Source: a candidate division TM6 bacterium GW2011_GWE2_36_25 (GTDB lineage: Bacteria; Babelota; Babeliae; Babelales; UBA12409). From it: a stretch of DNA of 64,000 bases. The DNA lies in contig LBRU01000001.1 in the NCBI GenBank assembly GCA_000991575.1, positions 8,462-72,461 of the forward strand. The letters are read 5' to 3'. The position numbers were made by a program, and so were the translations under genes. Positions 1-64,000 of this stretch are shown here, one piece after another (position 1 is the stretch's first letter; the number at the start of each line of letters is the position of its first letter). Below the pieces are notes generated by a model that was not told where the DNA came from, ran no database searches, and saw nothing but the letters and a program-made list of their open reading frames with translations.

Positions 1-2
1 TA

Positions 3-1289
3 CCGAAAGATCACGGCATTGTGGGCACCAGTTGGTTTAAAAATGGAAAAAAAATAGCCGTAAAAAATACAGCACCACAATCTCTCCTCCAATCAACAAT
101 CAATGATATCTTTATTAAACAAAATAAAAATAATCATGCATTTGCACTCTCTATTAAAAACTATGCAGCCCTCCTTACCGCTGGAAAGCGAACACCAGCT
201 ATCTGGTTCGAAACAAAAGATAATCAATTTCATGGAAATAATCTTACAAAAGAAACAGAACACACGCTGAACACCATGAATACCAAACTCAAAAAAATGT
301 TTAACTATCCCATTACATGGAGACTTGCTTATGAAAATAATGAATATTATACCTTTCCCCATATAAATAATTATTCATATGCATTCCCTGAATCATTTAT
401 TAATAAAACAATTAAAAATTCAGACCCAAACTTTTCGGAAATATTCATACGGTCACCTATTACCAACAAACTTCTTTTTAATGCAGCTGAGATCTATTTA
501 AAAAATGTTATGAAAGAAAATCCACAGCAAATTTTGTTATGGATCAGCTTAAACAGCCTTGATCAAGTAACTCATTACTTTGGCCCACAAAGCAAGGAAG
601 CTATCGATACAATCTATCACCTGGACCGCTACATACAGGAATTTATGAATGAAGTATCAATGATAATTAGCCCACGGGATACACTTTATGTACTTACCGC
701 AGACCATGGTTTTATCCAAATTCCCGAATTTACCAATGGAAAAAGTTTTCACGCTCCTACAATTAAAGAACAAATTAACAAAACTCTTGAAATGAAATAT
801 GGATACTCCAATCTTATCAAAGACTTGAGAACCCCTTTTGTTCACGTTAATCATGAGCAAATAAAAACATGTAACAGTCAGATTCAACAATCAATCCTAG
901 CTGATATTCAATTACTGCTTAAAAAACACCCGGCCATCGCCAAAATGTACAAGGTAATTGATTTTATTAAAAAAGATTACAAGATAGGCTCAAAAAAATG
1001 GCTCTTTAAAAATCTCATTCATCCCTCAAGAAGCGGAGACTTTATTTTTAAAGTAGCACGCAACACTCTTTTAAGAAACGAAAAAAACAAAACGGTTCAC
1101 AACACGCCATATCAAGAAAACCTTCATGTACCTCTCATTTTTTACCACCCAAACAAACGTGCACAAAAAATAGAAACACAGGTCTGGACACCGCAACTAA
1201 CTGCAACACTCGCCTCAATTCTTAATATAACACTAAGCCATCAAAGCCTTCCCCCATTACCTATAGCTACAAACGAATATAAAACTTAA
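3..1289 (+). CDS. Alkaline phosphatase superfamily protein (PafA/NPP-like), 5'-truncated by the window edge
   Basis: Frame is open from base 3 (PKDHGIVGT...). Motifs LDQVTHYFGP, LTADHG and HNTPY..HVPL. Paralog of the downstream gene. Confidence 0.85.
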   Translation, partial: PKDHGIVGTSWFKNGKKIAVKNTAPQSLLQSTINDIFIKQNKNNHAFALSIKNYAALLTAGKRTPAIWFETKDNQFHGNNLTKETEHTLNTMNTKLKKMFNYPITWRLAYENNEYYTFPHINNYSYAFPESFINKTIKNSDPNFSEIFIRSPITNKLLFNAAEIYLKNVMKENPQQILLWISLNSLDQVTHYFGPQSKEAIDTIYHLDRYIQEFMNEVSMIISPRDTLYVLTADHGFIQIPEFTNGKSFHAPTIKEQINKTLEMKYGYSNLIKDLRTPFVHVNHEQIKTCNSQIQQSILADIQLLLKKHPAIAKMYKVIDFIKKDYKIGSKKWLFKNLIHPSRSGDFIFKVARNTLLRNEKNKTVHNTPYQENLHVPLIFYHPNKRAQKIETQVWTPQLTATLASILNITLSHQSLPPLPIATNEYKT

Positions 1290-1344
1290 ATCTCTTTACT
1301 TCCATAGCAATAATTTGCAATTATAAAATAAAAGTGGAGGAGTT

Positions 1345-2877
1345 ATGATAAAAAGGTTGCTATTTGTCGCATGCATGCTTTTATTTGGTCATCTGGTCAA
1401 TGCAAAACCAAAAATAACTGTCGTCATGGTGATTGATCAGTTTGCAGCGCATTACTTGCCGAAACTAGATCCATATTTAAGCCATGGTTTTTATAATCTT
1501 TTACGCAATGGGGTCGTTTACACAAATGCATATTTGCCTTATGCAACAACTTCAACGGCCGTTGGTCATGCAAGCATTGGCACCGGCGCTCTTCCAAAAG
1601 ACCACGGCATTATTTACAATAAATGGCTTGATCAATATGGCAACAAGGTTGCACCAGAAGATGACAATGGTAAAAATATTATGCTACCAACACTTAATGC
1701 ACCATTCCTCGCTGAAAATAAAAATAATAAAGCACTTGCTATCTCGTTTAAACCACGAGCGACATTTGGCATGGCAGGAAAAACCGCCGCAGCAATTTGG
1801 TTTAATGAATCAACCGCACAATTTGAAACAAATAGTAATAGCTCACTTATCAATAAAATCCTAGCGCAATGGAATAAAAAAATAAAAAATTTAAGTCTTT
1901 CCTGGAAGCCAATTTATAACGATGAACGTTATTATCAATTTCCCCATATTCATGACTATCGATACGCAAGTGAACCAAAAATAATCAACACACAGGCCTC
2001 GCCAACTAACCCAGAAGAGTTTTCTGAGCGGTTTACAAAACTTCCCATAGCAAACGAAACCTTGCTCGACATGGCAACCGAATATATTAAGCAACAATAT
2101 CAAAATAATCCTGATGGCAACATCTTACTCTGGATTAGCCTCAGCCCTCTTGATAAAGTTGGCCATATTTACGGTCCATATAGTCAAGAAGTCGTCGATA
2201 TGATTTATCAACTTGATCATCAAATAGATTCTTTCATGAATAACGTAAATACTATTACCAGTGATGATACACTTTATGTTTTAACTGCTGACCATGGCGT
2301 TATGCCAATACCTGAACTCATCAAGGATCAGCATCCTTCAGCGTTTCGCCTTGATGAAGAAAGAATTGTTAAAAGTGTAAATAATAAAATAAAGAAAAAA
2401 TTAGGATACAACGACGCTATTGCCTGTCTCAAGGTACCTCATGTATTTTGTAATAAAAAATTAATAAAAAAATTATCACCGGATAAGAAAAATGAACTTC
2501 TTAATGCAATCAAGCAAGCTTTTAGAAAAGCTCCCGGCATACAAAATATTTACACGGAAGCAGAATTACTCCACATGAATCCACCACAAGGAACCGTTCA
2601 ATGGCTTCTAAAAAACAATGTTTACCCAACACGCAGTGGCGATCTCTTAGTAGAAATCAAGCCTTATACCATCATCAGCAAATATACGGGGGGGACTAAG
2701 CACCTCGCACCATATTCGTACAACACACATGTACCTCTCATTATTTATCAAAAAGGGCTTCATGAACGCAAAGTAATATCTCAAAAGTTATGGATGCCCC
2801 AAGTCACCGCAACACTTGCCAATGCTTTAGAAATTCCTCAACCATCGGAAAAAGTATTGCCCGCACTACCATTATAA
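1345..2877 (+). CDS. Secreted alkaline phosphatase family protein (PafA-like)
   Basis: GGAGG RBS and signal peptide. Motifs VIDQF, TTSTAVGH (Thr nucleophile), SFKPR, LDKVGH, TADHG and HLAPY..THVPL. Confidence 0.9.
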   Translation: MIKRLLFVACMLLFGHLVNAKPKITVVMVIDQFAAHYLPKLDPYLSHGFYNLLRNGVVYTNAYLPYATTSTAVGHASIGTGALPKDHGIIYNKWLDQYGNKVAPEDDNGKNIMLPTLNAPFLAENKNNKALAISFKPRATFGMAGKTAAAIWFNESTAQFETNSNSSLINKILAQWNKKIKNLSLSWKPIYNDERYYQFPHIHDYRYASEPKIINTQASPTNPEEFSERFTKLPIANETLLDMATEYIKQQYQNNPDGNILLWISLSPLDKVGHIYGPYSQEVVDMIYQLDHQIDSFMNNVNTITSDDTLYVLTADHGVMPIPELIKDQHPSAFRLDEERIVKSVNNKIKKKLGYNDAIACLKVPHVFCNKKLIKKLSPDKKNELLNAIKQAFRKAPGIQNIYTEAELLHMNPPQGTVQWLLKNNVYPTRSGDLLVEIKPYTIISKYTGGTKHLAPYSYNTHVPLIIYQKGLHERKVISQKLWMPQVTATLANALEIPQPSEKVLPALPL

Positions 2878-2879
2878 GA

Positions 2880-2930
2880 AAAGAAGAACCGCACGAAGAT
2901 CATAAAAAGATCTTCGTGCGGTTCTTCTTT
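2880..2930. terminator. Bidirectional intrinsic terminator (22-bp perfect inverted repeat)
   Basis: AAAGAAGAACCGCACGAAGATC-ataaaaa-GATCTTCGTGCGGTTCTTCTTT between convergent genes. Confidence 0.85.
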
Positions 2931-2964
2931 AAAATTACGTTTAAAAACTTTGGAGTAAAGATAA

Positions 2965-3582
2965 TTATATCAATGCTTTCAAAACTAACTGACTCCATGT
3001 TTCAAACTTTGACAAATCAGTAATTGAAGATAATTTAACCATATTACCTTCTTTGAGCTCTGAACGAACTTGAATATTTGACGTTTCCCCTTTGATCAAA
3101 AAGACAAATCCCAAATGCACCTGGCCAACACTATTGGTGTCATCATTTACAATGCCAAGAGGTTCAAATTCAAATTTATCATGATAGACAACTTCTTCGT
3201 GAAATTCACGACACGCCCAATCAAAAATTGTTGAACCTAATAAATCTTCTTTTCGAATATGGCCACCAATGCCAACACTCAATTTACTCGCCAACCGTTG
3301 TTCGGATGCGGTTGATTTCCGTTGCACAACAAAAACATGATCTTCATGAGTAAAAACCAAATATGGAATAATCTGTTTATAATGTGGATCATTTTCCATT
3401 GCTATGCGCGACTGAAACTGTCCATGACGTTCAATAGCCCACATATACCAATCATAATCCAACTGCTTCAAACCATACCATGCCGGCTCAGGCTGAAAAA
3501 CAATATCACGACGTATGACTAAAATTTGCTCATCTTGAACCGCTGGACTTGGCTGTGTGAATAATTGCTTTTGCATATTCAT
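2965..3582 (-). CDS. NUDIX-family phosphoesterase (YmaB/COG4112-like)
   Basis: Motifs E.DP.YKQIIPY, SVGIGGHI, REFHEEV (Nudix box) and VGQVHLG. Confidence 0.85.
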   Translation of the reverse strand: MNMQKQLFTQPSPAVQDEQILVIRRDIVFQPEPAWYGLKQLDYDWYMWAIERHGQFQSRIAMENDPHYKQIIPYLVFTHEDHVFVVQRKSTASEQRLASKLSVGIGGHIRKEDLLGSTIFDWACREFHEEVVYHDKFEFEPLGIVNDDTNSVGQVHLGFVFLIKGETSNIQVRSELKEGNMVKLSSITDLSKFETWSQLVLKALI

Positions 3583-3586
3583 CCCC

Positions 3587-3704
3587 TGTGAGATGTTTGT
3601 TGGTAAACTTATTCTATTAATTTCTAAATTGCAAGCGCGTGTAGGGAAAAGGCCTTGTTACCAAGGCCCTCGCTCTCATACATCTCCCATTCCACCGCAC
3701 TGCT
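3587..3704. promoter_or_regulatory. GC-rich structured intergenic element, candidate cis-regulatory RNA
   Basis: Stem GGCCTTG/CAAGGCC with a GUAA loop on the minus strand. GAGATGT (3589-3595) is complementary to ACATCTC (3680-3686), next to the NUDIX RBS. Confidence 0.3.
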
Positions 3705-3882
3705 TAATTACAGATGAATTGAAAAAACATTAGAACAAGAATAAAAAAATAACAAGTCTTTTTTTATTCTTTATAAAAAATTCATAAAAATCATCTTATC
3801 ACAATTATTTTCAATCTATGATATAATCTAAAAATTAAGAGTTCTCATTAACCATCCACTATTAATTTACAAGGATGCTCCA

Positions 3883-5043
3883 ATGAAAAAAGTAACAATA
3901 TCTGAAATTTGTATAATCGGCCTCGCAATATTTTCCATGCTCTTTGGTGCAGGCAATATTATGCTTGCCATTAATGTTGGCATGCGCGCAGGATTCCATT
4001 TTACCTGGGCGAATTTCTCATTTATTTTAACGTCAGTAATCATGCCAATTGCAGGCTTAATTGCAGTCGTCCTTTTCAATGGTGATTACAATGAATATTT
4101 TAATCGACTCGGTAAAATTCCAGGGCAAGCACTCATCTTTCTGATCATGTTAATCATCGGCCCACTTAATGTCATTCCTCGCATCATTACACTCTCTCAT
4201 ACCATGCTTGAGCAATTTTTACCAAACAATAGCCTCGCTCCTTTTGCTATCGCATTTCTTCTACTTACATTTTTAGCAACTGTTAAAGAAAGTAAGGTTA
4301 TCTCTTTACTTGGTCGAATTATTAGCCCAACACTTATCATAGCACTTCTGGTAATTATCGTTGTTGGTATGTTCAAAACCGGCACCGTTATACCAACCAC
4401 CAGTTCACTCTGGGAAATTTTCTGGCGTGAAAGCAAATATGGATTTGTTACGTTCGATCTCTTAGGAACCATCTTTTTCGGATCAATAGTTATCAATCTC
4501 TTAAAAAAAGATTCTCAAGAAAAACTCAGTCAACAATCCACTTTGCGCGCTTCGTTATATGGCGGATTACTTGGAAGCGCACTTCTTGGCATAGTCTATG
4601 TTGGCCTCGCCTGGGTCGGCAATAAACAGAGTTACGGATTAACCTATATAAATGAAGGCGAACTTTTACGCGAAATTGCCTTACGAATTCTCGGACCCTG
4701 GGGTCTTTTGTTTATGGCTACTGCTGTATTTATGGCATGCTTTTCAACAGCTATTGCATTAATGGTTGTTGTAAGTGAATACATTCAAAAAAATGTTTCT
4801 CGCAATAAGCTGAGCTACATACAATCACTCATCGCCGTTCACCTTGCTACTTATTTTCCATCAACGATGGGACTCAGCGCTGCCATGAGTCTTTCAATTG
4901 GACCTGTTGCAAGCATCATTTACCCTATTGTAATGATGATAACTGCATGCAATTTGGCTTATAAATTCTTAGGCTTTAAATCAATCAAAATGCCAACACT
5001 TATTACGGCTATTATTTCAACTGTGCTATACTTGGCACTATAA
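3883..5043 (+). CDS. brnQ: Branched-chain amino acid:cation symporter (LIVCS family)
   Basis: N-terminal GLAIFSMLFGAGNI signature, IGPL..IPR, GF.T.DLL and about 11-12 hydrophobic segments. Confidence 0.9.
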   Translation: MKKVTISEICIIGLAIFSMLFGAGNIMLAINVGMRAGFHFTWANFSFILTSVIMPIAGLIAVVLFNGDYNEYFNRLGKIPGQALIFLIMLIIGPLNVIPRIITLSHTMLEQFLPNNSLAPFAIAFLLLTFLATVKESKVISLLGRIISPTLIIALLVIIVVGMFKTGTVIPTTSSLWEIFWRESKYGFVTFDLLGTIFFGSIVINLLKKDSQEKLSQQSTLRASLYGGLLGSALLGIVYVGLAWVGNKQSYGLTYINEGELLREIALRILGPWGLLFMATAVFMACFSTAIALMVVVSEYIQKNVSRNKLSYIQSLIAVHLATYFPSTMGLSAAMSLSIGPVASIIYPIVMMITACNLAYKFLGFKSIKMPTLITAIISTVLYLAL

Positions 5044-5068
5044 AAAAGATCTTGTCCAAGGATAATAA

Positions 5069-7519
5069 ATGACTTACGAGCCACAAAAAATTCAAAAAAA
5101 ATGGCAAAAACGGTGGGAAGAAAAATCAATCATACACGTACAACAATCAACAGAAAATATTAAAAAATATTATTGTCTCGACATGTTTCCCTATCCATCA
5201 GGAGCAGGACTTCACATAGGACATTGGAAAAGTTACGTCCTTTCAGATATTTATACACGCATAAAGTGGCTTCAAAAATACAACGTCCTTCATCCAATGG
5301 GATGGGATGCTTTTGGTCTGCCAGCAGAAAATGCTGCAATTAAAGAAGGAATTCATCCACGCGTAAGCACCGAAAGAAATGTAAAAAATTTTAAAAGACA
5401 GCTCACTGAAATTGGCGCCTTATATGATTGGTCTAAAGAGATAAATACGACTGATCCTGATTATTATAAATGGACACAATGGATCTTTTTACAAATGTAT
5501 AAAGCTGGATTAGCTTATCGTGCAAATATGCCGATTAATTGGTGTCCCTCTTGTAAAACAGGTCTTGCCAATGAAGAAGTTATTAATGGTGCATGCGAAC
5601 GTTGTGGTACACATGTCATACAAAGACAGATTCCACAATGGATGTTAAAAATCACTGATTACGCAGAAAAACTTTTAGATGGACTTGATAAATTAGATTG
5701 GTCAGAAAAAGTTAAACAGATGCAACGCAACTGGATTGGCAAAAGCTATGGTTGCAAAATTATTTTCAAAACGCAAGATCATCATGGAAATGAAATCGAG
5801 CTTCCCGTATTTACAACACGCCCCGATACTATTTTTGGTGCAACATATCTCGTCTTAGCTCCTGAACTCGATTACGTACTTGATATTGTAACGCCCGAAC
5901 AATTTGATGCAGTGCGCGCTTATCGCGAGAAAGTGCAAAAAATGTCATCTTTCGAGCGACAACTTGATAAAGAAAAAAGTGGCGTATTTACGGGCGCCTA
6001 TGCAAAATGCCCAATATCAGAAAAAAAACTTCCCATTTATATAGCCAGTTACGTCTTACCTGATTATGGTACTGGCATGATCATGGCCGTTCCAGCACAT
6101 GATGAACGTGATTTTGAATTTGCCAAGAAACATGATCTACCAATCGTACAAGTTATCGATTCTCCTGAAGCAAAAAAAGATGCACAAGGAAATCTCATTG
6201 AACCTTACACAGGTGAAGGCACCTTAATTAACAGTGATTTTCTCAGCGGCTTGGATGCCAAAACAAGTGGCATAGAAACCATATGCAATTATATTGAAGA
6301 AAAAGGTATTGGAAAAAGAGAAGTTCAATATAAATTACGTGATTGGATATTTTCACGCCAACGTTACTGGGGAGAACCAATTCCACTGATTTATTGCGAT
6401 AAATGTGGAATCGTTCCGGTACCAGAAGACAAATTACCAGTTTTTCTTCCCGATGTTGAAAAATATGAACCTACTGGCACTGGAGAATCTCCTTTAGCAG
6501 CTATCAAAGAATGGGTTAATACCTCGTGCCCCCAATGCGGTGGACCTGCAAAAAGAGAAACAAATACGATGCCTCAATGGGCAGGATCATGCTGGTACTT
6601 TTTACGATATCCAAATCCACAACTCAAAGACAAACCATGGACACTTGAAGAAATTTCTTATTGGCTTCCAGTTGACCTCTATGTTGGTGGTATTGAACAC
6701 GCTATTTTACACCTTCTTTACGCTCGTTTTTACGTAAAAGTTCTTGCTGATTTGGGCTATTTGCCTTTTGATGAACCATTTAAAAAACTTTTCAATCAAG
6801 GCATGATTCTCAAATATTCAGAAAAAAGCGGCCAAGTTGAAAAAATGTCCAAATCAAAAGGCAATGTTGTTAATCCTGACGACATCGTGAGTGCTTATGG
6901 CTCAGATATTCTCCGTTTATATATCATGTTTATGGGACCGCCAGAACTTGATTGCGAGTGGCAAGATAATGGACTAGAAGGAATGCGCAGATTCCTTAAT
7001 AAATTCTGGAATTATTTTACCAATCCTCAAACTATTTTGCCCGATAATGAAAAAGAAGATCAAAAAGCATCACAACGGGTGAGCATCTTTTTAAAAGAAT
7101 TCCAAGAACGAATTGAAAATTTCAAACCCAACACAGCGATTTCGGCCGCTATGGAATTTATTAATGACGCAAGCACACAAGAGTTACGACTCAGCAAAAA
7201 GAGCGCAGAGGCGATTTTAACCTCCTTATCAATCTTCGCTCCATTTATCACCAGTGAATTATTAGAAAAATTATTTAATAAAAAACTTTCTGAATGCACA
7301 TGGCCAACATACGACAAAAAACTCGTAGCTTCACAACCCGTAACGATCGTCATTCAAATAAATGGAAAAACACGCGCAAGTTTTGAAACTGAAAAAGACA
7401 CAACTAAAGAAATGATTCTAACAGAAGCCCATAAAGTAGCGCAACGATGGCTTGAAGGCAAAAAAATTATTAAAACTATTTTTGTACCAAACCGACTTAT
7501 AAATTTTGTTATTAAGTAA
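5069..7519 (+). CDS. leuS: Leucine--tRNA ligase
   Basis: MFPYPSGAGLHIGH (HIGH), VFTTRPDT editing domain, SRQRYWGEPIP and KMSKS. Confidence 0.98.
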   Translation: MTYEPQKIQKKWQKRWEEKSIIHVQQSTENIKKYYCLDMFPYPSGAGLHIGHWKSYVLSDIYTRIKWLQKYNVLHPMGWDAFGLPAENAAIKEGIHPRVSTERNVKNFKRQLTEIGALYDWSKEINTTDPDYYKWTQWIFLQMYKAGLAYRANMPINWCPSCKTGLANEEVINGACERCGTHVIQRQIPQWMLKITDYAEKLLDGLDKLDWSEKVKQMQRNWIGKSYGCKIIFKTQDHHGNEIELPVFTTRPDTIFGATYLVLAPELDYVLDIVTPEQFDAVRAYREKVQKMSSFERQLDKEKSGVFTGAYAKCPISEKKLPIYIASYVLPDYGTGMIMAVPAHDERDFEFAKKHDLPIVQVIDSPEAKKDAQGNLIEPYTGEGTLINSDFLSGLDAKTSGIETICNYIEEKGIGKREVQYKLRDWIFSRQRYWGEPIPLIYCDKCGIVPVPEDKLPVFLPDVEKYEPTGTGESPLAAIKEWVNTSCPQCGGPAKRETNTMPQWAGSCWYFLRYPNPQLKDKPWTLEEISYWLPVDLYVGGIEHAILHLLYARFYVKVLADLGYLPFDEPFKKLFNQGMILKYSEKSGQVEKMSKSKGNVVNPDDIVSAYGSDILRLYIMFMGPPELDCEWQDNGLEGMRRFLNKFWNYFTNPQTILPDNEKEDQKASQRVSIFLKEFQERIENFKPNTAISAAMEFINDASTQELRLSKKSAEAILTSLSIFAPFITSELLEKLFNKKLSECTWPTYDKKLVASQPVTIVIQINGKTRASFETEKDTTKEMILTEAHKVAQRWLEGKKIIKTIFVPNRLINFVIK

Positions 7520-7560
7520 AAAAGTGGCCGAGTTTTCAATTTAACTCGGCCACTTTTTTA
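7517..7560. terminator. Bidirectional intrinsic terminator
   Basis: TAAAAAAGTGGCCGAGTT...AACTCGGCCACTTTTTTA inverted repeat between convergent genes. Confidence 0.9.
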
Positions 7561-7573
7561 AATAGAGATTTTC

Positions 7574-9277
7574 TTAAATCTTGTGTCCCTTAAATAAAAT
7601 GTATTCTACCCCAAATTTATCAGTAATCTTAATCAGAAACATATTTTCAATAATTGTATATTCTTCCGATGAAGACATCGCCTTCTTTTCATCTTCTTCA
7701 ATTAAAACTTCTTCAGGTTGCTCCAAAAATGGCCTTCCCTTATCTATTGCTTCTTTTAAATCTTGTTCATTCTTATCATGAAAAAAGCGATGAATCACTG
7801 TCTGCGTTTCCTTATTGTAAGCAATTGCAAAATATCCTATGAGCATTTCTTCCCCCGGAATCTTAATTGCACCAGGAAAATTAAGCACGCGATAGTCTCT
7901 ACCTTTTTTATGATAATCATTTTCAATAGCTAAATGTCTAAATTCCTGCTCAATGCAAAAAGGAAGACGGTGACGAATAATAGTCTCTTTTTTTGGCAAT
8001 AATGATTTGGGGTTTGCCGGATCACAATATCCTTGGCGCTTAAAAGCTTCCTCCTCATCATTATGCCAATCTAATACGCGAAAATCATAATCTTGAAAAA
8101 TAGGCTCAGAACGAGGAAAATCAAAGTTCAAATTAAATTCATCTGATTCACTTGCAATGGAAATTGAAGATAGATCCTCGCATAAAACATTTTCTGCATC
8201 ATCCTTTTCTGATTCCTCTTTAAACACTAAACTCTTTTTTTTGCCCTTCTTTTTGCGAGAATATCTTTTCTTCTTACCAATTTTAGTAATCTTTTCAGTT
8301 TTTTCGATGCAAGATTCTTCTTTTTCTATTTTTTCATGAGGAATCTTTTTATCAGGATCTTCAAAAGATAATAAATGGGATAGTAAATCTTCTCCTTTAA
8401 AAAACCAGCTTTTGCGTTTTTCTGGATTATCTTGAGTTAATCTAGAAAATTTTTCTATCGATGATTCATAAAGTTTATCAAATTTTGGTTTCAAATCTTT
8501 ATAAAACTTAACCAGCCTGTCACAGGCTGATGCATATTTGTCTTCCGAAAATACGTTATGAACCACTCCCTCTTTAAGTCGAGAAATATCCATCAATATG
8601 AAATAAGCACACGCAGGATAACAGTATTCTCTTATACAATCAATCAGACTGTTCATATCAACTTCAGGCATCATTGAAAACAATCTTACTGCTTCCTCCT
8701 TATATTCATCCGCTAAATCTTTATAACAGTCCGTCTTTTTTATATATAAAGCTGCCTGCAACTGTTTATCAGCAACTCTGCTAATTAAAAAATCTAGCAA
8801 TCGTATTCGTTGTACAATGCTTAAATTCTTTCTGTCGGCATTTTCTAATATAAGATTAATACTTTTTAATTCAGGAGAATCTTTAATATCAACTTCATAA
8901 GAATAATCTCCATCGCTATCACGCCGCTTGCTCAACCATGAAAAATGTTTATTAAAAAAATCAACCAGTCGCAAATTTTCTTGTACCGCCCATCTAAGAG
9001 ACGCTACTGAAACAATCAATCGATCCTGCCAAGCAAGAAAGTTCGCTATAAGATGCAATCTACCTACATAAGAATCGAAAGTTTCTCGATGAAGCTTTTT
9101 TATCTCCAAATCAGGCAACTCTTCTTTTTGTCGTCGATCTGAATCCCATTTTGCTTTTTTTCCCTTAATAGAAGATTCGCAATGATTTACAGCTTCTTCC
9201 CATGTAAGTTGCTTTTTCATCGAATTACAAGAAAAAATAAGCCCTAAAATAAAAATAAATGAACATAATTTCTTCAC
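7574..9277 (-). CDS. Hypothetical secreted protein with a Lys/Arg-rich NLS-like tract
   Basis: Likely start is GTG at 9277 after GGAGG (the ORF track extends to 9337). Leader MKKLCSFIFILGLIFSCNS. Internal KIGKKKRYSRKKKGKKKS. Confidence 0.8.
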   Translation of the reverse strand: MKKLCSFIFILGLIFSCNSMKKQLTWEEAVNHCESSIKGKKAKWDSDRRQKEELPDLEIKKLHRETFDSYVGRLHLIANFLAWQDRLIVSVASLRWAVQENLRLVDFFNKHFSWLSKRRDSDGDYSYEVDIKDSPELKSINLILENADRKNLSIVQRIRLLDFLISRVADKQLQAALYIKKTDCYKDLADEYKEEAVRLFSMMPEVDMNSLIDCIREYCYPACAYFILMDISRLKEGVVHNVFSEDKYASACDRLVKFYKDLKPKFDKLYESSIEKFSRLTQDNPEKRKSWFFKGEDLLSHLLSFEDPDKKIPHEKIEKEESCIEKTEKITKIGKKKRYSRKKKGKKKSLVFKEESEKDDAENVLCEDLSSISIASESDEFNLNFDFPRSEPIFQDYDFRVLDWHNDEEEAFKRQGYCDPANPKSLLPKKETIIRHRLPFCIEQEFRHLAIENDYHKKGRDYRVLNFPGAIKIPGEEMLIGYFAIAYNKETQTVIHRFFHDKNEQDLKEAIDKGRPFLEQPEEVLIEEDEKKAMSSSEEYTIIENMFLIKITDKFGVEYILFKGHKI

Positions 9278-9326
9278 AATTAATCCTCCAAAAATTTCAT
9301 AAAAATTAAAAAAACACTTATTAAAG

Positions 9327-10886
9327 TTATTTTTCACACTTTATATATACAACGTTTTGGACCAAATATTCTTTCAAGGCTTTTATTAAACTTTCAGCAC
9401 AAAGCTTTGATTGATAAATCACATCCAACAACCAATCGGTTTTCACAGCAAAACCAAACCCTTCAATCTTTTTTTCGCGATCTCTATCACACGTATAACA
9501 GGTGCGACCATGAAATAGTTCACCTACTCCCAATAAAAATGCTTGCAATGCATTACAAGGAGGAATAAAAAAAAGTTTATTACCACTCACAATACTGTCG
9601 CGATAAAATTTTTTATCTATTTTTATTGCAAATCCAAAGGGAGCACTTGCTATAAATTCTCCCGCAACAGCACCTGGCATATTTATTTCACCGTCCTCAG
9701 CAAAATAACTTCTATCGTTATTTGCGCCACCTAATAAATATCCAAAACAATAAGAAAATTTCTTTACATGCTTTTTCGTAAGTTTTTCCTTTTCGCCTAC
9801 GATAACATACTTTTTTTCCGAACCACGATACATAAAATAATCATTGGGATTATCTCTTTCATTTAAAATTGCATTTACTAAAAATTGATCAGCAAATCGT
9901 GAAAAAAGATTATCTAAAACAAATCCTACTTCTTCAAAACATGTATGTTTCACATCATGTCCAATTAAAAATTGATGTGCTGAAATAAATAACTTTAACT
10001 CAGATAAAAGCTGATTAATCAAATCAATGGCTGGCCAACGCAATTGCGCATAAAGCGGTATTAAATCATTATTAAGTGCGCGCGAAAAACATATAAGAGA
10101 ATCAGAAAAGAGTGTTTCATTAAAATTTTTAAAAAAATCATGCCAAATCAACGTACAATTTTCATCCGAAGGATAAGTTTCTCTTATATCTCGTTTACAA
10201 AAGAAAAAATCACTCATCTCATAAAATTCACCATCAAAAGCTTTAAACAAGCGGTGTTTTTTTAAAAAGATAGCCAGTTCTTTTTTATCAAATAAACTTG
10301 GAAAATCAATATAACTTATAACATGTCGAACCAATTCAGATGGCAAGTTCAATAAAGGAAGTACCCTTTTTATCTTTTCATGCTGATCGAGCCAAGTATC
10401 TAATTTTTCACGCATAAAATCACACAAAAATCCATCATCCTCCATCGTTGATGTATCACTATCTACACAAATAGCAGCGTGAGATGTCTGAAAAGCAAAT
10501 ATGTGTCTTCTATCAAAAAAACCCCTTTTTATTAATTTACCCAAATGGGCTATCACTATTTGTTGCATACTCAGTTTTGCTGCATACAACTCGCATAATG
10601 TTGTCGGAATAAAGGATAAAATATAATTTGCTCCTAATCGCTCCTGAATTTTACCTTGAATAAAAGATTGTTCATCACTATCTAACTGAATCTTTTCATC
10701 TTCCGAAATATGGTCATTATACACATACATCGGAAAACGGTAGGTATTAATAATTTCATAAGCATGCTTAAACTCATCACAAGATAATAAACAAGCCTTT
10801 TCCCCTTCTTGACGCCAAACAATATATTCAGCAGATAAGAAAGTAGGAATAAAAAACACTAAAAAAAGCAATAAAAAATTTTTCAC
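9327..10886 (-). CDS. Hypothetical secreted protein with an internal F-box-like motif
   Basis: GGAGG then GTG start. Signal peptide MKNFLLLFLVFFIPTFLSA. Motif LLNLPSELVRHVISYIDF. Confidence 0.8.
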   Translation of the reverse strand: MKNFLLLFLVFFIPTFLSAEYIVWRQEGEKACLLSCDEFKHAYEIINTYRFPMYVYNDHISEDEKIQLDSDEQSFIQGKIQERLGANYILSFIPTTLCELYAAKLSMQQIVIAHLGKLIKRGFFDRRHIFAFQTSHAAICVDSDTSTMEDDGFLCDFMREKLDTWLDQHEKIKRVLPLLNLPSELVRHVISYIDFPSLFDKKELAIFLKKHRLFKAFDGEFYEMSDFFFCKRDIRETYPSDENCTLIWHDFFKNFNETLFSDSLICFSRALNNDLIPLYAQLRWPAIDLINQLLSELKLFISAHQFLIGHDVKHTCFEEVGFVLDNLFSRFADQFLVNAILNERDNPNDYFMYRGSEKKYVIVGEKEKLTKKHVKKFSYCFGYLLGGANNDRSYFAEDGEINMPGAVAGEFIASAPFGFAIKIDKKFYRDSIVSGNKLFFIPPCNALQAFLLGVGELFHGRTCYTCDRDREKKIEGFGFAVKTDWLLDVIYQSKLCAESLIKALKEYLVQNVVYIKCEK

Positions 10887-11086
10887 AAAAAACCTCCATT
10901 AAAAAGCATAAATCCAAGCTTCTACTCAGCCCACGCCTACAATTTAAATATATCAAAAATTTTCAATCTGTCAATAATTTTCACTAAAATACCTATAAAC
11001 TAGCTGAGAAATATATTCAAAAAAACGATAAAATTTGCATCCTAAAACCACAGTGTCTAAGCTAAGAAAAAGAAAAAAGGGTATTT

Positions 11087-11743
11087 ATGAAAGTTTTTCT
11101 CGATACGGCTGATATGAAAATGATAAAAAAGTATGTTCAGCTTGGCATTATCGATGGTGTAACAACAAACCCAACACATTTATCCAAAGAAAAAGAAAAG
11201 CCAGAAAAAATCATAAAAGAATTAGTTAAAATAGTTCCTGGCGATATTAGTGTTGAAATAACGGAAAAAAGCGCTGATAAAGTTTATCTACAAGCTCAAA
11301 AAATCTCAAAAATAGCTAAAAATATTGTTGTTAAAATTCCTTGTCATGCAGATTATTACGAAATTATTAAAAAGTTAGTTAAAGAAAAAATTCAAATCAA
11401 TATCACTCTCGTTTTTTCCCTCGCACAAGCACTTTTTATGTGCAAGCTCGGCGTAAAATATATTTCTCCTTTTATCGGAAGACTTGATGATATTGGCGCA
11501 GATGGCACGCAACTTCTTTATGAAATTCGTGACATGATTGATAACTATGGTTATTCTACACAAATTATCGCCGCATCGATCAGATCAATTGATCGATTTA
11601 ATGAAGCAATTATGGCTATTGCCGATGTTGCAACAATTCCTAGTGATGTATTTGAAAAATCACTTCAACATCCATTAACAGATAGTGGTATGGAAAAATT
11701 TTTATCCGATTGGAAAAAAACTGGCATCAAGCAATTTCCATAA
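11087..11743 (+). CDS. tal: Transaldolase / fructose-6-phosphate aldolase family
   Basis: FLDTAD, GVTTNPT, VVKIP (Schiff-base Lys), NITLVFS, SPFIGRLDD and AASIR; 218 aa. Confidence 0.92.
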   Translation: MKVFLDTADMKMIKKYVQLGIIDGVTTNPTHLSKEKEKPEKIIKELVKIVPGDISVEITEKSADKVYLQAQKISKIAKNIVVKIPCHADYYEIIKKLVKEKIQINITLVFSLAQALFMCKLGVKYISPFIGRLDDIGADGTQLLYEIRDMIDNYGYSTQIIAASIRSIDRFNEAIMAIADVATIPSDVFEKSLQHPLTDSGMEKFLSDWKKTGIKQFP

Positions 11744-11765
11744 AGCAATCAAAATAATTTAAATG

Positions 11766-11800
11766 AAAAAGAGAGAACCGGGTTTGATTCTCTCTTTTTT
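11766..11800. terminator. Bidirectional intrinsic terminator
   Basis: AAAAAGAGAGAA...TTCTCTCTTTTTT between convergent genes. Confidence 0.8.
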
Positions 11801-11819
11801 TAAACAATATTTTATTATC

Positions 11820-12677
11820 TTATCCAGCCGATTGAGCCTTTTTAAAACGCATTTGCAATTCTTCTATAAAATTTTTTGGCTTACCCTCTAAGATGCTCCG
11901 TTCATCTTCAAGTTTTCCTTTTAAAATATTATAACTTGCCTCTGAAATCTTTTTTTGTTCGAAACGTGATTCTAATTTTTCTAAATCTTTTTTAATATCG
12001 TCTAATTCGCGCTCTTCCTTTTCCTTAACAACGCGCTCCTTCAGCTTCACTCCCTTTTTAAGCTCAGCAATCAATTGATCGCTCGCTTTTTGGGATTGAA
12101 CCATCTGATCAATATCGGTACCCCCAAGACGCTCCGCTCTTTGCTGCGCTGCTTGTTGTAATGCACTTAAATCAAGAGCTGCACCCCCAGCCAAACCTTT
12201 TGTAACAGGAGGAAGAGGTGGTGGTGGCGGTGGTGGCGGCGGAACTGAAGCACCACTCGCAGTTTTTAAGGCTTTAATTTGATCTCCATAAATCTTAATA
12301 TCTTGTTGATACGCTTCACTTTGTTTTTGTATTTTCCCTCTTTCTTCTTCGCGTTGCACCAAAACATCAGCTAACATTGCTAAATTTTCATCCGACCCCA
12401 ACTGGACACGATCAAGCGCAACAGAAGACATATCTGCTAAGACCTCTAGATCTAATTTTGCTTTTTCTAGTTGATTTGATGTATCTTCCAAGACTTGTTT
12501 AGCCATAGCAACAATTTTGTCTCTCTCGGCTAAATCGATATTATTCCATTTAAAGATTCCCCGAGGAATATTAATTCTTCTGTCAGCAAACAATTCAATG
12601 AGATTATTAATGCTATTTGGCTGTTGCTGCGCACAAAGGGAACCAAATAAAATGGAAAAAGAAAAAATATTTTTCAT
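11820..12677 (-). CDS. Secreted polyproline + WH2-motif protein (candidate actin-binding effector)
   Basis: AAGGAG RBS, signal-like leader, coiled coil, P9LPP tract, then DQLIAELKKGVKLKERV matching the WH2 helix+LKKV pattern. Confidence 0.8.
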   Translation of the reverse strand: MKNIFSFSILFGSLCAQQQPNSINNLIELFADRRINIPRGIFKWNNIDLAERDKIVAMAKQVLEDTSNQLEKAKLDLEVLADMSSVALDRVQLGSDENLAMLADVLVQREEERGKIQKQSEAYQQDIKIYGDQIKALKTASGASVPPPPPPPPPLPPVTKGLAGGAALDLSALQQAAQQRAERLGGTDIDQMVQSQKASDQLIAELKKGVKLKERVVKEKEERELDDIKKDLEKLESRFEQKKISEASYNILKGKLEDERSILEGKPKNFIEELQMRFKKAQSAG

Positions 12678-12747
12678 AAATACTCCTTCGCCTCTTTTTT
12701 GACTTTAATAAAAAAGAAAATTCAAAAACAAGAATTTTAAAAAAAAA

Positions 12748-12783
12748 CTAAAAAGAGAGAATCAGTGAACCCTCTCTTTTTAG
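12748..12783 (-). terminator. Intrinsic terminator of the beta-barrel-like gene
   Basis: CTAAAAAGAGAG...CTCTCTTTTTAG stem followed by a T-run on the minus strand. Confidence 0.7.
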
Positions 12784-12799
12784 AAAATTGTCTGTTTAA

Positions 12800-14398
12800 T
12801 TAAATAGAGACGCCAAACTTAAACCAAATAGTCCAACGACGAACAGAAGTATTATCATTCGTAAATTCATATGATGCGCCACCATTGATAAATGTTGGAA
12901 ACTTTAAATCTCGCCACTCATAACCAAGTGCTGCATAAATAGTTTGAGAAATGCATGCTGGTGATGCACCTGAATTTGGATTTAAATCATCAACAGTGAT
13001 TGGAATAAATGTTGTATATGCATTAACGCCATTTGGATTTATCACCTCATCAACATATCGAGCAACATTTGGTTTAAGAATTTCATTTTCAATGGTGCAC
13101 CCTTGATAGGTACGAGGAACAGCGTCATTGCCACTCAAATACTCATGCAACGCCAATAAGCCAACTTCCCCATTCATTGGACGATCAAAGCGGATTTCTT
13201 CGGCTTTTCGAGCATAAAAATTATACCCGGCTTCTGCATGAAAACCACGATCTCGATAATCAAAAGCTATATTAAAATCATATGAGTATAATGGCTGAAC
13301 TTGCACACATAACGTAGTATAATTAATTAGATAATCAAGATGAGAATTTAAATCAGCAATCGCTAAATTTTGGCCATCATTATCATTTTTCCAAACTTTT
13401 AAATAACGGCTCCATGGCTTACCTTTAAGATCAAATGAACGTCGCTGATGATTTGGTGCAAAATAACGCGTTAATGCATGGTAATAGGTTGTGAACGTAC
13501 GATCTCTATCATCACGCAGTAATTCAACCTTGCCGTAACCACCAAGCATAAATGCCCAATGACCATTATTTCCTACAACCGGTTCAAACATATAATAAGC
13601 TAAAGGTTTGTTGCCACAAGGAATATAAAGGCCAACAAAGCCACCAAAGGGATTAATGTCACCTTCAGAAATTTCACGCCCAACACGCAATTCGATGTGC
13701 GATAACCGCGTTTTTTTCATTTCACGACTTACAATGCGACCATATTTTAAATTGGCATTACAATCACCGAGCGCACACAATGCGTTAGCAAAATACCCAT
13801 TGGGAACATCAACATTACCACCAACACCACCACCTTTGTTGTAAATATATTCTTTTACGCCTAAAAGATTTTTTATGCTTTGAATCGGAGCTGCGATATC
13901 CCACCAAAAGCGTTTAGGCAGCCGCTGTTGATAAGCAAGCCCAATGCCCATAACTGTTTGACGTGGACAAAATGCAACCTTACTTTCAAAAGTTAAATTG
14001 GTGTATCCAGCAGTTTCTGCTGCTTGATATGTTGTAGGGCTTAAAACATCATCAGTCAAAACACCTAAGTGAAAAGCATTTATATCACGCGTTCTACTAA
14101 CCGCAGACTGTGACGCATCTTCACCAACCGTTATATAATCTTTACCGTTAGGTAAGAAATATTTCGCTATTTCAGTTGGACTTACTGTTCTACCAAAAAA
14201 AGCGGCTGCTTGAAATGCGCCACCTTTACCATCTTTGCGATCATCACATCTTCCTCTGAACATAACTAAACGTTCAGGAAAATTAAGCTCAAAACGAGGA
14301 CGAATAGTAAGATAAGAACGACTATAAACATCTGCATGAATTGCAGAATGAGCCAACAAGGCAACTACGAGTAAATATCGTTTTTTTATGCTCATCAA
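12800..14398 (-). CDS. Putative outer-membrane beta-barrel protein
   Basis: Signal peptide ending in AIHA, alternating amphipathic strands, and C-terminal WTIWFKFGVSI resembling a BAM beta-signal. Confidence 0.65.
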   Translation of the reverse strand: MMSIKKRYLLVVALLAHSAIHADVYSRSYLTIRPRFELNFPERLVMFRGRCDDRKDGKGGAFQAAAFFGRTVSPTEIAKYFLPNGKDYITVGEDASQSAVSRTRDINAFHLGVLTDDVLSPTTYQAAETAGYTNLTFESKVAFCPRQTVMGIGLAYQQRLPKRFWWDIAAPIQSIKNLLGVKEYIYNKGGGVGGNVDVPNGYFANALCALGDCNANLKYGRIVSREMKKTRLSHIELRVGREISEGDINPFGGFVGLYIPCGNKPLAYYMFEPVVGNNGHWAFMLGGYGKVELLRDDRDRTFTTYYHALTRYFAPNHQRRSFDLKGKPWSRYLKVWKNDNDGQNLAIADLNSHLDYLINYTTLCVQVQPLYSYDFNIAFDYRDRGFHAEAGYNFYARKAEEIRFDRPMNGEVGLLALHEYLSGNDAVPRTYQGCTIENEILKPNVARYVDEVINPNGVNAYTTFIPITVDDLNPNSGASPACISQTIYAALGYEWRDLKFPTFINGGASYEFTNDNTSVRRWTIWFKFGVSI

Positions 14399-14470
14399 TT
14401 ATTCTCCTTTTTGCAAAAAGGTTACCTTTTCTCAAACCCTAGCATGCTTTTTGGCGTTCAGCAAATATTT

Positions 14471-14507
14471 AAAAAAAAGAACGGAGGATTAATTAGTCCT
14501 CCATTCT
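14471..14507 (-). terminator. Intrinsic terminator of the giant coiled-coil gene
   Basis: Minus strand reads AGAATGGAGGACT-aatt-AATCCTCCGTTCT-TTTTTTT. Confidence 0.8.
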
Positions 14508-14518
14508 GCAAGATTTAA

Positions 14519-17500
14519 TTAACTTTTATAAATTGGACATATGATATTTGTATTTAATTTTGAAAGTTCTTGTTCAATCTGATTTAAAAGGATAATTGCA
14601 TTACCACGCTCAACTTCATTGCCGAGAATATGCAATGTATCTATTTTATTGAGAATAGCTTCAATTCTATGCAGCCTTTGGCAAACCTCTTGAGCCTGCT
14701 CACTTATAACCTGCCAACGAAATGCTTCTTTGTCTTTGATGCCAGACATACGTCGTCCAAAAACCATGCAATGACTTACGAAAGGCTTAAATTTAGACTT
14801 TATTGTATCTTTAATTTGATCAATTCGATCAAGCTGAATCTTTTTCGGTAATTTTCCACTTTTTGCCAATAAATATAATTCCTTGAGATAAGAATTAATA
14901 AGCTCTCTTAAATCTCGAGGTAATTCACAAATAAATTTTCGTGCAACCTCAAAGTCTTCACGAGATGTCAAAAGATCATCTCCAATCTCCAGGCGGCCAA
15001 GTTTCAATCTTTGCGTATAAACATCTTTTTCATCTGTTAATACATAATTTTCAAAACGAGCCCGCAACACCTTATAAAGATCTTTTGGTGCTTTTAATTC
15101 TGGGGAAGCAAGTAAAAGTTTTTTAAGATACACATCTTTGCTTGCTAAACGTTCATCGCTTAAAAGATCACGCAGTAGATTAACCAGATGATTGGCATAG
15201 TTATTTGCATAAACCACCATGTCTTTTCCAAGATCCGAACCTGAAAATTCACAAGCAAAACGACTTTTCATTTCATTAATATTCTTTATGATTTGCATTA
15301 ATGATAAGAGTCGGTCATATTTTTCACCTTCTGATGCATCAAAGTATTGATTAATCCATTCGCTCAATAATTTTCTTTGATCAAACAAACGAGCAAGAAG
15401 ATCATTGAGTTGTTCTTCAAATAATTTACCAGCAGAACATCTAATTTCCGCATTCAATAACAATTTAAGTTGCTCTTTACGCTCAAGAGGACGCTCCGGC
15501 TCTACTTCTTGTGGTTCTTCAATCGCACGAGAAACTTCTGTTTCTTTTTTCACCCCTTCTTCAGCTGGTTCTTCTTTAACTTCCGGTGAAATCACTTCCT
15601 TTACCGCAGGTTCTTTTCTCATTTCTTCAAGCAATTCTTCCATCTGTTGCGCCTCAACTTGTTGTTCTAAAAGACTTGTTAATTTATCTGTCAATGAAAT
15701 TCGCTCTTTTTCACTGCTTTCAAGTTTACTTTCTAACTCTTTAGCGAACTCTTTCTCTTTCTTTTCTATTTCGCTACACCTTCTAAAATTCTTCAATAAT
15801 CGGTTATATTCGCTTTTTATTTCATTCTTCTCTTTTATGCAATCTTCTAATTTAAGATTAATTTGGCTTAATTCATCATTGACCTTGCCTAAATCGCTTT
15901 CTCTTTCCTGAAGCGTAAGAGTTATTGTCTCCAATTGCTTTTCAGCCGAAGCAATTTTATGTGTTAAATCTTCAATGCTATTTTTACTCGTCCCTTTTAT
16001 ATCAGTAAGCTCTTTTTCTAATTGCGCAATCCTTTGATTTCGTTCTTCAATTTGGCTTACATCACGATCATGAATGCGCTCCAACCTATCAGCACGCTCT
16101 ATTTTATCTCTCAATTTAGTATTTTCAGTGGCAAGATCGCTGATTTGCTGATTCAATTCTTCTCGTATCTTAAGCCACTGCTGCTTTTCTTCTCTTGTAT
16201 TAAAACTCTTTATTTCGTGCTCAAGAACCCGTGCATAATCTTCATAACTTCTGATCTTAATATCAGGATATTTTTCTTGATACGTTGCGCCCAAAATATC
16301 TTTCAATAACGAACCCATCTTTCCTTGAAAACCATCTATTTGCTCTTTTAATGTTTTATTCTCTTTTTCTAAAATTCGGAGAGCTTCTTCAGATTTTTGA
16401 GCATTTTCTTTTTCTTTAACCATCATCTCTTGTAATAGTGCCTGAGACTTACTGCTCTTTTGCTGAACATTCTTTTGTTCTACAATTTCTTTCTGCAAAC
16501 GATTCTGCTCTGCTCGCGATGCAACCAGTTCACTTTGTGCAACATCCAACTGCTGTCGCAATCCAGTCATTTCTTGTTCCATTGCGCGAGATACATTCTT
16601 GATTTCATCAACTGTTCTCTGAGTTAGATTAAGCTCTCTTTCAACAAGTTGCGCGGCTTCCTCTCTTCGTTTAATATCTTCTCGCGCACTTTCCATTTCA
16701 TTTCTTAATAACTCGAGTTGCTGATCCTTGCCCTCTAATTGGTCTTGTAATCCTCGCATATCGGTTCTTAAATCAACTTGTGCGCTTTCAAGGGTTTCGC
16801 GACTCGTTTTTAATGCATCTCGTTCTTCTTGAATTTTCCGCAACTCATTCGCCATATCTTCAAGTCGTTTTTCTTGATCTCTTGTTTGAATCGTTAATAA
16901 ACCAATTGAATCACGTGCCCCATCCCGTTCTTGCTGCATATTTTGCAATGCCGATTCCAATTCACGAACTTTTTGTTCAGTCACTTCTCGAAGCTGAACT
17001 TGACTTTCTTTTTCTTCACTCAGGTTTTTCATCTGTTGCGATAATTGGTCAAAACTTTGTTGCAACTCATTATAAGCACTTTCTTTCTCTCCAAATTCTC
17101 GTTTCAGTTTTTGTAATTCTTCGATCTTTTGTGCAATCTTCCCTTGTGCACTTTCTTCAACCGCTGATAACTCTTTTGAAGATGTTACTTCGTTATCTCT
17201 TAACTGTTGAGAAAGTCTTTCAATTTCATCATTCAGCTCCCTAACCCGTGCAACTTGCACCTCAAGCTGAGCTTGCATTTCATTTTCCACTGCCTTTTGA
17301 GCTTGATCAACTGCCATTACACGTTCACGCTCTGCAGTTTCTTGATATTTCTCTAAATTCTTTTTAACCTGATCACGCTCTCTTTCAACCTGTACAGCTA
17401 CTTCACTTAATCGCCCAATCTCAGCTTTCAATTCTTTTTCAACAGATTCTCGTCCTTGTTTTTGCTCACGTATTTGTTCTTGAAGCTGTTCTAATAAACC

Positions 17501-19858
17501 TTTTTGACTTTCTATTTCTCGAACCGCAGCACTGGCTCTTGCCTCATTCTCATCTTTCTCTTTTTGAGCGCGGGCTAACTCTAAACGTAATTTTTCAATA
17601 CCACCTTTTAAATCAATGCGTTCAATAATTTCTCGTTCTCTTTCTTGTTGCATCTTAGTTTTTTCTTCTTTTTCTGCTTGCAATTGGGCACTTAATGATT
17701 CAAGTTGTTCTTGCAATTCTTTTTCTCTTCTTTCTTTTTCCTGCCGCGCAACTTCAATCTCTTTGCTTACTTCAACTTCTCTTGCTTGAATTTCTTCACG
17801 CACTCTTCTATTTTCTTCGCGAATTTTTTCCAGTTCTGTTTGTAATCCTTCTTGTTGATCAGTTGCTGATGCTAATAATTCTTCTTGTTCTTCACTTTTC
17901 CTCTCTGATTGTTCGCGACTGAGCTCTACTTCTCTTTCTAATCTCTGAATCTGATTCCTTAATTTTTCTTTTTCCGCTTCATCTTTTCGTGTTTGCTCTT
18001 CCAGCTCTCCTCGTACAATTTTTAACGCTCTCTCTTGTTCTTGTTCTCTTTGCGTTTTCTCCAATTGCATTTCTGTTTGTTGCGCCAACGATCGTTCAAG
18101 CTCACGAACTCTTTGTTCAGTAACTTCTCGAAGCTGCGCTTGACTTTCTTTCTCTTCACTCAATTTCTTGATTTGTTGTGATAATTGGTCAAAACTCTGT
18201 TGCAGTTTATTATAAGCACTTTCTTTTTCAGCAACTTCTCGCTCTCTTTTTTGCAACTCTTCGTTCTTTTGTTCAAGTTTCTTTCGCGCACTTTCTTCAA
18301 CCGCTGATAATTCTTTTGAAGATGTTACCTCTTTATCTCTTAACTCTTTCGAAAGCTGTTCAATTTCAGCATTCAATTCTTTAACTTGTGCAACTTGCAG
18401 CTCAAGCTGAGCCTGCATTCTGCTTTCTATTGCTCTTTGTGCTTGCTCAACCGTCATTACTCGTTCACGCTCTGCCTCTTGCCTATATTCACTTTCAGCC
18501 TGCACTCTTTCTCGTTGTATTCTCACTTTTTCTTCTTTTTCTGCTTGCAATTGGGCACTTAATGATTCAAGTTGTTCTTGCAATTCCTTTTCTCTTCTTT
18601 CTTTTTCCTTCCGCGCAACTTCAATCTCTTTGCTTACTTCAACTTCTCTTGCTTGAATTTCTTCGCGCATCCTTCTATTTTCTTCGCGAATTTTTTCCAG
18701 TTCTGTTTGTAATCTTTGTTGTTGATCAGTTGCTGATGCCAATAATTCTTCTTGCTCTTCACGTACCGTTATTAATGCCTCTTGCTGCTCAGTTGTCTCT
18801 CTTTGAGCCTGCTCACGAGTTTTTGCAAGCTCTTGTTCACGCGCTCTAATATTTTTTTCTAATCCCTGAATTTGCTCTTGCAGCGTCCCTCTTTCTGTTG
18901 TCGCTTTTCTCGATTGTTCCTCTAATTGGTTTCTCAATTGACCTTCTAATGTTGCTTGTCGTTCTCTTTCTTGCGCAACCTGCTGTTGTCCTCTTGCGCT
19001 TTCCTCGCGGACTCTTTCTAATGTTTCTTGTAATACTCGCCTTTCTTCACGAGCAGTCTCCAATTCACTCTCTCGTTCTCGCGTACTCGCTTCTATTTGT
19101 GTTTGTAATGCACTTAATTGTCCTCTTAATTGTGTCTCTAATGCACCTTGCCGTTCTCGCTCTTGTGCAACTCTTTCCTGTTCTCTCAATCTTTCATCTC
19201 GAATTCTATTCAACTCTTCTTGTAGGGTTCGCCCTTCTTCACGTGCTACCCGCAAGGCTTCTTGTTGTTCTGTTGCCTCTCTTTGAGCCTGCTCACGTGT
19301 CTTTGCAAGTTCTTGTTCAAATAATAATTGTTGACGGCGAGTTTCATCTTCTCTTCTCTGAAGCTCATCTTGCCGTTGACGTTCAGCCTCTTGTTCCGCC
19401 TCTAAGGCTTCACGAAGCTGAGATACATCAATACCCTCTTCTTCAGCAAGCTCTTCCGGCTCCTCTTCTTCCGCCTCTTCAGCTTCTTCCGCCTCTTCAG
19501 CTTCTTCCGCCAACCGAGCTTGATCTTGCGCTCTTTGAACAGCCTCTTTTTCAGCCAATATCTTATTTTTTTCAGCAAGACTCTTTTCAGCTTTAACCAA
19601 AAGCGATGTTGGATTACGCAATGTTGCTTGAAGAGCAACAGGTTTCAACGCAGCGCGACGCCATTGACTGTAATCAGTTAAATCTTTTATTTCAGCGCGC
19701 AATGTTTCAATGTTTTCAGCGTGCTTTCTTTCAACAATGAGAGGAATTTCACGACTCAATCGATCCATCTCACCTTTAGATAATGCAAGAACATTAATTA
19801 CAGAGAAAAAAATTGAAATAAATAATAAATATTTATGCCGTAAAAATTTCATGCTCAA
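14519..19858 (-). CDS. Giant secreted coiled-coil protein (1779 aa) with internal duplications
   Basis: Long uninterrupted ORF with hydrophobic leader ending INVLA, E/Q/R/K-rich heptads over about 1300 aa, and a globular C-terminus. Confidence 0.85.
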   Translation of the reverse strand: MSMKFLRHKYLLFISIFFSVINVLALSKGEMDRLSREIPLIVERKHAENIETLRAEIKDLTDYSQWRRAALKPVALQATLRNPTSLLVKAEKSLAEKNKILAEKEAVQRAQDQARLAEEAEEAEEAEEAEEEEPEELAEEEGIDVSQLREALEAEQEAERQRQDELQRREDETRRQQLLFEQELAKTREQAQREATEQQEALRVAREEGRTLQEELNRIRDERLREQERVAQERERQGALETQLRGQLSALQTQIEASTRERESELETAREERRVLQETLERVREESARGQQQVAQERERQATLEGQLRNQLEEQSRKATTERGTLQEQIQGLEKNIRAREQELAKTREQAQRETTEQQEALITVREEQEELLASATDQQQRLQTELEKIREENRRMREEIQAREVEVSKEIEVARKEKERREKELQEQLESLSAQLQAEKEEKVRIQRERVQAESEYRQEAERERVMTVEQAQRAIESRMQAQLELQVAQVKELNAEIEQLSKELRDKEVTSSKELSAVEESARKKLEQKNEELQKREREVAEKESAYNKLQQSFDQLSQQIKKLSEEKESQAQLREVTEQRVRELERSLAQQTEMQLEKTQREQEQERALKIVRGELEEQTRKDEAEKEKLRNQIQRLEREVELSREQSERKSEEQEELLASATDQQEGLQTELEKIREENRRVREEIQAREVEVSKEIEVARQEKERREKELQEQLESLSAQLQAEKEEKTKMQQEREREIIERIDLKGGIEKLRLELARAQKEKDENEARASAAVREIESQKGLLEQLQEQIREQKQGRESVEKELKAEIGRLSEVAVQVERERDQVKKNLEKYQETAERERVMAVDQAQKAVENEMQAQLEVQVARVRELNDEIERLSQQLRDNEVTSSKELSAVEESAQGKIAQKIEELQKLKREFGEKESAYNELQQSFDQLSQQMKNLSEEKESQVQLREVTEQKVRELESALQNMQQERDGARDSIGLLTIQTRDQEKRLEDMANELRKIQEERDALKTSRETLESAQVDLRTDMRGLQDQLEGKDQQLELLRNEMESAREDIKRREEAAQLVERELNLTQRTVDEIKNVSRAMEQEMTGLRQQLDVAQSELVASRAEQNRLQKEIVEQKNVQQKSSKSQALLQEMMVKEKENAQKSEEALRILEKENKTLKEQIDGFQGKMGSLLKDILGATYQEKYPDIKIRSYEDYARVLEHEIKSFNTREEKQQWLKIREELNQQISDLATENTKLRDKIERADRLERIHDRDVSQIEERNQRIAQLEKELTDIKGTSKNSIEDLTHKIASAEKQLETITLTLQERESDLGKVNDELSQINLKLEDCIKEKNEIKSEYNRLLKNFRRCSEIEKKEKEFAKELESKLESSEKERISLTDKLTSLLEQQVEAQQMEELLEEMRKEPAVKEVISPEVKEEPAEEGVKKETEVSRAIEEPQEVEPERPLERKEQLKLLLNAEIRCSAGKLFEEQLNDLLARLFDQRKLLSEWINQYFDASEGEKYDRLLSLMQIIKNINEMKSRFACEFSGSDLGKDMVVYANNYANHLVNLLRDLLSDERLASKDVYLKKLLLASPELKAPKDLYKVLRARFENYVLTDEKDVYTQRLKLGRLEIGDDLLTSREDFEVARKFICELPRDLRELINSYLKELYLLAKSGKLPKKIQLDRIDQIKDTIKSKFKPFVSHCMVFGRRMSGIKDKEAFRWQVISEQAQEVCQRLHRIEAILNKIDTLHILGNEVERGNAIILLNQIEQELSKLNTNIICPIYKS
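16960..18760. repeat. Intragenic direct duplications: A about 17660-17893 / 18527-18760 (offset 867); B about 16960-17335 / 18100-18475 (offset 1140)
   Basis: Near-identical segments EEQEELLASATDQQ...QLQAEKEEK (twice) and AERERVM...LREVTEQ.VRELE (twice), also visible at DNA level. Confidence 0.9.
19466..19511. repeat. 18-bp tandem repeat, 2.5 copies (encodes AEEAEE)
   Basis: TTCTTCCGCCTCTTCAGC repeated in tandem. Confidence 0.9.
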
Positions 19859-19976
19859 CCCCCATTAATTTCCACTTATAAATAAAATACTCTTTGTAAT
19901 ATTAAAAAATCAATAATATACCTGAAAAAGGCAAAACGCGTATCTTCTTGTGAAATTATTGAAGTGCGAAAAAATT

Positions 19977-20010
19977 AAAAAAAAGAGCGAACTAAAAAAG
20001 CTCGCCCCTC
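19977..20010 (-). terminator. Intrinsic terminator downstream of the M3 peptidase pair
   Basis: Minus strand reads GAGGGGCGAGCT-ttttt-AGTTCGCTCTTT-TTTTT. Confidence 0.7.
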
Positions 20011-20074
20011 AATCTTAGAACTTGTACGAAAATTCGAAATTCGCTTGCAATAAGCAAAGCCTAAGGGTACAAAA

Positions 20075-20107
20075 GCTCGTATGGTTCGACAAGCTCACCA
20101 CGAGCGC
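20075..20107. repeat. REP-like small palindromic element, intergenic copy
   Basis: GCTCGTATGGTTCGACAAGCTCACCACGAGCGC; stem GCTCGT/ACGAGC; similar to the uvrB insertion at 25313-25345. Confidence 0.75.
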
Positions 20108-20118
20108 AAGAATTGATT

Positions 20119-22197
20119 TTAGGATTCAAATCCAAAGTGTCTTAAGAATGCATCCTGACTTGGCTCACGCCCCAAGAATTTTCTCAGTAAAACAGCTGGT
20201 TCAACACTGCCACCTTTACTTAAAATTTCATGTGCGACTTTTTTGCCAACTTCAGAATTAAGTAAACCCTGTTTCTTGATCGTCTCAAAAAGATCCATAG
20301 AATATATTTGTGCCCATAAATAACTATAATATTTTGAAGCATATTCTGTTAAATGACCAAAACTTGCAGCACCATGATCTTTGTCATCAAAAACAATATT
20401 GGGACGAGTAAATGTCATAATTTCTTTATAAAATTCTTGAATGTCATGATCAGAATTATCAAATAATTGCAAGGAAAAGAGACTTAATCCAATCTGCCTT
20501 AAGTAACGATCACCAGCATCAAATTTATCCAACTCAATCAGTTTTTCTATGTTGTCATCAGACAAAGACTCGCCAGTTTGATAATGATGGCTTAATTTTT
20601 TGAGCACATCTTTATCATTCAACCATTCTTCAAACATCTGCGACGGCGTTTCAACAAAATCAAACTTCACACTCGTACCGGCAAAACCATGCATTTGCGT
20701 TGCACCCAATAATCCATGCATGGCATGACCAAATTCATGAAAGAAGGTACGAACATCACCAAATTTCAACAATCCCGGAAACTCTTTTGATCCCTCTGGA
20801 AAATTCGCCAAGATAGCAATAAGTGCCGGGCAAACAATCTTCTCATTAATAAGTCTTGGTGAAACAACATCAACCATGCATGCATGTGAAAACTTATTTG
20901 GACGAGGATATAAATCAAGAATCAGAAAACCACGCAATCTTCCGTTATCATAAACACGAATGCAGTTTAATTTCGAAGCCCAAAGTCCTTCGCAATTAAA
21001 TTCTTCAAAGCGTAATCCTAAAAAGTGTTCGTAAATTGATAATACGGTAGGAATAACATGTTCTACCGGAAAATATTCAGTCAATTTTTTATCATCAATA
21101 GCAAGATTTTTTTTCTTATATTCCTCTTTCAGAAAAGCTACATCCCAAGGCAACAATGTACCGTCTTCTGTTAATTCTACCGATGACGGTACATCTGTAA
21201 CCAAATTTTTAAATTCCTGAGACTCTTTATCTCGCGCCCTATTCATAACATCTTGTAATAACTCCTGAACATTTTTACTCGATTTTGCCATCGTATTATC
21301 AAGATCATAAGCAACATAATTTTCAAAGCCTAAGAGGTGCGCTAATTTTTCACGACAGTTCATTATGTTTTTCAAAACAGGAAAATTTGCCGGATATGCT
21401 CGATTTTGAAACGCTTCATACATTTTTTTGCGCGTTTGCGCATTGGTAGAAAATTTCATAATCGGAAAGACGGTTGGGTAATCCATTCCAGCTAAATAGT
21501 TGCCTTGCTCATCCTTTTTCAATGATGCGATAACTGATTCGGGAACGCCCGCAAGTTCTTCTTTGGAAAATGTAATCCTTGTATCAACATCAGCAATATT
21601 TTTGCTAAATTTTAAAGTTAATTCCGTCAATTCCGTTTGCAATTTTTTAACTTGTTCTAGTTTATCTGATGACAATAATAAACCCTCACGAACATAAGCT
21701 TTCATCGTTTCATCAAGATAATAACGTTCTTCTGCATTTAATTTTTCTTTTTTCGCATTGCCATCAAAGTAAGCTTTAAATGCTTCGAACAATTTAATAT
21801 TTTTAGAAACTTCTTCTTGCGCAAAGGGTTGCCATTCAAGAATTGCGGCATAAGACGCATTACGAACGGGCTCCTCTGGACTCACTTCCCGCAATAATCC
21901 GATAGGGCTCATCGTTTTGCTGGATAAAACGCCAATATCGTCCATCGCCTGTACGGTATTGGCAAAGATTCTTTTATCATTTGGAATAGCAATAATTTTT
22001 TGAACGGCACTTTTTACTTCAATCTTCAAATTCTGCACTCTTTGATTAATCTCTTCTGCAGTCTTTGGAAAAAGATTAATAACATCATTAAATTCTTTAA
22101 TTGCACACACATCCATATCTTTTTCAGCCTTATTTAAAAATGGAATTGAACAACTCGTTAAAAATAATGGTACCAGTACCCATGCTATTGTTTTCAC
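20119..22197 (-). CDS. M3 family oligopeptidase (thimet oligopeptidase-like), predicted lipoprotein
   Basis: FFHEFGHAMH zinc motif, DFVETPSQMFE, DLYPRPNK, FGHL..Y...YYSYLW and lipobox LTSC. Confidence 0.92.
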   Translation of the reverse strand: MKTIAWVLVPLFLTSCSIPFLNKAEKDMDVCAIKEFNDVINLFPKTAEEINQRVQNLKIEVKSAVQKIIAIPNDKRIFANTVQAMDDIGVLSSKTMSPIGLLREVSPEEPVRNASYAAILEWQPFAQEEVSKNIKLFEAFKAYFDGNAKKEKLNAEERYYLDETMKAYVREGLLLSSDKLEQVKKLQTELTELTLKFSKNIADVDTRITFSKEELAGVPESVIASLKKDEQGNYLAGMDYPTVFPIMKFSTNAQTRKKMYEAFQNRAYPANFPVLKNIMNCREKLAHLLGFENYVAYDLDNTMAKSSKNVQELLQDVMNRARDKESQEFKNLVTDVPSSVELTEDGTLLPWDVAFLKEEYKKKNLAIDDKKLTEYFPVEHVIPTVLSIYEHFLGLRFEEFNCEGLWASKLNCIRVYDNGRLRGFLILDLYPRPNKFSHACMVDVVSPRLINEKIVCPALIAILANFPEGSKEFPGLLKFGDVRTFFHEFGHAMHGLLGATQMHGFAGTSVKFDFVETPSQMFEEWLNDKDVLKKLSHHYQTGESLSDDNIEKLIELDKFDAGDRYLRQIGLSLFSLQLFDNSDHDIQEFYKEIMTFTRPNIVFDDKDHGAASFGHLTEYASKYYSYLWAQIYSMDLFETIKKQGLLNSEVGKKVAHEILSKGGSVEPAVLLRKFLGREPSQDAFLRHFGFES

Positions 22198-22210
22198 AAA
22201 ATCTCCCCAA

Positions 22211-24235
22211 TTAATTTAATCTCTGCAAAAAAGCGTCTTGTTGTGGTTTGCGCCCCAAAAAATCAACTATAATTTTCATTGGATCTAGACCAGCCCCTCT
22301 ACTTAAAATAAGTTCTTTGACTTTTTCCCCCGCCTCAGGTCTCATTAATCCGCATTTTTTTATTTGATTAAAAAGATCAACTGCCAAAACTTCTGACCAT
22401 AAATAACAATAATACTTGGACAAATAACGCTTTTCTTGACCAACATGAATCCAACCAGCCGGAAAATGATTTTGTTTATCAAATTTTAAATACGGTTGAG
22501 CTTTACTCATCTCGTGTTCAAAAATCTCTTGAATAGATTTGTTCCTATTTTTATAAAATTCTAAAGAGACAAAAGATTTGCCAATTAAATATAAAAAGTC
22601 GTTACTCGATGCAAATTTTTCTGCCTCAAGCAATTTATCAATTTTTTCATCTGACAATTTCTCGCCTGTTTTATAGTGAGAACTTATCTTTTTAATAATA
22701 TCTTTATCAGTCATCCATGTTTCAAACATCGTTGAAGGAACTTCCACAAAATCTGTTTTTACATTTTTTATAGCTGACAAACAATATATCTGCGTATTAC
22801 TCAAAAGAACATGCATTGCGTGACCAAACTCATGAAAAAAAGTTTTTACACATAAATAATTCCATAGTGCTGGCACTTTATCATTTCCACATGGAAAATT
22901 AGCCGCTAAAACCATAAAACCGGGTAAGATTTCACTTCCATGAGACTGAACCCCCACTGCACGATCAACCCACGCAAGATGAGCTCCCTTCAATGGACGT
23001 GGATATAGATCTAAGACCAGATAACCTCTTAATTTAATCCTGTCATAAACTTTTAGGCAAATAAGAGAAGGATCCCAAAGAAAAACATTCTTTTCTATCT
23101 TAAACTGTAAGCCTAAAAATTTTTCATAAAGAGAACAAACCTCTTTAATTACATAATTAGCAGGAAAATATTCTGCTATTTCGGCATCATTAACATTAAA
23201 AAATTTCCTTTGGTAACAATTAATTAAGTATGGCAAATCCCATGGTAAAAATTGGCCATCTTTAAGTAATATTTCAGCCTCAGGAACTGTTTTTAATAAT
23301 TGATCAAGATTTTTGTTCTGTTTAGGACGTATAGACTCCGCTAAAACTGTTAAAAATTTTTCAACAGTTTCAATATTTCTAACCATTTGATTATCTAAAT
23401 CATATTCAGCATAATTATTAAAACCTAGTAAAACTGCAATCTGATGACTCACATTAATAAGTTCTTCCAAGACCAGGTAATTTTCAGGATAAGCTCGATT
23501 ATTAAATGCCCTGTATATCTTTTTACGCGTTTCTCGTTTTTTTGCATTAGTCAAAATTTCTAGTACAGAGGTAAAATTCAAGGTAACCAAATAATTTTCA
23601 TTATCCCTTTTAAGATTGAGGAGAAAATTTTCAGAAAGGCCTTCTAACTCTGCCGCAGAAAAAGATAATTGTGTATCAATTTTAACTAAATTTTTATTAA
23701 AATTTGTTAATAATTCTTTTTGTTTGGATAACAAATTTTTGAAAGTTTCTTTATCTTCTTCAAATAAGAAAAGTCCATTTCTCTTTCCTTCCTGCACAAT
23801 ATAATCCAAAAAATATCTCTGTTCAGAAGAAAGATTTTCATTGAAACTTTTTTTATCTACATATGCCTTAAAGGTTCTAAAAAGATCACTGTTACTCCAA
23901 ATTTTTTCCTGTTCTAATATTTTAACAGCCCCTAAAATTTCAATCGCCTTATTACGTAATTCCTCCTGAGAGAAAAAAAGTCGGACTATATCTATTGTTT
24001 CTGCAAAAATAGTTATCTCACGAATGATATCATCAAGTTTTTGCGCAACCTTTTCAAATGAATATTCTTCTTCAGACACATTTTCTAATTCTTTTATTTC
24101 TGTAGAAATAATCTTTTTGATCTCTACAAAACGTTGTTCAATCTCAGTACCACTTTTAGGAAATAAATGATCTAAATCAATATCTCCTCGCAACAAAAAA
24201 CAGCTAAAAAAGAAAAAAATCGCCTTAATATTCAT
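22211..24235 (-). CDS. M3 family oligopeptidase paralog with signal-like leader
   Basis: FFHEFGHAMH, DFVEVPSTMFE, YYCYLWSEV and FLGRKP. Confidence 0.9.
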   Translation of the reverse strand: MNIKAIFFFFSCFLLRGDIDLDHLFPKSGTEIEQRFVEIKKIISTEIKELENVSEEEYSFEKVAQKLDDIIREITIFAETIDIVRLFFSQEELRNKAIEILGAVKILEQEKIWSNSDLFRTFKAYVDKKSFNENLSSEQRYFLDYIVQEGKRNGLFLFEEDKETFKNLLSKQKELLTNFNKNLVKIDTQLSFSAAELEGLSENFLLNLKRDNENYLVTLNFTSVLEILTNAKKRETRKKIYRAFNNRAYPENYLVLEELINVSHQIAVLLGFNNYAEYDLDNQMVRNIETVEKFLTVLAESIRPKQNKNLDQLLKTVPEAEILLKDGQFLPWDLPYLINCYQRKFFNVNDAEIAEYFPANYVIKEVCSLYEKFLGLQFKIEKNVFLWDPSLICLKVYDRIKLRGYLVLDLYPRPLKGAHLAWVDRAVGVQSHGSEILPGFMVLAANFPCGNDKVPALWNYLCVKTFFHEFGHAMHVLLSNTQIYCLSAIKNVKTDFVEVPSTMFETWMTDKDIIKKISSHYKTGEKLSDEKIDKLLEAEKFASSNDFLYLIGKSFVSLEFYKNRNKSIQEIFEHEMSKAQPYLKFDKQNHFPAGWIHVGQEKRYLSKYYCYLWSEVLAVDLFNQIKKCGLMRPEAGEKVKELILSRGAGLDPMKIIVDFLGRKPQQDAFLQRLN

Positions 24236-24293
24236 CTTTAACCCTTAAAATAAAACCTTGCTAAAAAGTTAACATTTAAGAGGAAAAAGTAAA

Positions 24294-26387
24294 TTAAGAA
24301 GATTTAAGATACTGCCACTCTTCACGCAATTTAATTGCTGTTTCAAAATCTAAACGTTCAGCCGCTTTTTGCATTTCATATTCAAGTTCAATGATGCGCT
24401 TCAATTTTTCATCTTGATTCATGCGTTTTAATTTTTCTTTCTGTTTTTTGTGCGCTGCACTGGCTTCTAAAATAGATTTTTGAATACCACTAATGCTTTT
24501 TTGCACTTCACGCTTAACCGTTTGAGGCTTAATTTTGTGTTCTTTATTATAATCAAGCTGTAATTGGCGTCTTCTATTCGTTTCATCAATCGCACTCTCC
24601 ATAGATCGCGTTATCTTATCAGCATAAAAAATAACCTTTGAATCAACATTTCGGGCAGCACGACCAATCGTTTGAATTAATGAACGTTTATCACGTAAAA
24701 AACTTTCAATATCGGCATCCATAATGGCAACAAGCGCAACTTCTGGCAGATCTAAACCTTCGCGTAATAAATTAACACCAACTAAACAATCAAAAATTCC
24801 CAGGCGCAACTTCTGTAATAATTCAGTACGTTCAGATGTTTTGATTTCACTGTGCAAATAACAGACCTTAACGCCTTTATTTTCAAGAAAATCAGCTAAT
24901 TCTTCAGCCATTCTTTTAGTTAATACCGTTATTAATGTTCGATAATTTTTGGAAGATTTTTCTTTTATTTCAGACAACAAGTGCTCAATTTGATTTTCTC
25001 GTTTATGAATCTCAATAATAGGATCGACAAGACCGGTTGGACGAATAATCTGCTCCACATGCTGTTTACTTTGTGAAAATTCGTATTCTCCAGGCGTCGC
25101 TGAAACATAAATAATGTCATTGAAATATTTTTCAATCTCTTCAAATTTTAAAGGACGATTATCAAGCGCCGATGGTAACCTAAAGCCAAAATCAATAAGC
25201 GTCTGCTTGCGTGAGCGATCGCCACTATACATCCCTCGAAATTGCGGAATTGCAATATGTGATTCATCAACAACCAAAAGAAAATCGCCACCTTTCTTTC
25301 TCTCAGAGCGCTCTCGTATGGATTCGGCAGGCTCACCACAAGCGCGCTCATCCTGCCCGTGCGGCGAAGCCTTGGCGAAGACACAAGCTTGTTGAAGGAG
25401 ATGAGCGCTGTCTCTTTCACCAAAAAAGTCAAAAAGACAAAATGGCTTTTCTCCTTTTTTCCGACCATCTAAATGAATCGAATAATTTTCAATACCATTA
25501 CAATAGCCATATTGCTCTAAAAGTTCTAAATCATAGGTAACGCGACGGGATAATCGATCTCGACACACGTCTTTTTCCATTTGAGGCAACCAGTCGCGCA
25601 GCTCTTCACGAATGCTCGTAATAGCGGCCCTCTTTTTATCTTCAGTCGTTACAAAGTGTTTTGCAGGAAAAATAATAGTATTAGTGACTTCTTCCATCAC
25701 GTTATTATTCATCCGATCAACCCATTGCATGGAATCAATTCGATCACCAAAAAGCTCTATACGTAACTTATGTTTATAATAAGGCAAATTAATCTCAACA
25801 ATGTTGCCAAAAACCTGAAATGTTCCAGGATTTCTTTCTGTATCAGACCGCTCATATTGAATAAAAATGAGCTTATAAATCAAATCTTGACGTGAAAAAA
25901 TATCGCCTACATTAAGCGGTAATGCTAATTTTTTGTAATCATCAGGATTTCCCAATGAATAAATACACGATACTGATGCAATAATAATAACATCATCGCG
26001 ATTCATTAATGAAGCTGTCGCCTCAATACGTAATCGCTCAATTTCCTGATTAGTTTTAGTCTCTTTCGGAATATACAAATCTTGCGCAGGTAAATACGAC
26101 TCCGGTTGATAAAAATCATAATAACTCACAAAATAACAGACCTTATTTTCAGGAAAAAATTGGCAAAACTCTTCATATAATTGAGCTGCCAACGTTTTAT
26201 TCGGCGAAAGAATCAATGTTGGTTTATTATGTTGTGCAATTACATTTGCTAAAGTAAATGTTTTTCCTGAACCAGTAACACCCATTAACGTAGACCTACC
26301 TGGCCTACCCTTGACTAGTTGCTTAATTGCATCAGGCTGACTTCCTGCAGGGTGATATGGAGCATGCAGTTTAAACAAAGAACCCAA
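24294..26387 (-). CDS. uvrB: Excinuclease ABC subunit B, with an in-frame insertion of about 43-45 aa
   Basis: GVTGSGKT, FVSYYDFYQPE, DESH, GFRLPSALDNRPL, NLLREGLDLPEV, QTIGRAARN and a C-terminal UVR domain. Likely TTG start at 26387 after GGAGG. Confidence 0.97.
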   Translation of the reverse strand: MGSLFKLHAPYHPAGSQPDAIKQLVKGRPGRSTLMGVTGSGKTFTLANVIAQHNKPTLILSPNKTLAAQLYEEFCQFFPENKVCYFVSYYDFYQPESYLPAQDLYIPKETKTNQEIERLRIEATASLMNRDDVIIIASVSCIYSLGNPDDYKKLALPLNVGDIFSRQDLIYKLIFIQYERSDTERNPGTFQVFGNIVEINLPYYKHKLRIELFGDRIDSMQWVDRMNNNVMEEVTNTIIFPAKHFVTTEDKKRAAITSIREELRDWLPQMEKDVCRDRLSRRVTYDLELLEQYGYCNGIENYSIHLDGRKKGEKPFCLFDFFGERDSAHLLQQACVFAKASPHGQDERACGEPAESIRERSERKKGGDFLLVVDESHIAIPQFRGMYSGDRSRKQTLIDFGFRLPSALDNRPLKFEEIEKYFNDIIYVSATPGEYEFSQSKQHVEQIIRPTGLVDPIIEIHKRENQIEHLLSEIKEKSSKNYRTLITVLTKRMAEELADFLENKGVKVCYLHSEIKTSERTELLQKLRLGIFDCLVGVNLLREGLDLPEVALVAIMDADIESFLRDKRSLIQTIGRAARNVDSKVIFYADKITRSMESAIDETNRRRQLQLDYNKEHKIKPQTVKREVQKSISGIQKSILEASAAHKKQKEKLKRMNQDEKLKRIIELEYEMQKAAERLDFETAIKLREEWQYLKSS
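25287..25421. mobile_element. Nested palindromic (REP/RPE-like) element inserted in frame in uvrB
   Basis: GC-rich stretch. GCGCTCATC (25344-25352) pairs with GATGAGCGC (25400-25408) and encloses GCGAAGCCTTGGCGAAG. Left part matches the 20075 element. Confidence 0.75.
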
Positions 26388-26473
26388 GAAAACCTCCAAT
26401 AATTTAAAAAATTCTTATTTAATTATCTCACAAAAATCACAAATAGACAAAATAAAAATCTCCCGCCTACTCA

Positions 26474-27628
26474 TCATTCAAGAGCCTCTCTGTGAAGCAA
26501 TTTTACATAACTATTTAAAAGATCTTTTGACAAGATGCTTATGGTATATTTTTTTGCCGTTAACCATGCGTCATATTGAAGCTTCTCAAACAAAGACTGA
26601 TCATGGAAAATGTCTTCAATCACAGTTTTCATCTGCTGTAAATTCTCAACCAAAAACCCATTTTTACCAGTTACAACAATATCATCTTGTCCAGCACCCT
26701 TAAGTGAAACAACAGGGGTCCCCGCGGCCATCGATTCAATCAAAACCATACCTTGTGTCTCAGAGGTTGATGCAAAAACAAATAAGTCTGCTTCCTGATA
26801 AAGTTGCGCAATTTTATTCTTTGAAGGCCGCTGTATAAATTTCACCTCTTTTTGAGTCAAATCTAATACGCAATAAGCATAATTTTCTAAATCAGCCTGA
26901 TAATAACCATAACCAGCAAGTTGAAGTTTAAAACCACTTCCCAATCCTTTAATTAAATCGAGCAAAAAGGAAATATTTTTCTCTTGGGTAAAACGACCAA
27001 CATAAAGCAACGTCCCTATTTTTGATCTTTTTTTTAACTTAAATTTTGGCATATTATCGGCAAAAACAGACAATAAAGGACTTGGAAGAATTGTTACTAA
27101 AGAATTTACTGGATAACTAGATAAATAATCTTTTATTGCATTACTCGGAGCAATAACTAAATCACAACTATTACAATAAGATACAACCAATTTATTGACC
27201 ACCGGTCTCGTCAATTTCTTGGTAATCGGAATATAATGAAGATACTGATCATATTGGGTATGATGAGTAAAAACGACTGGAATGTGTAATCGTTTGCAGG
27301 TTATTTTCGCAGCAGATCCCAATAAAAATGGATGATGAGAATGCACAATATCAGGTTTTAGCTGCATAAAAAGCTGCTCCAGTGCCTGTGCAGCATACCA
27401 AGACATCGCCATCGGATTATCTTTATACCTAAACTTTAAAGGGCAGTAAAGTCGAACAACATCCTCTTCATACACCGAATCTTTAAAATCAAGCGTTACA
27501 ATATAAACCTTGTGCCCCAAATCACGCAAGCCAGCTACAAACGCTTTAATCGAACTCACAACCCCACCAGAATAAGGAGTATAATTATTAGTTACAAAAA
27601 CAATCGTCAAAGCTTCCATTTTTTCCAT
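26474..27628 (-). CDS. Glycosyltransferase family 4 (diacylglycerol glucosyltransferase-like)
   Basis: YTPYSGGVVSS, HSHHPF, FTHHTQY, VGRF..EKN and ETQGMVLIE (EX7E). Confidence 0.88.
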   Translation of the reverse strand: MEKMEALTIVFVTNNYTPYSGGVVSSIKAFVAGLRDLGHKVYIVTLDFKDSVYEEDVVRLYCPLKFRYKDNPMAMSWYAAQALEQLFMQLKPDIVHSHHPFLLGSAAKITCKRLHIPVVFTHHTQYDQYLHYIPITKKLTRPVVNKLVVSYCNSCDLVIAPSNAIKDYLSSYPVNSLVTILPSPLLSVFADNMPKFKLKKRSKIGTLLYVGRFTQEKNISFLLDLIKGLGSGFKLQLAGYGYYQADLENYAYCVLDLTQKEVKFIQRPSKNKIAQLYQEADLFVFASTSETQGMVLIESMAAGTPVVSLKGAGQDDIVVTGKNGFLVENLQQMKTVIEDIFHDQSLFEKLQYDAWLTAKKYTISILSKDLLNSYVKLLHREALE

Positions 27629-27692
27629 AATCTTATGATAACAAAACTACTCCCTTTTATCACAAGCCTTATCACTCCAAAAAAACAAAAAG

Positions 27693-27720
27693 TTGACTAT
27701 TTGTAAAAGTTATTTATAAT
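27693..27720 (+). promoter_or_regulatory. Sigma70-type promoter of rpsA-ndk
   Basis: TTGACT-N16-TATAAT about 110 nt upstream of rpsA. Confidence 0.7.
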
Positions 27721-27828
27721 AAAGAGTAAGAAATATATGTTTAACCGTTAAACCTCTTAATGATATCTAATCTGCGTTAAGAGCATGCTTATTAAAAATA
27801 AGCTTTTTCTCCAAGGAGTTTTATATTT

Positions 27829-29616
27829 ATGTCAAAAAAAATACTTCAGCCAAAAGATTTTGGCAGAGTAAACCTTATTATCCCTGAAAGTCACTTGAGC
27901 TTTAATGAAGAACAATTAAAAGAGCTCAATGATTTATATGAACAAACCTGTTCACACCTTAAAGAAGGCCAACTCATTTCAGGAAGAGTTATCGAAGTTG
28001 ATGAAAATGGCGTTCTTGTTGATGTTCAATACAAATCTAATGGGTTGATTCCTCGTTATGAGTTCTCTGAACATGAACTTAAAGGTTTTAGCGCTGGTGA
28101 TTTAATTGACGTCATCATTTCAGAACTTGAAAATATTGACGGAGAGGTATCCCTTTCTTATGAAAAAGCTAAAGCACTTAAAGCGTGGGAAAAAATTACG
28201 AAGCTTTTTGAAGAAGGCAAGCCAGTTGAAGGTGTAGTCACCCAAACAGTTAAAGGTGGCTTAAGTGTCGACATCGGCATTCCAGCATTTCTCCCCGGCT
28301 CACAAGTTGATGTACAACGCATAACTGATTTTGATCAATTTATTGGTCAAACAATTACCGCAGACATCATAAAAATTAATAAAAAACGTGGAAATGTTAT
28401 CATTTCACGTCGCAAATACATCTCTGATCAACGCGCTGATGCTCGTAGAAAAGCAATGGAAACACTCAAAGAAGATCAAATTATTCAAGGCATTGTCAAA
28501 AACATTACCAATTATGGTGTCTTCATTGACATCGGTGGTGTTGACGGACTTCTCCATATCACCGATATGACATGGGGCCGCATTTCACATCCAAGTGAAT
28601 TAGTAAAAATTGGCGATACTATTGCGGTCAAGATTCTTTCTATTGATAAAGACAACAGCAAGATTTCTCTCGGCATGAAACAGATGACCGACAATCCATG
28701 GGCATCCATTGATCCATCAGTTCAGGCTGGATCCAAAATCAGAGGCAGAATTTCGAGTATCACTGATTACGGCTTATTTGTAGAGATTAAAGAGGGGGTC
28801 GAAGGACTCGTTCATATATCAGAAGTCTCATGGACAGATCGCGTTGAAAACCTTAATCATCTGTACAAAGTTGGCCAAGAAGTTGAATCTTTTATTGTTG
28901 CACTTGATAAAGAAAATCGTCGCATGTCACTCAGCGTAAAACAACTCAAAAATGATCCATGGAAGTCTGTTAAAGAACAGTTTAAAGTTGGCCAACGAGT
29001 AAAAGGTCCAATCACTAACATCACAGATTTCGGTATTTTCGTTCAATTAATGCCTGGCGTTGATGGTTTAGCTCACGTTTCAGACTTGTCATGGACTGAA
29101 CATATTGATCATCCTGGAATGTACTACAAGAAGGGCGATGAAATTGAGGCTATGATTCTTGGTATTGACGAAGACAATAAAAAAGTATCTCTTGGTGTCA
29201 AACATTTGCAAGAAGATCCTTTAGATACATTCCTCAAAGAACACAAAATTGGCGATATTGTTGAAGGTGAAATTTCCAAATTCGTCAATATTGGCGCATT
29301 CGTTAAAATTAGCAATGGCCTCGAAGGGCTCATTCATAACAGTGAACTTGTTACAAAAAATAACGCACGTTTCACTAAAGATGGTGAACCATTAGAAATT
29401 GGGTCTAAACAGCAACTACGCATTACCAATATCAATAAAGAAGAGCGCAAAGTTGATCTTTCACTGAATCTTATGCCACGCAAAGCAACCAAGGAAATCC
29501 GTCAAGCAACCGCCCCAAAGAGAAAACCAATGCCTTCTGTTGCGCCTAAGGGCAAAACACAATTACAACTTGCCTGGGAAAAACTAGAACAACAAGAAAC
29601 AGATGAAGAAGAGTAA
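27829..29616 (+). CDS. rpsA: 30S ribosomal protein S1
   Basis: Six S1 repeats (AFLPGSQVD, DGLLHITDMTW, EGLVHISEVSW, DGLAHVSDLSW); AAGGAG RBS. Confidence 0.97.
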   Translation: MSKKILQPKDFGRVNLIIPESHLSFNEEQLKELNDLYEQTCSHLKEGQLISGRVIEVDENGVLVDVQYKSNGLIPRYEFSEHELKGFSAGDLIDVIISELENIDGEVSLSYEKAKALKAWEKITKLFEEGKPVEGVVTQTVKGGLSVDIGIPAFLPGSQVDVQRITDFDQFIGQTITADIIKINKKRGNVIISRRKYISDQRADARRKAMETLKEDQIIQGIVKNITNYGVFIDIGGVDGLLHITDMTWGRISHPSELVKIGDTIAVKILSIDKDNSKISLGMKQMTDNPWASIDPSVQAGSKIRGRISSITDYGLFVEIKEGVEGLVHISEVSWTDRVENLNHLYKVGQEVESFIVALDKENRRMSLSVKQLKNDPWKSVKEQFKVGQRVKGPITNITDFGIFVQLMPGVDGLAHVSDLSWTEHIDHPGMYYKKGDEIEAMILGIDEDNKKVSLGVKHLQEDPLDTFLKEHKIGDIVEGEISKFVNIGAFVKISNGLEGLIHNSELVTKNNARFTKDGEPLEIGSKQQLRITNINKEERKVDLSLNLMPRKATKEIRQATAPKRKPMPSVAPKGKTQLQLAWEKLEQQETDEEE

Positions 29617-29625
29617 GGGCTTACG

Positions 29626-30033
29626 ATGATTGAACAAACACTTGGACTTATTAAACCTGACGCAGTTGCCGCAGGAAAAACTGGTGACATCATTAAGATG
29701 ATCGAAGAAAATGGATTCATCATCGATCGCCTGGAAAAAGGAATTCTCAAGAAAGAACATGCTGAAAATTTCTATGAAATACACAAAGAAAAGCCTTTTT
29801 TCGGTGAACTCGTTGAATTCATTACGTCAGGGCCATTGATTGTTTTAGCTCTTCGCAAAGACAATGCGGTTGAAGAATGGCGCAAACTGATGGGAGCAAC
29901 TGATCCTCAAAAAGCAGCCGACGGATCAATTCGTAAAAAATACGGAACAAATATCGGCAAAAATGCTGTCCATGGATCAGATTCACTTGAGAATGCAAAA
30001 AAAGAACTGATGCTTTTCTTCGGTGAGCAATAA
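29626..30033 (+). CDS. ndk: Nucleoside-diphosphate kinase
   Basis: IKPDAV, H.EKPFF, MGATDP and NAVHGSDS (catalytic His). Confidence 0.98.
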   Translation: MIEQTLGLIKPDAVAAGKTGDIIKMIEENGFIIDRLEKGILKKEHAENFYEIHKEKPFFGELVEFITSGPLIVLALRKDNAVEEWRKLMGATDPQKAADGSIRKKYGTNIGKNAVHGSDSLENAKKELMLFFGEQ

Positions 30034-30054
30034 AATATAATACAATTATTTTTC

Positions 30055-30081
30055 AGAGGCCTTCGTAATGGAGGCCTCTTT
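30055..30081 (+). terminator. Intrinsic terminator after ndk
   Basis: AGAGGCCTTC-gtaat-GGAGGCCTCT-TT. Confidence 0.75.
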
Positions 30082-30126
30082 CATTTGCAAGAAAAATAAG
30101 AATCATATAATTTTGAAATACAAAAA

Positions 30127-31104
30127 ATGAAAAGGATGGAACAAGTGAAAAAATTAATTTTTAATATATTTTTACTCTTAGCTATCAAAAGTTATTCAAA
30201 TGAAGCACAAAGACCACTTGCAGCTCCTTTTATTAGCGGCGATGATTTTCGTTCTTTTTGCAAATTCATGTTCGATGCGCCTAAGCCTGCTATCAACAAA
30301 TCATTCAACTTTGCCAATGTTATTGCATTCAATCCCGCAGAAGTCCGAGATGGCGATACCATTTTTGTAAACTTATTTTATCTAGAGCCATTCTTTAAAT
30401 TTTTTCACCCACGCATAAAATCAAAATACATTCTCATAACACATAATGGTGATGATGCAGTTGATGAAAAATTTCTTAAATATTTAGATGATCCACAGCT
30501 AGCCTTTTGGTTCACCCAAAACTGTCAAGTCAAACACGAAAGAGTAATTCAAATCCCTATTGGCCTTTCACTTCGTTGTTTAACGAATAATATACATATT
30601 CATGAAAATGTTTTAAAACTTCAGCACTCAATCAAAAATATACATCCCAAAAAAGAACGTCTTCTTTATGCGAACATAAGAACCTACACAAACCCACAAG
30701 AACGGGCTCCATTGGAACAACATCTTTCAAAATTAAATTTTTGTTCAGTTGCAGGCCAAAAAGGCTTTACGGACTACTTGATCGATCTCGCATATTCAAA
30801 ATTCACCGTTTCTCCGGCTGGAAAGGGGCCTGATTGTCATCGCACCTGGGAAGCCATGTATGTCGCTTGCATTCCTATTGTAAAAAAATCAATCATGGAC
30901 CCACTTTATGAAGATCTGCCAGTACTCATCGTTGATAAATGGGAAGATATTACCGAAAAATTTCTTGAAAAAAAATACAAAGAGATGACTAAAAAACAAT
31001 ATAACTTTAACAAATTGTATATCAAATATTGGTTCAATCTTATTCAAAAATATCAACAAAAAGTTAAAGATGCGGCACTTTTAGAATTTCTCACCTTAGG
31101 CTAA
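30127..31104 (+). CDS. Exostosin/GT47-like putative glycosyltransferase with signal-like leader
   Basis: SKFTVSPAGKGPDCHRTWEAMY..CIPIV resembles the exostosin-family C-terminal motif. The real start may be GTG at 30145. Confidence 0.65.
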   Translation: MKRMEQVKKLIFNIFLLLAIKSYSNEAQRPLAAPFISGDDFRSFCKFMFDAPKPAINKSFNFANVIAFNPAEVRDGDTIFVNLFYLEPFFKFFHPRIKSKYILITHNGDDAVDEKFLKYLDDPQLAFWFTQNCQVKHERVIQIPIGLSLRCLTNNIHIHENVLKLQHSIKNIHPKKERLLYANIRTYTNPQERAPLEQHLSKLNFCSVAGQKGFTDYLIDLAYSKFTVSPAGKGPDCHRTWEAMYVACIPIVKKSIMDPLYEDLPVLIVDKWEDITEKFLEKKYKEMTKKQYNFNKLYIKYWFNLIQKYQQKVKDAALLEFLTLG

Positions 31105-31217
31105 AAAAATCTCTCATCTACGAGTAATTTAGATTCGCAAACACTTGATCTTTTGCTATGCTCGAGCAAATATAATTATACTTTTTACCTTTTATTTTAA
31201 AATTAAGGAATTCTGAA

Positions 31218-32153
31218 ATGAAGTTATTGTTTTTAAGTTTTTTGTTAGTCCCACTAATTTTTTATCCAATCAATTCACAAAGACCAACTTGCAGCCCTTT
31301 TATCAGTGGCGATGATTTCAGATCTTTTTGTACATTTATATTCGATTCACCATATCCTGCAACAAAGGCTTCCTTAAACTTTGACCAAGCGATTGCTTTT
31401 AACCCAGCCGATGTTAAAGATGGTGACACTGTTTTTGTTAACCTTTTTTACATGGAGCCATTTTTTAAATTTTTTCATCCTTACATAAAGTCAAAATACA
31501 TTCTCGTAACACACAATGGCGACGATGTGGTTGATGAAAGCTTTCTTAAATATTTAAATGACCCTCAGTTAGCTTTCTGGTTCACTCAAAATTGCCAGGT
31601 TAAACATGAAAGAATAATTCCAATGCCTATTGGGCTACCCATAAAATGTTTGCCGAGTAACATAAATTTAGATATTACACTTCTAAAGATTCAACAAAAC
31701 ATCAAAAAATTAAAAACGCAAAAGAATCGACTTCTTTACTTAAACATTGCAACAAACACAAACCCAGCTGAAAGAATCCCCCTCCAAGAGCATCTTTCAA
31801 AATTAAATTTCTGTAATATAGGCGAGCGTAAATCTTTTGCAAACTACATGATCGACCTCGCATATTCAAAATTTACCGTTTCTCCAGAAGGGAAAGGTCC
31901 TGATTGCCACCGCACCTGGGAAGCAATGTATGTCGCCTGCATTCCCATCGTAAAAAAATCGATCATGGACCCACTTTATGAAGATCTACCAGTACTCATC
32001 GTTGATAAATGGGAAGATATTACCGAAAAATTTCTTGAAGAAAAATACAAAGAGATGACCAAAAAACACTATAACTTTAACAAATTGTACATCAAATACT
32101 GGTTTGATCTTATTCAAAAATATCAACAAAAAGTTAAAGACAACTCTCTTTAG
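31218..32153 (+). CDS. Exostosin/GT47-like paralog with signal peptide
   Basis: Tandem paralog of 30127-31104 with the same SP.GKGPDCHRTWE motif. Confidence 0.65.
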   Translation: MKLLFLSFLLVPLIFYPINSQRPTCSPFISGDDFRSFCTFIFDSPYPATKASLNFDQAIAFNPADVKDGDTVFVNLFYMEPFFKFFHPYIKSKYILVTHNGDDVVDESFLKYLNDPQLAFWFTQNCQVKHERIIPMPIGLPIKCLPSNINLDITLLKIQQNIKKLKTQKNRLLYLNIATNTNPAERIPLQEHLSKLNFCNIGERKSFANYMIDLAYSKFTVSPEGKGPDCHRTWEAMYVACIPIVKKSIMDPLYEDLPVLIVDKWEDITEKFLEEKYKEMTKKHYNFNKLYIKYWFDLIQKYQQKVKDNSL

Positions 32154-32162
32154 AATTATCCC

Positions 32163-32930
32163 ATGGAATTGAAAAATTTCTTTGTTATAATTTTAATTTT
32201 TCTATTGTTCCCAGCATTACCTAAAAGTGACTCCTATGACGTTATCATTATTATTCCGGGAACATGGGCACTTAAAGAAAATTGGTTCTGTATTGGTGGC
32301 GATTTTTTCGAAGAACTTAATTCATCAGCAAAAAAGAAAAATATGAGAGCTACATCATTTCGATGGCTTACCGATAATAATGAGGGAGGCCGAGAAAAAG
32401 GAGCTCAAGAACTCTGTAATTTTTTAAGCTGTTTTGAACTGAAGACAAATTTACACCTGGTCGCCCACAGCCATGGCACCAATGTAGCAATCAAAGCATG
32501 TCAACTACTCGCTCAGCAACAGCCTGAAAGAAAAATTTGCACGCTTATCGCATTGGGGGCACCAGTTGATGAAGAAACATATAAACCAAATATGACCATT
32601 ATAAAGAAACTTATAAATTTATATTCATTAAATGATGGCATTCAAACTTTTTGGGCATGGAAACGCATCTTTCAACACCAACGAGGAATTCACAATCTAC
32701 ATACCTTTATCAATAACCAAGAACCAACTCATACACAAATGCATCACCCTCTCATCGCTCGATGGCTCATTCACATTATGAATAAAAACCTTCCCAATGA
32801 AGGAATTCTCCATATCTTTGATAATAAAAATCCTATTGTTGAAAAAGACTTCAAACAAAAGGAAAAATTAGAAAATGATAAACCGCTCAACCTAAATGCA
32901 CTTATAGACTGGAGAAAAAATCTTAGTTAA
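32163..32930 (+). CDS. Secreted alpha/beta hydrolase
   Basis: IPGTW oxyanion region, LVAHSHG nucleophile elbow, and Asp/His candidates (NDGIQ, PTHTQM). Confidence 0.75.
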   Translation: MELKNFFVIILIFLLFPALPKSDSYDVIIIIPGTWALKENWFCIGGDFFEELNSSAKKKNMRATSFRWLTDNNEGGREKGAQELCNFLSCFELKTNLHLVAHSHGTNVAIKACQLLAQQQPERKICTLIALGAPVDEETYKPNMTIIKKLINLYSLNDGIQTFWAWKRIFQHQRGIHNLHTFINNQEPTHTQMHHPLIARWLIHIMNKNLPNEGILHIFDNKNPIVEKDFKQKEKLENDKPLNLNALIDWRKNLS

Positions 32931-33391
32931 AAAGTAGATCGTTCCCTTTTTAGATCTTCTCGCTTCTCAGCAACCTGATCTAAAATACCGTTAATGAACT
33001 TGTATGCATCTTTTTCAGCAAAATCTTTTGCCAATTCAATCGATTCATTAATGATAACACTTGAAGGAGCATCAGTAAAAACAAGCTCCCAAACGCCCAT
33101 ACGCAAAATTAAACGTGTACATAATCCAAGGCGACTCAATCGCCAATTTTCAAGAAATTTCTGAATAATTTCATCTAAATAGTCGCGACGCTCTACAATT
33201 GATTCAACTGTTTGTGCAATCTCGCCATCCATCGGAATATCTTGCTCATATCCTCGATTAATATTGTCAATAACATACGCAACTGAATTTTCATAATTAT
33301 ACGTATCAAGCGCATAAAGCATATGAAAGGTTAAAGACCTCATTTGCGTACGTGTATAAGGACTCGAATCATCCCGTTCAATCGAACACAT
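32927..33391 (-). CDS. nusB: Transcription antitermination factor NusB
   Basis: NWRLSRL, ILRMGVWE, VIINESIELAK and FINGILD. Confidence 0.95.
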   Translation of the reverse strand: MCSIERDDSSPYTRTQMRSLTFHMLYALDTYNYENSVAYVIDNINRGYEQDIPMDGEIAQTVESIVERRDYLDEIIQKFLENWRLSRLGLCTRLILRMGVWELVFTDAPSSVIINESIELAKDFAEKDAYKFINGILDQVAEKREDLKRERSTF

Positions 33392-33400
33392 AAAACACCT

Positions 33401-33967
33401 CTATTTTTTTACGCGTTCAATATAACTTTTATTTCGGGTATCTACCTTGATGCAATCACCTTCTTCAACAAACAATGGCACCTGCACACGCAAACCAGTC
33501 TCTAAGATAGCTGACTTATTAGCCGATCCTTGAGCCGTATCGCCACGAACACCTGGAGGAGAATCAATTACCTTTAATTCCATAAAGAGCGGTGCTGCCA
33601 CATCAATCGGTTTATCTTGAAAATACAATATGGAATAAATAGTCTCTTCTTTAAGCAGATCTAACACCTCTTCAAGATGACTTTTGTTTAAAACAACTTG
33701 ATCGTAATCTTCCTGATCCATAAAATGATATTCTTCTCCATCTTGATACAAATATTGCATATCACGATATTTAAGATCAGGTACCTCAAACTTTTCTTCA
33801 GTTCTAAATGTTTCTTCGTAAATTGAGCCAGTAATCATATTGCGCATTTTTGTACGCATAAATGCGCCACCTTTACCTGGCTTTACATGCTGATAGGTTA
33901 CAACAACATGTGGCTCACCATTATAAAGAAACTTTGTCCCCTTGCGAAAATCCCCTGCAGTTATCAT
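33401..33967 (-). CDS. efp: Elongation factor P
   Basis: HVKPGKGGAF, PGVRGDT, VPLFV and VDTR. ATG at 33967 follows GAGG. Confidence 0.97.
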   Translation of the reverse strand: MITAGDFRKGTKFLYNGEPHVVVTYQHVKPGKGGAFMRTKMRNMITGSIYEETFRTEEKFEVPDLKYRDMQYLYQDGEEYHFMDQEDYDQVVLNKSHLEEVLDLLKEETIYSILYFQDKPIDVAAPLFMELKVIDSPPGVRGDTAQGSANKSAILETGLRVQVPLFVEEGDCIKVDTRNKSYIERVKK

Positions 33968-34064
33968 AACTTGCCTCGATTTTAACAATAATCTATACTA
34001 CATATAGTTTAAAAAAGTGAGAAAAAAAAGCAATATTAAGCTCTGCGGGGGGCCTTTTTGACAC

Positions 34065-34433
34065 ATGAATAATACAAAAAGCGGTTTATTTATTTCCATT
34101 ATTCTTTATTTAAACTGTTTGTCGATGGAAACGCATTCTACAAAGTCAAAAAAGCCATGCGACTGGGATGTAGAAAACCAACATATTTTATCACCAATAG
34201 AAAGAGAAAGGCCCGAGAAAGAGCTTTCTGAAACAAAATTTGACTTAAGGGAACATACAATAGATGTTTGCATTGCAATACTTTATGTAACAAGCGGCCT
34301 ACCATTTCTCTCACAAAAAGCCCAAAATGCAACAGATCTCACGGCAAGCAGTCTCTGGCTTTTTGATAGCTCCACATTATTATTTTTTACATTACGTAAA
34401 TTTTTTAAACTGCGTAGACAACAGACCAATTAG
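34065..34433 (+). CDS. Small hypothetical protein with leader and two C-terminal hydrophobic segments
   Basis: 122-aa ORF filling the intergenic space, with a hydrophobic N-terminus. Confidence 0.6.
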   Translation: MNNTKSGLFISIILYLNCLSMETHSTKSKKPCDWDVENQHILSPIERERPEKELSETKFDLREHTIDVCIAILYVTSGLPFLSQKAQNATDLTASSLWLFDSSTLLFFTLRKFFKLRRQQTN

Positions 34434-34517
34434 CAAACTAAAAAATTCATGCCTATTGCTTCATAAAATGTAATAATCTATGATGGTCTAGAATAATTTA
34501 AAAAAATTGGTAATGCT

Positions 34518-35672
34518 ATGTTTCAACCATCTGATAATCAAATCTGGAATATCATAAAAAAAGAAGAACAACGTCAATCTGATGCCATAAATTTAATCGC
34601 CTCGGAAAATATTGCACCACGAGAAATTCGTGAAGCCATGGCATCAGTTTTAGCAAATAAATATGCCGAAGGATACCCTGGAAAAAGATATTATTCAGGA
34701 TGTCAATTTGTCGACGAAATTGAAACAATTGCCATTGAACGCGCAAAAAATTTATTTGGCGCAGAACATGCCAATGTACAATCTCATGCGGGCTCTCAGG
34801 CCAACATGGCTGTCTATTTTTCAATTTTAAAACCGGGAGAGACCGTTCTGGGAATGCAATTGTCTTCTGGAGGGCATCTCACGCATGGCCATCCGATTAA
34901 TTTTTCAGGAATGCTTTACAATTTCGTTTCTTATGGAGTTAATCAAGAAACAGAAACTATCGATTATGACGAAGTTGAAAAATTAGCGCTTGAACATAAA
35001 CCAAAACTTATTATCTGCGGCGCATCAGCTTATTCTCGCATTATAGATTTTGAACGTTTTTCAAAAATTGCTCAAAAAGTTGGTGCATACCTCATGGCCG
35101 ATATTGCGCATATTGCAGGATTAATTGCAGCAGGATTACATCCAAGTCCCGTTCCACATGCCGATTTTGTTACAAGCACCACACACAAAACAATGCGCGG
35201 ACCCCGTGGTGCATTTATTTTATGCAAACAGGAGCATGCAAAAACAATCGACCGCGCTGTCATGCCAGGAATTCAAGGGGGCCCCTTTATGCATGCCATT
35301 GCCGCAAAATCCATCATGTTTCAACTCGCAATGACACCAGAATTCAAAAAATATCAGCAACAAGTAATTATTAATGCTCAAACAATGGCTGAAGAATTCA
35401 AAAAACTCAATTATCGAATCGTTAGCGGCGGCACAGATAATCACCTATTCTTGATAGACCTTCGCTCAAAAAATATCACAGGAAAAGATGCAGAAATTGC
35501 GCTTGCAAACCAAAGCATATATCTTAACCGCAACACAATTCCGTTTGACCCTCAATCGCCTTTTATTACAAGTGGCATCCGCATTGGAACCCCTTTTATT
35601 ACGTCACAAGGAAAAACTGAAAGTGATGTTATAGGTATCGTTCATAAAATAAATCAGATCCTTTCCCGTTAA
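34518..35672 (+). CDS. glyA: Serine hydroxymethyltransferase
   Basis: [36 protein letters not shown] (PLP Lys) and GIRIGTP. Confidence 0.97.
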
Positions 35673-35741
35673 TCAACAAGTATTTACTAAAAAAATTTTT
35701 TATATAAGAATGAAATTATACAAAATTGCAAGGAGAAAATA

Positions 35742-35930
35742 ATGAGAAAATTTTTACTAATTCTTTTAATAAGTTTTCCACTTTTATCAAAAATGTCACC
35801 AGAAGCATTAGAAACAACAACCCTTACTGACGACTGGGATGAAGAAACAACAACGCTCACAGACAACCCTAATTATGAAGCAGAGGGTGGTGATTATGGT
35901 GAGAATTATCCATGGATTCCACAGGAATAA
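35742..35930 (+). CDS. Small secreted acidic peptide with a duplicated ETTTLTD motif
   Basis: AAGGAG RBS, signal peptide MRKFLLILLISFPLLS, and a repeat whose copies differ at synonymous positions. Confidence 0.7.
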   Translation: MRKFLLILLISFPLLSKMSPEALETTTLTDDWDEETTTLTDNPNYEAEGGDYGENYPWIPQE

Positions 35931-35935
35931 AAATA

Positions 35936-37399
35936 CTAAAAAATAGCTTTATTCACATTTTTAAAACATAAACATATCTTATTACAAAGACTATCTTTTA
36001 AAAAAATATAAAAATCTCTCCAAGAATAAAGATTAGTGCATTGTAATATTTTGAGTATTTTATTTCGCGAATAAATTACATTGTTTAACAAACATTCTTT
36101 TCCTAAAATTTGTTCATCAAATGTAAAGACCCTAATGCTTGGATCAATTTTTTGTAAAACAATATTTTCCTTGCTTTTAAAATCTAAAAAAAATACCGAT
36201 GCATATGTTTTTTCCAAAGCATAAATACAATATGATAAATTTATGTTCTTTAAAAAGGGTTCATCATTTGAAAATAAAACATAATCAGAACCCTTTTCTA
36301 CTAAAGGTCTGAATAAAGATTTAAATGTTTGTGCCTTAAAACTTACAAAAAGAACATCTTTAAAATCTCGATTTAAAATATCATATCTCTCTTTTACCAC
36401 TTCGTTTTCTTCATAAAAAACATGTATATCTTTAAAATTAATTTTAGATTTTCTTATTAATTCCAAACTTTTTTTAAGTTTAATCGGGTCTTTTGAAACA
36501 ATTTTCAAATCAATATTTGAAAATTGTTTTTTTGAAATCCTGTTACTCAAAGGACGATATCGCTTGCATTTGTGCAAGAACTCTGTAACTTCGCACTGCT
36601 CTTTTCGATGAACCTTAAAATCATTAATGGGAGACTTAACATTTCTTATACACAAAATTTGAGAAATAAACCTAAACCTGCTTCCACACATTTCTAATAT
36701 TGGAAAAACTAAAGCAACATCCGCAGCAGCAGGAAAAAATTTTCCTTTATACTCTTTACTTGGAGATATTAAATGCTTAAGTTTAATTTTTTTAGCTAAC
36801 CAAGCGCGCCATGTTCTTAAGGCAGCACCACGAAAACCATATTTTCTAAAATTATTGGTTTCAGCAACTTTCTGCGGTATAGACATACACCAACCCCTCT
36901 TCATTGTTGGCCAATTCATAAATTGCCCATATGTAAACCATACATTTTTATCTTGATAAACTTGATTAAGATGCGAAAGAACATTTGCATGAGAAAACCA
37001 ATCATCCCCATCTAATGTTACAAAAATCTCATCATCATCGCACATATGAATTGCTCTATAGGTATTATAAAGCGCACCCCTATTATGCTTATTATGCAAT
37101 AAAGTAACTTTTGACCATAAATTATATTGATCAATATACTGCCTTGCTAAATCATATGTCCCATCTGTTGATGCATCATCGGTGTAAATAACACGATAAT
37201 TTCTATGTTTTTGATTAAAAACAGAATTAAGGTTATAACGATACCACGATTTATTATTATAAGAGGGAATAAAGACAACAAATTTATAGTTTTTATAAGT
37301 CATCCAGCAAAAAAACTTGTATCCAATCAAACTGATTATTGTTAAAATAAAAAAACCGTAAAAAACTATTTTTTTATTTTTATAACTTATCACTAGCAT
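35936..37399 (-). CDS. Glycosyltransferase family 2 with N-terminal membrane anchor
   Basis: IPSYNN, DDASTD and LDGDDW. The start may be GTG at 37393, which is better spaced from AGGAG. Confidence 0.88.
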   Translation of the reverse strand: MLVISYKNKKIVFYGFFILTIISLIGYKFFCWMTYKNYKFVVFIPSYNNKSWYRYNLNSVFNQKHRNYRVIYTDDASTDGTYDLARQYIDQYNLWSKVTLLHNKHNRGALYNTYRAIHMCDDDEIFVTLDGDDWFSHANVLSHLNQVYQDKNVWFTYGQFMNWPTMKRGWCMSIPQKVAETNNFRKYGFRGAALRTWRAWLAKKIKLKHLISPSKEYKGKFFPAAADVALVFPILEMCGSRFRFISQILCIRNVKSPINDFKVHRKEQCEVTEFLHKCKRYRPLSNRISKKQFSNIDLKIVSKDPIKLKKSLELIRKSKINFKDIHVFYEENEVVKERYDILNRDFKDVLFVSFKAQTFKSLFRPLVEKGSDYVLFSNDEPFLKNINLSYCIYALEKTYASVFFLDFKSKENIVLQKIDPSIRVFTFDEQILGKECLLNNVIYSRNKILKILQCTNLYSWRDFYIFLKDSLCNKICLCFKNVNKAIF

Positions 37400-38684
37400 G
37401 CTCCTCTTAAGAAACCATTTAAAAGATTATATCGCAACTTTAAAAAATTTTCTCACCTGCTCCATTGGCAGCATTTTATTGCGAGGAATAACTGCCATTA
37501 CATCCCTTTTAACTCTTCGCATTTTTACACCAGCAGAGTTTGGACTTCTTTCCCTTATCAATCAATTCATGTTAATTTTTCCCATTTTTTTAAACTTAGG
37601 ATTAAGACAGGCGTTTTGGATGGAATATTTTCATATCGACTCTCACGAAAGGCGCCGACTTATCAATCGCATCATTATCATTTATCTCAGCATCGCAATT
37701 CCCATTGTTTTTATAGCACTTCTTCACACTCAATTGATAAATAAACTTATATTTTTTGGACAAGCAACCCAATCGATGATTATCATTGCACTTTTTTATA
37801 GTTTTACTCAGTTTTTTTCTGAGCTTTATTTACAAGTTTTACGCAACCAAATGAATGCATTATCACTTACGTTTATTCAAATCAGTGCAGCATTACTCAC
37901 AATTTTTATTAATATAATTCTCGTCTTTTTCTTGCAGTGGGGGATTATTGGGGTCATACTCGCTAACACAGCAAGCATTTTATTTATAGCTGTCTTAAGT
38001 TTTTATCATTACCTCAAATGCAATTCTCATTGTTACATCACAACAAAAAAAATTACTTCTCAAGCAAAATATTTGTTACTTCTCGGTTTTCCGTTTATAC
38101 CGAACATACTATTCTCATGGATTTTATCTTCAGGTGATCGGTGGGTTCTCGCTTATTTAACAGACATGAATCAAGTAGGTATTTATGCATTGGCAGATAC
38201 GGCGGGACAGCTATTTAATATGTGTGTACTTTATCCCATGAGTGCTTCGTACATTCCTTATATGCTCAATAAATACAAACGAAACCAAAACGCAATCCCT
38301 AAAATAGAAAAACAGAATAGAAAAAACATGTGGTGGTCAATGGGCATTATGAGCATTATTATTACTCTAGGAACCGGAATTGCATTCCTTATTGGACCAC
38401 GAATTCTTCCCCCTAAATACCTTCCATCATTGAATTATATCTGGATACTTTTAATGGGGTATGTATTTTTCATGGGCACCTATTTTAGCTCATGCATTCT
38501 TGTTTTTAAAAGAAGAACCTGGCAAATTCTCGGCATGAACATCATGGCGGCAACAACAAATATCATTCTCAATTTTATTCTTATTCCCAAATTTAATATC
38601 TACGGGTGCACAATTGCAACACTAGCTTCTTATGCTATTTTCTTTTATCTTAATTTAAGGGAAACAAATCGAGTAATACAATGA
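37398..38684 (+). CDS. Wzx-like oligosaccharide flippase (MOP family)
   Basis: About 12 hydrophobic segments; motifs TPAEFG, LGLRQA, GDRWVL and VGIYALA. Confidence 0.85.
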   Translation: MLLLRNHLKDYIATLKNFLTCSIGSILLRGITAITSLLTLRIFTPAEFGLLSLINQFMLIFPIFLNLGLRQAFWMEYFHIDSHERRRLINRIIIIYLSIAIPIVFIALLHTQLINKLIFFGQATQSMIIIALFYSFTQFFSELYLQVLRNQMNALSLTFIQISAALLTIFINIILVFFLQWGIIGVILANTASILFIAVLSFYHYLKCNSHCYITTKKITSQAKYLLLLGFPFIPNILFSWILSSGDRWVLAYLTDMNQVGIYALADTAGQLFNMCVLYPMSASYIPYMLNKYKRNQNAIPKIEKQNRKNMWWSMGIMSIIITLGTGIAFLIGPRILPPKYLPSLNYIWILLMGYVFFMGTYFSSCILVFKRRTWQILGMNIMAATTNIILNFILIPKFNIYGCTIATLASYAIFFYLNLRETNRVIQ

Positions 38685-38793
38685 TCGTCCAATTAAAACT
38701 TAATAATGCAAATATTTTAAAATATTTGATAGACAGAAAACATAAAAATATTGTAAGTTATCTTCGATCCTTAAACTCTTGCAGAAAGATTAT

Positions 38794-40143
38794 ATGCAAA
38801 ATAGAAAAATTTTATTGTTTGTTGTATTCAACTTCGTTCTTTTTCAACAAAAAAGTTTTTCACGCAATCAACAAATTAAAATTTTATTTAAAATGCAAAC
38901 CAATCTTCAAAAAGAAAGATTTTTCGAACACCTCACTAAATATTGCCAACTATTATCAAACAAATATCAATATAAATTTTTAATATCCGGAGACCCCAAT
39001 TTATCAGAAACAAACAATCATCGGGCAATAAACCGACTACAAAAACAGGCTTCTTTTAATTTTAAATCCAGCCAAAACAAATCAATTGCAGAAGCCTATA
39101 ATCAGGGAATTGCTCAAGAATCATTTGACATACTCATCATAGCCAACGACAACTTAGTACCAACTCAAAGAAATTACGATGATAGAATTGTAAATATGAT
39201 ATTAAAAAATTTTCCTGATCTCGATGGCATTTTATATTTCAACAATGGAACTCCAAAAGATGAACTAAATAAATGCCTAATTATAGGAAAACAATATTAT
39301 GAACGCTTTAAATATATCTATCATCCTCATTATAAAACGTCTATTTGCGTAAAAGAATTTACAAACGTCGCTCAGCTACTTAAAAAAGTATCTATTTCAA
39401 ATGAAATGTTATTTAAAAGCACTAAAAATTTATTATTAAATACAATAAACAAACCAGATGAGAGTAAAAAAAATTGTGAAGAAGAAGAAGACAAATTACT
39501 ATACAACACTAGATCTGAGGTTAATTACAACATTGATCTAAAAACCAGCTCCATCATTAAATGGAGTATTTTAATTCCAACACTAAATAACCGTAAACAT
39601 TTATTCAACAAACTATATAACAAATTAACCACGCAAATAAAAAAAGCAAATTTGCAAAATTTTATTGAACTTTTGTCAGAACCTGATGATGGAGAATTAT
39701 CAGTGGGATCTAAAAGAAACAGTCTACTCAAGCAAAGCAAGGGTGAATATATATCTTTTGTTGATGACGATGATGATGTTTCGCAAGATTTTATTAAAAC
39801 TATTTATGAAAAATTAAAAATTTACCCTGATTGCATCAGCTTGCAAGGAATAGTTACCACCAATAACAAAAATCCGCACCTTTTTATTCACTCAATAAAA
39901 TATGATAAATTTTTTACCGAAAATAACATTTACTATCGGCCGCCAAACCATTTAAACCCAATAAGACGCGATATTGCTATCAGATTTAAATTTCCGTCCA
40001 AATATGTAAGCGAAGATTACGACTGGGCAATGCAAATTTGCAACTCTCATTTATTAAAAAAAGAGGAAGAAGTAACAAAACCTTATTATTTTTATATATA
40101 TTCCTCACAGCACTCCGTTCAAGTAAATAAAAGAAAAAATTAA
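38794..40143 (+). CDS. Two-domain glycosyltransferase (degenerate GT-A domain + intact GT2 domain)
   Basis: C-domain SILIPT..R, VGSKRN and GEYISFVDDDD. N-domain is homologous to the 40174 and 49917 genes. Confidence 0.78.
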   Translation: MQNRKILLFVVFNFVLFQQKSFSRNQQIKILFKMQTNLQKERFFEHLTKYCQLLSNKYQYKFLISGDPNLSETNNHRAINRLQKQASFNFKSSQNKSIAEAYNQGIAQESFDILIIANDNLVPTQRNYDDRIVNMILKNFPDLDGILYFNNGTPKDELNKCLIIGKQYYERFKYIYHPHYKTSICVKEFTNVAQLLKKVSISNEMLFKSTKNLLLNTINKPDESKKNCEEEEDKLLYNTRSEVNYNIDLKTSSIIKWSILIPTLNNRKHLFNKLYNKLTTQIKKANLQNFIELLSEPDDGELSVGSKRNSLLKQSKGEYISFVDDDDDVSQDFIKTIYEKLKIYPDCISLQGIVTTNNKNPHLFIHSIKYDKFFTENNIYYRPPNHLNPIRRDIAIRFKFPSKYVSEDYDWAMQICNSHLLKKEEEVTKPYYFYIYSSQHSVQVNKRKN

Positions 40144-40173
40144 AGCGAATCTAAATAAGAACAATATAAACTA

Positions 40174-41397
40174 TTATACTACATTGACTTCTTTTTCAAT
40201 TAACTTTGATCGCATCATCTGTTTTATCCATTGCACATACTCTTCTAAAAAATTCACCTGAGGCTTAAATCTTATTATAAGGTCTCTTCGAATTGGATAA
40301 TTAATAACATCAACTACTCGATGGGCACAAACTTCTTTACCTTTAGCAAAATCCTGCAAAATAATGCAATCAGGAAATTTTTTAAGTTTTTCATAAATTA
40401 AAGAAACGTAATCATCATGTACATCATATTTATCTTCAACAAAACAAACATATTCTCCATGACTGCTTTGTAAAAGATCTTTGTATTTTTGCAAAAGAGA
40501 TACATTTTTATCATCAAAAATTAACTCCATGATCTCTTCTAATTTATTTTTTTTTATTTGATTTAAAATTTTTGTATAAGTTCGCTGAAAAAAGATCTTT
40601 CTTTCTTTTGCTGTCGGAATAAGAATGCTGAGACGAATTGGCACACCAACCTTTAAATTTAAATTATAATTCACTCCCCGTCGCGCCCTATATGTTTGTT
40701 GATCCACAGGCCCAAACGATTCATTATATGCATAAAGAGGATCATATTTTTTCTTGGTAAAAATTGGATGATCATGCTCCAATAATACGGTATTAGAAAC
40801 AAACTCCTTTTTCAGCATCCTCGATATCTCCATTAATTCATTATCACACTGCAAAGATTTATAATGAGGATGATAAATATAGCCAAACCGTTCATAAAAT
40901 CGACGTCCAATGATAGGATATGTATTTAATTCAGCACCTAAATGTCCATCATGAAAATTAAGAACACCATCAGTATCAGGAAAAAATTTTTTCATAGAAT
41001 CAATAATTATTTTATCATAATTTTGCTGTCGCGGGACCATGTCATCACTAGCAACCAACACAATATCCCAATCTTTAATTTTTTCTATATCTCGATTATA
41101 AGCCTCTATTTTTCCTTTGCCATGACTAAAATAAAACTCGAGATTTTTGTAACTTTTTAATCTCGCAATAGACGCGACACAATTCATGCTTTTATCATCG
41201 ATATCGCACGAAATCAAAAAGCGACAATTACATAAATCAGAAAGTTTTTTATAATATAAGTCTAATCTTCTAAAAAATTGTTGTGGGCGCGATTTCGTGG
41301 GAATTTTAATAACAAGCTTAAAATCTTTAGTTTGGCCACACATAGTTAAAAAACTTAAAATTATACTAAAACCCAAAAGAACTTTACCTGTTTTCAT
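40174..41397 (-). CDS. Two-domain glycosyltransferase (intact GT-A-like domain + degenerate GT2 domain)
   Basis: IPTKSRP, KIEAYNRD, VASDDMVP, YIYHPHYKSL.CDNE and EH.HP; signal-like leader. Confidence 0.75.
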   Translation of the reverse strand: MKTGKVLLGFSIILSFLTMCGQTKDFKLVIKIPTKSRPQQFFRRLDLYYKKLSDLCNCRFLISCDIDDKSMNCVASIARLKSYKNLEFYFSHGKGKIEAYNRDIEKIKDWDIVLVASDDMVPRQQNYDKIIIDSMKKFFPDTDGVLNFHDGHLGAELNTYPIIGRRFYERFGYIYHPHYKSLQCDNELMEISRMLKKEFVSNTVLLEHDHPIFTKKKYDPLYAYNESFGPVDQQTYRARRGVNYNLNLKVGVPIRLSILIPTAKERKIFFQRTYTKILNQIKKNKLEEIMELIFDDKNVSLLQKYKDLLQSSHGEYVCFVEDKYDVHDDYVSLIYEKLKKFPDCIILQDFAKGKEVCAHRVVDVINYPIRRDLIIRFKPQVNFLEEYVQWIKQMMRSKLIEKEVNVV

Positions 41398-42314
41398 TGT
41401 TTTTTGTACCTAATAAATCGCGTTTTTCCTCCCTCAAACTTTGTGTCACCTCGAGACCTATATATAACAGAATCCTTATTCAAAACCTTTTTATCCCAAT
41501 GAATGTGTACAGGAATCGTTCTTCCCCCCACAGATAAATTTATCCAACCTTCATCATTAATTTTTAATTTTAAACAATAGGCATAAATACTAAATAACGT
41601 TTGATCATGTCGCGCCGCACCATAACCAAATTTTGCTGTACCATCATCTTTAAATAAACCCAAGTCTTTTGAATGTTGATACATTGGAAAAATATAATCA
41701 TCAAGCATTTTTCGCGAGACACCTTGTAATCCTGCGTCTATGTGATAAGAATTAGGCGATAAAATTAGTACCTGATCCTCAAGCGATCTTTTACTTAAAA
41801 CTTTGTCAATAACTGTTTGAGTAATACGATTTACCTGATTGCAATTTTCATTCTTTGTACAACTTAACAAAAAATAACCCTGTTCCACTATGTGCTCAAA
41901 TAAATTATCCAAAGACTTTAAAACCGTAGTACCAGCATCTAAGTATAAGACATAGGAAAATCTCTCTAGCGCTTGCTTAATAACAACAGGCTTCCAGGCA
42001 AAATATCCACGAACCATTCGGCCTCCAGGAGCTGTTTTCAAAGGTTTTAATAAATCAGGATGAGTCATCTCCACATCATAAACTTTTACTTTCGCCATCC
42101 GTGTAAGCTCATTACGTTGTTTAATTTCAAAACCCAAATCAAAAACAGCAATTTCTCCTAAATTGACAAAATCTGCTCGATGAATACTTCCAATCAAATT
42201 CTTTACCCAACCAAAATGCTTACTATCAGCTGGAGTGCAATAATAATGAGGTATAGAAAAAAGTTTTAAAAACAAAGAACAAAAAAACAACAATTTATGA
42301 TTAAAAAATTTCAT
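41394..42314 (-). CDS. DUF1647-like putative glycosyltransferase with signal-like leader
   Basis: ADSKHF, VFDLG, FAWKPVVI, YLDAG and RHDQT. Confidence 0.65.
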   Translation of the reverse strand: MKFFNHKLLFFCSLFLKLFSIPHYYCTPADSKHFGWVKNLIGSIHRADFVNLGEIAVFDLGFEIKQRNELTRMAKVKVYDVEMTHPDLLKPLKTAPGGRMVRGYFAWKPVVIKQALERFSYVLYLDAGTTVLKSLDNLFEHIVEQGYFLLSCTKNENCNQVNRITQTVIDKVLSKRSLEDQVLILSPNSYHIDAGLQGVSRKMLDDYIFPMYQHSKDLGLFKDDGTAKFGYGAARHDQTLFSIYAYCLKLKINDEGWINLSVGGRTIPVHIHWDKKVLNKDSVIYRSRGDTKFEGGKTRFIRYKKQ

Positions 42315-43246
42315 ATTCTTCGCCCATTATATTTAATAAATTTAGTTTTGCCACCCTGAAATTTTATATCATGACGAGACCTATAGATAACCGTATTTTC
42401 ATTCAATGTCTTTTTATCCCAATGAATATGTACAGGAATCGCCTTCCCCCGAATAGATAAATTCAACCACCCTTCATCATAAATATGCAACTTTAAACAA
42501 AGTGCATAAACAGTAAACAGGGTTTGATCGTGGCGCCCCTCCCCGTACCCAAATTTTGCTGTTCCATCATCTTCAAACAAATCCAGCTCTTTTGAATGCT
42601 GATACATAGGCATAACATAATTATCTAACATTTTCCGGGAAAGACCTTGCAATCCCGCGTCTATTTGATAAGAATTTTCTGATAAAATTAACATTTGTTC
42701 CGCAACAGGACGTTTCTTGACAATTCGGTCAACAACAGGCTTCGTAATACGATTTACTTGACACCCAATTGCACCTTTTGTACCACTTAACAAAAAATAG
42801 CCATGTTCTTCAATATGCTCAAAAAAATCATCTAAGGATTTTAATATTGTAGAACCCGCATCTATATACAAAATATAAGGAAACTTGTCTAATGCTTGTT
42901 TTATAATAACGGGTTTCCACGCAAAAAAACCACGCACCCTTCGGCCATTTAAATGTGTCTGAAATGGCCGAAGCAAATCAGGATGGGTCATCTCAACATC
43001 ATAAACCTTTACTTTTTCCATTCGCGCAAGCTCGCTACGTTGCACTTGATTAAACCCTAAATCAAAAATAGCAATTTCACCTAAATCTTTAAAATCTTCT
43101 TTATGAATACTTCCAATGAGATTTTTCAAAATGTGAAAATGTTTGGCATCAGCCGGAATACAATAGTAATGGGGTATAGCAGAAATGCCCAAGGACATAA
43201 AAACAAAAATCCGAAAACATACAAATAAATTATAAAACTTCATCAA
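42311..43246 (-). CDS. DUF1647-like paralog
   Basis: ADAKHF, IFDLG, FAWKPVII, YIDAG and RHDQT; tandem with the previous gene. Confidence 0.65.
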   Translation of the reverse strand: MMKFYNLFVCFRIFVFMSLGISAIPHYYCIPADAKHFHILKNLIGSIHKEDFKDLGEIAIFDLGFNQVQRSELARMEKVKVYDVEMTHPDLLRPFQTHLNGRRVRGFFAWKPVIIKQALDKFPYILYIDAGSTILKSLDDFFEHIEEHGYFLLSGTKGAIGCQVNRITKPVVDRIVKKRPVAEQMLILSENSYQIDAGLQGLSRKMLDNYVMPMYQHSKELDLFEDDGTAKFGYGEGRHDQTLFTVYALCLKLHIYDEGWLNLSIRGKAIPVHIHWDKKTLNENTVIYRSRHDIKFQGGKTKFIKYNGRRI

Positions 43247-43266
43247 ATGCCTCTCTTTTAAAAAAC

Positions 43267-43980
43267 TTATTTTTTCTTTCTATAAATATCATCACCCCCC
43301 TTGGAAGCAATGCGTTTATAGCCCTTTTGATTCAGATGCTGCATTATTTTTTTATCATTGTTGTTATTCTCAACGGCAATTACATCAATATCTATTTTGT
43401 TAAAATCAATTGATTTAATAATGCTTTCTTCGCTTCCTTCAGTATCGACACTTAAAAAGTCTATATGCTTAATACCGTATTGTGCACAAATATTATTAAA
43501 CTTAAAACATTTAACTCTTACAATTTCTTGCGAGCCCCCCCTTGTTTTAATCTCATCCACAACCCTTTTTTGATGAGCATCATCAAAGGTATCTGTCAGC
43601 CCACTAAGCATTTCAGGGCAGCCATTCACTTTTGCGAAATCAAATTCCCCTTCTTTATCAAAAATACATCCTTGCATACAAATACAACACCTATTTTTCT
43701 TTAATTCTTTAAAAATTTCTGGATGAGGCTCAACACATATTCCTGCCCACTCCATCTCCTTTTCAAAAAAATACGTATTGCTATAGCTCATGCCGTCATG
43801 TGCACCTATGTCAAAAAAGAATCCGTAACGTTTATTTTTTCTAAATAAAACTTCATGAACATATTTATCTTGACCACACTGGCTATAATAGGGAGCACAA
43901 AGACGGGGATAATCAACTTTAGAAAAAGTATCAGATGAAAAAAACAAACAAAAAATAAAAAGTAATAAATTAAAAATCAT
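43267..43980 (-). CDS. FkbM family methyltransferase with signal-like leader
   Basis: YSQCGQD, FFDIGAHDG..SNT, GICVEP and IDFLSVDTEGSE. ATG at 43980 follows AAGGAG. Confidence 0.9.
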   Translation of the reverse strand: MIFNLLLFIFCLFFSSDTFSKVDYPRLCAPYYSQCGQDKYVHEVLFRKNKRYGFFFDIGAHDGMSYSNTYFFEKEMEWAGICVEPHPEIFKELKKNRCCICMQGCIFDKEGEFDFAKVNGCPEMLSGLTDTFDDAHQKRVVDEIKTRGGSQEIVRVKCFKFNNICAQYGIKHIDFLSVDTEGSEESIIKSIDFNKIDIDVIAVENNNNDKKIMQHLNQKGYKRIASKGGDDIYRKKK

Positions 43981-44241
43981 TCTTACTTCTCCTTTAATTC
44001 TTACAAAACAAAAAATGACTTTCTTCAATATAAATCTTTTAAATTATCTCAGCAACAACCCTTTTTAGACCTCTTATGGCAAGAAGATTCTCATAAATAA
44101 TCAAGCTCAAATTGAATAAAGAACCAGTCTTTGTTATTTTGAGCAAGTAGATTTTCTATTGTAAAATTTTTAAACTGCCTTGAAATTTTAAATTATTTCT
44201 TTCATGTATCATTGCGTGAAAAACTAAAAAAGGAACGTTTT

Positions 44242-45312
44242 ATGCAATACAAAGTTTTTTTATATTATTTATGTCTTATCACTGGAATACTGTATGCACA
44301 CCAAGGAATAACATCCGAAGTCGCATGTTTTTCTGGCGACACCATCATTCCTTTTTCGTTTGCCTTTATGTTATCCAAAAAATATAATATTCCTTTATAT
44401 CTCAACGGCGAAAATGAATGGCATAAAAACCTTAAACCATTCAGAATTTATCACTCAGATTTACCAACGTGGAATAACGACAATTTAAAAAAATGGAAAC
44501 TTATTCCCATTCAAACTGAAAAGGATATTCAGCAACATATTCATGAAGACAATATCATGTTCATCACTTCGCTACGCACTTCTTATAATTTCTCTCAACA
44601 ACATTATCAATTTTTAAGAGAAGCTTTAGAAATAAATAGACCAATCGTATACCAGCAGCCCCCTTCTGATAGAATTAGTATTGTAATGCATGTAAGAAAG
44701 GCCATACAAGGCATAGCCCCTTGGTTTGGCGCCCTAGCATCACAACAATATTATAACATCAAAGCTCATACTATACATTATGTAAAAAACCATTACCACC
44801 CACTTACTTACTTGCCAAGGATATGTCAAAAGGAGGCAACAGACTGTCAACCTGTTAATTATAAAAATTTCACTTATTTTGACAAAGTTCATGATTGGGA
44901 AACCAAATATCCCCCCGAACAATACTATGCAGAAGCACTAAAAGAAGTGTCTGCGCGTTTAAATAATCAACCACTTTTTGTACGCATAATAACAGACGAT
45001 AATAAAAATCCTTTAAAATTAGTTGAACGAATAAAAAAGGCCGTAAATTTAAAGAATATTGATTTTCACTACCAAGACCTACGCCATCTCAATAAAGAAG
45101 ATTGTATTCGCTCAGAATTATACGCTTTATCCCAGCACGATATTTATATTCGCTCACAATCTTATTTTTCTCGCATTGCCGAAATCATTGGCAGCCACAC
45201 ACTAGTTTACTCGCCAATAGCTTTTAAATGGCAAAATAATTCAACATTAATTATGACCCAAATAGGCGTAACGGGTTCTTACAAAAAACTACTTAAAAAA
45301 GAGAACTCATAA
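44242..45312 (+). CDS. GT11/GT23-like (fucosyltransferase-fold) protein with signal peptide
   Basis: SIVMHVRK (HVRxG-like), YYAEAL, IITDD and IRSQSYFS. Confidence 0.55.
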   Translation: MQYKVFLYYLCLITGILYAHQGITSEVACFSGDTIIPFSFAFMLSKKYNIPLYLNGENEWHKNLKPFRIYHSDLPTWNNDNLKKWKLIPIQTEKDIQQHIHEDNIMFITSLRTSYNFSQQHYQFLREALEINRPIVYQQPPSDRISIVMHVRKAIQGIAPWFGALASQQYYNIKAHTIHYVKNHYHPLTYLPRICQKEATDCQPVNYKNFTYFDKVHDWETKYPPEQYYAEALKEVSARLNNQPLFVRIITDDNKNPLKLVERIKKAVNLKNIDFHYQDLRHLNKEDCIRSELYALSQHDIYIRSQSYFSRIAEIIGSHTLVYSPIAFKWQNNSTLIMTQIGVTGSYKKLLKKENS

Positions 45313-46397
45313 TGAAATTTCAGTATTGCTTTTTACTTTGGAATATTTTAATACATATCAATATTCTTTGTTCGACATGCAAAAAATGGATCGTCATTAC
45401 TTCTATAAATTATCCCACACAAGCCATTAAACAATTGTCTAATCTTTCAGAATGGCACGTTCTCGTTGTTGCTGATAAAAAAACACCAACTGATTGGAAA
45501 TGTGAACAATGCACACTCTTAACACTCGCTGATCAAAAAAAACTTGGTTACGCCATATATGATTATCTACCATTCAATCACTATAGCCGTAAAAACATTG
45601 GCTACCTCTATGCTATTTCGCACGGCGCAGAGATCATTTATGATACAGATGATGACAATATTCCCATCTATCAAAATCTTTCTTATTTACCCGAACAGTA
45701 CACTGGCCCACTGGTAAAAACTAAAAATAGCTTCTGCAATATTTATAATTATTTTGGAAATGACACTGTATGGCCACGCGGTTTTCCACTTGAGGAAATT
45801 TTAAGTCAAACTAAAAAAGAAAAAATAAAAACAACACGACACTTTCCACTTATTCAACAGGCTCTCGTAAATAACAATCCAGATGTTGATGCGGTTTTCA
45901 GATTAACAAGAAGTTCGAATATTAATTTTTACAATACACACGCTTCACTTTCCCTTCCCGCTCAAACCTTTTGCCCCTTTAATACACAAAGTACTTTTTT
46001 TCACAAAAAGGCTTTTTGGGGTCTCTTAATCCCTGTTTCTACCAAATTTAGGGTATGCGACATTTGGAGAGGTTATATAACACAACGTCTTCTATGGGAA
46101 ATTGGAGGCAGCCTTACCTTTCTTCCTCCTCAGGCATTCCAAGAACGCAATCCTCATAATTTATTATCGGATTTTATCGATGAACAGGACTTGTATATTC
46201 ACAGCAAAAGACTTGTTACGCAATTAAAAAAGACGCAACTAACAAACAAAACTTTTGAAGAAAAATATTTAGCACTTATACAATGTCTCACAGAACAACA
46301 TTTTTACGATCCAATAGAAATTAAATTAGCAAAAGCATGGCTTGATGACCTAAAAAAATTAAACTACAAGATGCCTCAATTTTCTGAGGATAAATAA
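45312..46397 (+). CDS. STELLO/DUF288-family glycosyltransferase-like protein
   Basis: KWIVITSINYPT, VVADKKTP.DW, YSRKNIGYLYAI.HGA..IYDTDDDN, PDVDAVFRL and FRVCDIWRGY. Confidence 0.85.
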   Translation: MKFQYCFLLWNILIHINILCSTCKKWIVITSINYPTQAIKQLSNLSEWHVLVVADKKTPTDWKCEQCTLLTLADQKKLGYAIYDYLPFNHYSRKNIGYLYAISHGAEIIYDTDDDNIPIYQNLSYLPEQYTGPLVKTKNSFCNIYNYFGNDTVWPRGFPLEEILSQTKKEKIKTTRHFPLIQQALVNNNPDVDAVFRLTRSSNINFYNTHASLSLPAQTFCPFNTQSTFFHKKAFWGLLIPVSTKFRVCDIWRGYITQRLLWEIGGSLTFLPPQAFQERNPHNLLSDFIDEQDLYIHSKRLVTQLKKTQLTNKTFEEKYLALIQCLTEQHFYDPIEIKLAKAWLDDLKKLNYKMPQFSEDK

Positions 46398-46410
46398 CCC
46401 AAAAAATATT

Positions 46411-47244
46411 TTATGGATGCCAAATAACAATATTTCCTATTATCCAATCAGGAGTTTCGCGTAAAACTTTCACTTTTTTTTGCTGTTTTTTCAAAAGTGA
46501 AACAAATTCTTCGATTGAAAATGGATGTACCGAAGGCGTATTATTATACAACATGTATCCGCGAGACGCCAAATTAATCACCTTCTCCATGTAATACAAT
46601 TGACCCTTTTTATCAATTTCAGAAAAAGCATAATTACTAATAACTAAATCATATTTTTTAGGCTCTTTTAAAGCAGCATAACCTACCGCAGCAATATTCT
46701 TCAGAGCAAATTGTTCAAGATACACCTTAATCAGAGCCGCAACCTCTGGAAGGTCAATCATAGTATAACTAGCAAAACCACATATATCATGAATAACTTT
46801 ACACTGCCCCCCAAAACCTGCGCCTATTTCAACAATATTCAAGTTGTTTAAATCTCCAAATTCCCTTTGTAAATCGCCAACTACCTTTATATAACGAAGC
46901 ACGCTTGGAGAAATTCTTCCTATAGATGAAAAATCATAACTCAGAGGAGCTCCAAATTGATCATCCAAACAAATCTGAGAACAATATCTAAGAAGATGAG
47001 GGTAACGCTGAATAATTTCTTGTGCAAGTACCTTGCCGGCAGGATAATTAAGTCCCTCTACCATTGCTCTATAAATCTGTTTTTTTCTAAACGTTTGCAA
47101 TGCAAAATAATCACGCCCAGCTAATTTACAAAGTTCAGTATATGCTTTATATTTCGCGGTTTCACTAACCATTGTCACAGAAATGGCTTCAAACATTAAC
47201 ACCATTAAAACAAATAAACTAATCAACGAACTCTTCATATTCAC
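46411..47244 (-). CDS. Putative sugar O-methyltransferase with signal-like leader
   Basis: IVEIGAGFGG (SAM motif I), IDLPEV and DLVISNYAFSE. Confidence 0.8.
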   Translation of the reverse strand: MNMKSSLISLFVLMVLMFEAISVTMVSETAKYKAYTELCKLAGRDYFALQTFRKKQIYRAMVEGLNYPAGKVLAQEIIQRYPHLLRYCSQICLDDQFGAPLSYDFSSIGRISPSVLRYIKVVGDLQREFGDLNNLNIVEIGAGFGGQCKVIHDICGFASYTMIDLPEVAALIKVYLEQFALKNIAAVGYAALKEPKKYDLVISNYAFSEIDKKGQLYYMEKVINLASRGYMLYNNTPSVHPFSIEEFVSLLKKQQKKVKVLRETPDWIIGNIVIWHP

Positions 47245-47348
47245 TCCTTAATTAAAGACACTTGAAGATATAAAAACACATATAAAATGTCAACATAAAT
47301 AAACTAAACCCTCTCATGTGGTTTTTAGAATGATTAATGGTATGATTA

Positions 47349-48242
47349 GTGATAAGGAGCACGTATTATACGGGCAAACTTATCCAGAAAATTATAGTAG
47401 AAATGATCACATTAATACTCAAAATTGCACATAAAATTCATCGACTTTGCAATAAAAATAAAAACAAGACAACGCTTATCAATAACCAATTGCCAGAAAA
47501 ATCTTTTGTTATAGTTATTACCTCTTACAATAATGAACGCTATTGTGAAAAAAACTTAGCATCAGTTTTAAATCAAAATTATTCTAATTTTCGTGTAATT
47601 TACATTGACGATTGTTCAACGGACAAAACTTCAAAAATTACTGAAGAATATATAAAAAATAATGATCATCAAAAAAAAATCAGTTTTTTTAAAAACAAAC
47701 AAAGAAATCTTAAGCTTGCTAATTTATATCAAATTATTCACACACTTCCTGACGAAGAGGTTGTTATTGAACTGGATGGAGATGATTATTTGGCCCATCC
47801 CCATGTTCTTAAAATAATCAATCAAAAATATCATGAAACTAACGCACTCATTGTTCATGCTACTTACGAAAATCAACCTGCCAATCTTGCAGAACAGCTA
47901 AAACTTCAACATTTTTCCCAAGAAACGCCATATTTCGTCAAAAAATTAAATTTATTTCGAAAATATCCATGGATTTATTCAGGATTACGAACCTATTACG
48001 TAGGATTATTTAAAAAAATTAATAAAGAAGATTTGCTATGCAAAATACCACCATTTGAGGGAAAGTTTTTTCCTGTTTCTCATGATTTGGCAATAATGTA
48101 CCCGATGCTCGAAAAAGCACATACCCAAATTGCGTATATTCCAGATAAATTACTCATTCGCAACATTGATTCATCTATCAACGATTTTAAAAAATACGAT
48201 AGCCAATTAAGAAAAAAGATTAACCAACAAATTATTTCATAA
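47349..48242 (+). CDS. Glycosyltransferase family 2
   Basis: ITSYNN, DDCSTD, LDGDDY and PMLEKA; start uncertain. Confidence 0.85.
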   Translation: MIRSTYYTGKLIQKIIVEMITLILKIAHKIHRLCNKNKNKTTLINNQLPEKSFVIVITSYNNERYCEKNLASVLNQNYSNFRVIYIDDCSTDKTSKITEEYIKNNDHQKKISFFKNKQRNLKLANLYQIIHTLPDEEVVIELDGDDYLAHPHVLKIINQKYHETNALIVHATYENQPANLAEQLKLQHFSQETPYFVKKLNLFRKYPWIYSGLRTYYVGLFKKINKEDLLCKIPPFEGKFFPVSHDLAIMYPMLEKAHTQIAYIPDKLLIRNIDSSINDFKKYDSQLRKKINQQIIS

Positions 48243-48246
48243 AAAT

Positions 48247-49068
48247 ATGATTAAACTTTCACAAAAAATAAAAAACTTTTATAAAACATTTATTCCTGCA
48301 TCAAAGCTCAAAGAGCATCCGCTCGTCGTAATTATACCATCATATAATAATGCACAGTGGTATAAAAAAAATTTAGATTCTGTCTTTAACCAACGATATT
48401 CAAATTATCGTATTATCTACCTTGACGACGCTTCAACTGACCAAACTGGATATCTCGTAGAAAAATATATTCAAGAAAAAGATCAGAATCATCGTTTTTC
48501 TCTCATCAAAAATAAAGAAAGAGAAGGCGCAACATCAAATCGCTACAAAGGTTCTCATCTTTGCGAAGACCATGAGATTATCCTTATTCTCGACGGAGAC
48601 GACTGGTTTGCCCACAATGCCGTTATGAAATTTATCAATAAAGTGTATTCCTGCGGCGATATTTGGCTAACCTATGGCCAATTTATTCGTTGGCCATCAG
48701 GAGAAATTGGCCAATGTAGAAAGCTGCCTCAAAATTATAATTTTCGTTCAATGAAACATTGGTATACAAGCGCACTACGAACTTATTACGCATGGCTATT
48801 TAAAAAGGTCAACAAAGAAGATTTAATGTACGAAAATAAATTTTTCCAAGTAAGTGGCGACGTTGCTGAGATGCTTCCTATGCTAGAAATGGCACAAAGC
48901 CATATTAAATTTATAAAAAAAATTCTTTATGTTTATAATAATCAAACCCCTTTTAACGACTTTAAAAAACATAGTTCAGCACAATTACAATTGTTCAGAT
49001 ATATCCAAAACAAAAAAAACTATCTCATTTCTAAAAAAAATGAATCTAAAGATTCAAATATTAAATAA
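48247..49068 (+). CDS. Glycosyltransferase family 2
   Basis: IPSYNN, DDASTD, LDGDDW and PMLEMA. Confidence 0.88.
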   Translation: MIKLSQKIKNFYKTFIPASKLKEHPLVVIIPSYNNAQWYKKNLDSVFNQRYSNYRIIYLDDASTDQTGYLVEKYIQEKDQNHRFSLIKNKEREGATSNRYKGSHLCEDHEIILILDGDDWFAHNAVMKFINKVYSCGDIWLTYGQFIRWPSGEIGQCRKLPQNYNFRSMKHWYTSALRTYYAWLFKKVNKEDLMYENKFFQVSGDVAEMLPMLEMAQSHIKFIKKILYVYNNQTPFNDFKKHSSAQLQLFRYIQNKKNYLISKKNESKDSNIK

Positions 49069-49157
49069 AAACATCTCATAACCCTCTACATTTTGTATAA
49101 ACCCTTCATTAATAACTTTTCATGGTGCTATTGTCTTAAGCGTAATAGAGATGATCA

Positions 49158-49907
49158 ATGAAAAATAGATACGCTATTTTTTTTATTTTAATCATTTTTA
49201 ATATTCAGCTCGTATCTTTCAAAATTGAAAAACAATTTAAAAAAAATCTAAAAATCTCAATTATTATTCCATGCCATCCACAACATGCCATTCATTTATA
49301 TCCCCTTGTAAAGCTTTACAAACAACAAACAGTGATCCCTTATGAAGTTGTTGTCTCACTTTCAGAATCAAAAAAAATAAAAAAGTTTTTAATAGAAAAA
49401 ATAGAAAGCGAACAATGGCCTTTTTCGTTAAAACTATTATTGAGTGAAGAAAAATTATACGCAGGTCAAAATAGAAATAAAGCGAGCGAAAATTCATCGG
49501 GCGACATATTGATCTACCAAGATGCGGATGATATCCCACATTCGCAACGCGTTGAAATTATTAAATATTTTTTTGAAAACTATGAAATCGATCATTTAAT
49601 GCATTTATGCGAAAAAAGAGAAGAAACAAAATTTAAGTATTATCGCCCGCAAGAAATTATATACTTTCATCTGAGAAATTATAAAGAAACTCTTTCACAA
49701 AAATTCAACACACAGAATACGGTCGTAACAAATGGTAATCCTGCATTAAAAAGATCTGTATTTAACAACTTCAAATGGTCGCCAACATCAATTCCTGCCG
49801 AAGATACCCACTTTAATACAGTACTCTACCGACATCTTCAAAATTGTATTCTACTCCCTATACCGCTTCTTACTTATAGAATGAGACTCTCTTCTTGGAA
49901 GAATTGA
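49158..49907 (+). CDS. GT2-like glycosyltransferase with signal-like leader
   Basis: SIIIPC, AGQNRN, QDADD (DXD) and AED. Confidence 0.78.
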   Translation: MKNRYAIFFILIIFNIQLVSFKIEKQFKKNLKISIIIPCHPQHAIHLYPLVKLYKQQTVIPYEVVVSLSESKKIKKFLIEKIESEQWPFSLKLLLSEEKLYAGQNRNKASENSSGDILIYQDADDIPHSQRVEIIKYFFENYEIDHLMHLCEKREETKFKYYRPQEIIYFHLRNYKETLSQKFNTQNTVVTNGNPALKRSVFNNFKWSPTSIPAEDTHFNTVLYRHLQNCILLPIPLLTYRMRLSSWKN

Positions 49908-49916
49908 TGTGTAATA

Positions 49917-50705
49917 TTATTTCAAATTATCCTCAGAACCTATTAAATTTTTAATTAATTGATGATCTGAATCTGATAGCAAAGGAAAATCAAATTTTTT
50001 CTTTAATCTCTTATTAAAAGCCTTGAGATCGTCATGCCAATAAAAATGATTCTTTTTAAACAATCGATCAGCTTTAACTTTCCCAAAAGCTGGATTTTGA
50101 TGTTCAATAATTAAATTATAAATCACCGCTTCTTTTTTCAAAATTTTAGAAACAATTGACATTTCTAAATCACAAAAAAATGACTTATAAATTGGGTGAT
50201 AAATATAATTAAAGCGTTCATAAAATTTGCGGCCTAAAATTGCAAGCGTATTCAAGTTTCCGCCATTTACCGTACCATTAAAATTTAGCACACCATCATA
50301 GTCTGGAAAATTGTTTAACATCTCTTGAACAATAATTTCATCATAATTCTGTTTAATGGGTATCATATCATCGCTGACTAAAATCAAAATATCATATGCG
50401 GGCGCCCATTCCATATCTCGATTACATGCATGAATCTTTGATTTACTATCGCCATAATAAACTTCTAAATTTTCATACTTCGCAAGACGCGCCCTTACTT
50501 CTTTTGAATTCATACTCTTGTCATTATCATCACAGGTTATCATAAAGAAATAAGGATGCTTATGGGACATTAATTTATAATATTGATCTAAACAATAAAA
50601 AAATTTCCGCACTCGATCTCTTGTAGGAAATTTAAATAATAACCGTGACTCAGAACCATTCGAATATAAAAAAAGGCTCATTAAAAAAAATAATTTTCTC
50701 AACAT
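49917..50705 (-). CDS. Single-domain GT-A-like glycosyltransferase with signal peptide
   Basis: FPTRDR, KIHACNRD, VSDDMIP and YIYHP.YKS..CD; homolog of the 40174 N-domain. Confidence 0.72.
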   Translation of the reverse strand: MLRKLFFLMSLFLYSNGSESRLLFKFPTRDRVRKFFYCLDQYYKLMSHKHPYFFMITCDDNDKSMNSKEVRARLAKYENLEVYYGDSKSKIHACNRDMEWAPAYDILILVSDDMIPIKQNYDEIIVQEMLNNFPDYDGVLNFNGTVNGGNLNTLAILGRKFYERFNYIYHPIYKSFFCDLEMSIVSKILKKEAVIYNLIIEHQNPAFGKVKADRLFKKNHFYWHDDLKAFNKRLKKKFDFPLLSDSDHQLIKNLIGSEDNLK

Positions 50706-50715
50706 ACTTAATCCC

Positions 50716-52029
50716 TTAGCCAAAAAATAAAATTACGCGAAATCGTTCATTTAAAAAGCCAATTCTACGCCACTTATTCAAAAGCTCGCCAGTATCATTA
50801 AAGTTTAATTTTTCAATTTCCTCCAATAAAAATTGGCGAGAATAAACATTTGCATAAAATGAATTTCTTAAATAAGCTAACTGTCCCATTAACTGTCCGG
50901 CGTATACGTTTTCCCCTAAAAACTCAGCCTTTTTTTTCATACTTTTATCAACTAAAAGATCAAATCGCAGGGCATGAGACTTACTCAAATAGGTAACAAC
51001 CTTTTTCAAATCAATAACATCATCAATTTTTTCTTTTCCTGATAACAACAAAATATAATCAGAGACAGATTCTTTCAACATGGAAATCAACGATTCTCTC
51101 AGTTGATCATTTTTAATTACATAAGTAGAATTAAGCCCATTAAATTTTGACAAAAGTTCTTCATTTAATTTTTCGGTTAAATAAATTAAGTCGACCTTAA
51201 AAGAATTGGGTGAAGCTCTTAGTATCGGTTGCTCTAAACGGTAATACTTTTTACGGTCTCTCAAAAAAGAACGACATGTTTGAATTTGAAAAAGTTTATC
51301 AACTTTATCATCATTAATTACATTGGCTCGATTATAAACATAAATACAATCTCTGAAAAAATAATGTCGCTCGGACGCCATTTCCAACATCGGCATCATT
51401 TTAGCAACATCACCAGCTGTTTTTGCAAACCGTCCTTTAAACATCAAATCCTCTATTTTGATTTGACGATAAAGCCATGCATAAAAACACCGTTGCTGAG
51501 AACTATTTTTTCCAAATTCCCTAAATCTATTGTTCGCAATAACCGCCTTAGGTATCCCTTTATTCCAGCACGCTTTGTTAGATGGATATTCTCGAAAACC
51601 ACCATAAGTTACCCATATATTCTCTGTAGAAAAAACCTCATCAATATGCTTAAAAACTTTTTCATGGGGGTACCAATCGTCTCCATCGCAAATAACAATA
51701 ATATCCGAATCATCAATAGGAACACCTATATCAATTTGATGAAGTGTAAGCCAAATATTGGCAGCTTTCCCACGACGAACATTATTTTTATGAAGACAAA
51801 TTTTGTCTTGAACGCCCAATAATTCAACTTCTTGTGAAATCTTTTCAAAGGTATCATCCGTTGATGCGTCATCTCTCAAAACAACGAAAAAATTTTCATA
51901 TTTTTGTGAAAAAATAGAACGAATATTCTTAACACACCACTTGCTATTTTGATACGTTGTAACTAAAACAATTAATCTTTTTTCGGCAGCCAATGAAAAA
52001 AATAATAAAAATAATAAAAAATTTTTCAT
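50716..52029 (-). CDS. Glycosyltransferase family 2 with signal peptide
   Basis: MKNFLLFLLFFSLAA leader; DDASTD, CDGDDW and PMLEMA. Confidence 0.87.
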   Translation of the reverse strand: MKNFLLFLLFFSLAAEKRLIVLVTTYQNSKWCVKNIRSIFSQKYENFFVVLRDDASTDDTFEKISQEVELLGVQDKICLHKNNVRRGKAANIWLTLHQIDIGVPIDDSDIIVICDGDDWYPHEKVFKHIDEVFSTENIWVTYGGFREYPSNKACWNKGIPKAVIANNRFREFGKNSSQQRCFYAWLYRQIKIEDLMFKGRFAKTAGDVAKMMPMLEMASERHYFFRDCIYVYNRANVINDDKVDKLFQIQTCRSFLRDRKKYYRLEQPILRASPNSFKVDLIYLTEKLNEELLSKFNGLNSTYVIKNDQLRESLISMLKESVSDYILLLSGKEKIDDVIDLKKVVTYLSKSHALRFDLLVDKSMKKKAEFLGENVYAGQLMGQLAYLRNSFYANVYSRQFLLEEIEKLNFNDTGELLNKWRRIGFLNERFRVILFFG

Positions 52030-53105
52030 TTAATCTCTTCAAGCTTCTTTACCACCTCTTCCTCAAAAACCTTTGACCGATCATAGCCAGGAAACATCTC
52101 AGTTAATACCTGATCTATAAAGTATGGAATAGAAAATTTAAAGGCACCATTACTCGCTAAAAATTCTTTAATATTTTCCACATATTTATTATATTCGTCC
52201 TCAGTTATAGATTTTAAATATTTATATAATACTTCGTAATTCTTAAATTTTCTAAAATCAATAAAACAATGTTCAGGAATATGATTCGTTATATTAGGTG
52301 CACCTAAATAAACAGGTACACAACCAGCATGAAAACAATCAAAAATCTTCTCTGTAATATAACCGGGTTGATCACTCGTATTTTCATAACAGATGCAAAA
52401 TTTAAAATTCTTTAGAATATCAACTTTTTTTAAAACGCCTCCTCCATAGGTTTTATATTTATAATTCCATCCTTTACCATAAAACGTAAAATCCTGTGGG
52501 AAATGCTCAAAATATTCTATTGCTCTTCTACGTTCGGAATATAATTCATTTTTATAGGTTGAGCTTTTTCTTCCAGCAACTAATGTACAAAAACGTTTTT
52601 GCTTAAAGGAAACAACCTCCTCAATCATCTCTATATTGGGATGAGGATAATATAATTTAAAATATTTCTTGTTATCTACAAAACGATCGTCCATTATAAA
52701 GATCTTAGAAAATATTTTATGAGCCGCCTTGGTATAACTTCGTGGATCAACGGTAATAGGCTCCCATATATGTGCATATAATTTTTCAGGCGGACATAAG
52801 CGTAAAATTTGCGCACGACTCATATTAAAACTTGACCATAAAACAAACTCTCCATCGGACAAATCTCGACGAGGAATAGTTAATTTTAACTGATAACCCA
52901 GCTTTTCTAATGCAATTTTTAAATCAAAAAAATGCTTAACACAGTTGTCGCGATTATAAACCTGATCCCTCAGATCAAAAAGTTTTCCTTTTTCATAACC
53001 CAATGGAGGAATCATATAGATAATATTTTTATGTTTAGATTGAGCAAGGCTTAAAGCAAAAAAGCTTAAAATTAAACATTTTATCATATGTTTTAATGAA
53101 TCCAT
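52026..53105 (-). CDS. GT10 (alpha-1,3/4-fucosyltransferase family)-like protein with signal-like leader
   Basis: FKFCICYENT....GYITEKIFD.F.AGCVPVYLGA is the GT10 motif. Confidence 0.85.
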   Translation of the reverse strand: MDSLKHMIKCLILSFFALSLAQSKHKNIIYMIPPLGYEKGKLFDLRDQVYNRDNCVKHFFDLKIALEKLGYQLKLTIPRRDLSDGEFVLWSSFNMSRAQILRLCPPEKLYAHIWEPITVDPRSYTKAAHKIFSKIFIMDDRFVDNKKYFKLYYPHPNIEMIEEVVSFKQKRFCTLVAGRKSSTYKNELYSERRRAIEYFEHFPQDFTFYGKGWNYKYKTYGGGVLKKVDILKNFKFCICYENTSDQPGYITEKIFDCFHAGCVPVYLGAPNITNHIPEHCFIDFRKFKNYEVLYKYLKSITEDEYNKYVENIKEFLASNGAFKFSIPYFIDQVLTEMFPGYDRSKVFEEEVVKKLEEIK

Positions 53106-53290
53106 TTCTAAAAACCTTTAAAAAGATTATTTCACCATAACTACATCTAGATCAACACAAAAAAGTATTTTTTCCAAATTTTAATATAAAAAATTCATTT
53201 ATAAAAAAACATATTTCTCTAAAACATTAAAGTTATTGCATTAACAAAAACTCTTTTTGTATTTTAAATAATAATCCGGGGGGAAAAAGG

Positions 53291-54070
53291 ATGAAAAATG
53301 GGGTTGTATTGTTAATTGTGTTATTAACTAACACACAAATTTATAATTTTAAAATTAATCGGGCAATTTTATCAACAAATGAAAATCCTATGTATATTGA
53401 TTTTTGGCCGATTGTCGCTAAAGCATGGAAACAATTAATAGGCGTAACACCAACATTAGCTTTAATTGCGCCACAAAATGTACCCATCGATACAAGCTTG
53501 GGTGATGTTATTCGCTTCGAACCCATCCCCGGCATTCCTACAGGTTATCAAGCGCAAGTTATTCGCAACCTTTTACCTTCACTATTTCCCAACGATTTTT
53601 GCATCATCGGCGATATTGACATGATTCCGGTAAATAAAAATTACTTAATCGGATCTGCGCTGCCTTTTGCAGAGAAAAATTTTGTTGTCTATAGAAATCT
53701 CGCATATGGCCCACGAACAGTAGGCTATCCAATGTGCTACAACGCGGCAAAAGGTTCTACCTTTGCTGAAATTTTTAACGTAAAAAACAAAAAAGACATT
53801 TATGATATTATAAAATATTGGCACACTATTAATAACGGTTGGTCTGCAGACGAGCAATTGTTATTCAAATATCTACATAACTGGAAATTTCATAAAAGCA
53901 GATGTCGTTATCTCAATCAAACAGTTTTAGCAAGATTGGATCGAGGAAAGTGGAATCCAAAAGTAACTCTACTTAAAAAACATGCCTATATAGACATTCA
54001 CTCAATACGGCCTTATAAACAACATGAACAACATCTCTTATGGATAGCGCAAGAATTAGGAATACAATAG
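53291..54070 (+). CDS. Hypothetical DXD-containing putative glycosyltransferase with signal-like leader
   Basis: YIDFWP.V..AW, GDIDM, YPMCY, WSADE and DIHS, plus cluster context. Confidence 0.5.
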   Translation: MKNGVVLLIVLLTNTQIYNFKINRAILSTNENPMYIDFWPIVAKAWKQLIGVTPTLALIAPQNVPIDTSLGDVIRFEPIPGIPTGYQAQVIRNLLPSLFPNDFCIIGDIDMIPVNKNYLIGSALPFAEKNFVVYRNLAYGPRTVGYPMCYNAAKGSTFAEIFNVKNKKDIYDIIKYWHTINNGWSADEQLLFKYLHNWKFHKSRCRYLNQTVLARLDRGKWNPKVTLLKKHAYIDIHSIRPYKQHEQHLLWIAQELGIQ

Positions 54071-54072
54071 TT

Positions 54073-54981
54073 TTATTTATAAAAAATATATTTTTTCATG
54101 CCTCGAGATATACCCTTTTTTGATATAAAAATATTTGTATTTTTATTCAAGAATTTTATATCAGATGTTGTATGAAGCTTAGCCTTTTTTCCATCACCAA
54201 AATCCAATTCTGTCCATCCTTCTGGATGAATTTTCATTTTTAATTTATGCGCCAAAACACTAAACAATGTTTGATCATGACGAGCTTCGCCAAATCCAGC
54301 TCTTGCAGTTTTATCATCAGCAAATAAATATGGCTTATGAGCAAATTTGTACATGGGTACTACATAAGAATCCAAAACATCACGTGACAATCCCTGTAAT
54401 CCAGCAGATATCATGATAGTATCATTCTTGAGTAAAAAATTTTTTATCGATGGATCTTCTTTATTGATTACATCATGTAAAACCGAACGCGTCACTCTGC
54501 GCGCTATATTACATGTCATGATAGGAAGATTACTTATTAAGAAATAGCCATGCTCACGAATATATTCAAATAAATAGTCAAGAGATTTTAAAACGGTAAC
54601 TCCTGCATCAATACAAAGAACATAAGGATATTTATCTAATGCTTGCTTAATTACTACCGGCTTCCATGTAAACCATCCCCGTGCAATCTTGCCAGATGGA
54701 CTTGAGACAAAAGGGGTTAAAATGTCAGAATTAACTTTTTCAACCTCATAAACATTGGCCTTCTGAATTGTATCAAGATGCTTTCTCTGTCCTTCGTTCA
54801 ATCCCAAGTCAAAAACCATAATTTCGCCAAGCCGATCAAAATCAATTCGATGGATACTTCCAATAAGATTTAACAATAATTCATAATGACGAGAATCAGC
54901 ATACGTACAATAATATTGTAACTCAGTAGGATGAACCAGAATAAAAAAAAGACTTAAAAAATAAAATAAAAACTTTCTCAT
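54073..54981 (-). CDS. DUF1647-like paralog (third copy)
   Basis: YYCTYADSRHY, VFDLGL, TWKPVVI, IDAG and RHDQT. Confidence 0.65.
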   Translation of the reverse strand: MRKFLFYFLSLFFILVHPTELQYYCTYADSRHYELLLNLIGSIHRIDFDRLGEIMVFDLGLNEGQRKHLDTIQKANVYEVEKVNSDILTPFVSSPSGKIARGWFTWKPVVIKQALDKYPYVLCIDAGVTVLKSLDYLFEYIREHGYFLISNLPIMTCNIARRVTRSVLHDVINKEDPSIKNFLLKNDTIMISAGLQGLSRDVLDSYVVPMYKFAHKPYLFADDKTARAGFGEARHDQTLFSVLAHKLKMKIHPEGWTELDFGDGKKAKLHTTSDIKFLNKNTNIFISKKGISRGMKKYIFYK

Positions 54982-55090
54982 CTCTGCCCTTGATCATATT
55001 TTTATCTTATAAAGAAACTAGTTTGCAATTTAGCATAAAAAATTTTATAGTTCTAAAAGTTTTTACATTTCAAAACTAAAAAGGAAACTC

Positions 55091-55975
55091 ATGATGCAAT
55101 TTAAACATTATATAACTTTACTTATGGTTTTCACTGTATGTGCAAAAAATTGGTTTGAAGAAAAAAGAATATATAATTTAAACGCCTCAGATCCTATTGA
55201 TGTACTTATCGCATGTCATGAGAAAGATCAAGATGTTTTACAACTTTGCATTCAAAGCGCAAAAAAACATGTTCAAAATGTAAGAAGAATTATTGTCGCA
55301 TCTGATCGACGGCTATCAGATGATGCCGAATGGTATGATGAATCATTATTGTCTTTTTCAAAAAAATCGATCTCTGATGAATTTTCATCGCTTGACCCAT
55401 CATTCAAAACATCACCAGAAAAACAAGCACGCGTTGGTTGGTATTTTAAACAAATATTAAACTTTTATGCACCATTTGAAATTCCAAATATATCGAGCAA
55501 CGTGCTCATTCTTGATGCAGATACCGTATTGTTAAGAACTGTCACTTTTGTGGATGAAGAAGGAAACATGCTACATGCACCAGGAGCCGAATATCACATT
55601 CCATACTTTGAACATATGCAAAAATTTTTACCTGGCTTAAAAAGAGTTTTCCATAAATTATCAGGAATTTCTCACCATATGCTTTTTCAGAGAGCGGTCT
55701 TAGAAGATTTATTTAATCTTATTGAATCACGCCACAACTGCAAATTTTGGCAAGCTTACTGTCGATGCGTAGATATTAAAGATATCGCTCTCGCTGGAGC
55801 AGCTGATTATGAGATCTATTTTAACTTTGTTCTTCAAAGAAGTAACCAAATAAAAATAAGGCCACTCAAGTGGACCAATATCAATCAACTTTCCTTTATC
55901 ACTCCTTGTCAGGAGGCGAGATATCATTTTGTATCGTGCCACCATTGGACACGAAAAGATCTTGAGAAAAAATGA
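55091..55975 (+). CDS. Putative GT-A fold glycosyltransferase (DUF6492-like) with signal peptide
   Basis: H.KD, GWYFKQ, ILDADT (DXD), HHMLF and DYEIY. Confidence 0.6.
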   Translation: MMQFKHYITLLMVFTVCAKNWFEEKRIYNLNASDPIDVLIACHEKDQDVLQLCIQSAKKHVQNVRRIIVASDRRLSDDAEWYDESLLSFSKKSISDEFSSLDPSFKTSPEKQARVGWYFKQILNFYAPFEIPNISSNVLILDADTVLLRTVTFVDEEGNMLHAPGAEYHIPYFEHMQKFLPGLKRVFHKLSGISHHMLFQRAVLEDLFNLIESRHNCKFWQAYCRCVDIKDIALAGAADYEIYFNFVLQRSNQIKIRPLKWTNINQLSFITPCQEARYHFVSCHHWTRKDLEKK

Positions 55976-56061
55976 AACTTCCAATAGTCATGCCAGCGAA
56001 AAACCAAAATATTATTATCTACCTTTGTTAAAACTTCAGCGACGAAAGGTAAACTAAATTT

Positions 56062-57192
56062 TTATAAGTGATTCAGCAATTCACTTTCGACCATTTTTTT
56101 TGCTAACTCGTTAAACTTTGTTGTTGGTTGCCATCTTAAAAGTTTTTTAGCTTTTTCATTGCAACCAAGAGAACTCTTTTTATCATTTGGCCTAAAAAAT
56201 TTAGGGTCAATACGCACTAATATTTTTTCAGTCTCCTTATTGCGGCCAATTTCATTAATTCCGTCGCCATGCCATTCAACAGTAACACCAATAACTTTAA
56301 ATGCTGCTTCAACAAATTCACGAACGCTGTGCCCCTCACCAGTCGCTATTACATAATCATCTGGCGCATTTTGTTGTAACATAAGCCACATTGCTTCTAC
56401 ATAATCAGGCGCATAGCCCCAATCTCTCGTTGAATCTAAGTTTCCCAAGCATAAAACTTTATTTTTACCACAGGAAATTTTAGCGACTGCTCGTGCAATC
56501 TTGCGAGTTACAAAACCCCTTCCTCGTCGCTCAGACTCATGGTTAAATAAAATACCATTACATGCAAAAATCTTATAAGCTTCTCGATAATTTCTAGTAA
56601 TCCAGTACGCAAATAATTTAGCAGTTGCGTAAGGAGACTTGGGCGCAAACAAAGTCATCTCATCCTGCAGTTTATCTTCAACATCACCAAACATCTCACT
56701 CGAAGAAGCCTGATAAAAACGAATCTTGTCTTTTAATCCCAATATTCGAATCGCTTCCAAAATTCTCAGCGGTCCTAATGCATCACAATTGGTTGTATAT
56801 TCGGCCTTTTTAAATGAAAGAGCCACTTGACTTTGCGCACCCAAATTATAAATTTCATCTGGCTTAACTTCATCAAGCAACTCAATAATGCTCGACGCAT
56901 CGGTTAAATCACCGTAATGTAAAAAAAGACTATTTTTGTAAAAACCCTTAAAACTCTGCCGCATCCGTTCTAATTGTGAAGGGGTATTCCGCATACACCC
57001 ATGAACAATATAATTCTTATCTAGAAGAAGCTTCGTTAGGTAAAAGCCATCCTGACCAGTAATACCAAAGATGAGTGCTTTTTTATCATTGCCATTTATT
57101 TGCAATAAAAAAATACCAATGAACCATAATTTAAAAACCCAATACTTAAAACGAAGTTGGGTTGATATAAAACCCATTATATACTGCCCCAT
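56062..57192 (-). CDS. gmd: GDP-mannose 4,6-dehydratase paralog 2 with hydrophobic N-terminal extension
   Basis: GITGQDG, YNLGAQS, YQASSSE, SPYATAK, NHES and GNLDS.RDWG. Confidence 0.88.
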   Translation of the reverse strand: MGQYIMGFISTQLRFKYWVFKLWFIGIFLLQINGNDKKALIFGITGQDGFYLTKLLLDKNYIVHGCMRNTPSQLERMRQSFKGFYKNSLFLHYGDLTDASSIIELLDEVKPDEIYNLGAQSQVALSFKKAEYTTNCDALGPLRILEAIRILGLKDKIRFYQASSSEMFGDVEDKLQDEMTLFAPKSPYATAKLFAYWITRNYREAYKIFACNGILFNHESERRGRGFVTRKIARAVAKISCGKNKVLCLGNLDSTRDWGYAPDYVEAMWLMLQQNAPDDYVIATGEGHSVREFVEAAFKVIGVTVEWHGDGINEIGRNKETEKILVRIDPKFFRPNDKKSSLGCNEKAKKLLRWQPTTKFNELAKKMVESELLNHL

Positions 57193-57193
57193 A

Positions 57194-58333
57194 TCAACTG
57201 AATTGATCAGGATTTTCCAAATCAGCTTTTAACATTTTTTTTACCAACCCTTCAAAGGTAGTCTGTGTGCGCCACCCCAATATATTTTGTGCTTTGGAAG
57301 GATCGCCTAAAAGTAATTCTACTTCTGTTGGTCTAAAGTAACGAGCATCTATTTTAACTAATATTCTTCCAGAAGTTTTATCTTTACCTGTTTCACTAAG
57401 ATCTTTGCCACTCCACTCAATATTCATCCCAATTTCTTTAAACGCCAATTCTACAAATTCACGTACGCTATGAGTTTCTCCTGTCGCAATTACATAATCA
57501 TCTGGCTTTTCTTGCTGTAATACAAGCCACATTGCTTCTACATAATCAGGCGCATATCCCCAGTCACGCTTGGCATCCAAATTGCCAAGATACAGTATTT
57601 CTTGTGAGCCCTTGGCAATTCGAGCGACAGCACGCGTAATCTTTCTTGTTACAAATGTACCACCACGACGCTCCGATTCATGATTAAATAGAATTCCGTT
57701 ACATGCAAACATGCCATACGCTTCGCGGTAATTTCTTGTAATCCAATAAGCATATACTTTTGCTGCACCATATGGAGAGCGCGGATAAAGAGGCGTTGTT
57801 TCTTTTTGAGGAATTTCTTGCACCTTTCCGAACATCTCACTCGTTGAAGCTTGATAAAAACGAGAAACTTTTTGCATATCTAAAATTCGAATAGCCTCCA
57901 AAATCCTCAAAGTTCCTAACGCATCACAATTTGCCGTGTATTCTGGTGTCTCAAAAGAGACCAACACGTGGCTTTGCGCACCTAAATTATAAATTTCATC
58001 AGGTCTAATTTGCTGAATTAAACGAACAACGTTTGAAGAATCAGTTAAATCACCGTAATGTAAAAAAAAGTTTTTACACCTTGGATCATGCTGATCACGA
58101 TATAAATGATCAACTCTCCCGGTATTAAATGAAGAAGAACGTCTTTTTACTCCATGAACAATATAATCTTTATTTAAAAGAAGTTCAGCTAAATAAGAAC
58201 CATCTTGACCAGTAACCCCAAAAATCAACGCTATTTTTTGCTTGTTAGATGAAATTAAAGATTCTGCATTTTCATCAGCATTTAATTTTATAAAACAAAA
58301 AACTAACAACGAAAAAAAAAGACTTCTTTTCAT
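57194..58333 (-). CDS. gmd: GDP-mannose 4,6-dehydratase with N-terminal signal-peptide-like leader
   Basis: [43 protein letters not shown] and [18 protein letters not shown] precedes [19 protein letters not shown]. Confidence 0.95.
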
Positions 58334-58413
58334 ATATACTCCAAAAAAACTCTCTGTTTTTAAAAACTTGCAGCTACAAACTAATCATTAATCAATTAAA
58401 TGTAAAGCTCGTA

Positions 58414-60564
58414 TTAAAAAGTTGCTTCACCCCCACCTTGGCATACCAATCGATCAAGATGCATGGTCAGATGAGCCGTCTGATACAACAACTCAGCATC
58501 AAACAATGATGAATGATCCGGCTTTTTCACTTCATTGAAAAATTTACGCGCTAATACTTCTCGTCCTTTATCCGGAACGCGTACAAGCTCATCAAAACCT
58601 TTTGGTAAACCAAATCCCGTCAGACGCATAAAATCTTCCATTACAATCGTCTTTCCATCGAAATGAAGCTCCATGCGCTCAACGCCATTTTCCCGATGGC
58701 CAATAGAAGTCATTTCTAACGAACAAATAGAACCATCACTCATCTGTAATTGCGCAATAAAATTATCTGAAGTAAAGATATGTTCACGTGTTGGACGAAT
58801 GGTTTCAACTGAAATCGACAATGGCTTCGCATCAGTTAAAAACCCAAAAAGATCTATTATATGTGATGCTTTGTCAACGATATTTCCAAAGCGTGGACGC
58901 ATATCAACGCTATCACAATCGTCCAATGCCCTAAGATTAAGACGATAAGAAATCATTAACGGAGTTCTTCTTTTGTATATCTGCCTTTTTATTTTTTGAA
59001 TAAATGGTGCATGCGAACGATAATATCCTACGCACATACGAGCTTTATTGTTACACTCTAAATAACTTCTCAGACGATTCAACTCTTCTTCACTGAATGC
59101 AAAGGGACGTGCTAAATAAAGCTTTTTTCCGTTTTGAAGAGCTTTTATTATATGCTCAACATGCAACGACTCTTGGGAAGAAATACAAACTACATCCGTT
59201 GATGGATCATCATAAAAAAGTTCAGCGTCACCCGTTAATGCAGTCGCACCAAAATATTGTTTTGATGTATCAATCGCTCGAGATACATCTCGATCAATAA
59301 TGCGATGAATTTTAACACCATGAATATTTCTCACGATAGGTAATAATGACAATCGCGTAGAACGATTAGCTCCAAAAAAAGTAACATTAAGCTCATCGGA
59401 AGGAATTTTATGAGCAGGAACAAACAGTTCTTCTTTAATTTCGGGGCATACATCTTTTTTGGCAACTGACTTACGATATGAAATGATAAAACCAAGCCCC
59501 ATATCCTCTTCAAATTCCTCCGAAACATTCTCAAGTGAAAGCTCTTTTCCAATCAAACTTTCAGTATTGATTTTTCCAGTTTTAATCAAGTGTAAAAAAG
59601 AGACCATATTTCTATTTTCTGTCCAACGAACATAATTGTAAGGATAATCTTTCCCTTGAAATTCATACCCAACATCATAACGACCAGGGCCATATGTCAT
59701 CGAAAAGATAATTTTTATCTCTTTTTGCTGAATAAACTCGTGCTCAAATAAAATAGATTTACTACCAACCAAAATTATTCTTCCCTGCTTGCGCGTAATA
59801 CCAACCATTAAGTTAGCCTCTTGATTGGCAATATATTCGGGAGAAACAATCACACAGTCAACGCCATATTCTTGTGTTACCTGCGCAATATTATCTTGAG
59901 TATTGTCATTGATTTGATAAATAAATTCAGCCCCAGATTTTTGCGCTAACACTAACTTACTTTCCGCGTAGTCAAGAGCAATAACACGCGCACCGGCAAG
60001 ACTTGCCAATTGAGTAATCATCTGTCCCAAACTATCTAGACCCACAACACAAACAAACTCACCAATTGAAATTTTAGCGCGACGAATACTTTGCAGTGCA
60101 ATAGCACCAATACTTGTCAAACTTGCATGCCTAAGTAAATGATCATCAGATACACGCACAACTAATTGTTCGGGGACACAAACAATTTCTGCATGATGAG
60201 CAAATCCAGCACCTGCACAGGCAACAAGATCACCCGCTCGAAACTGTCTTACTTTTTTTCCAACAGCAATAACTTTACCTGAACAAGAATGGCCAATTGG
60301 CAACGTAGACTTAGTACGACGATTCTGAATTACATGCCGAGCATGATCACCACCTTTTTGCATAATTAAATCGAGAAGCTTTTTAATTTTAAGTGGCATA
60401 TTATGAAAAAATTTATTTTTTTGATCAGAAAGAATTTTTGAAAGTTCCTGTCCGGATCCAATAAATGAATAGGAAACATCAACTAAAACCGAATAATCAT
60501 CAAGAAGTGGCTGGCAAACCTCTTTTATTTCTATTGCCCCTTTTTCCAAAAATAGCTGACGCAC
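58414..60564 (-). CDS. Bi-domain oxidoreductase (Zn-ADH-like + Gfo/Idh/MocA), polysaccharide-locus type
   Basis: GDLVACAGAG.A.HAE, YGPGRYD..YE..G.DYP..YVRWTENRN, and a C-terminal Gfo/Idh/MocA-like half; GAGGAG RBS with GTG start. Confidence 0.85.
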   Translation of the reverse strand: MRQLFLEKGAIEIKEVCQPLLDDYSVLVDVSYSFIGSGQELSKILSDQKNKFFHNMPLKIKKLLDLIMQKGGDHARHVIQNRRTKSTLPIGHSCSGKVIAVGKKVRQFRAGDLVACAGAGFAHHAEIVCVPEQLVVRVSDDHLLRHASLTSIGAIALQSIRRAKISIGEFVCVVGLDSLGQMITQLASLAGARVIALDYAESKLVLAQKSGAEFIYQINDNTQDNIAQVTQEYGVDCVIVSPEYIANQEANLMVGITRKQGRIILVGSKSILFEHEFIQQKEIKIIFSMTYGPGRYDVGYEFQGKDYPYNYVRWTENRNMVSFLHLIKTGKINTESLIGKELSLENVSEEFEEDMGLGFIISYRKSVAKKDVCPEIKEELFVPAHKIPSDELNVTFFGANRSTRLSLLPIVRNIHGVKIHRIIDRDVSRAIDTSKQYFGATALTGDAELFYDDPSTDVVCISSQESLHVEHIIKALQNGKKLYLARPFAFSEEELNRLRSYLECNNKARMCVGYYRSHAPFIQKIKRQIYKRRTPLMISYRLNLRALDDCDSVDMRPRFGNIVDKASHIIDLFGFLTDAKPLSISVETIRPTREHIFTSDNFIAQLQMSDGSICSLEMTSIGHRENGVERMELHFDGKTIVMEDFMRLTGFGLPKGFDELVRVPDKGREVLARKFFNEVKKPDHSSLFDAELLYQTAHLTMHLDRLVCQGGGEATF

Positions 60565-60710
60565 ATCATTCTCCTCACACTGCTTAATTTTAAATTACCT
60601 TGTAAATCCCCCTTTTGAATCACTCGTCCCAAGCTTTAAATCTGGATAACCCTCAATAATAATTTTAAGTCTACTTAAACATTAACATGTTTTTAATTTT
60701 CAACAAATTC

Positions 60711-61787
60711 TTACACAAGAAAACTTCTTTGTGTTCTCAATATCTCTACAGCTTTTTTTATCTGTTCAACAGAGCTTTTTTTCGCAACTACAATAACATT
60801 GTCAGTTTCGACCAAACACAAATCATCTACTCCTAAAAAAACAATCTGTTTATTATTTTTTGAAAAAACCAAATTATTGTCAGCATTTAAAGCAATTAAT
60901 TTTTCAGATTTTTCAAACTGATTACGCAATGTCAAAAAAACCGCCAAATTGCCCACATCTGACCATTGAGCATCAAGCAGCACTGCTTTTAAATTTTTAG
61001 ATTTTTCCATAACAGCGAAATCGATTGAAATATTAGGCAATACCTCATACGATGCTTCGCCTGCAAGATACTTTTTTATCCCTTGAATAATCTGCGGCGC
61101 ATATTCTTCAAATTCGCTCAAAAAAACTTTCGCGCGCGCACAAAAATAAGAGCCATTCCAGACCATTGTTCCCATATTGAGATATTCTTGCGCTTTTTCA
61201 AACGATGGTTTTTCATGAAAACTCACCACGCTCATAACTTTATTTGCTACAAATTTTTCGCTCAATTTAATATACCCATAACCAATTGCAGGCCATGTTG
61301 GCTTAATACCAAGCAAAACCATTTCATCATTTTTTGCAGCATAATCTATTGCTAATTTAACTGAGTCTTTAAAATTTTTAACCGGATGAATAAAATGATC
61401 AGCAGCTAAAAAAACCAGAATAGCATTAGGATCTTTTTGCGCTATTTTCATGGCGGCCAAACAAATAGCAGGCCCCGTATTACGCAATGCCGGCTCCACC
61501 AAAATCTGTTCAATCTGATTACCAACTTGCTGCTGAACTAAAGAGACAAAGTCTTTAGTTGTCGCTACGAGCTTATGGCCATTTTCAACTATTCCATCAG
61601 CACGCTCCAGCGCCATCTCGAGAAGTGTTTTTTCTCCATCAATACTCAAAAATTGTTTAGGATATTTCTGACAACTCAGCGGCCACAATCGCTCACCAAC
61701 CCCACCGGCAACAACAATAAAATAAACATTTTCTTTCGCCAACAAATTTACAAAAAATAATATGCTTAATAAAAATTTAATCTTCAT
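60711..61787 (-). CDS. manC: Mannose-1-phosphate guanylyltransferase with signal-peptide-like leader
   Basis: VAGGVGERLWPLS...PKQF, EPALRNTGPAI, ADH, GYGYI, FHEKP, SIDFAVMEK and WSDVG; leader MKIKFLLSILFFVNLLA. Confidence 0.93.
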   Translation of the reverse strand: MKIKFLLSILFFVNLLAKENVYFIVVAGGVGERLWPLSCQKYPKQFLSIDGEKTLLEMALERADGIVENGHKLVATTKDFVSLVQQQVGNQIEQILVEPALRNTGPAICLAAMKIAQKDPNAILVFLAADHFIHPVKNFKDSVKLAIDYAAKNDEMVLLGIKPTWPAIGYGYIKLSEKFVANKVMSVVSFHEKPSFEKAQEYLNMGTMVWNGSYFCARAKVFLSEFEEYAPQIIQGIKKYLAGEASYEVLPNISIDFAVMEKSKNLKAVLLDAQWSDVGNLAVFLTLRNQFEKSEKLIALNADNNLVFSKNNKQIVFLGVDDLCLVETDNVIVVAKKSSVEQIKKAVEILRTQRSFLV

Positions 61788-61796
61788 TATTTTTCC

Positions 61797-63077
61797 CTAT
61801 AAATTGAGTAAAGCCTCTTGATTTTTTTTGCATAAATTAATTGTTTTCTGCTGCCAGCCCAATCCGGCAAAATCAAGCCACTTTTTATCGCTGTATTTTT
61901 CTAAGTCAAGAGTTTTAAACTGATTATGTGCAACAAGAGCAACTATTATATCTGCCTTTTCTATCCCAACTTCAAATGGAACCATCGTTCCAAATTTATG
62001 AGCAATTCTTTCTTGCTCAACATTTGGTTCCGAGATTGATAATGAAATGTTTTTTTGAGCGAAAAGTGCTTCCGCAACTTTAATTGCTGGTGATTCACGT
62101 AAATCATCAACATTGGGTTTATACGTTAAACCAAGCAGGTGAACACGACAAATATTTTTTTCATTATCTACACACCAATCCTGCACTTTTTTCTCAATGT
62201 TTTTTACCACTTGAGCAGGACGCTCATCATTAGTTAGTCGTGCAGACTGAAAAAGTCGCGTCTTATGAGGGAAGGTATTTATTAAAAACCATGGATCAAT
62301 TGCCACACAATGACCCCCAACGCCACATCTTGGTATCAAAATTTTTACACGCGGATGTTTATTTGCAATCGCAACAACTTCATAAGGATCAAACCCTAAT
62401 TCTTCAGCTAAAACCGCAACTTGGTGAGCAAGTGCAACCGCAACATCAATTGCGCTATTTTCAGTCAATTTTAACAATTCGGCAAACTTAGCAGACTTAA
62501 GATGCAATGCTCCCTTAACAAACTTTTGATAAAAAGAAGCCGCCTTTTTAGTGCACGCAGAAGTTACTCCACCAATGATTCGTTCATTGTTAACTAACTC
62601 TTCAAAAACCTTGCTTGGCCACACACGCTCAGGACAATGTGCAACAAAAATATCTTTACCAATTTTTAATCCAGTTTTTTGCTCAAGCATCTGCGCGCAC
62701 AAATCAGTCGTTCCAACAGGAATCGTTGATTCTAAAATAACCGTATCACCAACCTTCAGCCTCTGAACAATTATATTCATCGCTGAAAAAACAAAACTTA
62801 AATCAGCCCCATTCTGCTTACTCAATGGCGTTGGAACCGCAATTATAAAACAATCTGCTTCTGGCAAAATTGTTGTTGCGCTAAAATTTTTACCCTTTAA
62901 AACAAGCTTTAAACGTTCTTTTAATTCTGGCTCAGTCAAGTCAACATTTCCTGTATTAACTCTCCTTACTCTTTCTGTATTAATATCAAACCCCGTTACA
63001 TGATATCCATGCTGCGCCGCAAGAATTGCTGTTGGTAAACCAACATAACCTAAACCAACTACGCAAATCTTTTCCAT
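61797..63077 (-). CDS. wecC: UDP-N-acetyl-D-mannosamine dehydrogenase family (nucleotide-sugar dehydrogenase)
   Basis: GLGYVGLP, IAVPTP, ESTIPVG, HCPER, GVGGHC and YKPNVDDLRESP. ATG at 63077 follows AAGGAG. Confidence 0.85.
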   Translation of the reverse strand: MEKICVVGLGYVGLPTAILAAQHGYHVTGFDINTERVRRVNTGNVDLTEPELKERLKLVLKGKNFSATTILPEADCFIIAVPTPLSKQNGADLSFVFSAMNIIVQRLKVGDTVILESTIPVGTTDLCAQMLEQKTGLKIGKDIFVAHCPERVWPSKVFEELVNNERIIGGVTSACTKKAASFYQKFVKGALHLKSAKFAELLKLTENSAIDVAVALAHQVAVLAEELGFDPYEVVAIANKHPRVKILIPRCGVGGHCVAIDPWFLINTFPHKTRLFQSARLTNDERPAQVVKNIEKKVQDWCVDNEKNICRVHLLGLTYKPNVDDLRESPAIKVAEALFAQKNISLSISEPNVEQERIAHKFGTMVPFEVGIEKADIIVALVAHNQFKTLDLEKYSDKKWLDFAGLGWQQKTINLCKKNQEALLNL

Positions 63078-63146
63078 CTTTAAACTCCTTTGTTGGGAAC
63101 AACTCTTAATAGACAAGAATAAAAAATCTAAGATCTAATACAAGTG

Positions 63147-63998
63147 CTAAATTACAATTGCAGATTGACCATTATTTGGTCTTAAAGAAACAAGCCACTC
63201 AACCGTATTATTGTGAATAATTTTCAAACCTACTGCCTGATATTCCATCGCTTTAACGGGACGCGAAGCCCAACTTATAATATTTTTTTCTCGAAACACG
63301 ATGCCATAGTCAGCCGCAGCTAAAAACTCATAAATTTTTTCATGCGCAACATTCAAAACAACATAAGAATTAATGGGAAGAATCTCTTTTAATTTATTTT
63401 TAAATCGATCAACATCGAAGGTCAAAATTAACAAAAAAGAGTTCTTATTTTTTTTATAAATATCGCTAAAATAATTTATTACCAAATCAGGGCACTGCCA
63501 TGCTTTTACCGCACCAGAAAAACAATAAACTTGAGCCTCCATTGGAATATTCAAATAATTTCTTATTGATAAGCTCCATTGCGCAACGAAAGCCGGTTCA
63601 ATTTTTACCGGAACATCTTTCTCGGCATACGTTAAACACTTGCGATCAGCACCATATGTGTCAACTAAAAAATCTCCTAACGCGTTACTTACTACTTCTA
63701 TCACATAACAATCAAAATTCTGCATCTTATTGTATACAACATGTTCAATATAAAAATATTGGCGCGATCTCCATAAATGAAAATATTTGCGCCAACCATA
63801 AACATGACGATACTCATATTTATACTCTTCTGCCAACAAACCGCGAGCTTGAATCGTTAAGTGAGAACATTTTTGATAATCGAGAGCACGTTGTACGATA
63901 AAGCCAGCAAGCGGTCCTCGCGCGATAATTTCATACGAATCAATTGACCGTAAAAATTTCCTTAATTTTCTGATCTCTGGAAGCAGTGTCCATGACAT
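63147..63998 (-). CDS. GT-B fold glycosyltransferase (GT4-like), 5' end probably beyond the window
   Basis: ARG...EE, FSGAVKAWQ, AADYG..FRE and ASRPVKAMEY.A.GL. Confidence 0.7.
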   Translation of the reverse strand: MSWTLLPEIRKLRKFLRSIDSYEIIARGPLAGFIVQRALDYQKCSHLTIQARGLLAEEYKYEYRHVYGWRKYFHLWRSRQYFYIEHVVYNKMQNFDCYVIEVVSNALGDFLVDTYGADRKCLTYAEKDVPVKIEPAFVAQWSLSIRNYLNIPMEAQVYCFSGAVKAWQCPDLVINYFSDIYKKNKNSFLLILTFDVDRFKNKLKEILPINSYVVLNVAHEKIYEFLAAADYGIVFREKNIISWASRPVKAMEYQAVGLKIIHNNTVEWLVSLRPNNGQSAIVI

Positions 63999-64000
63999 GA

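Follow-up and report, generated by a model that had tools for sequence, protein, structure and literature searches.

Does a small exported protein of a protist-parasite lineage act on the actin of its host? The Dependentiae are a widespread and nearly uncultured phylum of protist parasites, and to our knowledge their host-manipulation proteins are essentially uncharacterised. Bacterial mimics of the WH2 motif are well known from other phyla. In the window analysed here, a stretch of 64,000 nucleotides from a Dependentiae genome, one gene encodes a fast-evolving protein, P0001, in which a secretion leader, a polyproline tract and a WH2-like segment follow one another, and a sequence-only reading proposed that it is a WASP/VASP-like actin effector. 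The layout of the protein, its retention in an orthologue, WH2-like matches in the PDB and the lifestyle of the bacterium speak for this proposal; the Pfam WH2 model, the significance of the PDB matches and the predicted shape of the motif do not. On balance, we give even chances to the view that P0001 is a Sec-exported host-interaction protein of an obligate protist parasite, a mimic of actin-assembly factors in the manner of BimA, Ena/VASP or TarP, without being a member of those families. Searches of the literature on Dependentiae with actin, cytoskeleton or effectors found no paper that brings Dependentiae and WH2 together.

The source genome and protein export

The P0001 gene (11820-12677, minus strand) is an intact open frame encoding 285 amino acids, its coordinates including the stop codon, and the identical protein occurs once in the source genome (G000). 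This genome (1,070,204 bases in 17 contigs, 94.6% complete) carries TLC ATP/ADP translocases, three secretins and two ATPases of the T2SS/T4P type, and a search of it for VirB4 found none. It is a genome of the parasite type and belongs to an order of the Dependentiae.

A Sec leader provides delivery as far as the periplasm only. Of the coding sequences of C. destructans, a cultured member of the Dependentiae, 44% have signal peptides; its putative effectors depend on Sec, and vesicles bud off and are released in the food vacuole (PMC6561590). It is therefore normal for Dependentiae that a host-directed protein carries a Sec leader.

Layout of P0001

The order of features that had been described in P0001 was confirmed: a leader, helices, PPPPPPPPPLPP, DQLIAELKKGVKLKERV, further helices and NFIEELQMRFKK. 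The protein begins with a Sec-type leader, MKNIFSFSILFGSLCA (aa 1-16; 12630-12677, minus strand), which consists of MK, a hydrophobic core and ...LCA and is followed by QQQ; across aa 1-17, its mean Kyte-Doolittle hydropathy is 1.3-1.8. Such leaders were taken to have a basic n-region, a hydrophobic core of ~10-15 amino acids and a small residue at -1, for which P0001 has MK, NIFSFSILFGSL and CA, with QQQ after the putative cleavage site. Leaders are also present in P0004, a fragmentary relative, and in a 153-aa paralogue of the G002 genome, and comparable ones occur in relatives.

The leader is followed by the best-conserved part of the family, the N-terminal motif INIPRGIFKWNNIDL (aa 35-49; 12531-12575, minus strand). 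Its invariant columns in alignment A2 are N36, I37, P38, G40, K43, W44, N45, I47, D48 and L49, and this segment is the part of P0001 that matches G002 (E 1.3e-4). Two long helices are then predicted by AF2 (aa 52-91 and 96-140; 12258-12524, minus strand; pLDDT 42-68). This region, which has 52% identity in P0004, is possibly devoted to oligomerisation or anchoring.

The polyproline tract PPPPPPPPPLPP (9xPro-L-PP) was mapped to aa 146-157 (12207-12242, minus strand), exactly where it had been placed. It is encoded by CCG, CCA and CCT codons in a genome of 36% GC, and we infer that it is a ligand of profilin or of SH3/EVH1-type domains. The WH2 consensus consists of an amphipathic helix with hydrophobic residues at i, i+1 and i+4, a turn containing Gly, and L-K/R-K-V/T, all at fixed spacing. 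Both the WH2 helix and LKKV are named in a figure legend of PMC9569871 (Fig. 3). On actin, a WH2 occupies the cleft between subdomains 1 and 3. The WH2-like motif of P0001, DQLIAELKKGVKLKERV (aa 200-216, minus strand), has hydrophobics at i, i+1 and i+4, a Gly and L-K at the canonical spacing; it lies in the place proposed for it, its ends mapping to 12030-12080 rather than to 12027-12083. L201, I202, L205, G208, V209, L211 and K212 fit the consensus, and the last two residues are E-R, so that the motif terminates in LKER rather than in K-V/T and has an acidic residue at a position that is usually basic in WH2.

The remainder of the protein is a helical region (aa 216-283; 11829-12032, minus strand), the best modelled by AF2 and a candidate oligomerisation hairpin or coiled coil, and it includes the terminal amphipathic helix NFIEELQMRFKK (aa 269-280; 11838-11873, minus strand). 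As for the two coiled coils proposed on either side of the motif, AF2 does predict helices there; the coiled-coil character itself gained less, a crude heptad score being modest (0.5-0.6). The reported absence of an acidic, Trp-containing Arp2/3 tail was correct. P0001 ends in ...KKAQSAG, its sole Trp is W44, nothing acidic is encoded past the stop in any frame, and the acidic Trp stretch of a WASP-family VCA is absent from the C-terminus and from all frames past the stop.

WH2 likeness of the motif

Among the 2384 six-frame open reading frames of at least 60 amino acids in the genome, three contain a run of at least five Pro and 18 a loose WH2 pattern, and P0001 alone has both. The two other frames with a Pro run, of 60 and 87 amino acids, are apparently spurious, which leaves P0001 as the sole real gene with such a run. 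The WH2 pattern turned up in 0.54% of 40000 composition-preserving shuffles of the 128 amino acids past the Pro run, and in 0.29% if it had to lie within 60 amino acids; these figures and the counts of open reading frames are indicative only, since the pattern was composed from the WH2 consensus after the sequence had been seen. By these figures, the joint occurrence of the two features in P0001 is beyond chance.

A search with the Pfam WH2 model (PF02205), the first check proposed for the motif, was negative at every level. There was no match to the whole protein at E<=1, to a 37-aa segment of P0001 at E<=10, or to the genome translated in six frames at E<=10, in which seven candidates were scored; P0001 does not reach the curated cut-off of the model, 23.1 bits. 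The model is insensitive, as it also misses P0007, a protein described below, despite its obvious ...QLKQGVPLKKA motif (LLSQLKQGVPLKKA). At the locus of the orthologue the model matched no motif, and its weak matches elsewhere are noise. One weak match in the relatives was discarded, as it falls in the gene of HsdS, a type I restriction S subunit.

We then compared the segments with structures, using phmmer against 177635 distinct PDB sequences at E<=10. A 23-aa query holding the motif had three matches, the top two being Spire DDD (E 0.13) and the tandem WH2 of N-WASP (E 0.57), both of which are WH2 constructs co-crystallised with actin. The 37-aa query also had three, with N-WASP first and Spire DDD third. 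The WH2 likeness is specific to the flagged motif, since none of the four matches of the control segments is a WH2: aa 216-244 found the FosW coiled coil (best) and a polymerase subunit, and aa 100-128 a designed helical repeat and the geminin coiled coil. None of the E-values of the WH2-like segments (0.13-1.6) is significant, and the unrelated matches of the control segments have comparable ones, among them 0.47, 0.13 and 0.00029. That values of this size arise easily is illustrated by a 69-aa query from the orthologue P0002, which matched antibody light chains only (E 0.05-0.95). As the motif segments were picked by eye, these searches show likeness, not homology or function. The whole of P0001 found nothing relevant in the PDB, and aa 162-190, considered as a second WH2, had no PDB match and was rejected as such.

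Predicted structure

The AF2 model of P0001, built from a three-sequence alignment, has a mean pLDDT of 57 and a pTM of 0.25. It is helical throughout except for aa 141-169, with helices at aa 52-91, 96-140, 188-240 and 246-283. The last two pair with each other, with a pLDDT of 74-86 over aa 211-260, and in the model this pairing would fit a C-terminal oligomerisation hairpin. At the WH2-like motif, AF2 predicts, with low confidence, one continuous helix (aa 188-240; pLDDT ~52-64 over aa 191-210) and not the shape of a WH2, in which a short helix leads into an extended segment amid flexible surroundings. The ESM Atlas gave no usable feature match, and the structural neighbours found there were generic helices.

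Orthologue and relatives of P0001

No Pfam or NCBIfam family matched P0001 at cut-off, and its sub-threshold rows (VIR_N, DUF745, Mito_fiss_reg, PRIMA1) were set aside as low-complexity noise. A word-index homologue search with P0001 returned nothing, and one with alignment A2 returned only the variant of the orthologue and the self fragment. With phmmer, P0001 had five matches at E<=0.001 among 1.84 billion representatives. Two of them belong to its own family, namely the self fragment and P0004, an N-terminal fragment of a relative (136 aa, 52% identical over aa 9-118). The third is a 674-aa repeat protein aligned only to aa 124-152, the residues that lead up to and into the polyproline. P0006 and P0007, the remaining matches, are proteins with polyproline, WH2 and an acidic tail, and they align across aa 114-240 of P0001. 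P0006 passes the Pfam WH2 model (30.3 bits), and aa 183-240 of P0001 match the WH2 region of P0007 with a BLASTP pairwise E of 7e-6. A word-index search with P0006 returned P0006 only and thus gave no basis for an independent WH2 profile; a scan of viral contigs with P0007 found nothing.

When 61 genomes, those of relatives and G000, were searched with P0001 at E<=1, ten had a match, G000 included, and only that of G002 was below 0.001; the remaining ones were dismissed as polyproline or charged-helix noise. The protein of G002, a genome of the same genus, is P0002 (394 aa), a syntenic orthologue ~30% identical to P0001, whose gene lies directly downstream of a porin orthologue that is 76% identical. 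P0002 keeps a leader-like sequence, the N-terminal motif in the form VNIPVGVVKWNGIDL, the helices, a run of 13 Pro and two WH2-like segments. Each of these segments has a single PDB match: for LMSDLSNGKGLQKTLRKT it is the WIP WH2 peptide 2a41_C (E 0.62) and for AEQLLKGLKSGRDKKV Spire DDD (E 1.6). A metagenome scan gave a single locus, on the independent contig L055; it holds the same gene as P0002, from the same species as G002, with 10 Pro.

The best WH2-like segment occupies different alignment positions in P0001 and P0002, and aa 162-190 of P0001 align with the good motif of P0002. The Pro run and the WH2-like segments are retained at ~30% identity. The evidence from conservation is thin, since the family is tiny and was found in one genus only.

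Another protein of interest, P0008, is encoded in G005, a genome of the same GTDB family and another genus. It bears a leader and has 572 amino acids and three Pro tracts, including PPPPPPPLPP. Its segment FAEQLKQKVETGGGLKPV has Spire DDD as its only PDB match (E 1.3), and its C-terminus (...TFTEILAEKFKGAHGEPEEETWED) is a helix followed by EEETWED. The last helix of P0001 had been suggested as a second actin-binding element, for which we found nothing beyond a weak match to the helix KTFTEILAEKFKGAH, which in P0008 comes just before the acidic Trp tail (7 of 15 residues identical, pairwise E 1.2). P0008 was also considered, and rejected, as a link to a larger family: at E<=0.01 it matches 12 of 201 genomes (G000 and G005 included) through Pro-rich and coiled-coil parts, and its C-terminal third is matched nowhere in those genomes except in one frame with two stops.

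Other possible roles of P0001

The strongest competitor, which we nevertheless regard as fairly unlikely, is a structural helical protein of the envelope or surface, periplasm-spanning or outer-membrane-associated, in which the proline tract would be a rigid spacer and the WH2-like string a chance product of a Lys/Glu/Leu-rich helix; P0001 would be one of a set of variable exported helical proteins encoded beside the porin-like gene. The gene does lie directly downstream of that for a 532-aa outer-membrane-type, porin-like protein (12800-14398, minus strand). When the best orthologue of this gene in each genome of the same family (G002-G007) was located, four of the six regions (G002, G003, G005 and G007) were found to hold leader-bearing helical proteins with neither a Pro run nor a WH2-like motif; in G001, the contig ends 529 bases downstream, and these bases contain no such gene. 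The helix that AF2 draws through the motif and the negative Pfam WH2 result favour such a role as well, and the neighbours of the Atlas model include clusters of TonB/TolA type and OmpA/MotB type, all of them under the naming bar. However, spacers of TonB/TolA type alternate Pro-Glu or Pro-Lys, and P0001 has nine uninterrupted Pro; moreover, neither TonB_C, TolA, OmpA nor any other envelope domain was found with Pfam and NCBIfam. A chance origin of the string also sits poorly with the uniqueness in the genome, and rarity in shuffles, of the Pro run joined to a WH2-type pattern, with the presence of both elements in the diverged orthologue, and with WH2 matches in the PDB that come from the motif segments only.

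It is less probable still that P0001 is an adaptor that binds host proteins (profilin, SH3, WW or EVH1) through its proline tract alone, the WH2-like motif playing no part in actin binding. The Pro run is the most strictly retained low-complexity feature, with 9, 10 and 13 Pro in three lineages. DNA patterns able to encode proline runs occur in 105 of the 201 genomes of the order, in frames many of which may not be genes; 16 of the 30 loci fetched have six or more Pro, in 19 open frames in total. Several leader-bearing proteins of the order have repeats like those of formin FH1 without a WH2-type pattern, which matches none of the 19 frames, and these proteins agree with an adaptor role. Such a role, however, leaves unexplained why WH2-type segments recur 30-50 amino acids past the Pro run in P0001, P0002 and P0008.

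Well-known monomer-sequestering peptides are short and have neither a polyproline tract nor long flanking helices. That P0001 binds actin monomers and sequesters them or caps filament ends like beta-thymosin, the helix after LK reaching along the monomer, is the least probable alternative: HMMER aligned LKERVVKEKE in the 37-aa query with LKKTETQEKN of the N-WASP construct 3m3n_W, and there is one well-formed WH2 per chain with oligomerisation as a proposal only, but an upstream polyproline tract with long helices on either side is the layout of assembly factors (PMC9569871).

Comparison with known actin-assembly factors

The view of P0001 as an actin-assembly mimic can be set against systems of known function. 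BimA of Burkholderia pseudomallei is, like P0001, Sec-exported and has a proline-rich region, then WH2-like motifs, and a C-terminal helical or coiled-coil region, and it depends on oligomerisation of its coiled coil to nucleate and elongate actin filaments (PMC9569871). However, BimA is an outer-membrane-anchored trimeric autotransporter with two to three WH2 motifs; P0001 is much shorter and has one good WH2-like motif. A C-terminal anchor of the YadA-like BimA type was not found in P0001 with Pfam and NCBIfam, and as no Pfam family matched, there was no sign of an autotransporter domain; the protein ends in a charged, soluble helix. Homology searches revealed no sequence similarity to BimA, and the likeness of the two proteins rests on descriptions.

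Ena/VASP proteins have a proline-rich region, then a G-actin-binding WH2-like site and a C-terminal helical region for oligomerisation, and P0001 has candidate counterparts of these in the same order. For the coiled coil of the Ena/VASP tetramer, P0001 shows a predicted hairpin (aa 188-283, pLDDT up to 86), in which aa 216-244 are nearest to FosW. P0001 differs in being bacterial and leader-bearing and in having no EVH1 domain or recognisable F-actin-binding site, as no Pfam family matched.

TarP of Chlamydia, large and mostly disordered, is a substrate of type III secretion and is not known to have a Sec leader, whereas P0001 is of Sec type, small and mostly helical. Both have one WH2-like helix and a proline-rich region, and TarP nucleates by oligomerisation (PMC9569871 and PMC10381072). 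VopL and VopF of Vibrio combine a proline-rich region and WH2 motifs, which the Pro run and WH2-like motif of P0001 resemble in layout, with a dimerising C-terminal domain; unlike P0001, they have three tandem canonical WH2, the VCD fold and type III delivery (PMC9569871 and PMC9674292). MavH and RavH of Legionella, a pathogen of amoebae, have short WH2-like helices that are recognised by their hydrophobic pattern and not by Pfam, as in P0001; in MavH there is one such domain (PMC10381072 and PMC13481308). Both are delivered by Dot/Icm type IV secretion and depend on a PI(3)P-binding domain and on a membrane; P0001 has neither, and VirB4 was not found in its genome.

With the WH2 of WASP, WAVE and WIP, P0001 has in common the spacing L-hydrophobic-x-x-hydrophobic-x-x-G-x-x-L-K and an upstream polyproline tract. 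It differs from them in falling below any Pfam score, in its LKER end and in having neither an acidic Trp tail nor an Arp2/3-binding signature. A formin FH2 domain after the proline-rich part was not found with Pfam. By the tests run, P0001 belongs neither to Pfam WH2, WASP-VCA and Ena/VASP nor to the formins and autotransporters.

A possible mode of action and its implications

If P0001 is an actin-assembly mimic, its leader would carry it over the inner membrane, and the host side might be reached through secretin-type export, in outer-membrane vesicles or by exposure at the cell surface. The 9xPro-L-PP tract could recruit profilin-actin or host proteins with SH3/EVH1-type domains, and the amphipathic helix L201-I202-x-x-L205 would, with G208 and L211-K212, occupy the barbed-face cleft of an actin monomer in the fashion of a WH2. 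The flanking helices may gather several copies of P0001, and an oligomer with one good WH2 per chain would then nucleate or elongate filaments. A protein with a single WH2 could do so if its flanking helices assemble several copies, as in Ena/VASP, BimA and TarP. That a proline-rich region, WH2 motifs and oligomerisation work together in this way is established in the case of BimA, TarP, VopL and Ena/VASP (PMC9569871 and PMC10381072).

A wider proposal, which we advance tentatively and consider somewhat doubtful, is that Dependentiae independently evolved minimal Sec-exported mimics, an oligomer of Ena/VASP or TarP type in P0001 and P0002 and a fuller WASP-like form, with a C-terminal helix and an acidic Trp tail, in P0008. 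With these mimics, needing neither type III nor type IV secretion, they would remodel or ride protist actin, possibly from vesicles or from their own surface.

Should P0001 act on actin, it would provide the first concrete and cheaply testable host target for Dependentiae and add one more bacterial lineage to those with WH2-type mimicry of independent origin. One would then have to ask by what path a Sec substrate gets to host actin when there is no injection system. P0001 looks soluble, is small and is easily expressed, and actin assays are standard. Should the actin reading fail, the case would be a caution on WH2 motifs in Lys/Glu/Leu-rich helices.

Organization of the locus

On the minus strand, a Shine-Dalgarno-like AGGAG (12683-12687), read from the sequence, lies 5 nt upstream of the ATG of P0001. 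A terminator-like hairpin of 16 pairs with a T-run (12748-12783, minus strand) occupies the gap to the upstream porin-like gene. Past the P0001 stop lies another terminator-like hairpin (11766-11799, minus strand), with a nearly identical stem; it faces a convergent transaldolase gene (11087-11743, plus strand; Pfam TAL_FSA, E 5e-47). As such hairpins flank it on both sides, the P0001 gene is monocistronic. Genome-wide, the stem AAAGAGAG...CTCTCTTT occurs only in these two hairpins that flank P0001.

Genomic setting of the P0001 gene

The interval 3' of the porin-like gene, which in the window (11743-12800) holds the gene for P0001, the leader-bearing polyproline and WH2-like candidate protein, varies among genomes, as seen on comparison with loci L009, L010, L012, L013 and L014. 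It contains one gene in the genome of origin (G000); G002 has five there, G003 and G007 have three apiece, and G005 has at least two. In G006 it contains no gene and one shared hairpin. Every product encoded in this interval is leader-bearing and helical, and their sequences are unrelated. The transaldolase gene forms the distal limit of the interval in G000, G002, G006 and G007.

The P0001 gene is flanked by two hairpins (window 12748-12783 and 11766-11799) with nearly identical stems, AAAAAGAGAG.../...CTCTCTTTTT. This stem pattern occurs in only two copies in genome G000, both of them flanking the P0001 gene, and the twin stems may be a trace of the arrival of this gene between its convergent neighbours.

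The leader of P0002, the syntenic orthologue of P0001, is split: an ATG frame (MEKVKIKFF...) enters a run of seven T, and the hydrophobic core resumes in the +1 frame. The arrangement is identical in two independent assemblies, G002 (L002:1431-1476, on G002:C6) and the metagenome contig L055 (2025-2070). This leader may be slippage-dependent, phase-variable or decaying.

The porin-like gene itself (window 12800-14398, minus strand) encodes a leader-bearing outer-membrane-type protein of 532 aa, for which searches of Pfam and NCBIfam returned no family. Its paralogues make up a large family with members in 60 of the 61 related genomes, frequently arrayed in tandem. A further leader-bearing protein of 519 aa (9327-10886, minus strand) gave an F-box match below the Pfam threshold (E 0.022, 15.1 bits versus a cut-off of 20.5) and may be another eukaryote-like host-interaction protein. 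For two large minus-strand ORFs, of 1779 aa (14519-19858) and 587 aa (7574-9337), no Pfam family was found at E<=0.01.

Proline-run proteins in the order

The second candidate, P0008 (572 aa; L007:529-2247, on G005:C14), carries a leader, helices and three polyproline tracts, together with WH2-like segments; at its C-terminus an amphipathic helix precedes EEETWED. By this layout, P0008 looks like a fuller mimic of the WASP-type V-C-A organization. Residues 1-159 are duplicated in a 98%-identical copy that starts directly after P0008, at G005:C14:73687, and lies at the contig end. The sole other match in G000 to the proline-rich part of P0008 was G000:C6:1-330, where the contig begins within an (Ala-Pro)n repeat that is followed by a coiled-coil tail.

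DNA patterns able to encode proline runs were present in 105 of the 201 genomes of the order. Several leader-bearing proteins of the order carry repeated tracts resembling formin FH1 (e.g. PPPPPLPPVPG and PPPLPGVGG); proline-tract loci were obtained by the polyproline pattern scan (L099, L103, L118, L119 and L122) or by the P0008 search (L025, in G092). None of the 19 proline-run frames examined matched the WH2 pattern.

Actin-like ORFs in bacterial assemblies

Conventional actin was 82-87% identical to ORFs of long contigs from bacterial MAGs. The actin-like ORF is full-length in L077, a 243-kb Polyangiaceae contig, and in L073, and the frame is only partial in L058, a 121-kb cyanobacterial contig; the set also includes L082, from a Rickettsiales MAG, where the contig is 8.8 kb long. 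Either gene transfer or binning contamination could account for these ORFs.

Follow-up and report, generated by a model that had tools for sequence, protein, structure and literature searches.

Bacterial nucleotide-sugar synthesis is regarded as cytoplasmic, owing to its need for NTPs and NAD(P)(H). In eukaryotes, GDP-fucose is synthesised in the cytosol and then transported into the Golgi. Chlamydia secretes glycogen-metabolism enzymes by type III secretion to the inclusion lumen, where they are supplied with host UDP-glucose. We analysed a stretch of 64,000 nucleotides from a candidate division TM6 bacterium (the window), in which a ManC-type mannose-1-phosphate guanylyltransferase (ManC) and two GDP-mannose 4,6-dehydratases (Gmd1 and Gmd2) carry N-terminal leaders resembling Sec signal peptides. 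As in Chlamydia, enzymes that depend on sugar nucleotides would have left the cytoplasm of an intracellular bacterium, which is predicted to use host sugar nucleotides. The chlamydial system, however, relies on type III secretion and concerns glycogen and UDP/ADP-glucose, whereas the leaders here are of the Sec type and the route leads from GDP-mannose to GDP-fucose.

Signal peptides were predicted on 44% of the coding sequences of Chromulinavorax destructans, a cultured Dependentiae parasite, including those of M3 peptidases (PMC6561590). The source genome of the window (1.07 Mb, 36% G+C) resembles it in its size of about 1 Mb, its nucleotide transporters, its Sec system and its roughly 43% of exported-looking ORFs; the window likewise contains two leader-bearing genes for M3 peptidases. 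In the examined passages of that paper, nucleotide-sugar enzymes do not appear, 'mannose' and 'glycosyl' having zero occurrences each. Export of GDP-sugar enzymes was not the subject of any paper found in our searches of the literature on Dependentiae/TM6 and on secreted GDP-mannose or GDP-fucose enzymes.

Anatomy and type of the leaders

The initial annotation described secretion-like leaders on ManC, Gmd1 and Gmd2, and all three ORFs are present as it had them. Aligned with characterised homologues, each is 19-36 residues longer at its N-terminus than the solved structures, and each extension reads as tripartite, like a Sec signal peptide.

ManC (60711-61787, reverse strand) has 358 aa. Its Pfam NTP_transferase domain covers residues 24-292 (139 bits, cut-off 21.2), and the alignment to PDB 2x5s (4.4e-60) spans residues 24-350, residue 24 corresponding to residue 5 of 2x5s. 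Both marks of the ManC/GMP family are found: a nucleotidyltransferase domain with the GGxGxRLWP motif, and a C-terminal beta-helix, although the score of the latter (ManC_GMP_beta-helix, 24 bits) lies slightly below its Pfam cut-off of 27. ManC matches TIGR01479 with 269 bits over model positions 4-349 of 467; the equivalog cut-off of 372.95 is that of the bifunctional GMP/PMI form, and the PMI half is missing from ManC, as in monofunctional enzymes. The leader occupies codons 1-17 (61737-61787, reverse strand), with the n-region MKIK and 13 uncharged residues ending in L-L-A. Its sequence is MKIKFLLSILFFVNLLA, after which KENVYF follows.

GDP-mannose 4,6-dehydratases are marked by the glycine-rich NADP site of SDR enzymes, a catalytic Ser/Thr-x-Glu and a Tyr-x3-Lys. 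Alignments to 7kf3 and 5in4 show that GxTGQDG, (T/S)SE and YxxxK are kept in both window enzymes, as TSE in Gmd1 and SSE in Gmd2. Gmd1 (57194-58333, reverse strand; 379 aa) scores 602.9 bits against TIGR01472 (cut-off 415). Its leader, codons 1-19 (58277-58333, reverse strand), has the n-region MKR and 12 uncharged residues ending in L-N-A; DENAE follows and an acidic linker runs to residue 31. Residues 32-372 align with residues 2-341 of 7kf3, so that residue 32/33 equals residue 2 of 7kf3/1db3. Gmd2 (56062-57192, reverse strand; 376 aa) is a divergent second copy with 484.5 bits against the same model, and matches PDB 5in4 at 3.8e-118. Its extension, codons 1-34 (57091-57192, reverse strand), consists of a long n-region and 14 uncharged residues ending in I-N-G; it reads MGQYIMGFISTQLRFKYWVFKLWFIGIFLLQING, with NDKK next. 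Gmd2 residue 37 equals residue 2-3 of 1db3/7kf3, and the Pfam GDP_Man_Dehyd domain begins at residue 40 in Gmd2 and at residue 36 in Gmd1.

Read by eye, the three leaders fit the Sec pattern, which calls for a basic n-region, an h-region of roughly 7-15 residues and small residues at -1 and -3: the n-region is basic, 12-14 uncharged residues follow and the last residue is Ala or Gly. At -3 most leaders have Leu or Val, which is permitted, though Ala is classic. All 22 leaders on ManC, Gmd and GDP-fucose synthase (Fcl) orthologues have one to three Lys/Arg followed by an uncharged run of 9-25 residues, and most of these runs end in [L/V]-x-[A/G] by eye. The net charge just past the run is -2 to +2. 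From this distribution of charge, an N-in, C-out orientation is predicted. A Tat signal peptide was rejected, as the three window leaders lack an Arg-Arg pair and the 94.6%-complete genome has no match to TatC. In lipoprotein (SPase II) signals, a Cys at +1 follows a small -1 residue, and position -3 is Leu, Val or Ile; the only Cys, C13 of Gmd1, is preceded by Phe, and the ManC and Gmd2 leaders are Cys-free, so this type was rejected too.

The leaders thus share with type I Sec signal peptides of Gram-negatives a basic n-region, an h-region, a small -1 and an aliphatic or small -3 residue. The genome encodes three signal peptidase I genes, three secretins and two Omp85 proteins. The difference is that the leader-bearing enzymes here are ones that nearly every other organism sampled keeps in the cytoplasm, and cleavage and export are predicted.

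Hydrophobic segments of this kind could also act as uncleaved signal anchors. The enzymes would then be held at the inner membrane beside membrane-bound glycosyltransferases, with their domains in the periplasm or, if inverted, in the cytoplasm, and the leaders would serve substrate channelling and not secretion. The Gmd and Fcl of one related genome (G019) and the ManC of another (G035) have uncharged runs of 22-25 residues, a membrane-spanning length, and many GT2 proteins of the island described below have longer anchors. Leaderless operon partners and a Wzx flippase would also suit a pathway on the cytoplasmic face. Cleaved signal peptides, however, typically have uncharged runs like the 12-14 residues of the window leaders, and a stable transmembrane helix needs more. 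N-terminal Lys/Arg followed by acidic residues predicts a translocated domain, and most orthologues have a small -1 residue with Leu or Val at -3. We consider such anchoring unlikely.

Leader frequency and distribution in related genomes

It had been stated that ManC and Gmd normally begin near the glycine-rich motif. In Gmd, the motif lies 14 or fewer residues from the start in 88 of 116 cluster representatives at 50% identity; one of the 116 has a hydrophobic leader. These representatives serve only as a baseline for canonical N-termini, since clustering at 50% merges too many Gmd sequences for the leader-bearing clade to be traced. Among the best 120 Gmd clusters at 90% identity, 100 have canonical starts and seven are leader-bearing by eye, counting the query's own cluster. 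A ManC search of genome contigs returned matches in distant phyla only, at 30-36% identity.

The picture differs within the source genome. Our own hydrophobicity heuristic called 407 of its 953 ORFs of at least 100 aa leader-like (~43%); it also flagged 7.6-12.5% of control pseudo-N-termini (12.5% for shadow ORFs) and missed four of 11 Gmd leaders afterwards called by eye. The leaders are therefore unusual for the Gmd and ManC families but common within this genome, where three in a row are not out of the ordinary, and the 44% reported for a Dependentiae parasite lowers the surprise further. Their ranking by the initial annotation as the sharpest single evidence for an exported pathway ignored this frequency. 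Twenty leader-bearing ORFs drawn at random included a DOT1-like histone methyltransferase, an adenylate kinase and two TrxB-like reductases, so leaders on cofactor-dependent enzymes are a general habit of this genome, and at least some of these proteins must act on host targets.

Leaders were sought in orthologues from related genomes (numbered with G) and found in several genera, with differing sequences and a shared design. Gmd leaders occur in G000-G003, G019, G037, G038 and G021, and ManC leaders in G000, G002, G004, G006, G014 and G035. The Fcl of the source genome, on a separate contig (C2), is also leader-bearing. Fcl leaders were found in six of the 18 genomes read, exactly the six with a leader on the principal Gmd, while Gmd and Fcl are both leaderless in 10 further genomes. 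These genomes are related and non-independent, so the six-of-six co-occurrence may reflect just one or two events. Six of 25 ManC loci were left out of the N-terminus reading (L032, L043 and L045-L048), as the motif pattern found no ORF in them, and one Fcl locus (L152, G021) because of in-frame stops.

ManC was not detected in G003 (98% complete), G019 (96%) and G037 (94%), whose Gmd and Fcl are leader-bearing. This fits the use of host GDP-mannose. Leaderless relatives from the same taxonomic order have canonical cytoplasmic ManC-Gmd-Fcl operons (e.g. G038, contig C1, 122412-125484), with the same three enzyme families and, as in the window, intact catalytic domains. Their enzymes begin 3-12 residues from the glycine-rich motif, whereas in the lineage of the window a leader was added to each enzyme and the genes were dispersed.

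In the ManC tree, well-supported branches force at least two leader changes: a leader-bearing clade of family f1 has an SH-aLRT of 95, and the two tandem copies of G035, of which one is leadered and the other leaderless, have an SH-aLRT of 100. On this reconstruction, the leader was gained at least twice on ManC. Gmd leaders were probably also gained more than once, as the Gmd tree separates a leader-bearing f1 and f13 group (SH-aLRT 85) from an f15 pair that is sister to a leaderless copy. Gmd2 clusters with the second Gmd copy of G037 (SH-aLRT 97), which is leadered and lacks an alternative start. A quick search of the Fcl tree did not separate one leader origin from several.

Start codons of the leader-bearing ORFs

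The GGAG Shine-Dalgarno (SD) core that the initial annotation had noted for Gmd1 (58339-58342, reverse strand) ends 5 nt before the leader ATG. Its statement that no internal Met precedes the catalytic motif holds for ManC and Gmd1; it overlooked in-frame TTG codons, at codons 15 and 16 of ManC, 9 and 36 of Gmd1 and 30 of Gmd2. The start of Gmd2 is ambiguous between ATG codon 1 (1 nt past the Gmd1 stop), ATG codon 6 and TTG codon 30. Starts at the TTG codons of ManC (15/16) and Gmd2 (30) would yield canonical N-termini, which runs counter to export.

These codons bear on whether the ORFs were called too long. AT-rich open DNA upstream of true, downstream starts would be translated into Phe/Leu/Ile/Lys-rich peptides, and the enzymes would be cytoplasmic. 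The 36% G+C of the genome, the share of shadow ORFs that pass for leader-like and the potential TTG starts of ManC and Gmd2 are all compatible with this. Internal Met codons make the apparent leader of the G034 Gmd and the extension of the G016 ManC probable over-calls. Against over-extension, many orthologues have leaders with in-frame stops close upstream of the ATG (3-17 codons in most), the Gmd and Fcl leaders co-occur though their loci are unlinked, and the window's housekeeping genes (LeuRS, UvrB, S1, EF-P-like and SHMT-like) show no leader-like extension. No ATG or GTG precedes the Gmd1 domain. The remaining in-frame TTGs of Gmd1 and of the G038 Gmd lie within the hydrophobic run or, in the case of Gmd1 codon 36, inside the domain's first strand; neither gene therefore has a usable leaderless start. 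Both Gmd copies of G037, the Gmd of G021 and the ManC of G004 and G006 lack any in-frame ATG, GTG or TTG from the leader to the domain. With a stop probability of 0.067 per random codon, 30 codons would stay open by chance with p ~0.12 per gene.

Contigs from four DNA runs gave pieces identical to the stretch, with zero differences within the three leaders; the differences found in the conserved Gmd cores are probably other organisms' sequence. Among RNA runs, none was listed as covering positions 56000-62000. We take the extensions of ManC, Gmd1 and Gmd2 to be genuine, because leaders of the same design occur in several related genera, some orthologues have no alternative start and the Gmd1 leader is preceded by GGAG. 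We disfavour over-extension as very improbable.

Each gene might instead yield two proteins, an exported form from the upstream ATG and a cytoplasmic form from a downstream in-frame start. Such a start lies at or just past the predicted cleavage site in ManC, in Gmd2 and, as an ATG, in the G003 Gmd, and the GalE of the source genome has an internal Met at its canonical start. Dual localisation would also reconcile leadered enzymes with leaderless partners. However, no SD-like core was found upstream of the alternative in-frame starts in ManC, Gmd1 or Gmd2, whereas one precedes the leader ATG of Gmd1 and of Fcl; across the genome, 46% of ORFs that start with ATG have an SD-like core in front, against a background of 5-6%. 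In addition, several orthologues lack any alternative start, and G035 and G038 use two separate genes instead, one leadered and one leaderless. We find dual localisation doubtful, slightly more so than anchoring.

Neighbouring genes and the proposed site of GDP-fucose synthesis

Directly upstream of ManC lies a leaderless NDP-sugar dehydrogenase (61797-63116, reverse strand), closest to UDP-ManNAc dehydrogenase, and this gene order is repeated in G004 and G006. A leaderless zinc-ADH/GFO-IDH-MocA fusion oxidoreductase (58414-60564, reverse strand) separates ManC from Gmd1 and adjoins ManC in the same two genomes. The only PMM/PGM of the source genome is leaderless and located elsewhere. Both this enzyme and the leaderless genes around ManC, a block conserved in family f1, run counter to export.

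On the other side of the Gmd genes, a glycosylation island (35936-55975) has a hydrophobic N-terminus on most of its ORFs. It includes seven GT2 genes, a Wzx-like flippase (37398-38684), an FkbM methyltransferase (43267-44028), a STELLO-like glycosyltransferase (45312-46397), DUF1647/GT8-like GT-A proteins (41394-43246 and 54073-54981) and a GT47/RXYLT1-like enzyme with a hydrophobic N-terminal segment. A GT10-family fucosyltransferase with a hydrophobic N-terminus (52026-53105, reverse strand; Pfam Glyco_transf_10, 1.1e-15, 58.2 bits, cut-off 23.9) would consume GDP-fucose. The leader pattern is thus broader than ManC and Gmd, extending to Fcl and this fucosyltransferase. The Wzx-like flippase suggests that glycans are assembled conventionally, at the cytoplasmic face, a further point counter to export. 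Leadered GT2 proteins are not restricted to genomes with leadered Gmd and Fcl: G023, in which both are leaderless, has many 'SYNN'-type GT2 proteins with hydrophobic N-termini. The nearest Atlas clusters of the island glycosyltransferases include Nucleocytoviricota. With their N-terminal hydrophobic segments, the GT10, GT47/RXYLT1-like, STELLO-like and DUF1647-like proteins recall the type II membrane glycosyltransferases of the eukaryotic Golgi and giant-virus glycosylation; the difference is that here the enzymes that synthesise GDP-fucose are themselves leader-bearing.

We favour, with moderate confidence, the reading that the leaders are translated Sec-type signal peptides that export ManC, Gmd1, probably Gmd2, and Fcl, for extracytoplasmic GDP-fucose synthesis on host substrates. 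The leaders would direct these enzymes, including Fcl from its unlinked locus, across the inner membrane and would most likely be removed by signal peptidase I. All steps from the formation of GDP-mannose through its dehydration to the reduction that yields GDP-L-fucose would then take place outside the bacterial cytoplasm, whether in the periplasm or, if the enzymes are secreted further, inside the host cell. Leader-bearing glycosyltransferases, the GT10 fucosyltransferase among them, would draw on this GDP-L-fucose, and the host would supply GTP, mannose-1-P or GDP-mannose, and NADPH. The source genome has three TLC nucleotide transporters, and host nucleotides would therefore cross the periplasm. 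The cofactors are a point counter to export, as Gmd needs bound NADP+ and Fcl uses up NADPH, and folding and cofactor pickup would have to follow Sec transport.

The earlier proposal that GDP-mannose to GDP-6-deoxyhexose synthesis has been relocated gains partial, comparative support from the conserved leader design, the co-occurrence of Gmd and Fcl leaders, the leader on the GT10 fucosyltransferase and the three genomes in which ManC was not detected. The leaderless partners and Wzx speak against a wholly exported pathway.

A more far-reaching version is possible, and we hold it only tentatively. It likens the system to an 'external Golgi', in which ManC, Gmd and Fcl exported by Sec would turn host GTP with mannose-1-P or GDP-mannose, and NADPH, into GDP-fucose in the periplasm or host cytosol. 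The exported GT10 and Golgi-like glycosyltransferases would then fucosylate the parasite surface or host targets. Such a system would have evolved repeatedly in the order; lineages without ManC would be left with the GDP-mannose route only, and host nucleotides would cross the periplasm anyway, en route to the TLC transporters.

The leader pattern suggests that a probably intracellular bacterium with a tiny genome makes these sugar donors beyond its own cytoplasm, with host metabolites as the probable source. If true, a complete GDP-fucose route in which ManC, Gmd, Fcl and a fucosyltransferase all carry export leaders would represent a new mode of host-metabolism use by an intracellular parasite. 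Should the enzymes act outside the cytoplasm, host sugar nucleotides would be processed there, for self-decoration or for the modification of host molecules. The GDP-fucose case also offers a concrete, testable entry to the function of Dependentiae-like 'secretomes' and to the destination of Sec-exported proteins.

N-termini and start sites of the GDP-sugar enzymes

In the window (G000:C1:8462-72461) the genes form a minus-strand series in the order NDP-sugar dehydrogenase (61797-63116), mannose-1-phosphate guanylyltransferase ManC (60711-61787), a zinc-ADH/GFO-family fusion oxidoreductase (58414-60564) and two GDP-mannose 4,6-dehydratases, Gmd1 (57194-58333) and Gmd2 (56062-57192). Gmd1 and Gmd2 score 602.9 and 484.5 bits against the equivalog model (curated cut-off 415), and their active-site motifs are conserved in alignment to solved structures; the activity of Gmd2 may nonetheless differ. 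ManC residues 24-350 match 2x5s, a monofunctional guanylyltransferase structure. The nearest relatives of Gmd1 outside its own lineage (72-74% identity) are leaderless proteins of 344 aa, most of them named from Methanosarcinales archaea (Methanoperedens, Methanolobus, Methanosarcina), a sequence similarity that may hint at the gene's origin.

The initial annotation proposed that all three enzymes had acquired secretion-like leaders. Relative to solved structures, ManC, Gmd1 and Gmd2 indeed carry about 19, 31 and 35 extra N-terminal residues. The leaders of ManC and Gmd1 have a basic start (MKIK and MKR), an uncharged hydrophobic run of 12-13 residues ending in L-L-A and L-N-A, respectively, and then acidic or polar residues. 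In Gmd2 the basic n-region is longer, and the run of 14 residues ends in I-N-G. Fcl, the GDP-L-fucose synthase, is encoded outside the window on the minus strand of contig C2 of the same genome, G000 (70798-71814; NF047922, 501.8 bits, above cut-off), and also bears a leader, of 20 residues (MKKILQLSFGILFLSSYFYA). The leader-bearing route to GDP-fucose is thus complete. Hydrophobic N-termini were also seen on two more SDR enzymes of sugar-nucleotide metabolism, a GalE/TviC-like epimerase (locus L003 1441-2385, contig C11) and GalE itself (locus L004 1207-2268, contig C1), in which an internal Met would provide a canonical start.

Mis-called starts could give the appearance of a leader, and this is unlikely for Gmd1 and Fcl. 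The GGAG noted in the initial annotation does lie 5 nt before the Gmd1 ATG, no ATG or GTG occurs from the leader to the domain, and the only TTGs are in the stretch of hydrophobic residues or in the Rossmann fold's first strand. An SD-like core also precedes the ATG of the Fcl leader; such cores stand ahead of 317 of the 687 ATG-start ORFs in the genome, compared to 5-6% of random positions or internal start-like codons. Dual initiation is a rival for the other two enzymes: TTG codons 15 and 16 of ManC and TTG codon 30 of Gmd2 would yield canonical N-termini, so both proteins might also be made without a leader. No SD-like core was found 5' of these TTGs. The Gmd2 ATG lies one base past the stop codon of Gmd1, as is typical of translationally coupled genes.

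Leaders among related genomes

A search of forty genomes (0.8-1.9 Mb each) from the same order found leaders in orthologues of all three enzymes. Among 26 distinct Gmd-like ORFs, 11 were leader-bearing (seven called by a hydrophobicity heuristic and four by eye), one was ambiguous and 14 were canonical. The leader-bearing Gmds belong to G000 (two copies), G001, G002 (two), G003, G019, G037 (two), G038 and G021. Leaders were present on six of the 20 ManC ORFs read (G000, G002, G004, G006, G014 and G035), a count that omits six loci missed by the motif pattern, and on six of 18 Fcl ORFs (G000, G001, G002, G003, G019 and G037). All 22 of 22 leaders share one design though their sequences have almost completely diverged. 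The ManC genes of G004 and G006 and the Gmd genes of G037 (both copies) and G021 contain no alternative in-frame start.

Fcl bears a leader in precisely the six genomes whose main Gmd does, and in 10 genomes both enzymes are leaderless. In G038 and G021 an additional, leader-bearing Gmd accompanies a canonical one, and of the two tandem ManC genes in G035 one carries a leader and the other does not. Quick IQ-TREE searches placed the leader-bearing Gmds from families f1 and f13, Gmd2 and its G037 orthologue among them, in one group (SH-aLRT 85); the leader-bearing pair of family f15 stood apart, adjoining a leaderless copy. Well-supported branches of the ManC tree force at least two changes of leader state, and branching in the Fcl tree was unresolved. 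Outside this order, Gmd leaders are rare. They were found in only one of 116 cluster representatives and in seven of the best 120 matches, the query's own cluster counted; in all seven the glycine motif is of one variant, ALIFG/ALVFG.

Genome-wide leaders and export machinery

A crude hydrophobicity rule assigns a leader-like N-terminus to 407 of the 953 ORFs in G000 (42.7%), 346 of them without a later membrane segment. The same rule flagged 12.5% of shadow ORFs and 7.6% of internal Met positions. The window's housekeeping genes have no such N-termini. The genome encodes three signal peptidase I paralogues (C5:34191-35964 and C3:50925-51650; two in tandem), three secretins, two Omp85 proteins and three TLC nucleotide transporters, and no TatC was found in the assembly (17 contigs, 1.07 Mb, 36% G+C, 94.6% complete). 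A rival to a cleaved signal peptide, on the same hydrophobic run, is that the N-terminus acts as a membrane anchor.

Twenty random leader-bearing ORFs from outside the window included ordinary envelope proteins, a DOT1-like histone methyltransferase, another SAM methyltransferase, an adenylate kinase and two TrxB-like flavoenzymes. The DOT1-like domain (C1:210290-210946, minus strand; Pfam 6.9e-24) lies behind a signal-peptide-like N-terminus. A histone methyltransferase is of use only in a host, and with a Sec-type leader this is a host-directed activity. Adenylate kinase and thioredoxin-reductase-like enzymes are normally cytoplasmic and nucleotide-dependent; here all three have hydrophobic leaders (C1:219811-220587, plus strand; C4:35967-37073 and C12:13344-14354, minus strand). 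The leaders on ManC, Gmd and Fcl are therefore one case of a genome-wide habit, in which cofactor-dependent enzymes carry leaders.

Within the window, two tandem oligopeptidase-A-like (M3) genes (20119-22197 and 22211-24235, minus strand) have leader-like N-termini, as does a 1779-aa coiled-coil protein (14519-19858, minus strand) that weakly matches SMC and models of LegC2/C7-type effectors (E about 1e-4). The cultured Dependentiae parasite Chromulinavorax destructans is similar: 44% of its CDS are reported to have predicted signal peptides, compared to the 42.7% leader-like ORFs here, and secreted M3 peptidases and a dependence on host nucleotides are described as well (PMC6561590).

A putative exported GDP-sugar pathway

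The best-supported reading of these sequences is that the leaders of ManC, Gmd and Fcl would direct Sec export, and that the GDP-mannose and GDP-fucose enzymes would then act on host-derived substrates in the periplasm or host cytosol. G003, G019 and G037, which have leader-bearing Gmd and Fcl, lack ManC (best TIGR01479 E-values 7e-4, none and 2.4e-4), which fits direct use of an external GDP-mannose source. Neither Gmd nor Fcl was found in G004 and G006, two other genera of the family. In both, a leader-bearing ManC stands in a conserved block with the NDP-sugar dehydrogenase and the ADH/GFO fusion oxidoreductase (loci L026 and L027), so this ManC may also serve a second pathway.

Against export, leaders are missing from the conserved neighbours of ManC and from the sole PMM/PGM, Fcl needs NADPH, and a Wzx-like flippase is present, which points to conventional assembly as well. 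The objection that GTP is unavailable outside the cytoplasm seems weak here, since host nucleotides would in any case traverse the periplasm before the TLC transporters take them up.

The likely consumer of GDP-fucose is a GT10 fucosyltransferase whose N-terminus is hydrophobic (52026-53105, minus strand). A 20-kb island in the window encodes GT2, STELLO-like, GT47/RXYLT1-like and DUF1647/GT8-like transferases and an FkbM methyltransferase, and almost all of these proteins start with a hydrophobic segment. Three paralogous proteins of ~300 aa without Pfam matches are encoded at 41394-43246 and 54073-54981 (minus strand); Atlas placed the 54073-54981 product among DUF1647/GT8-like GT-A folds, in clusters rich in giant-virus and phage members.

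In our literature searches, no paper described GDP-sugar enzymes with leaders. A reduced-genome parasite with a large Sec-dependent secretome is known; the putative extension here is to a whole nucleotide-sugar pathway.
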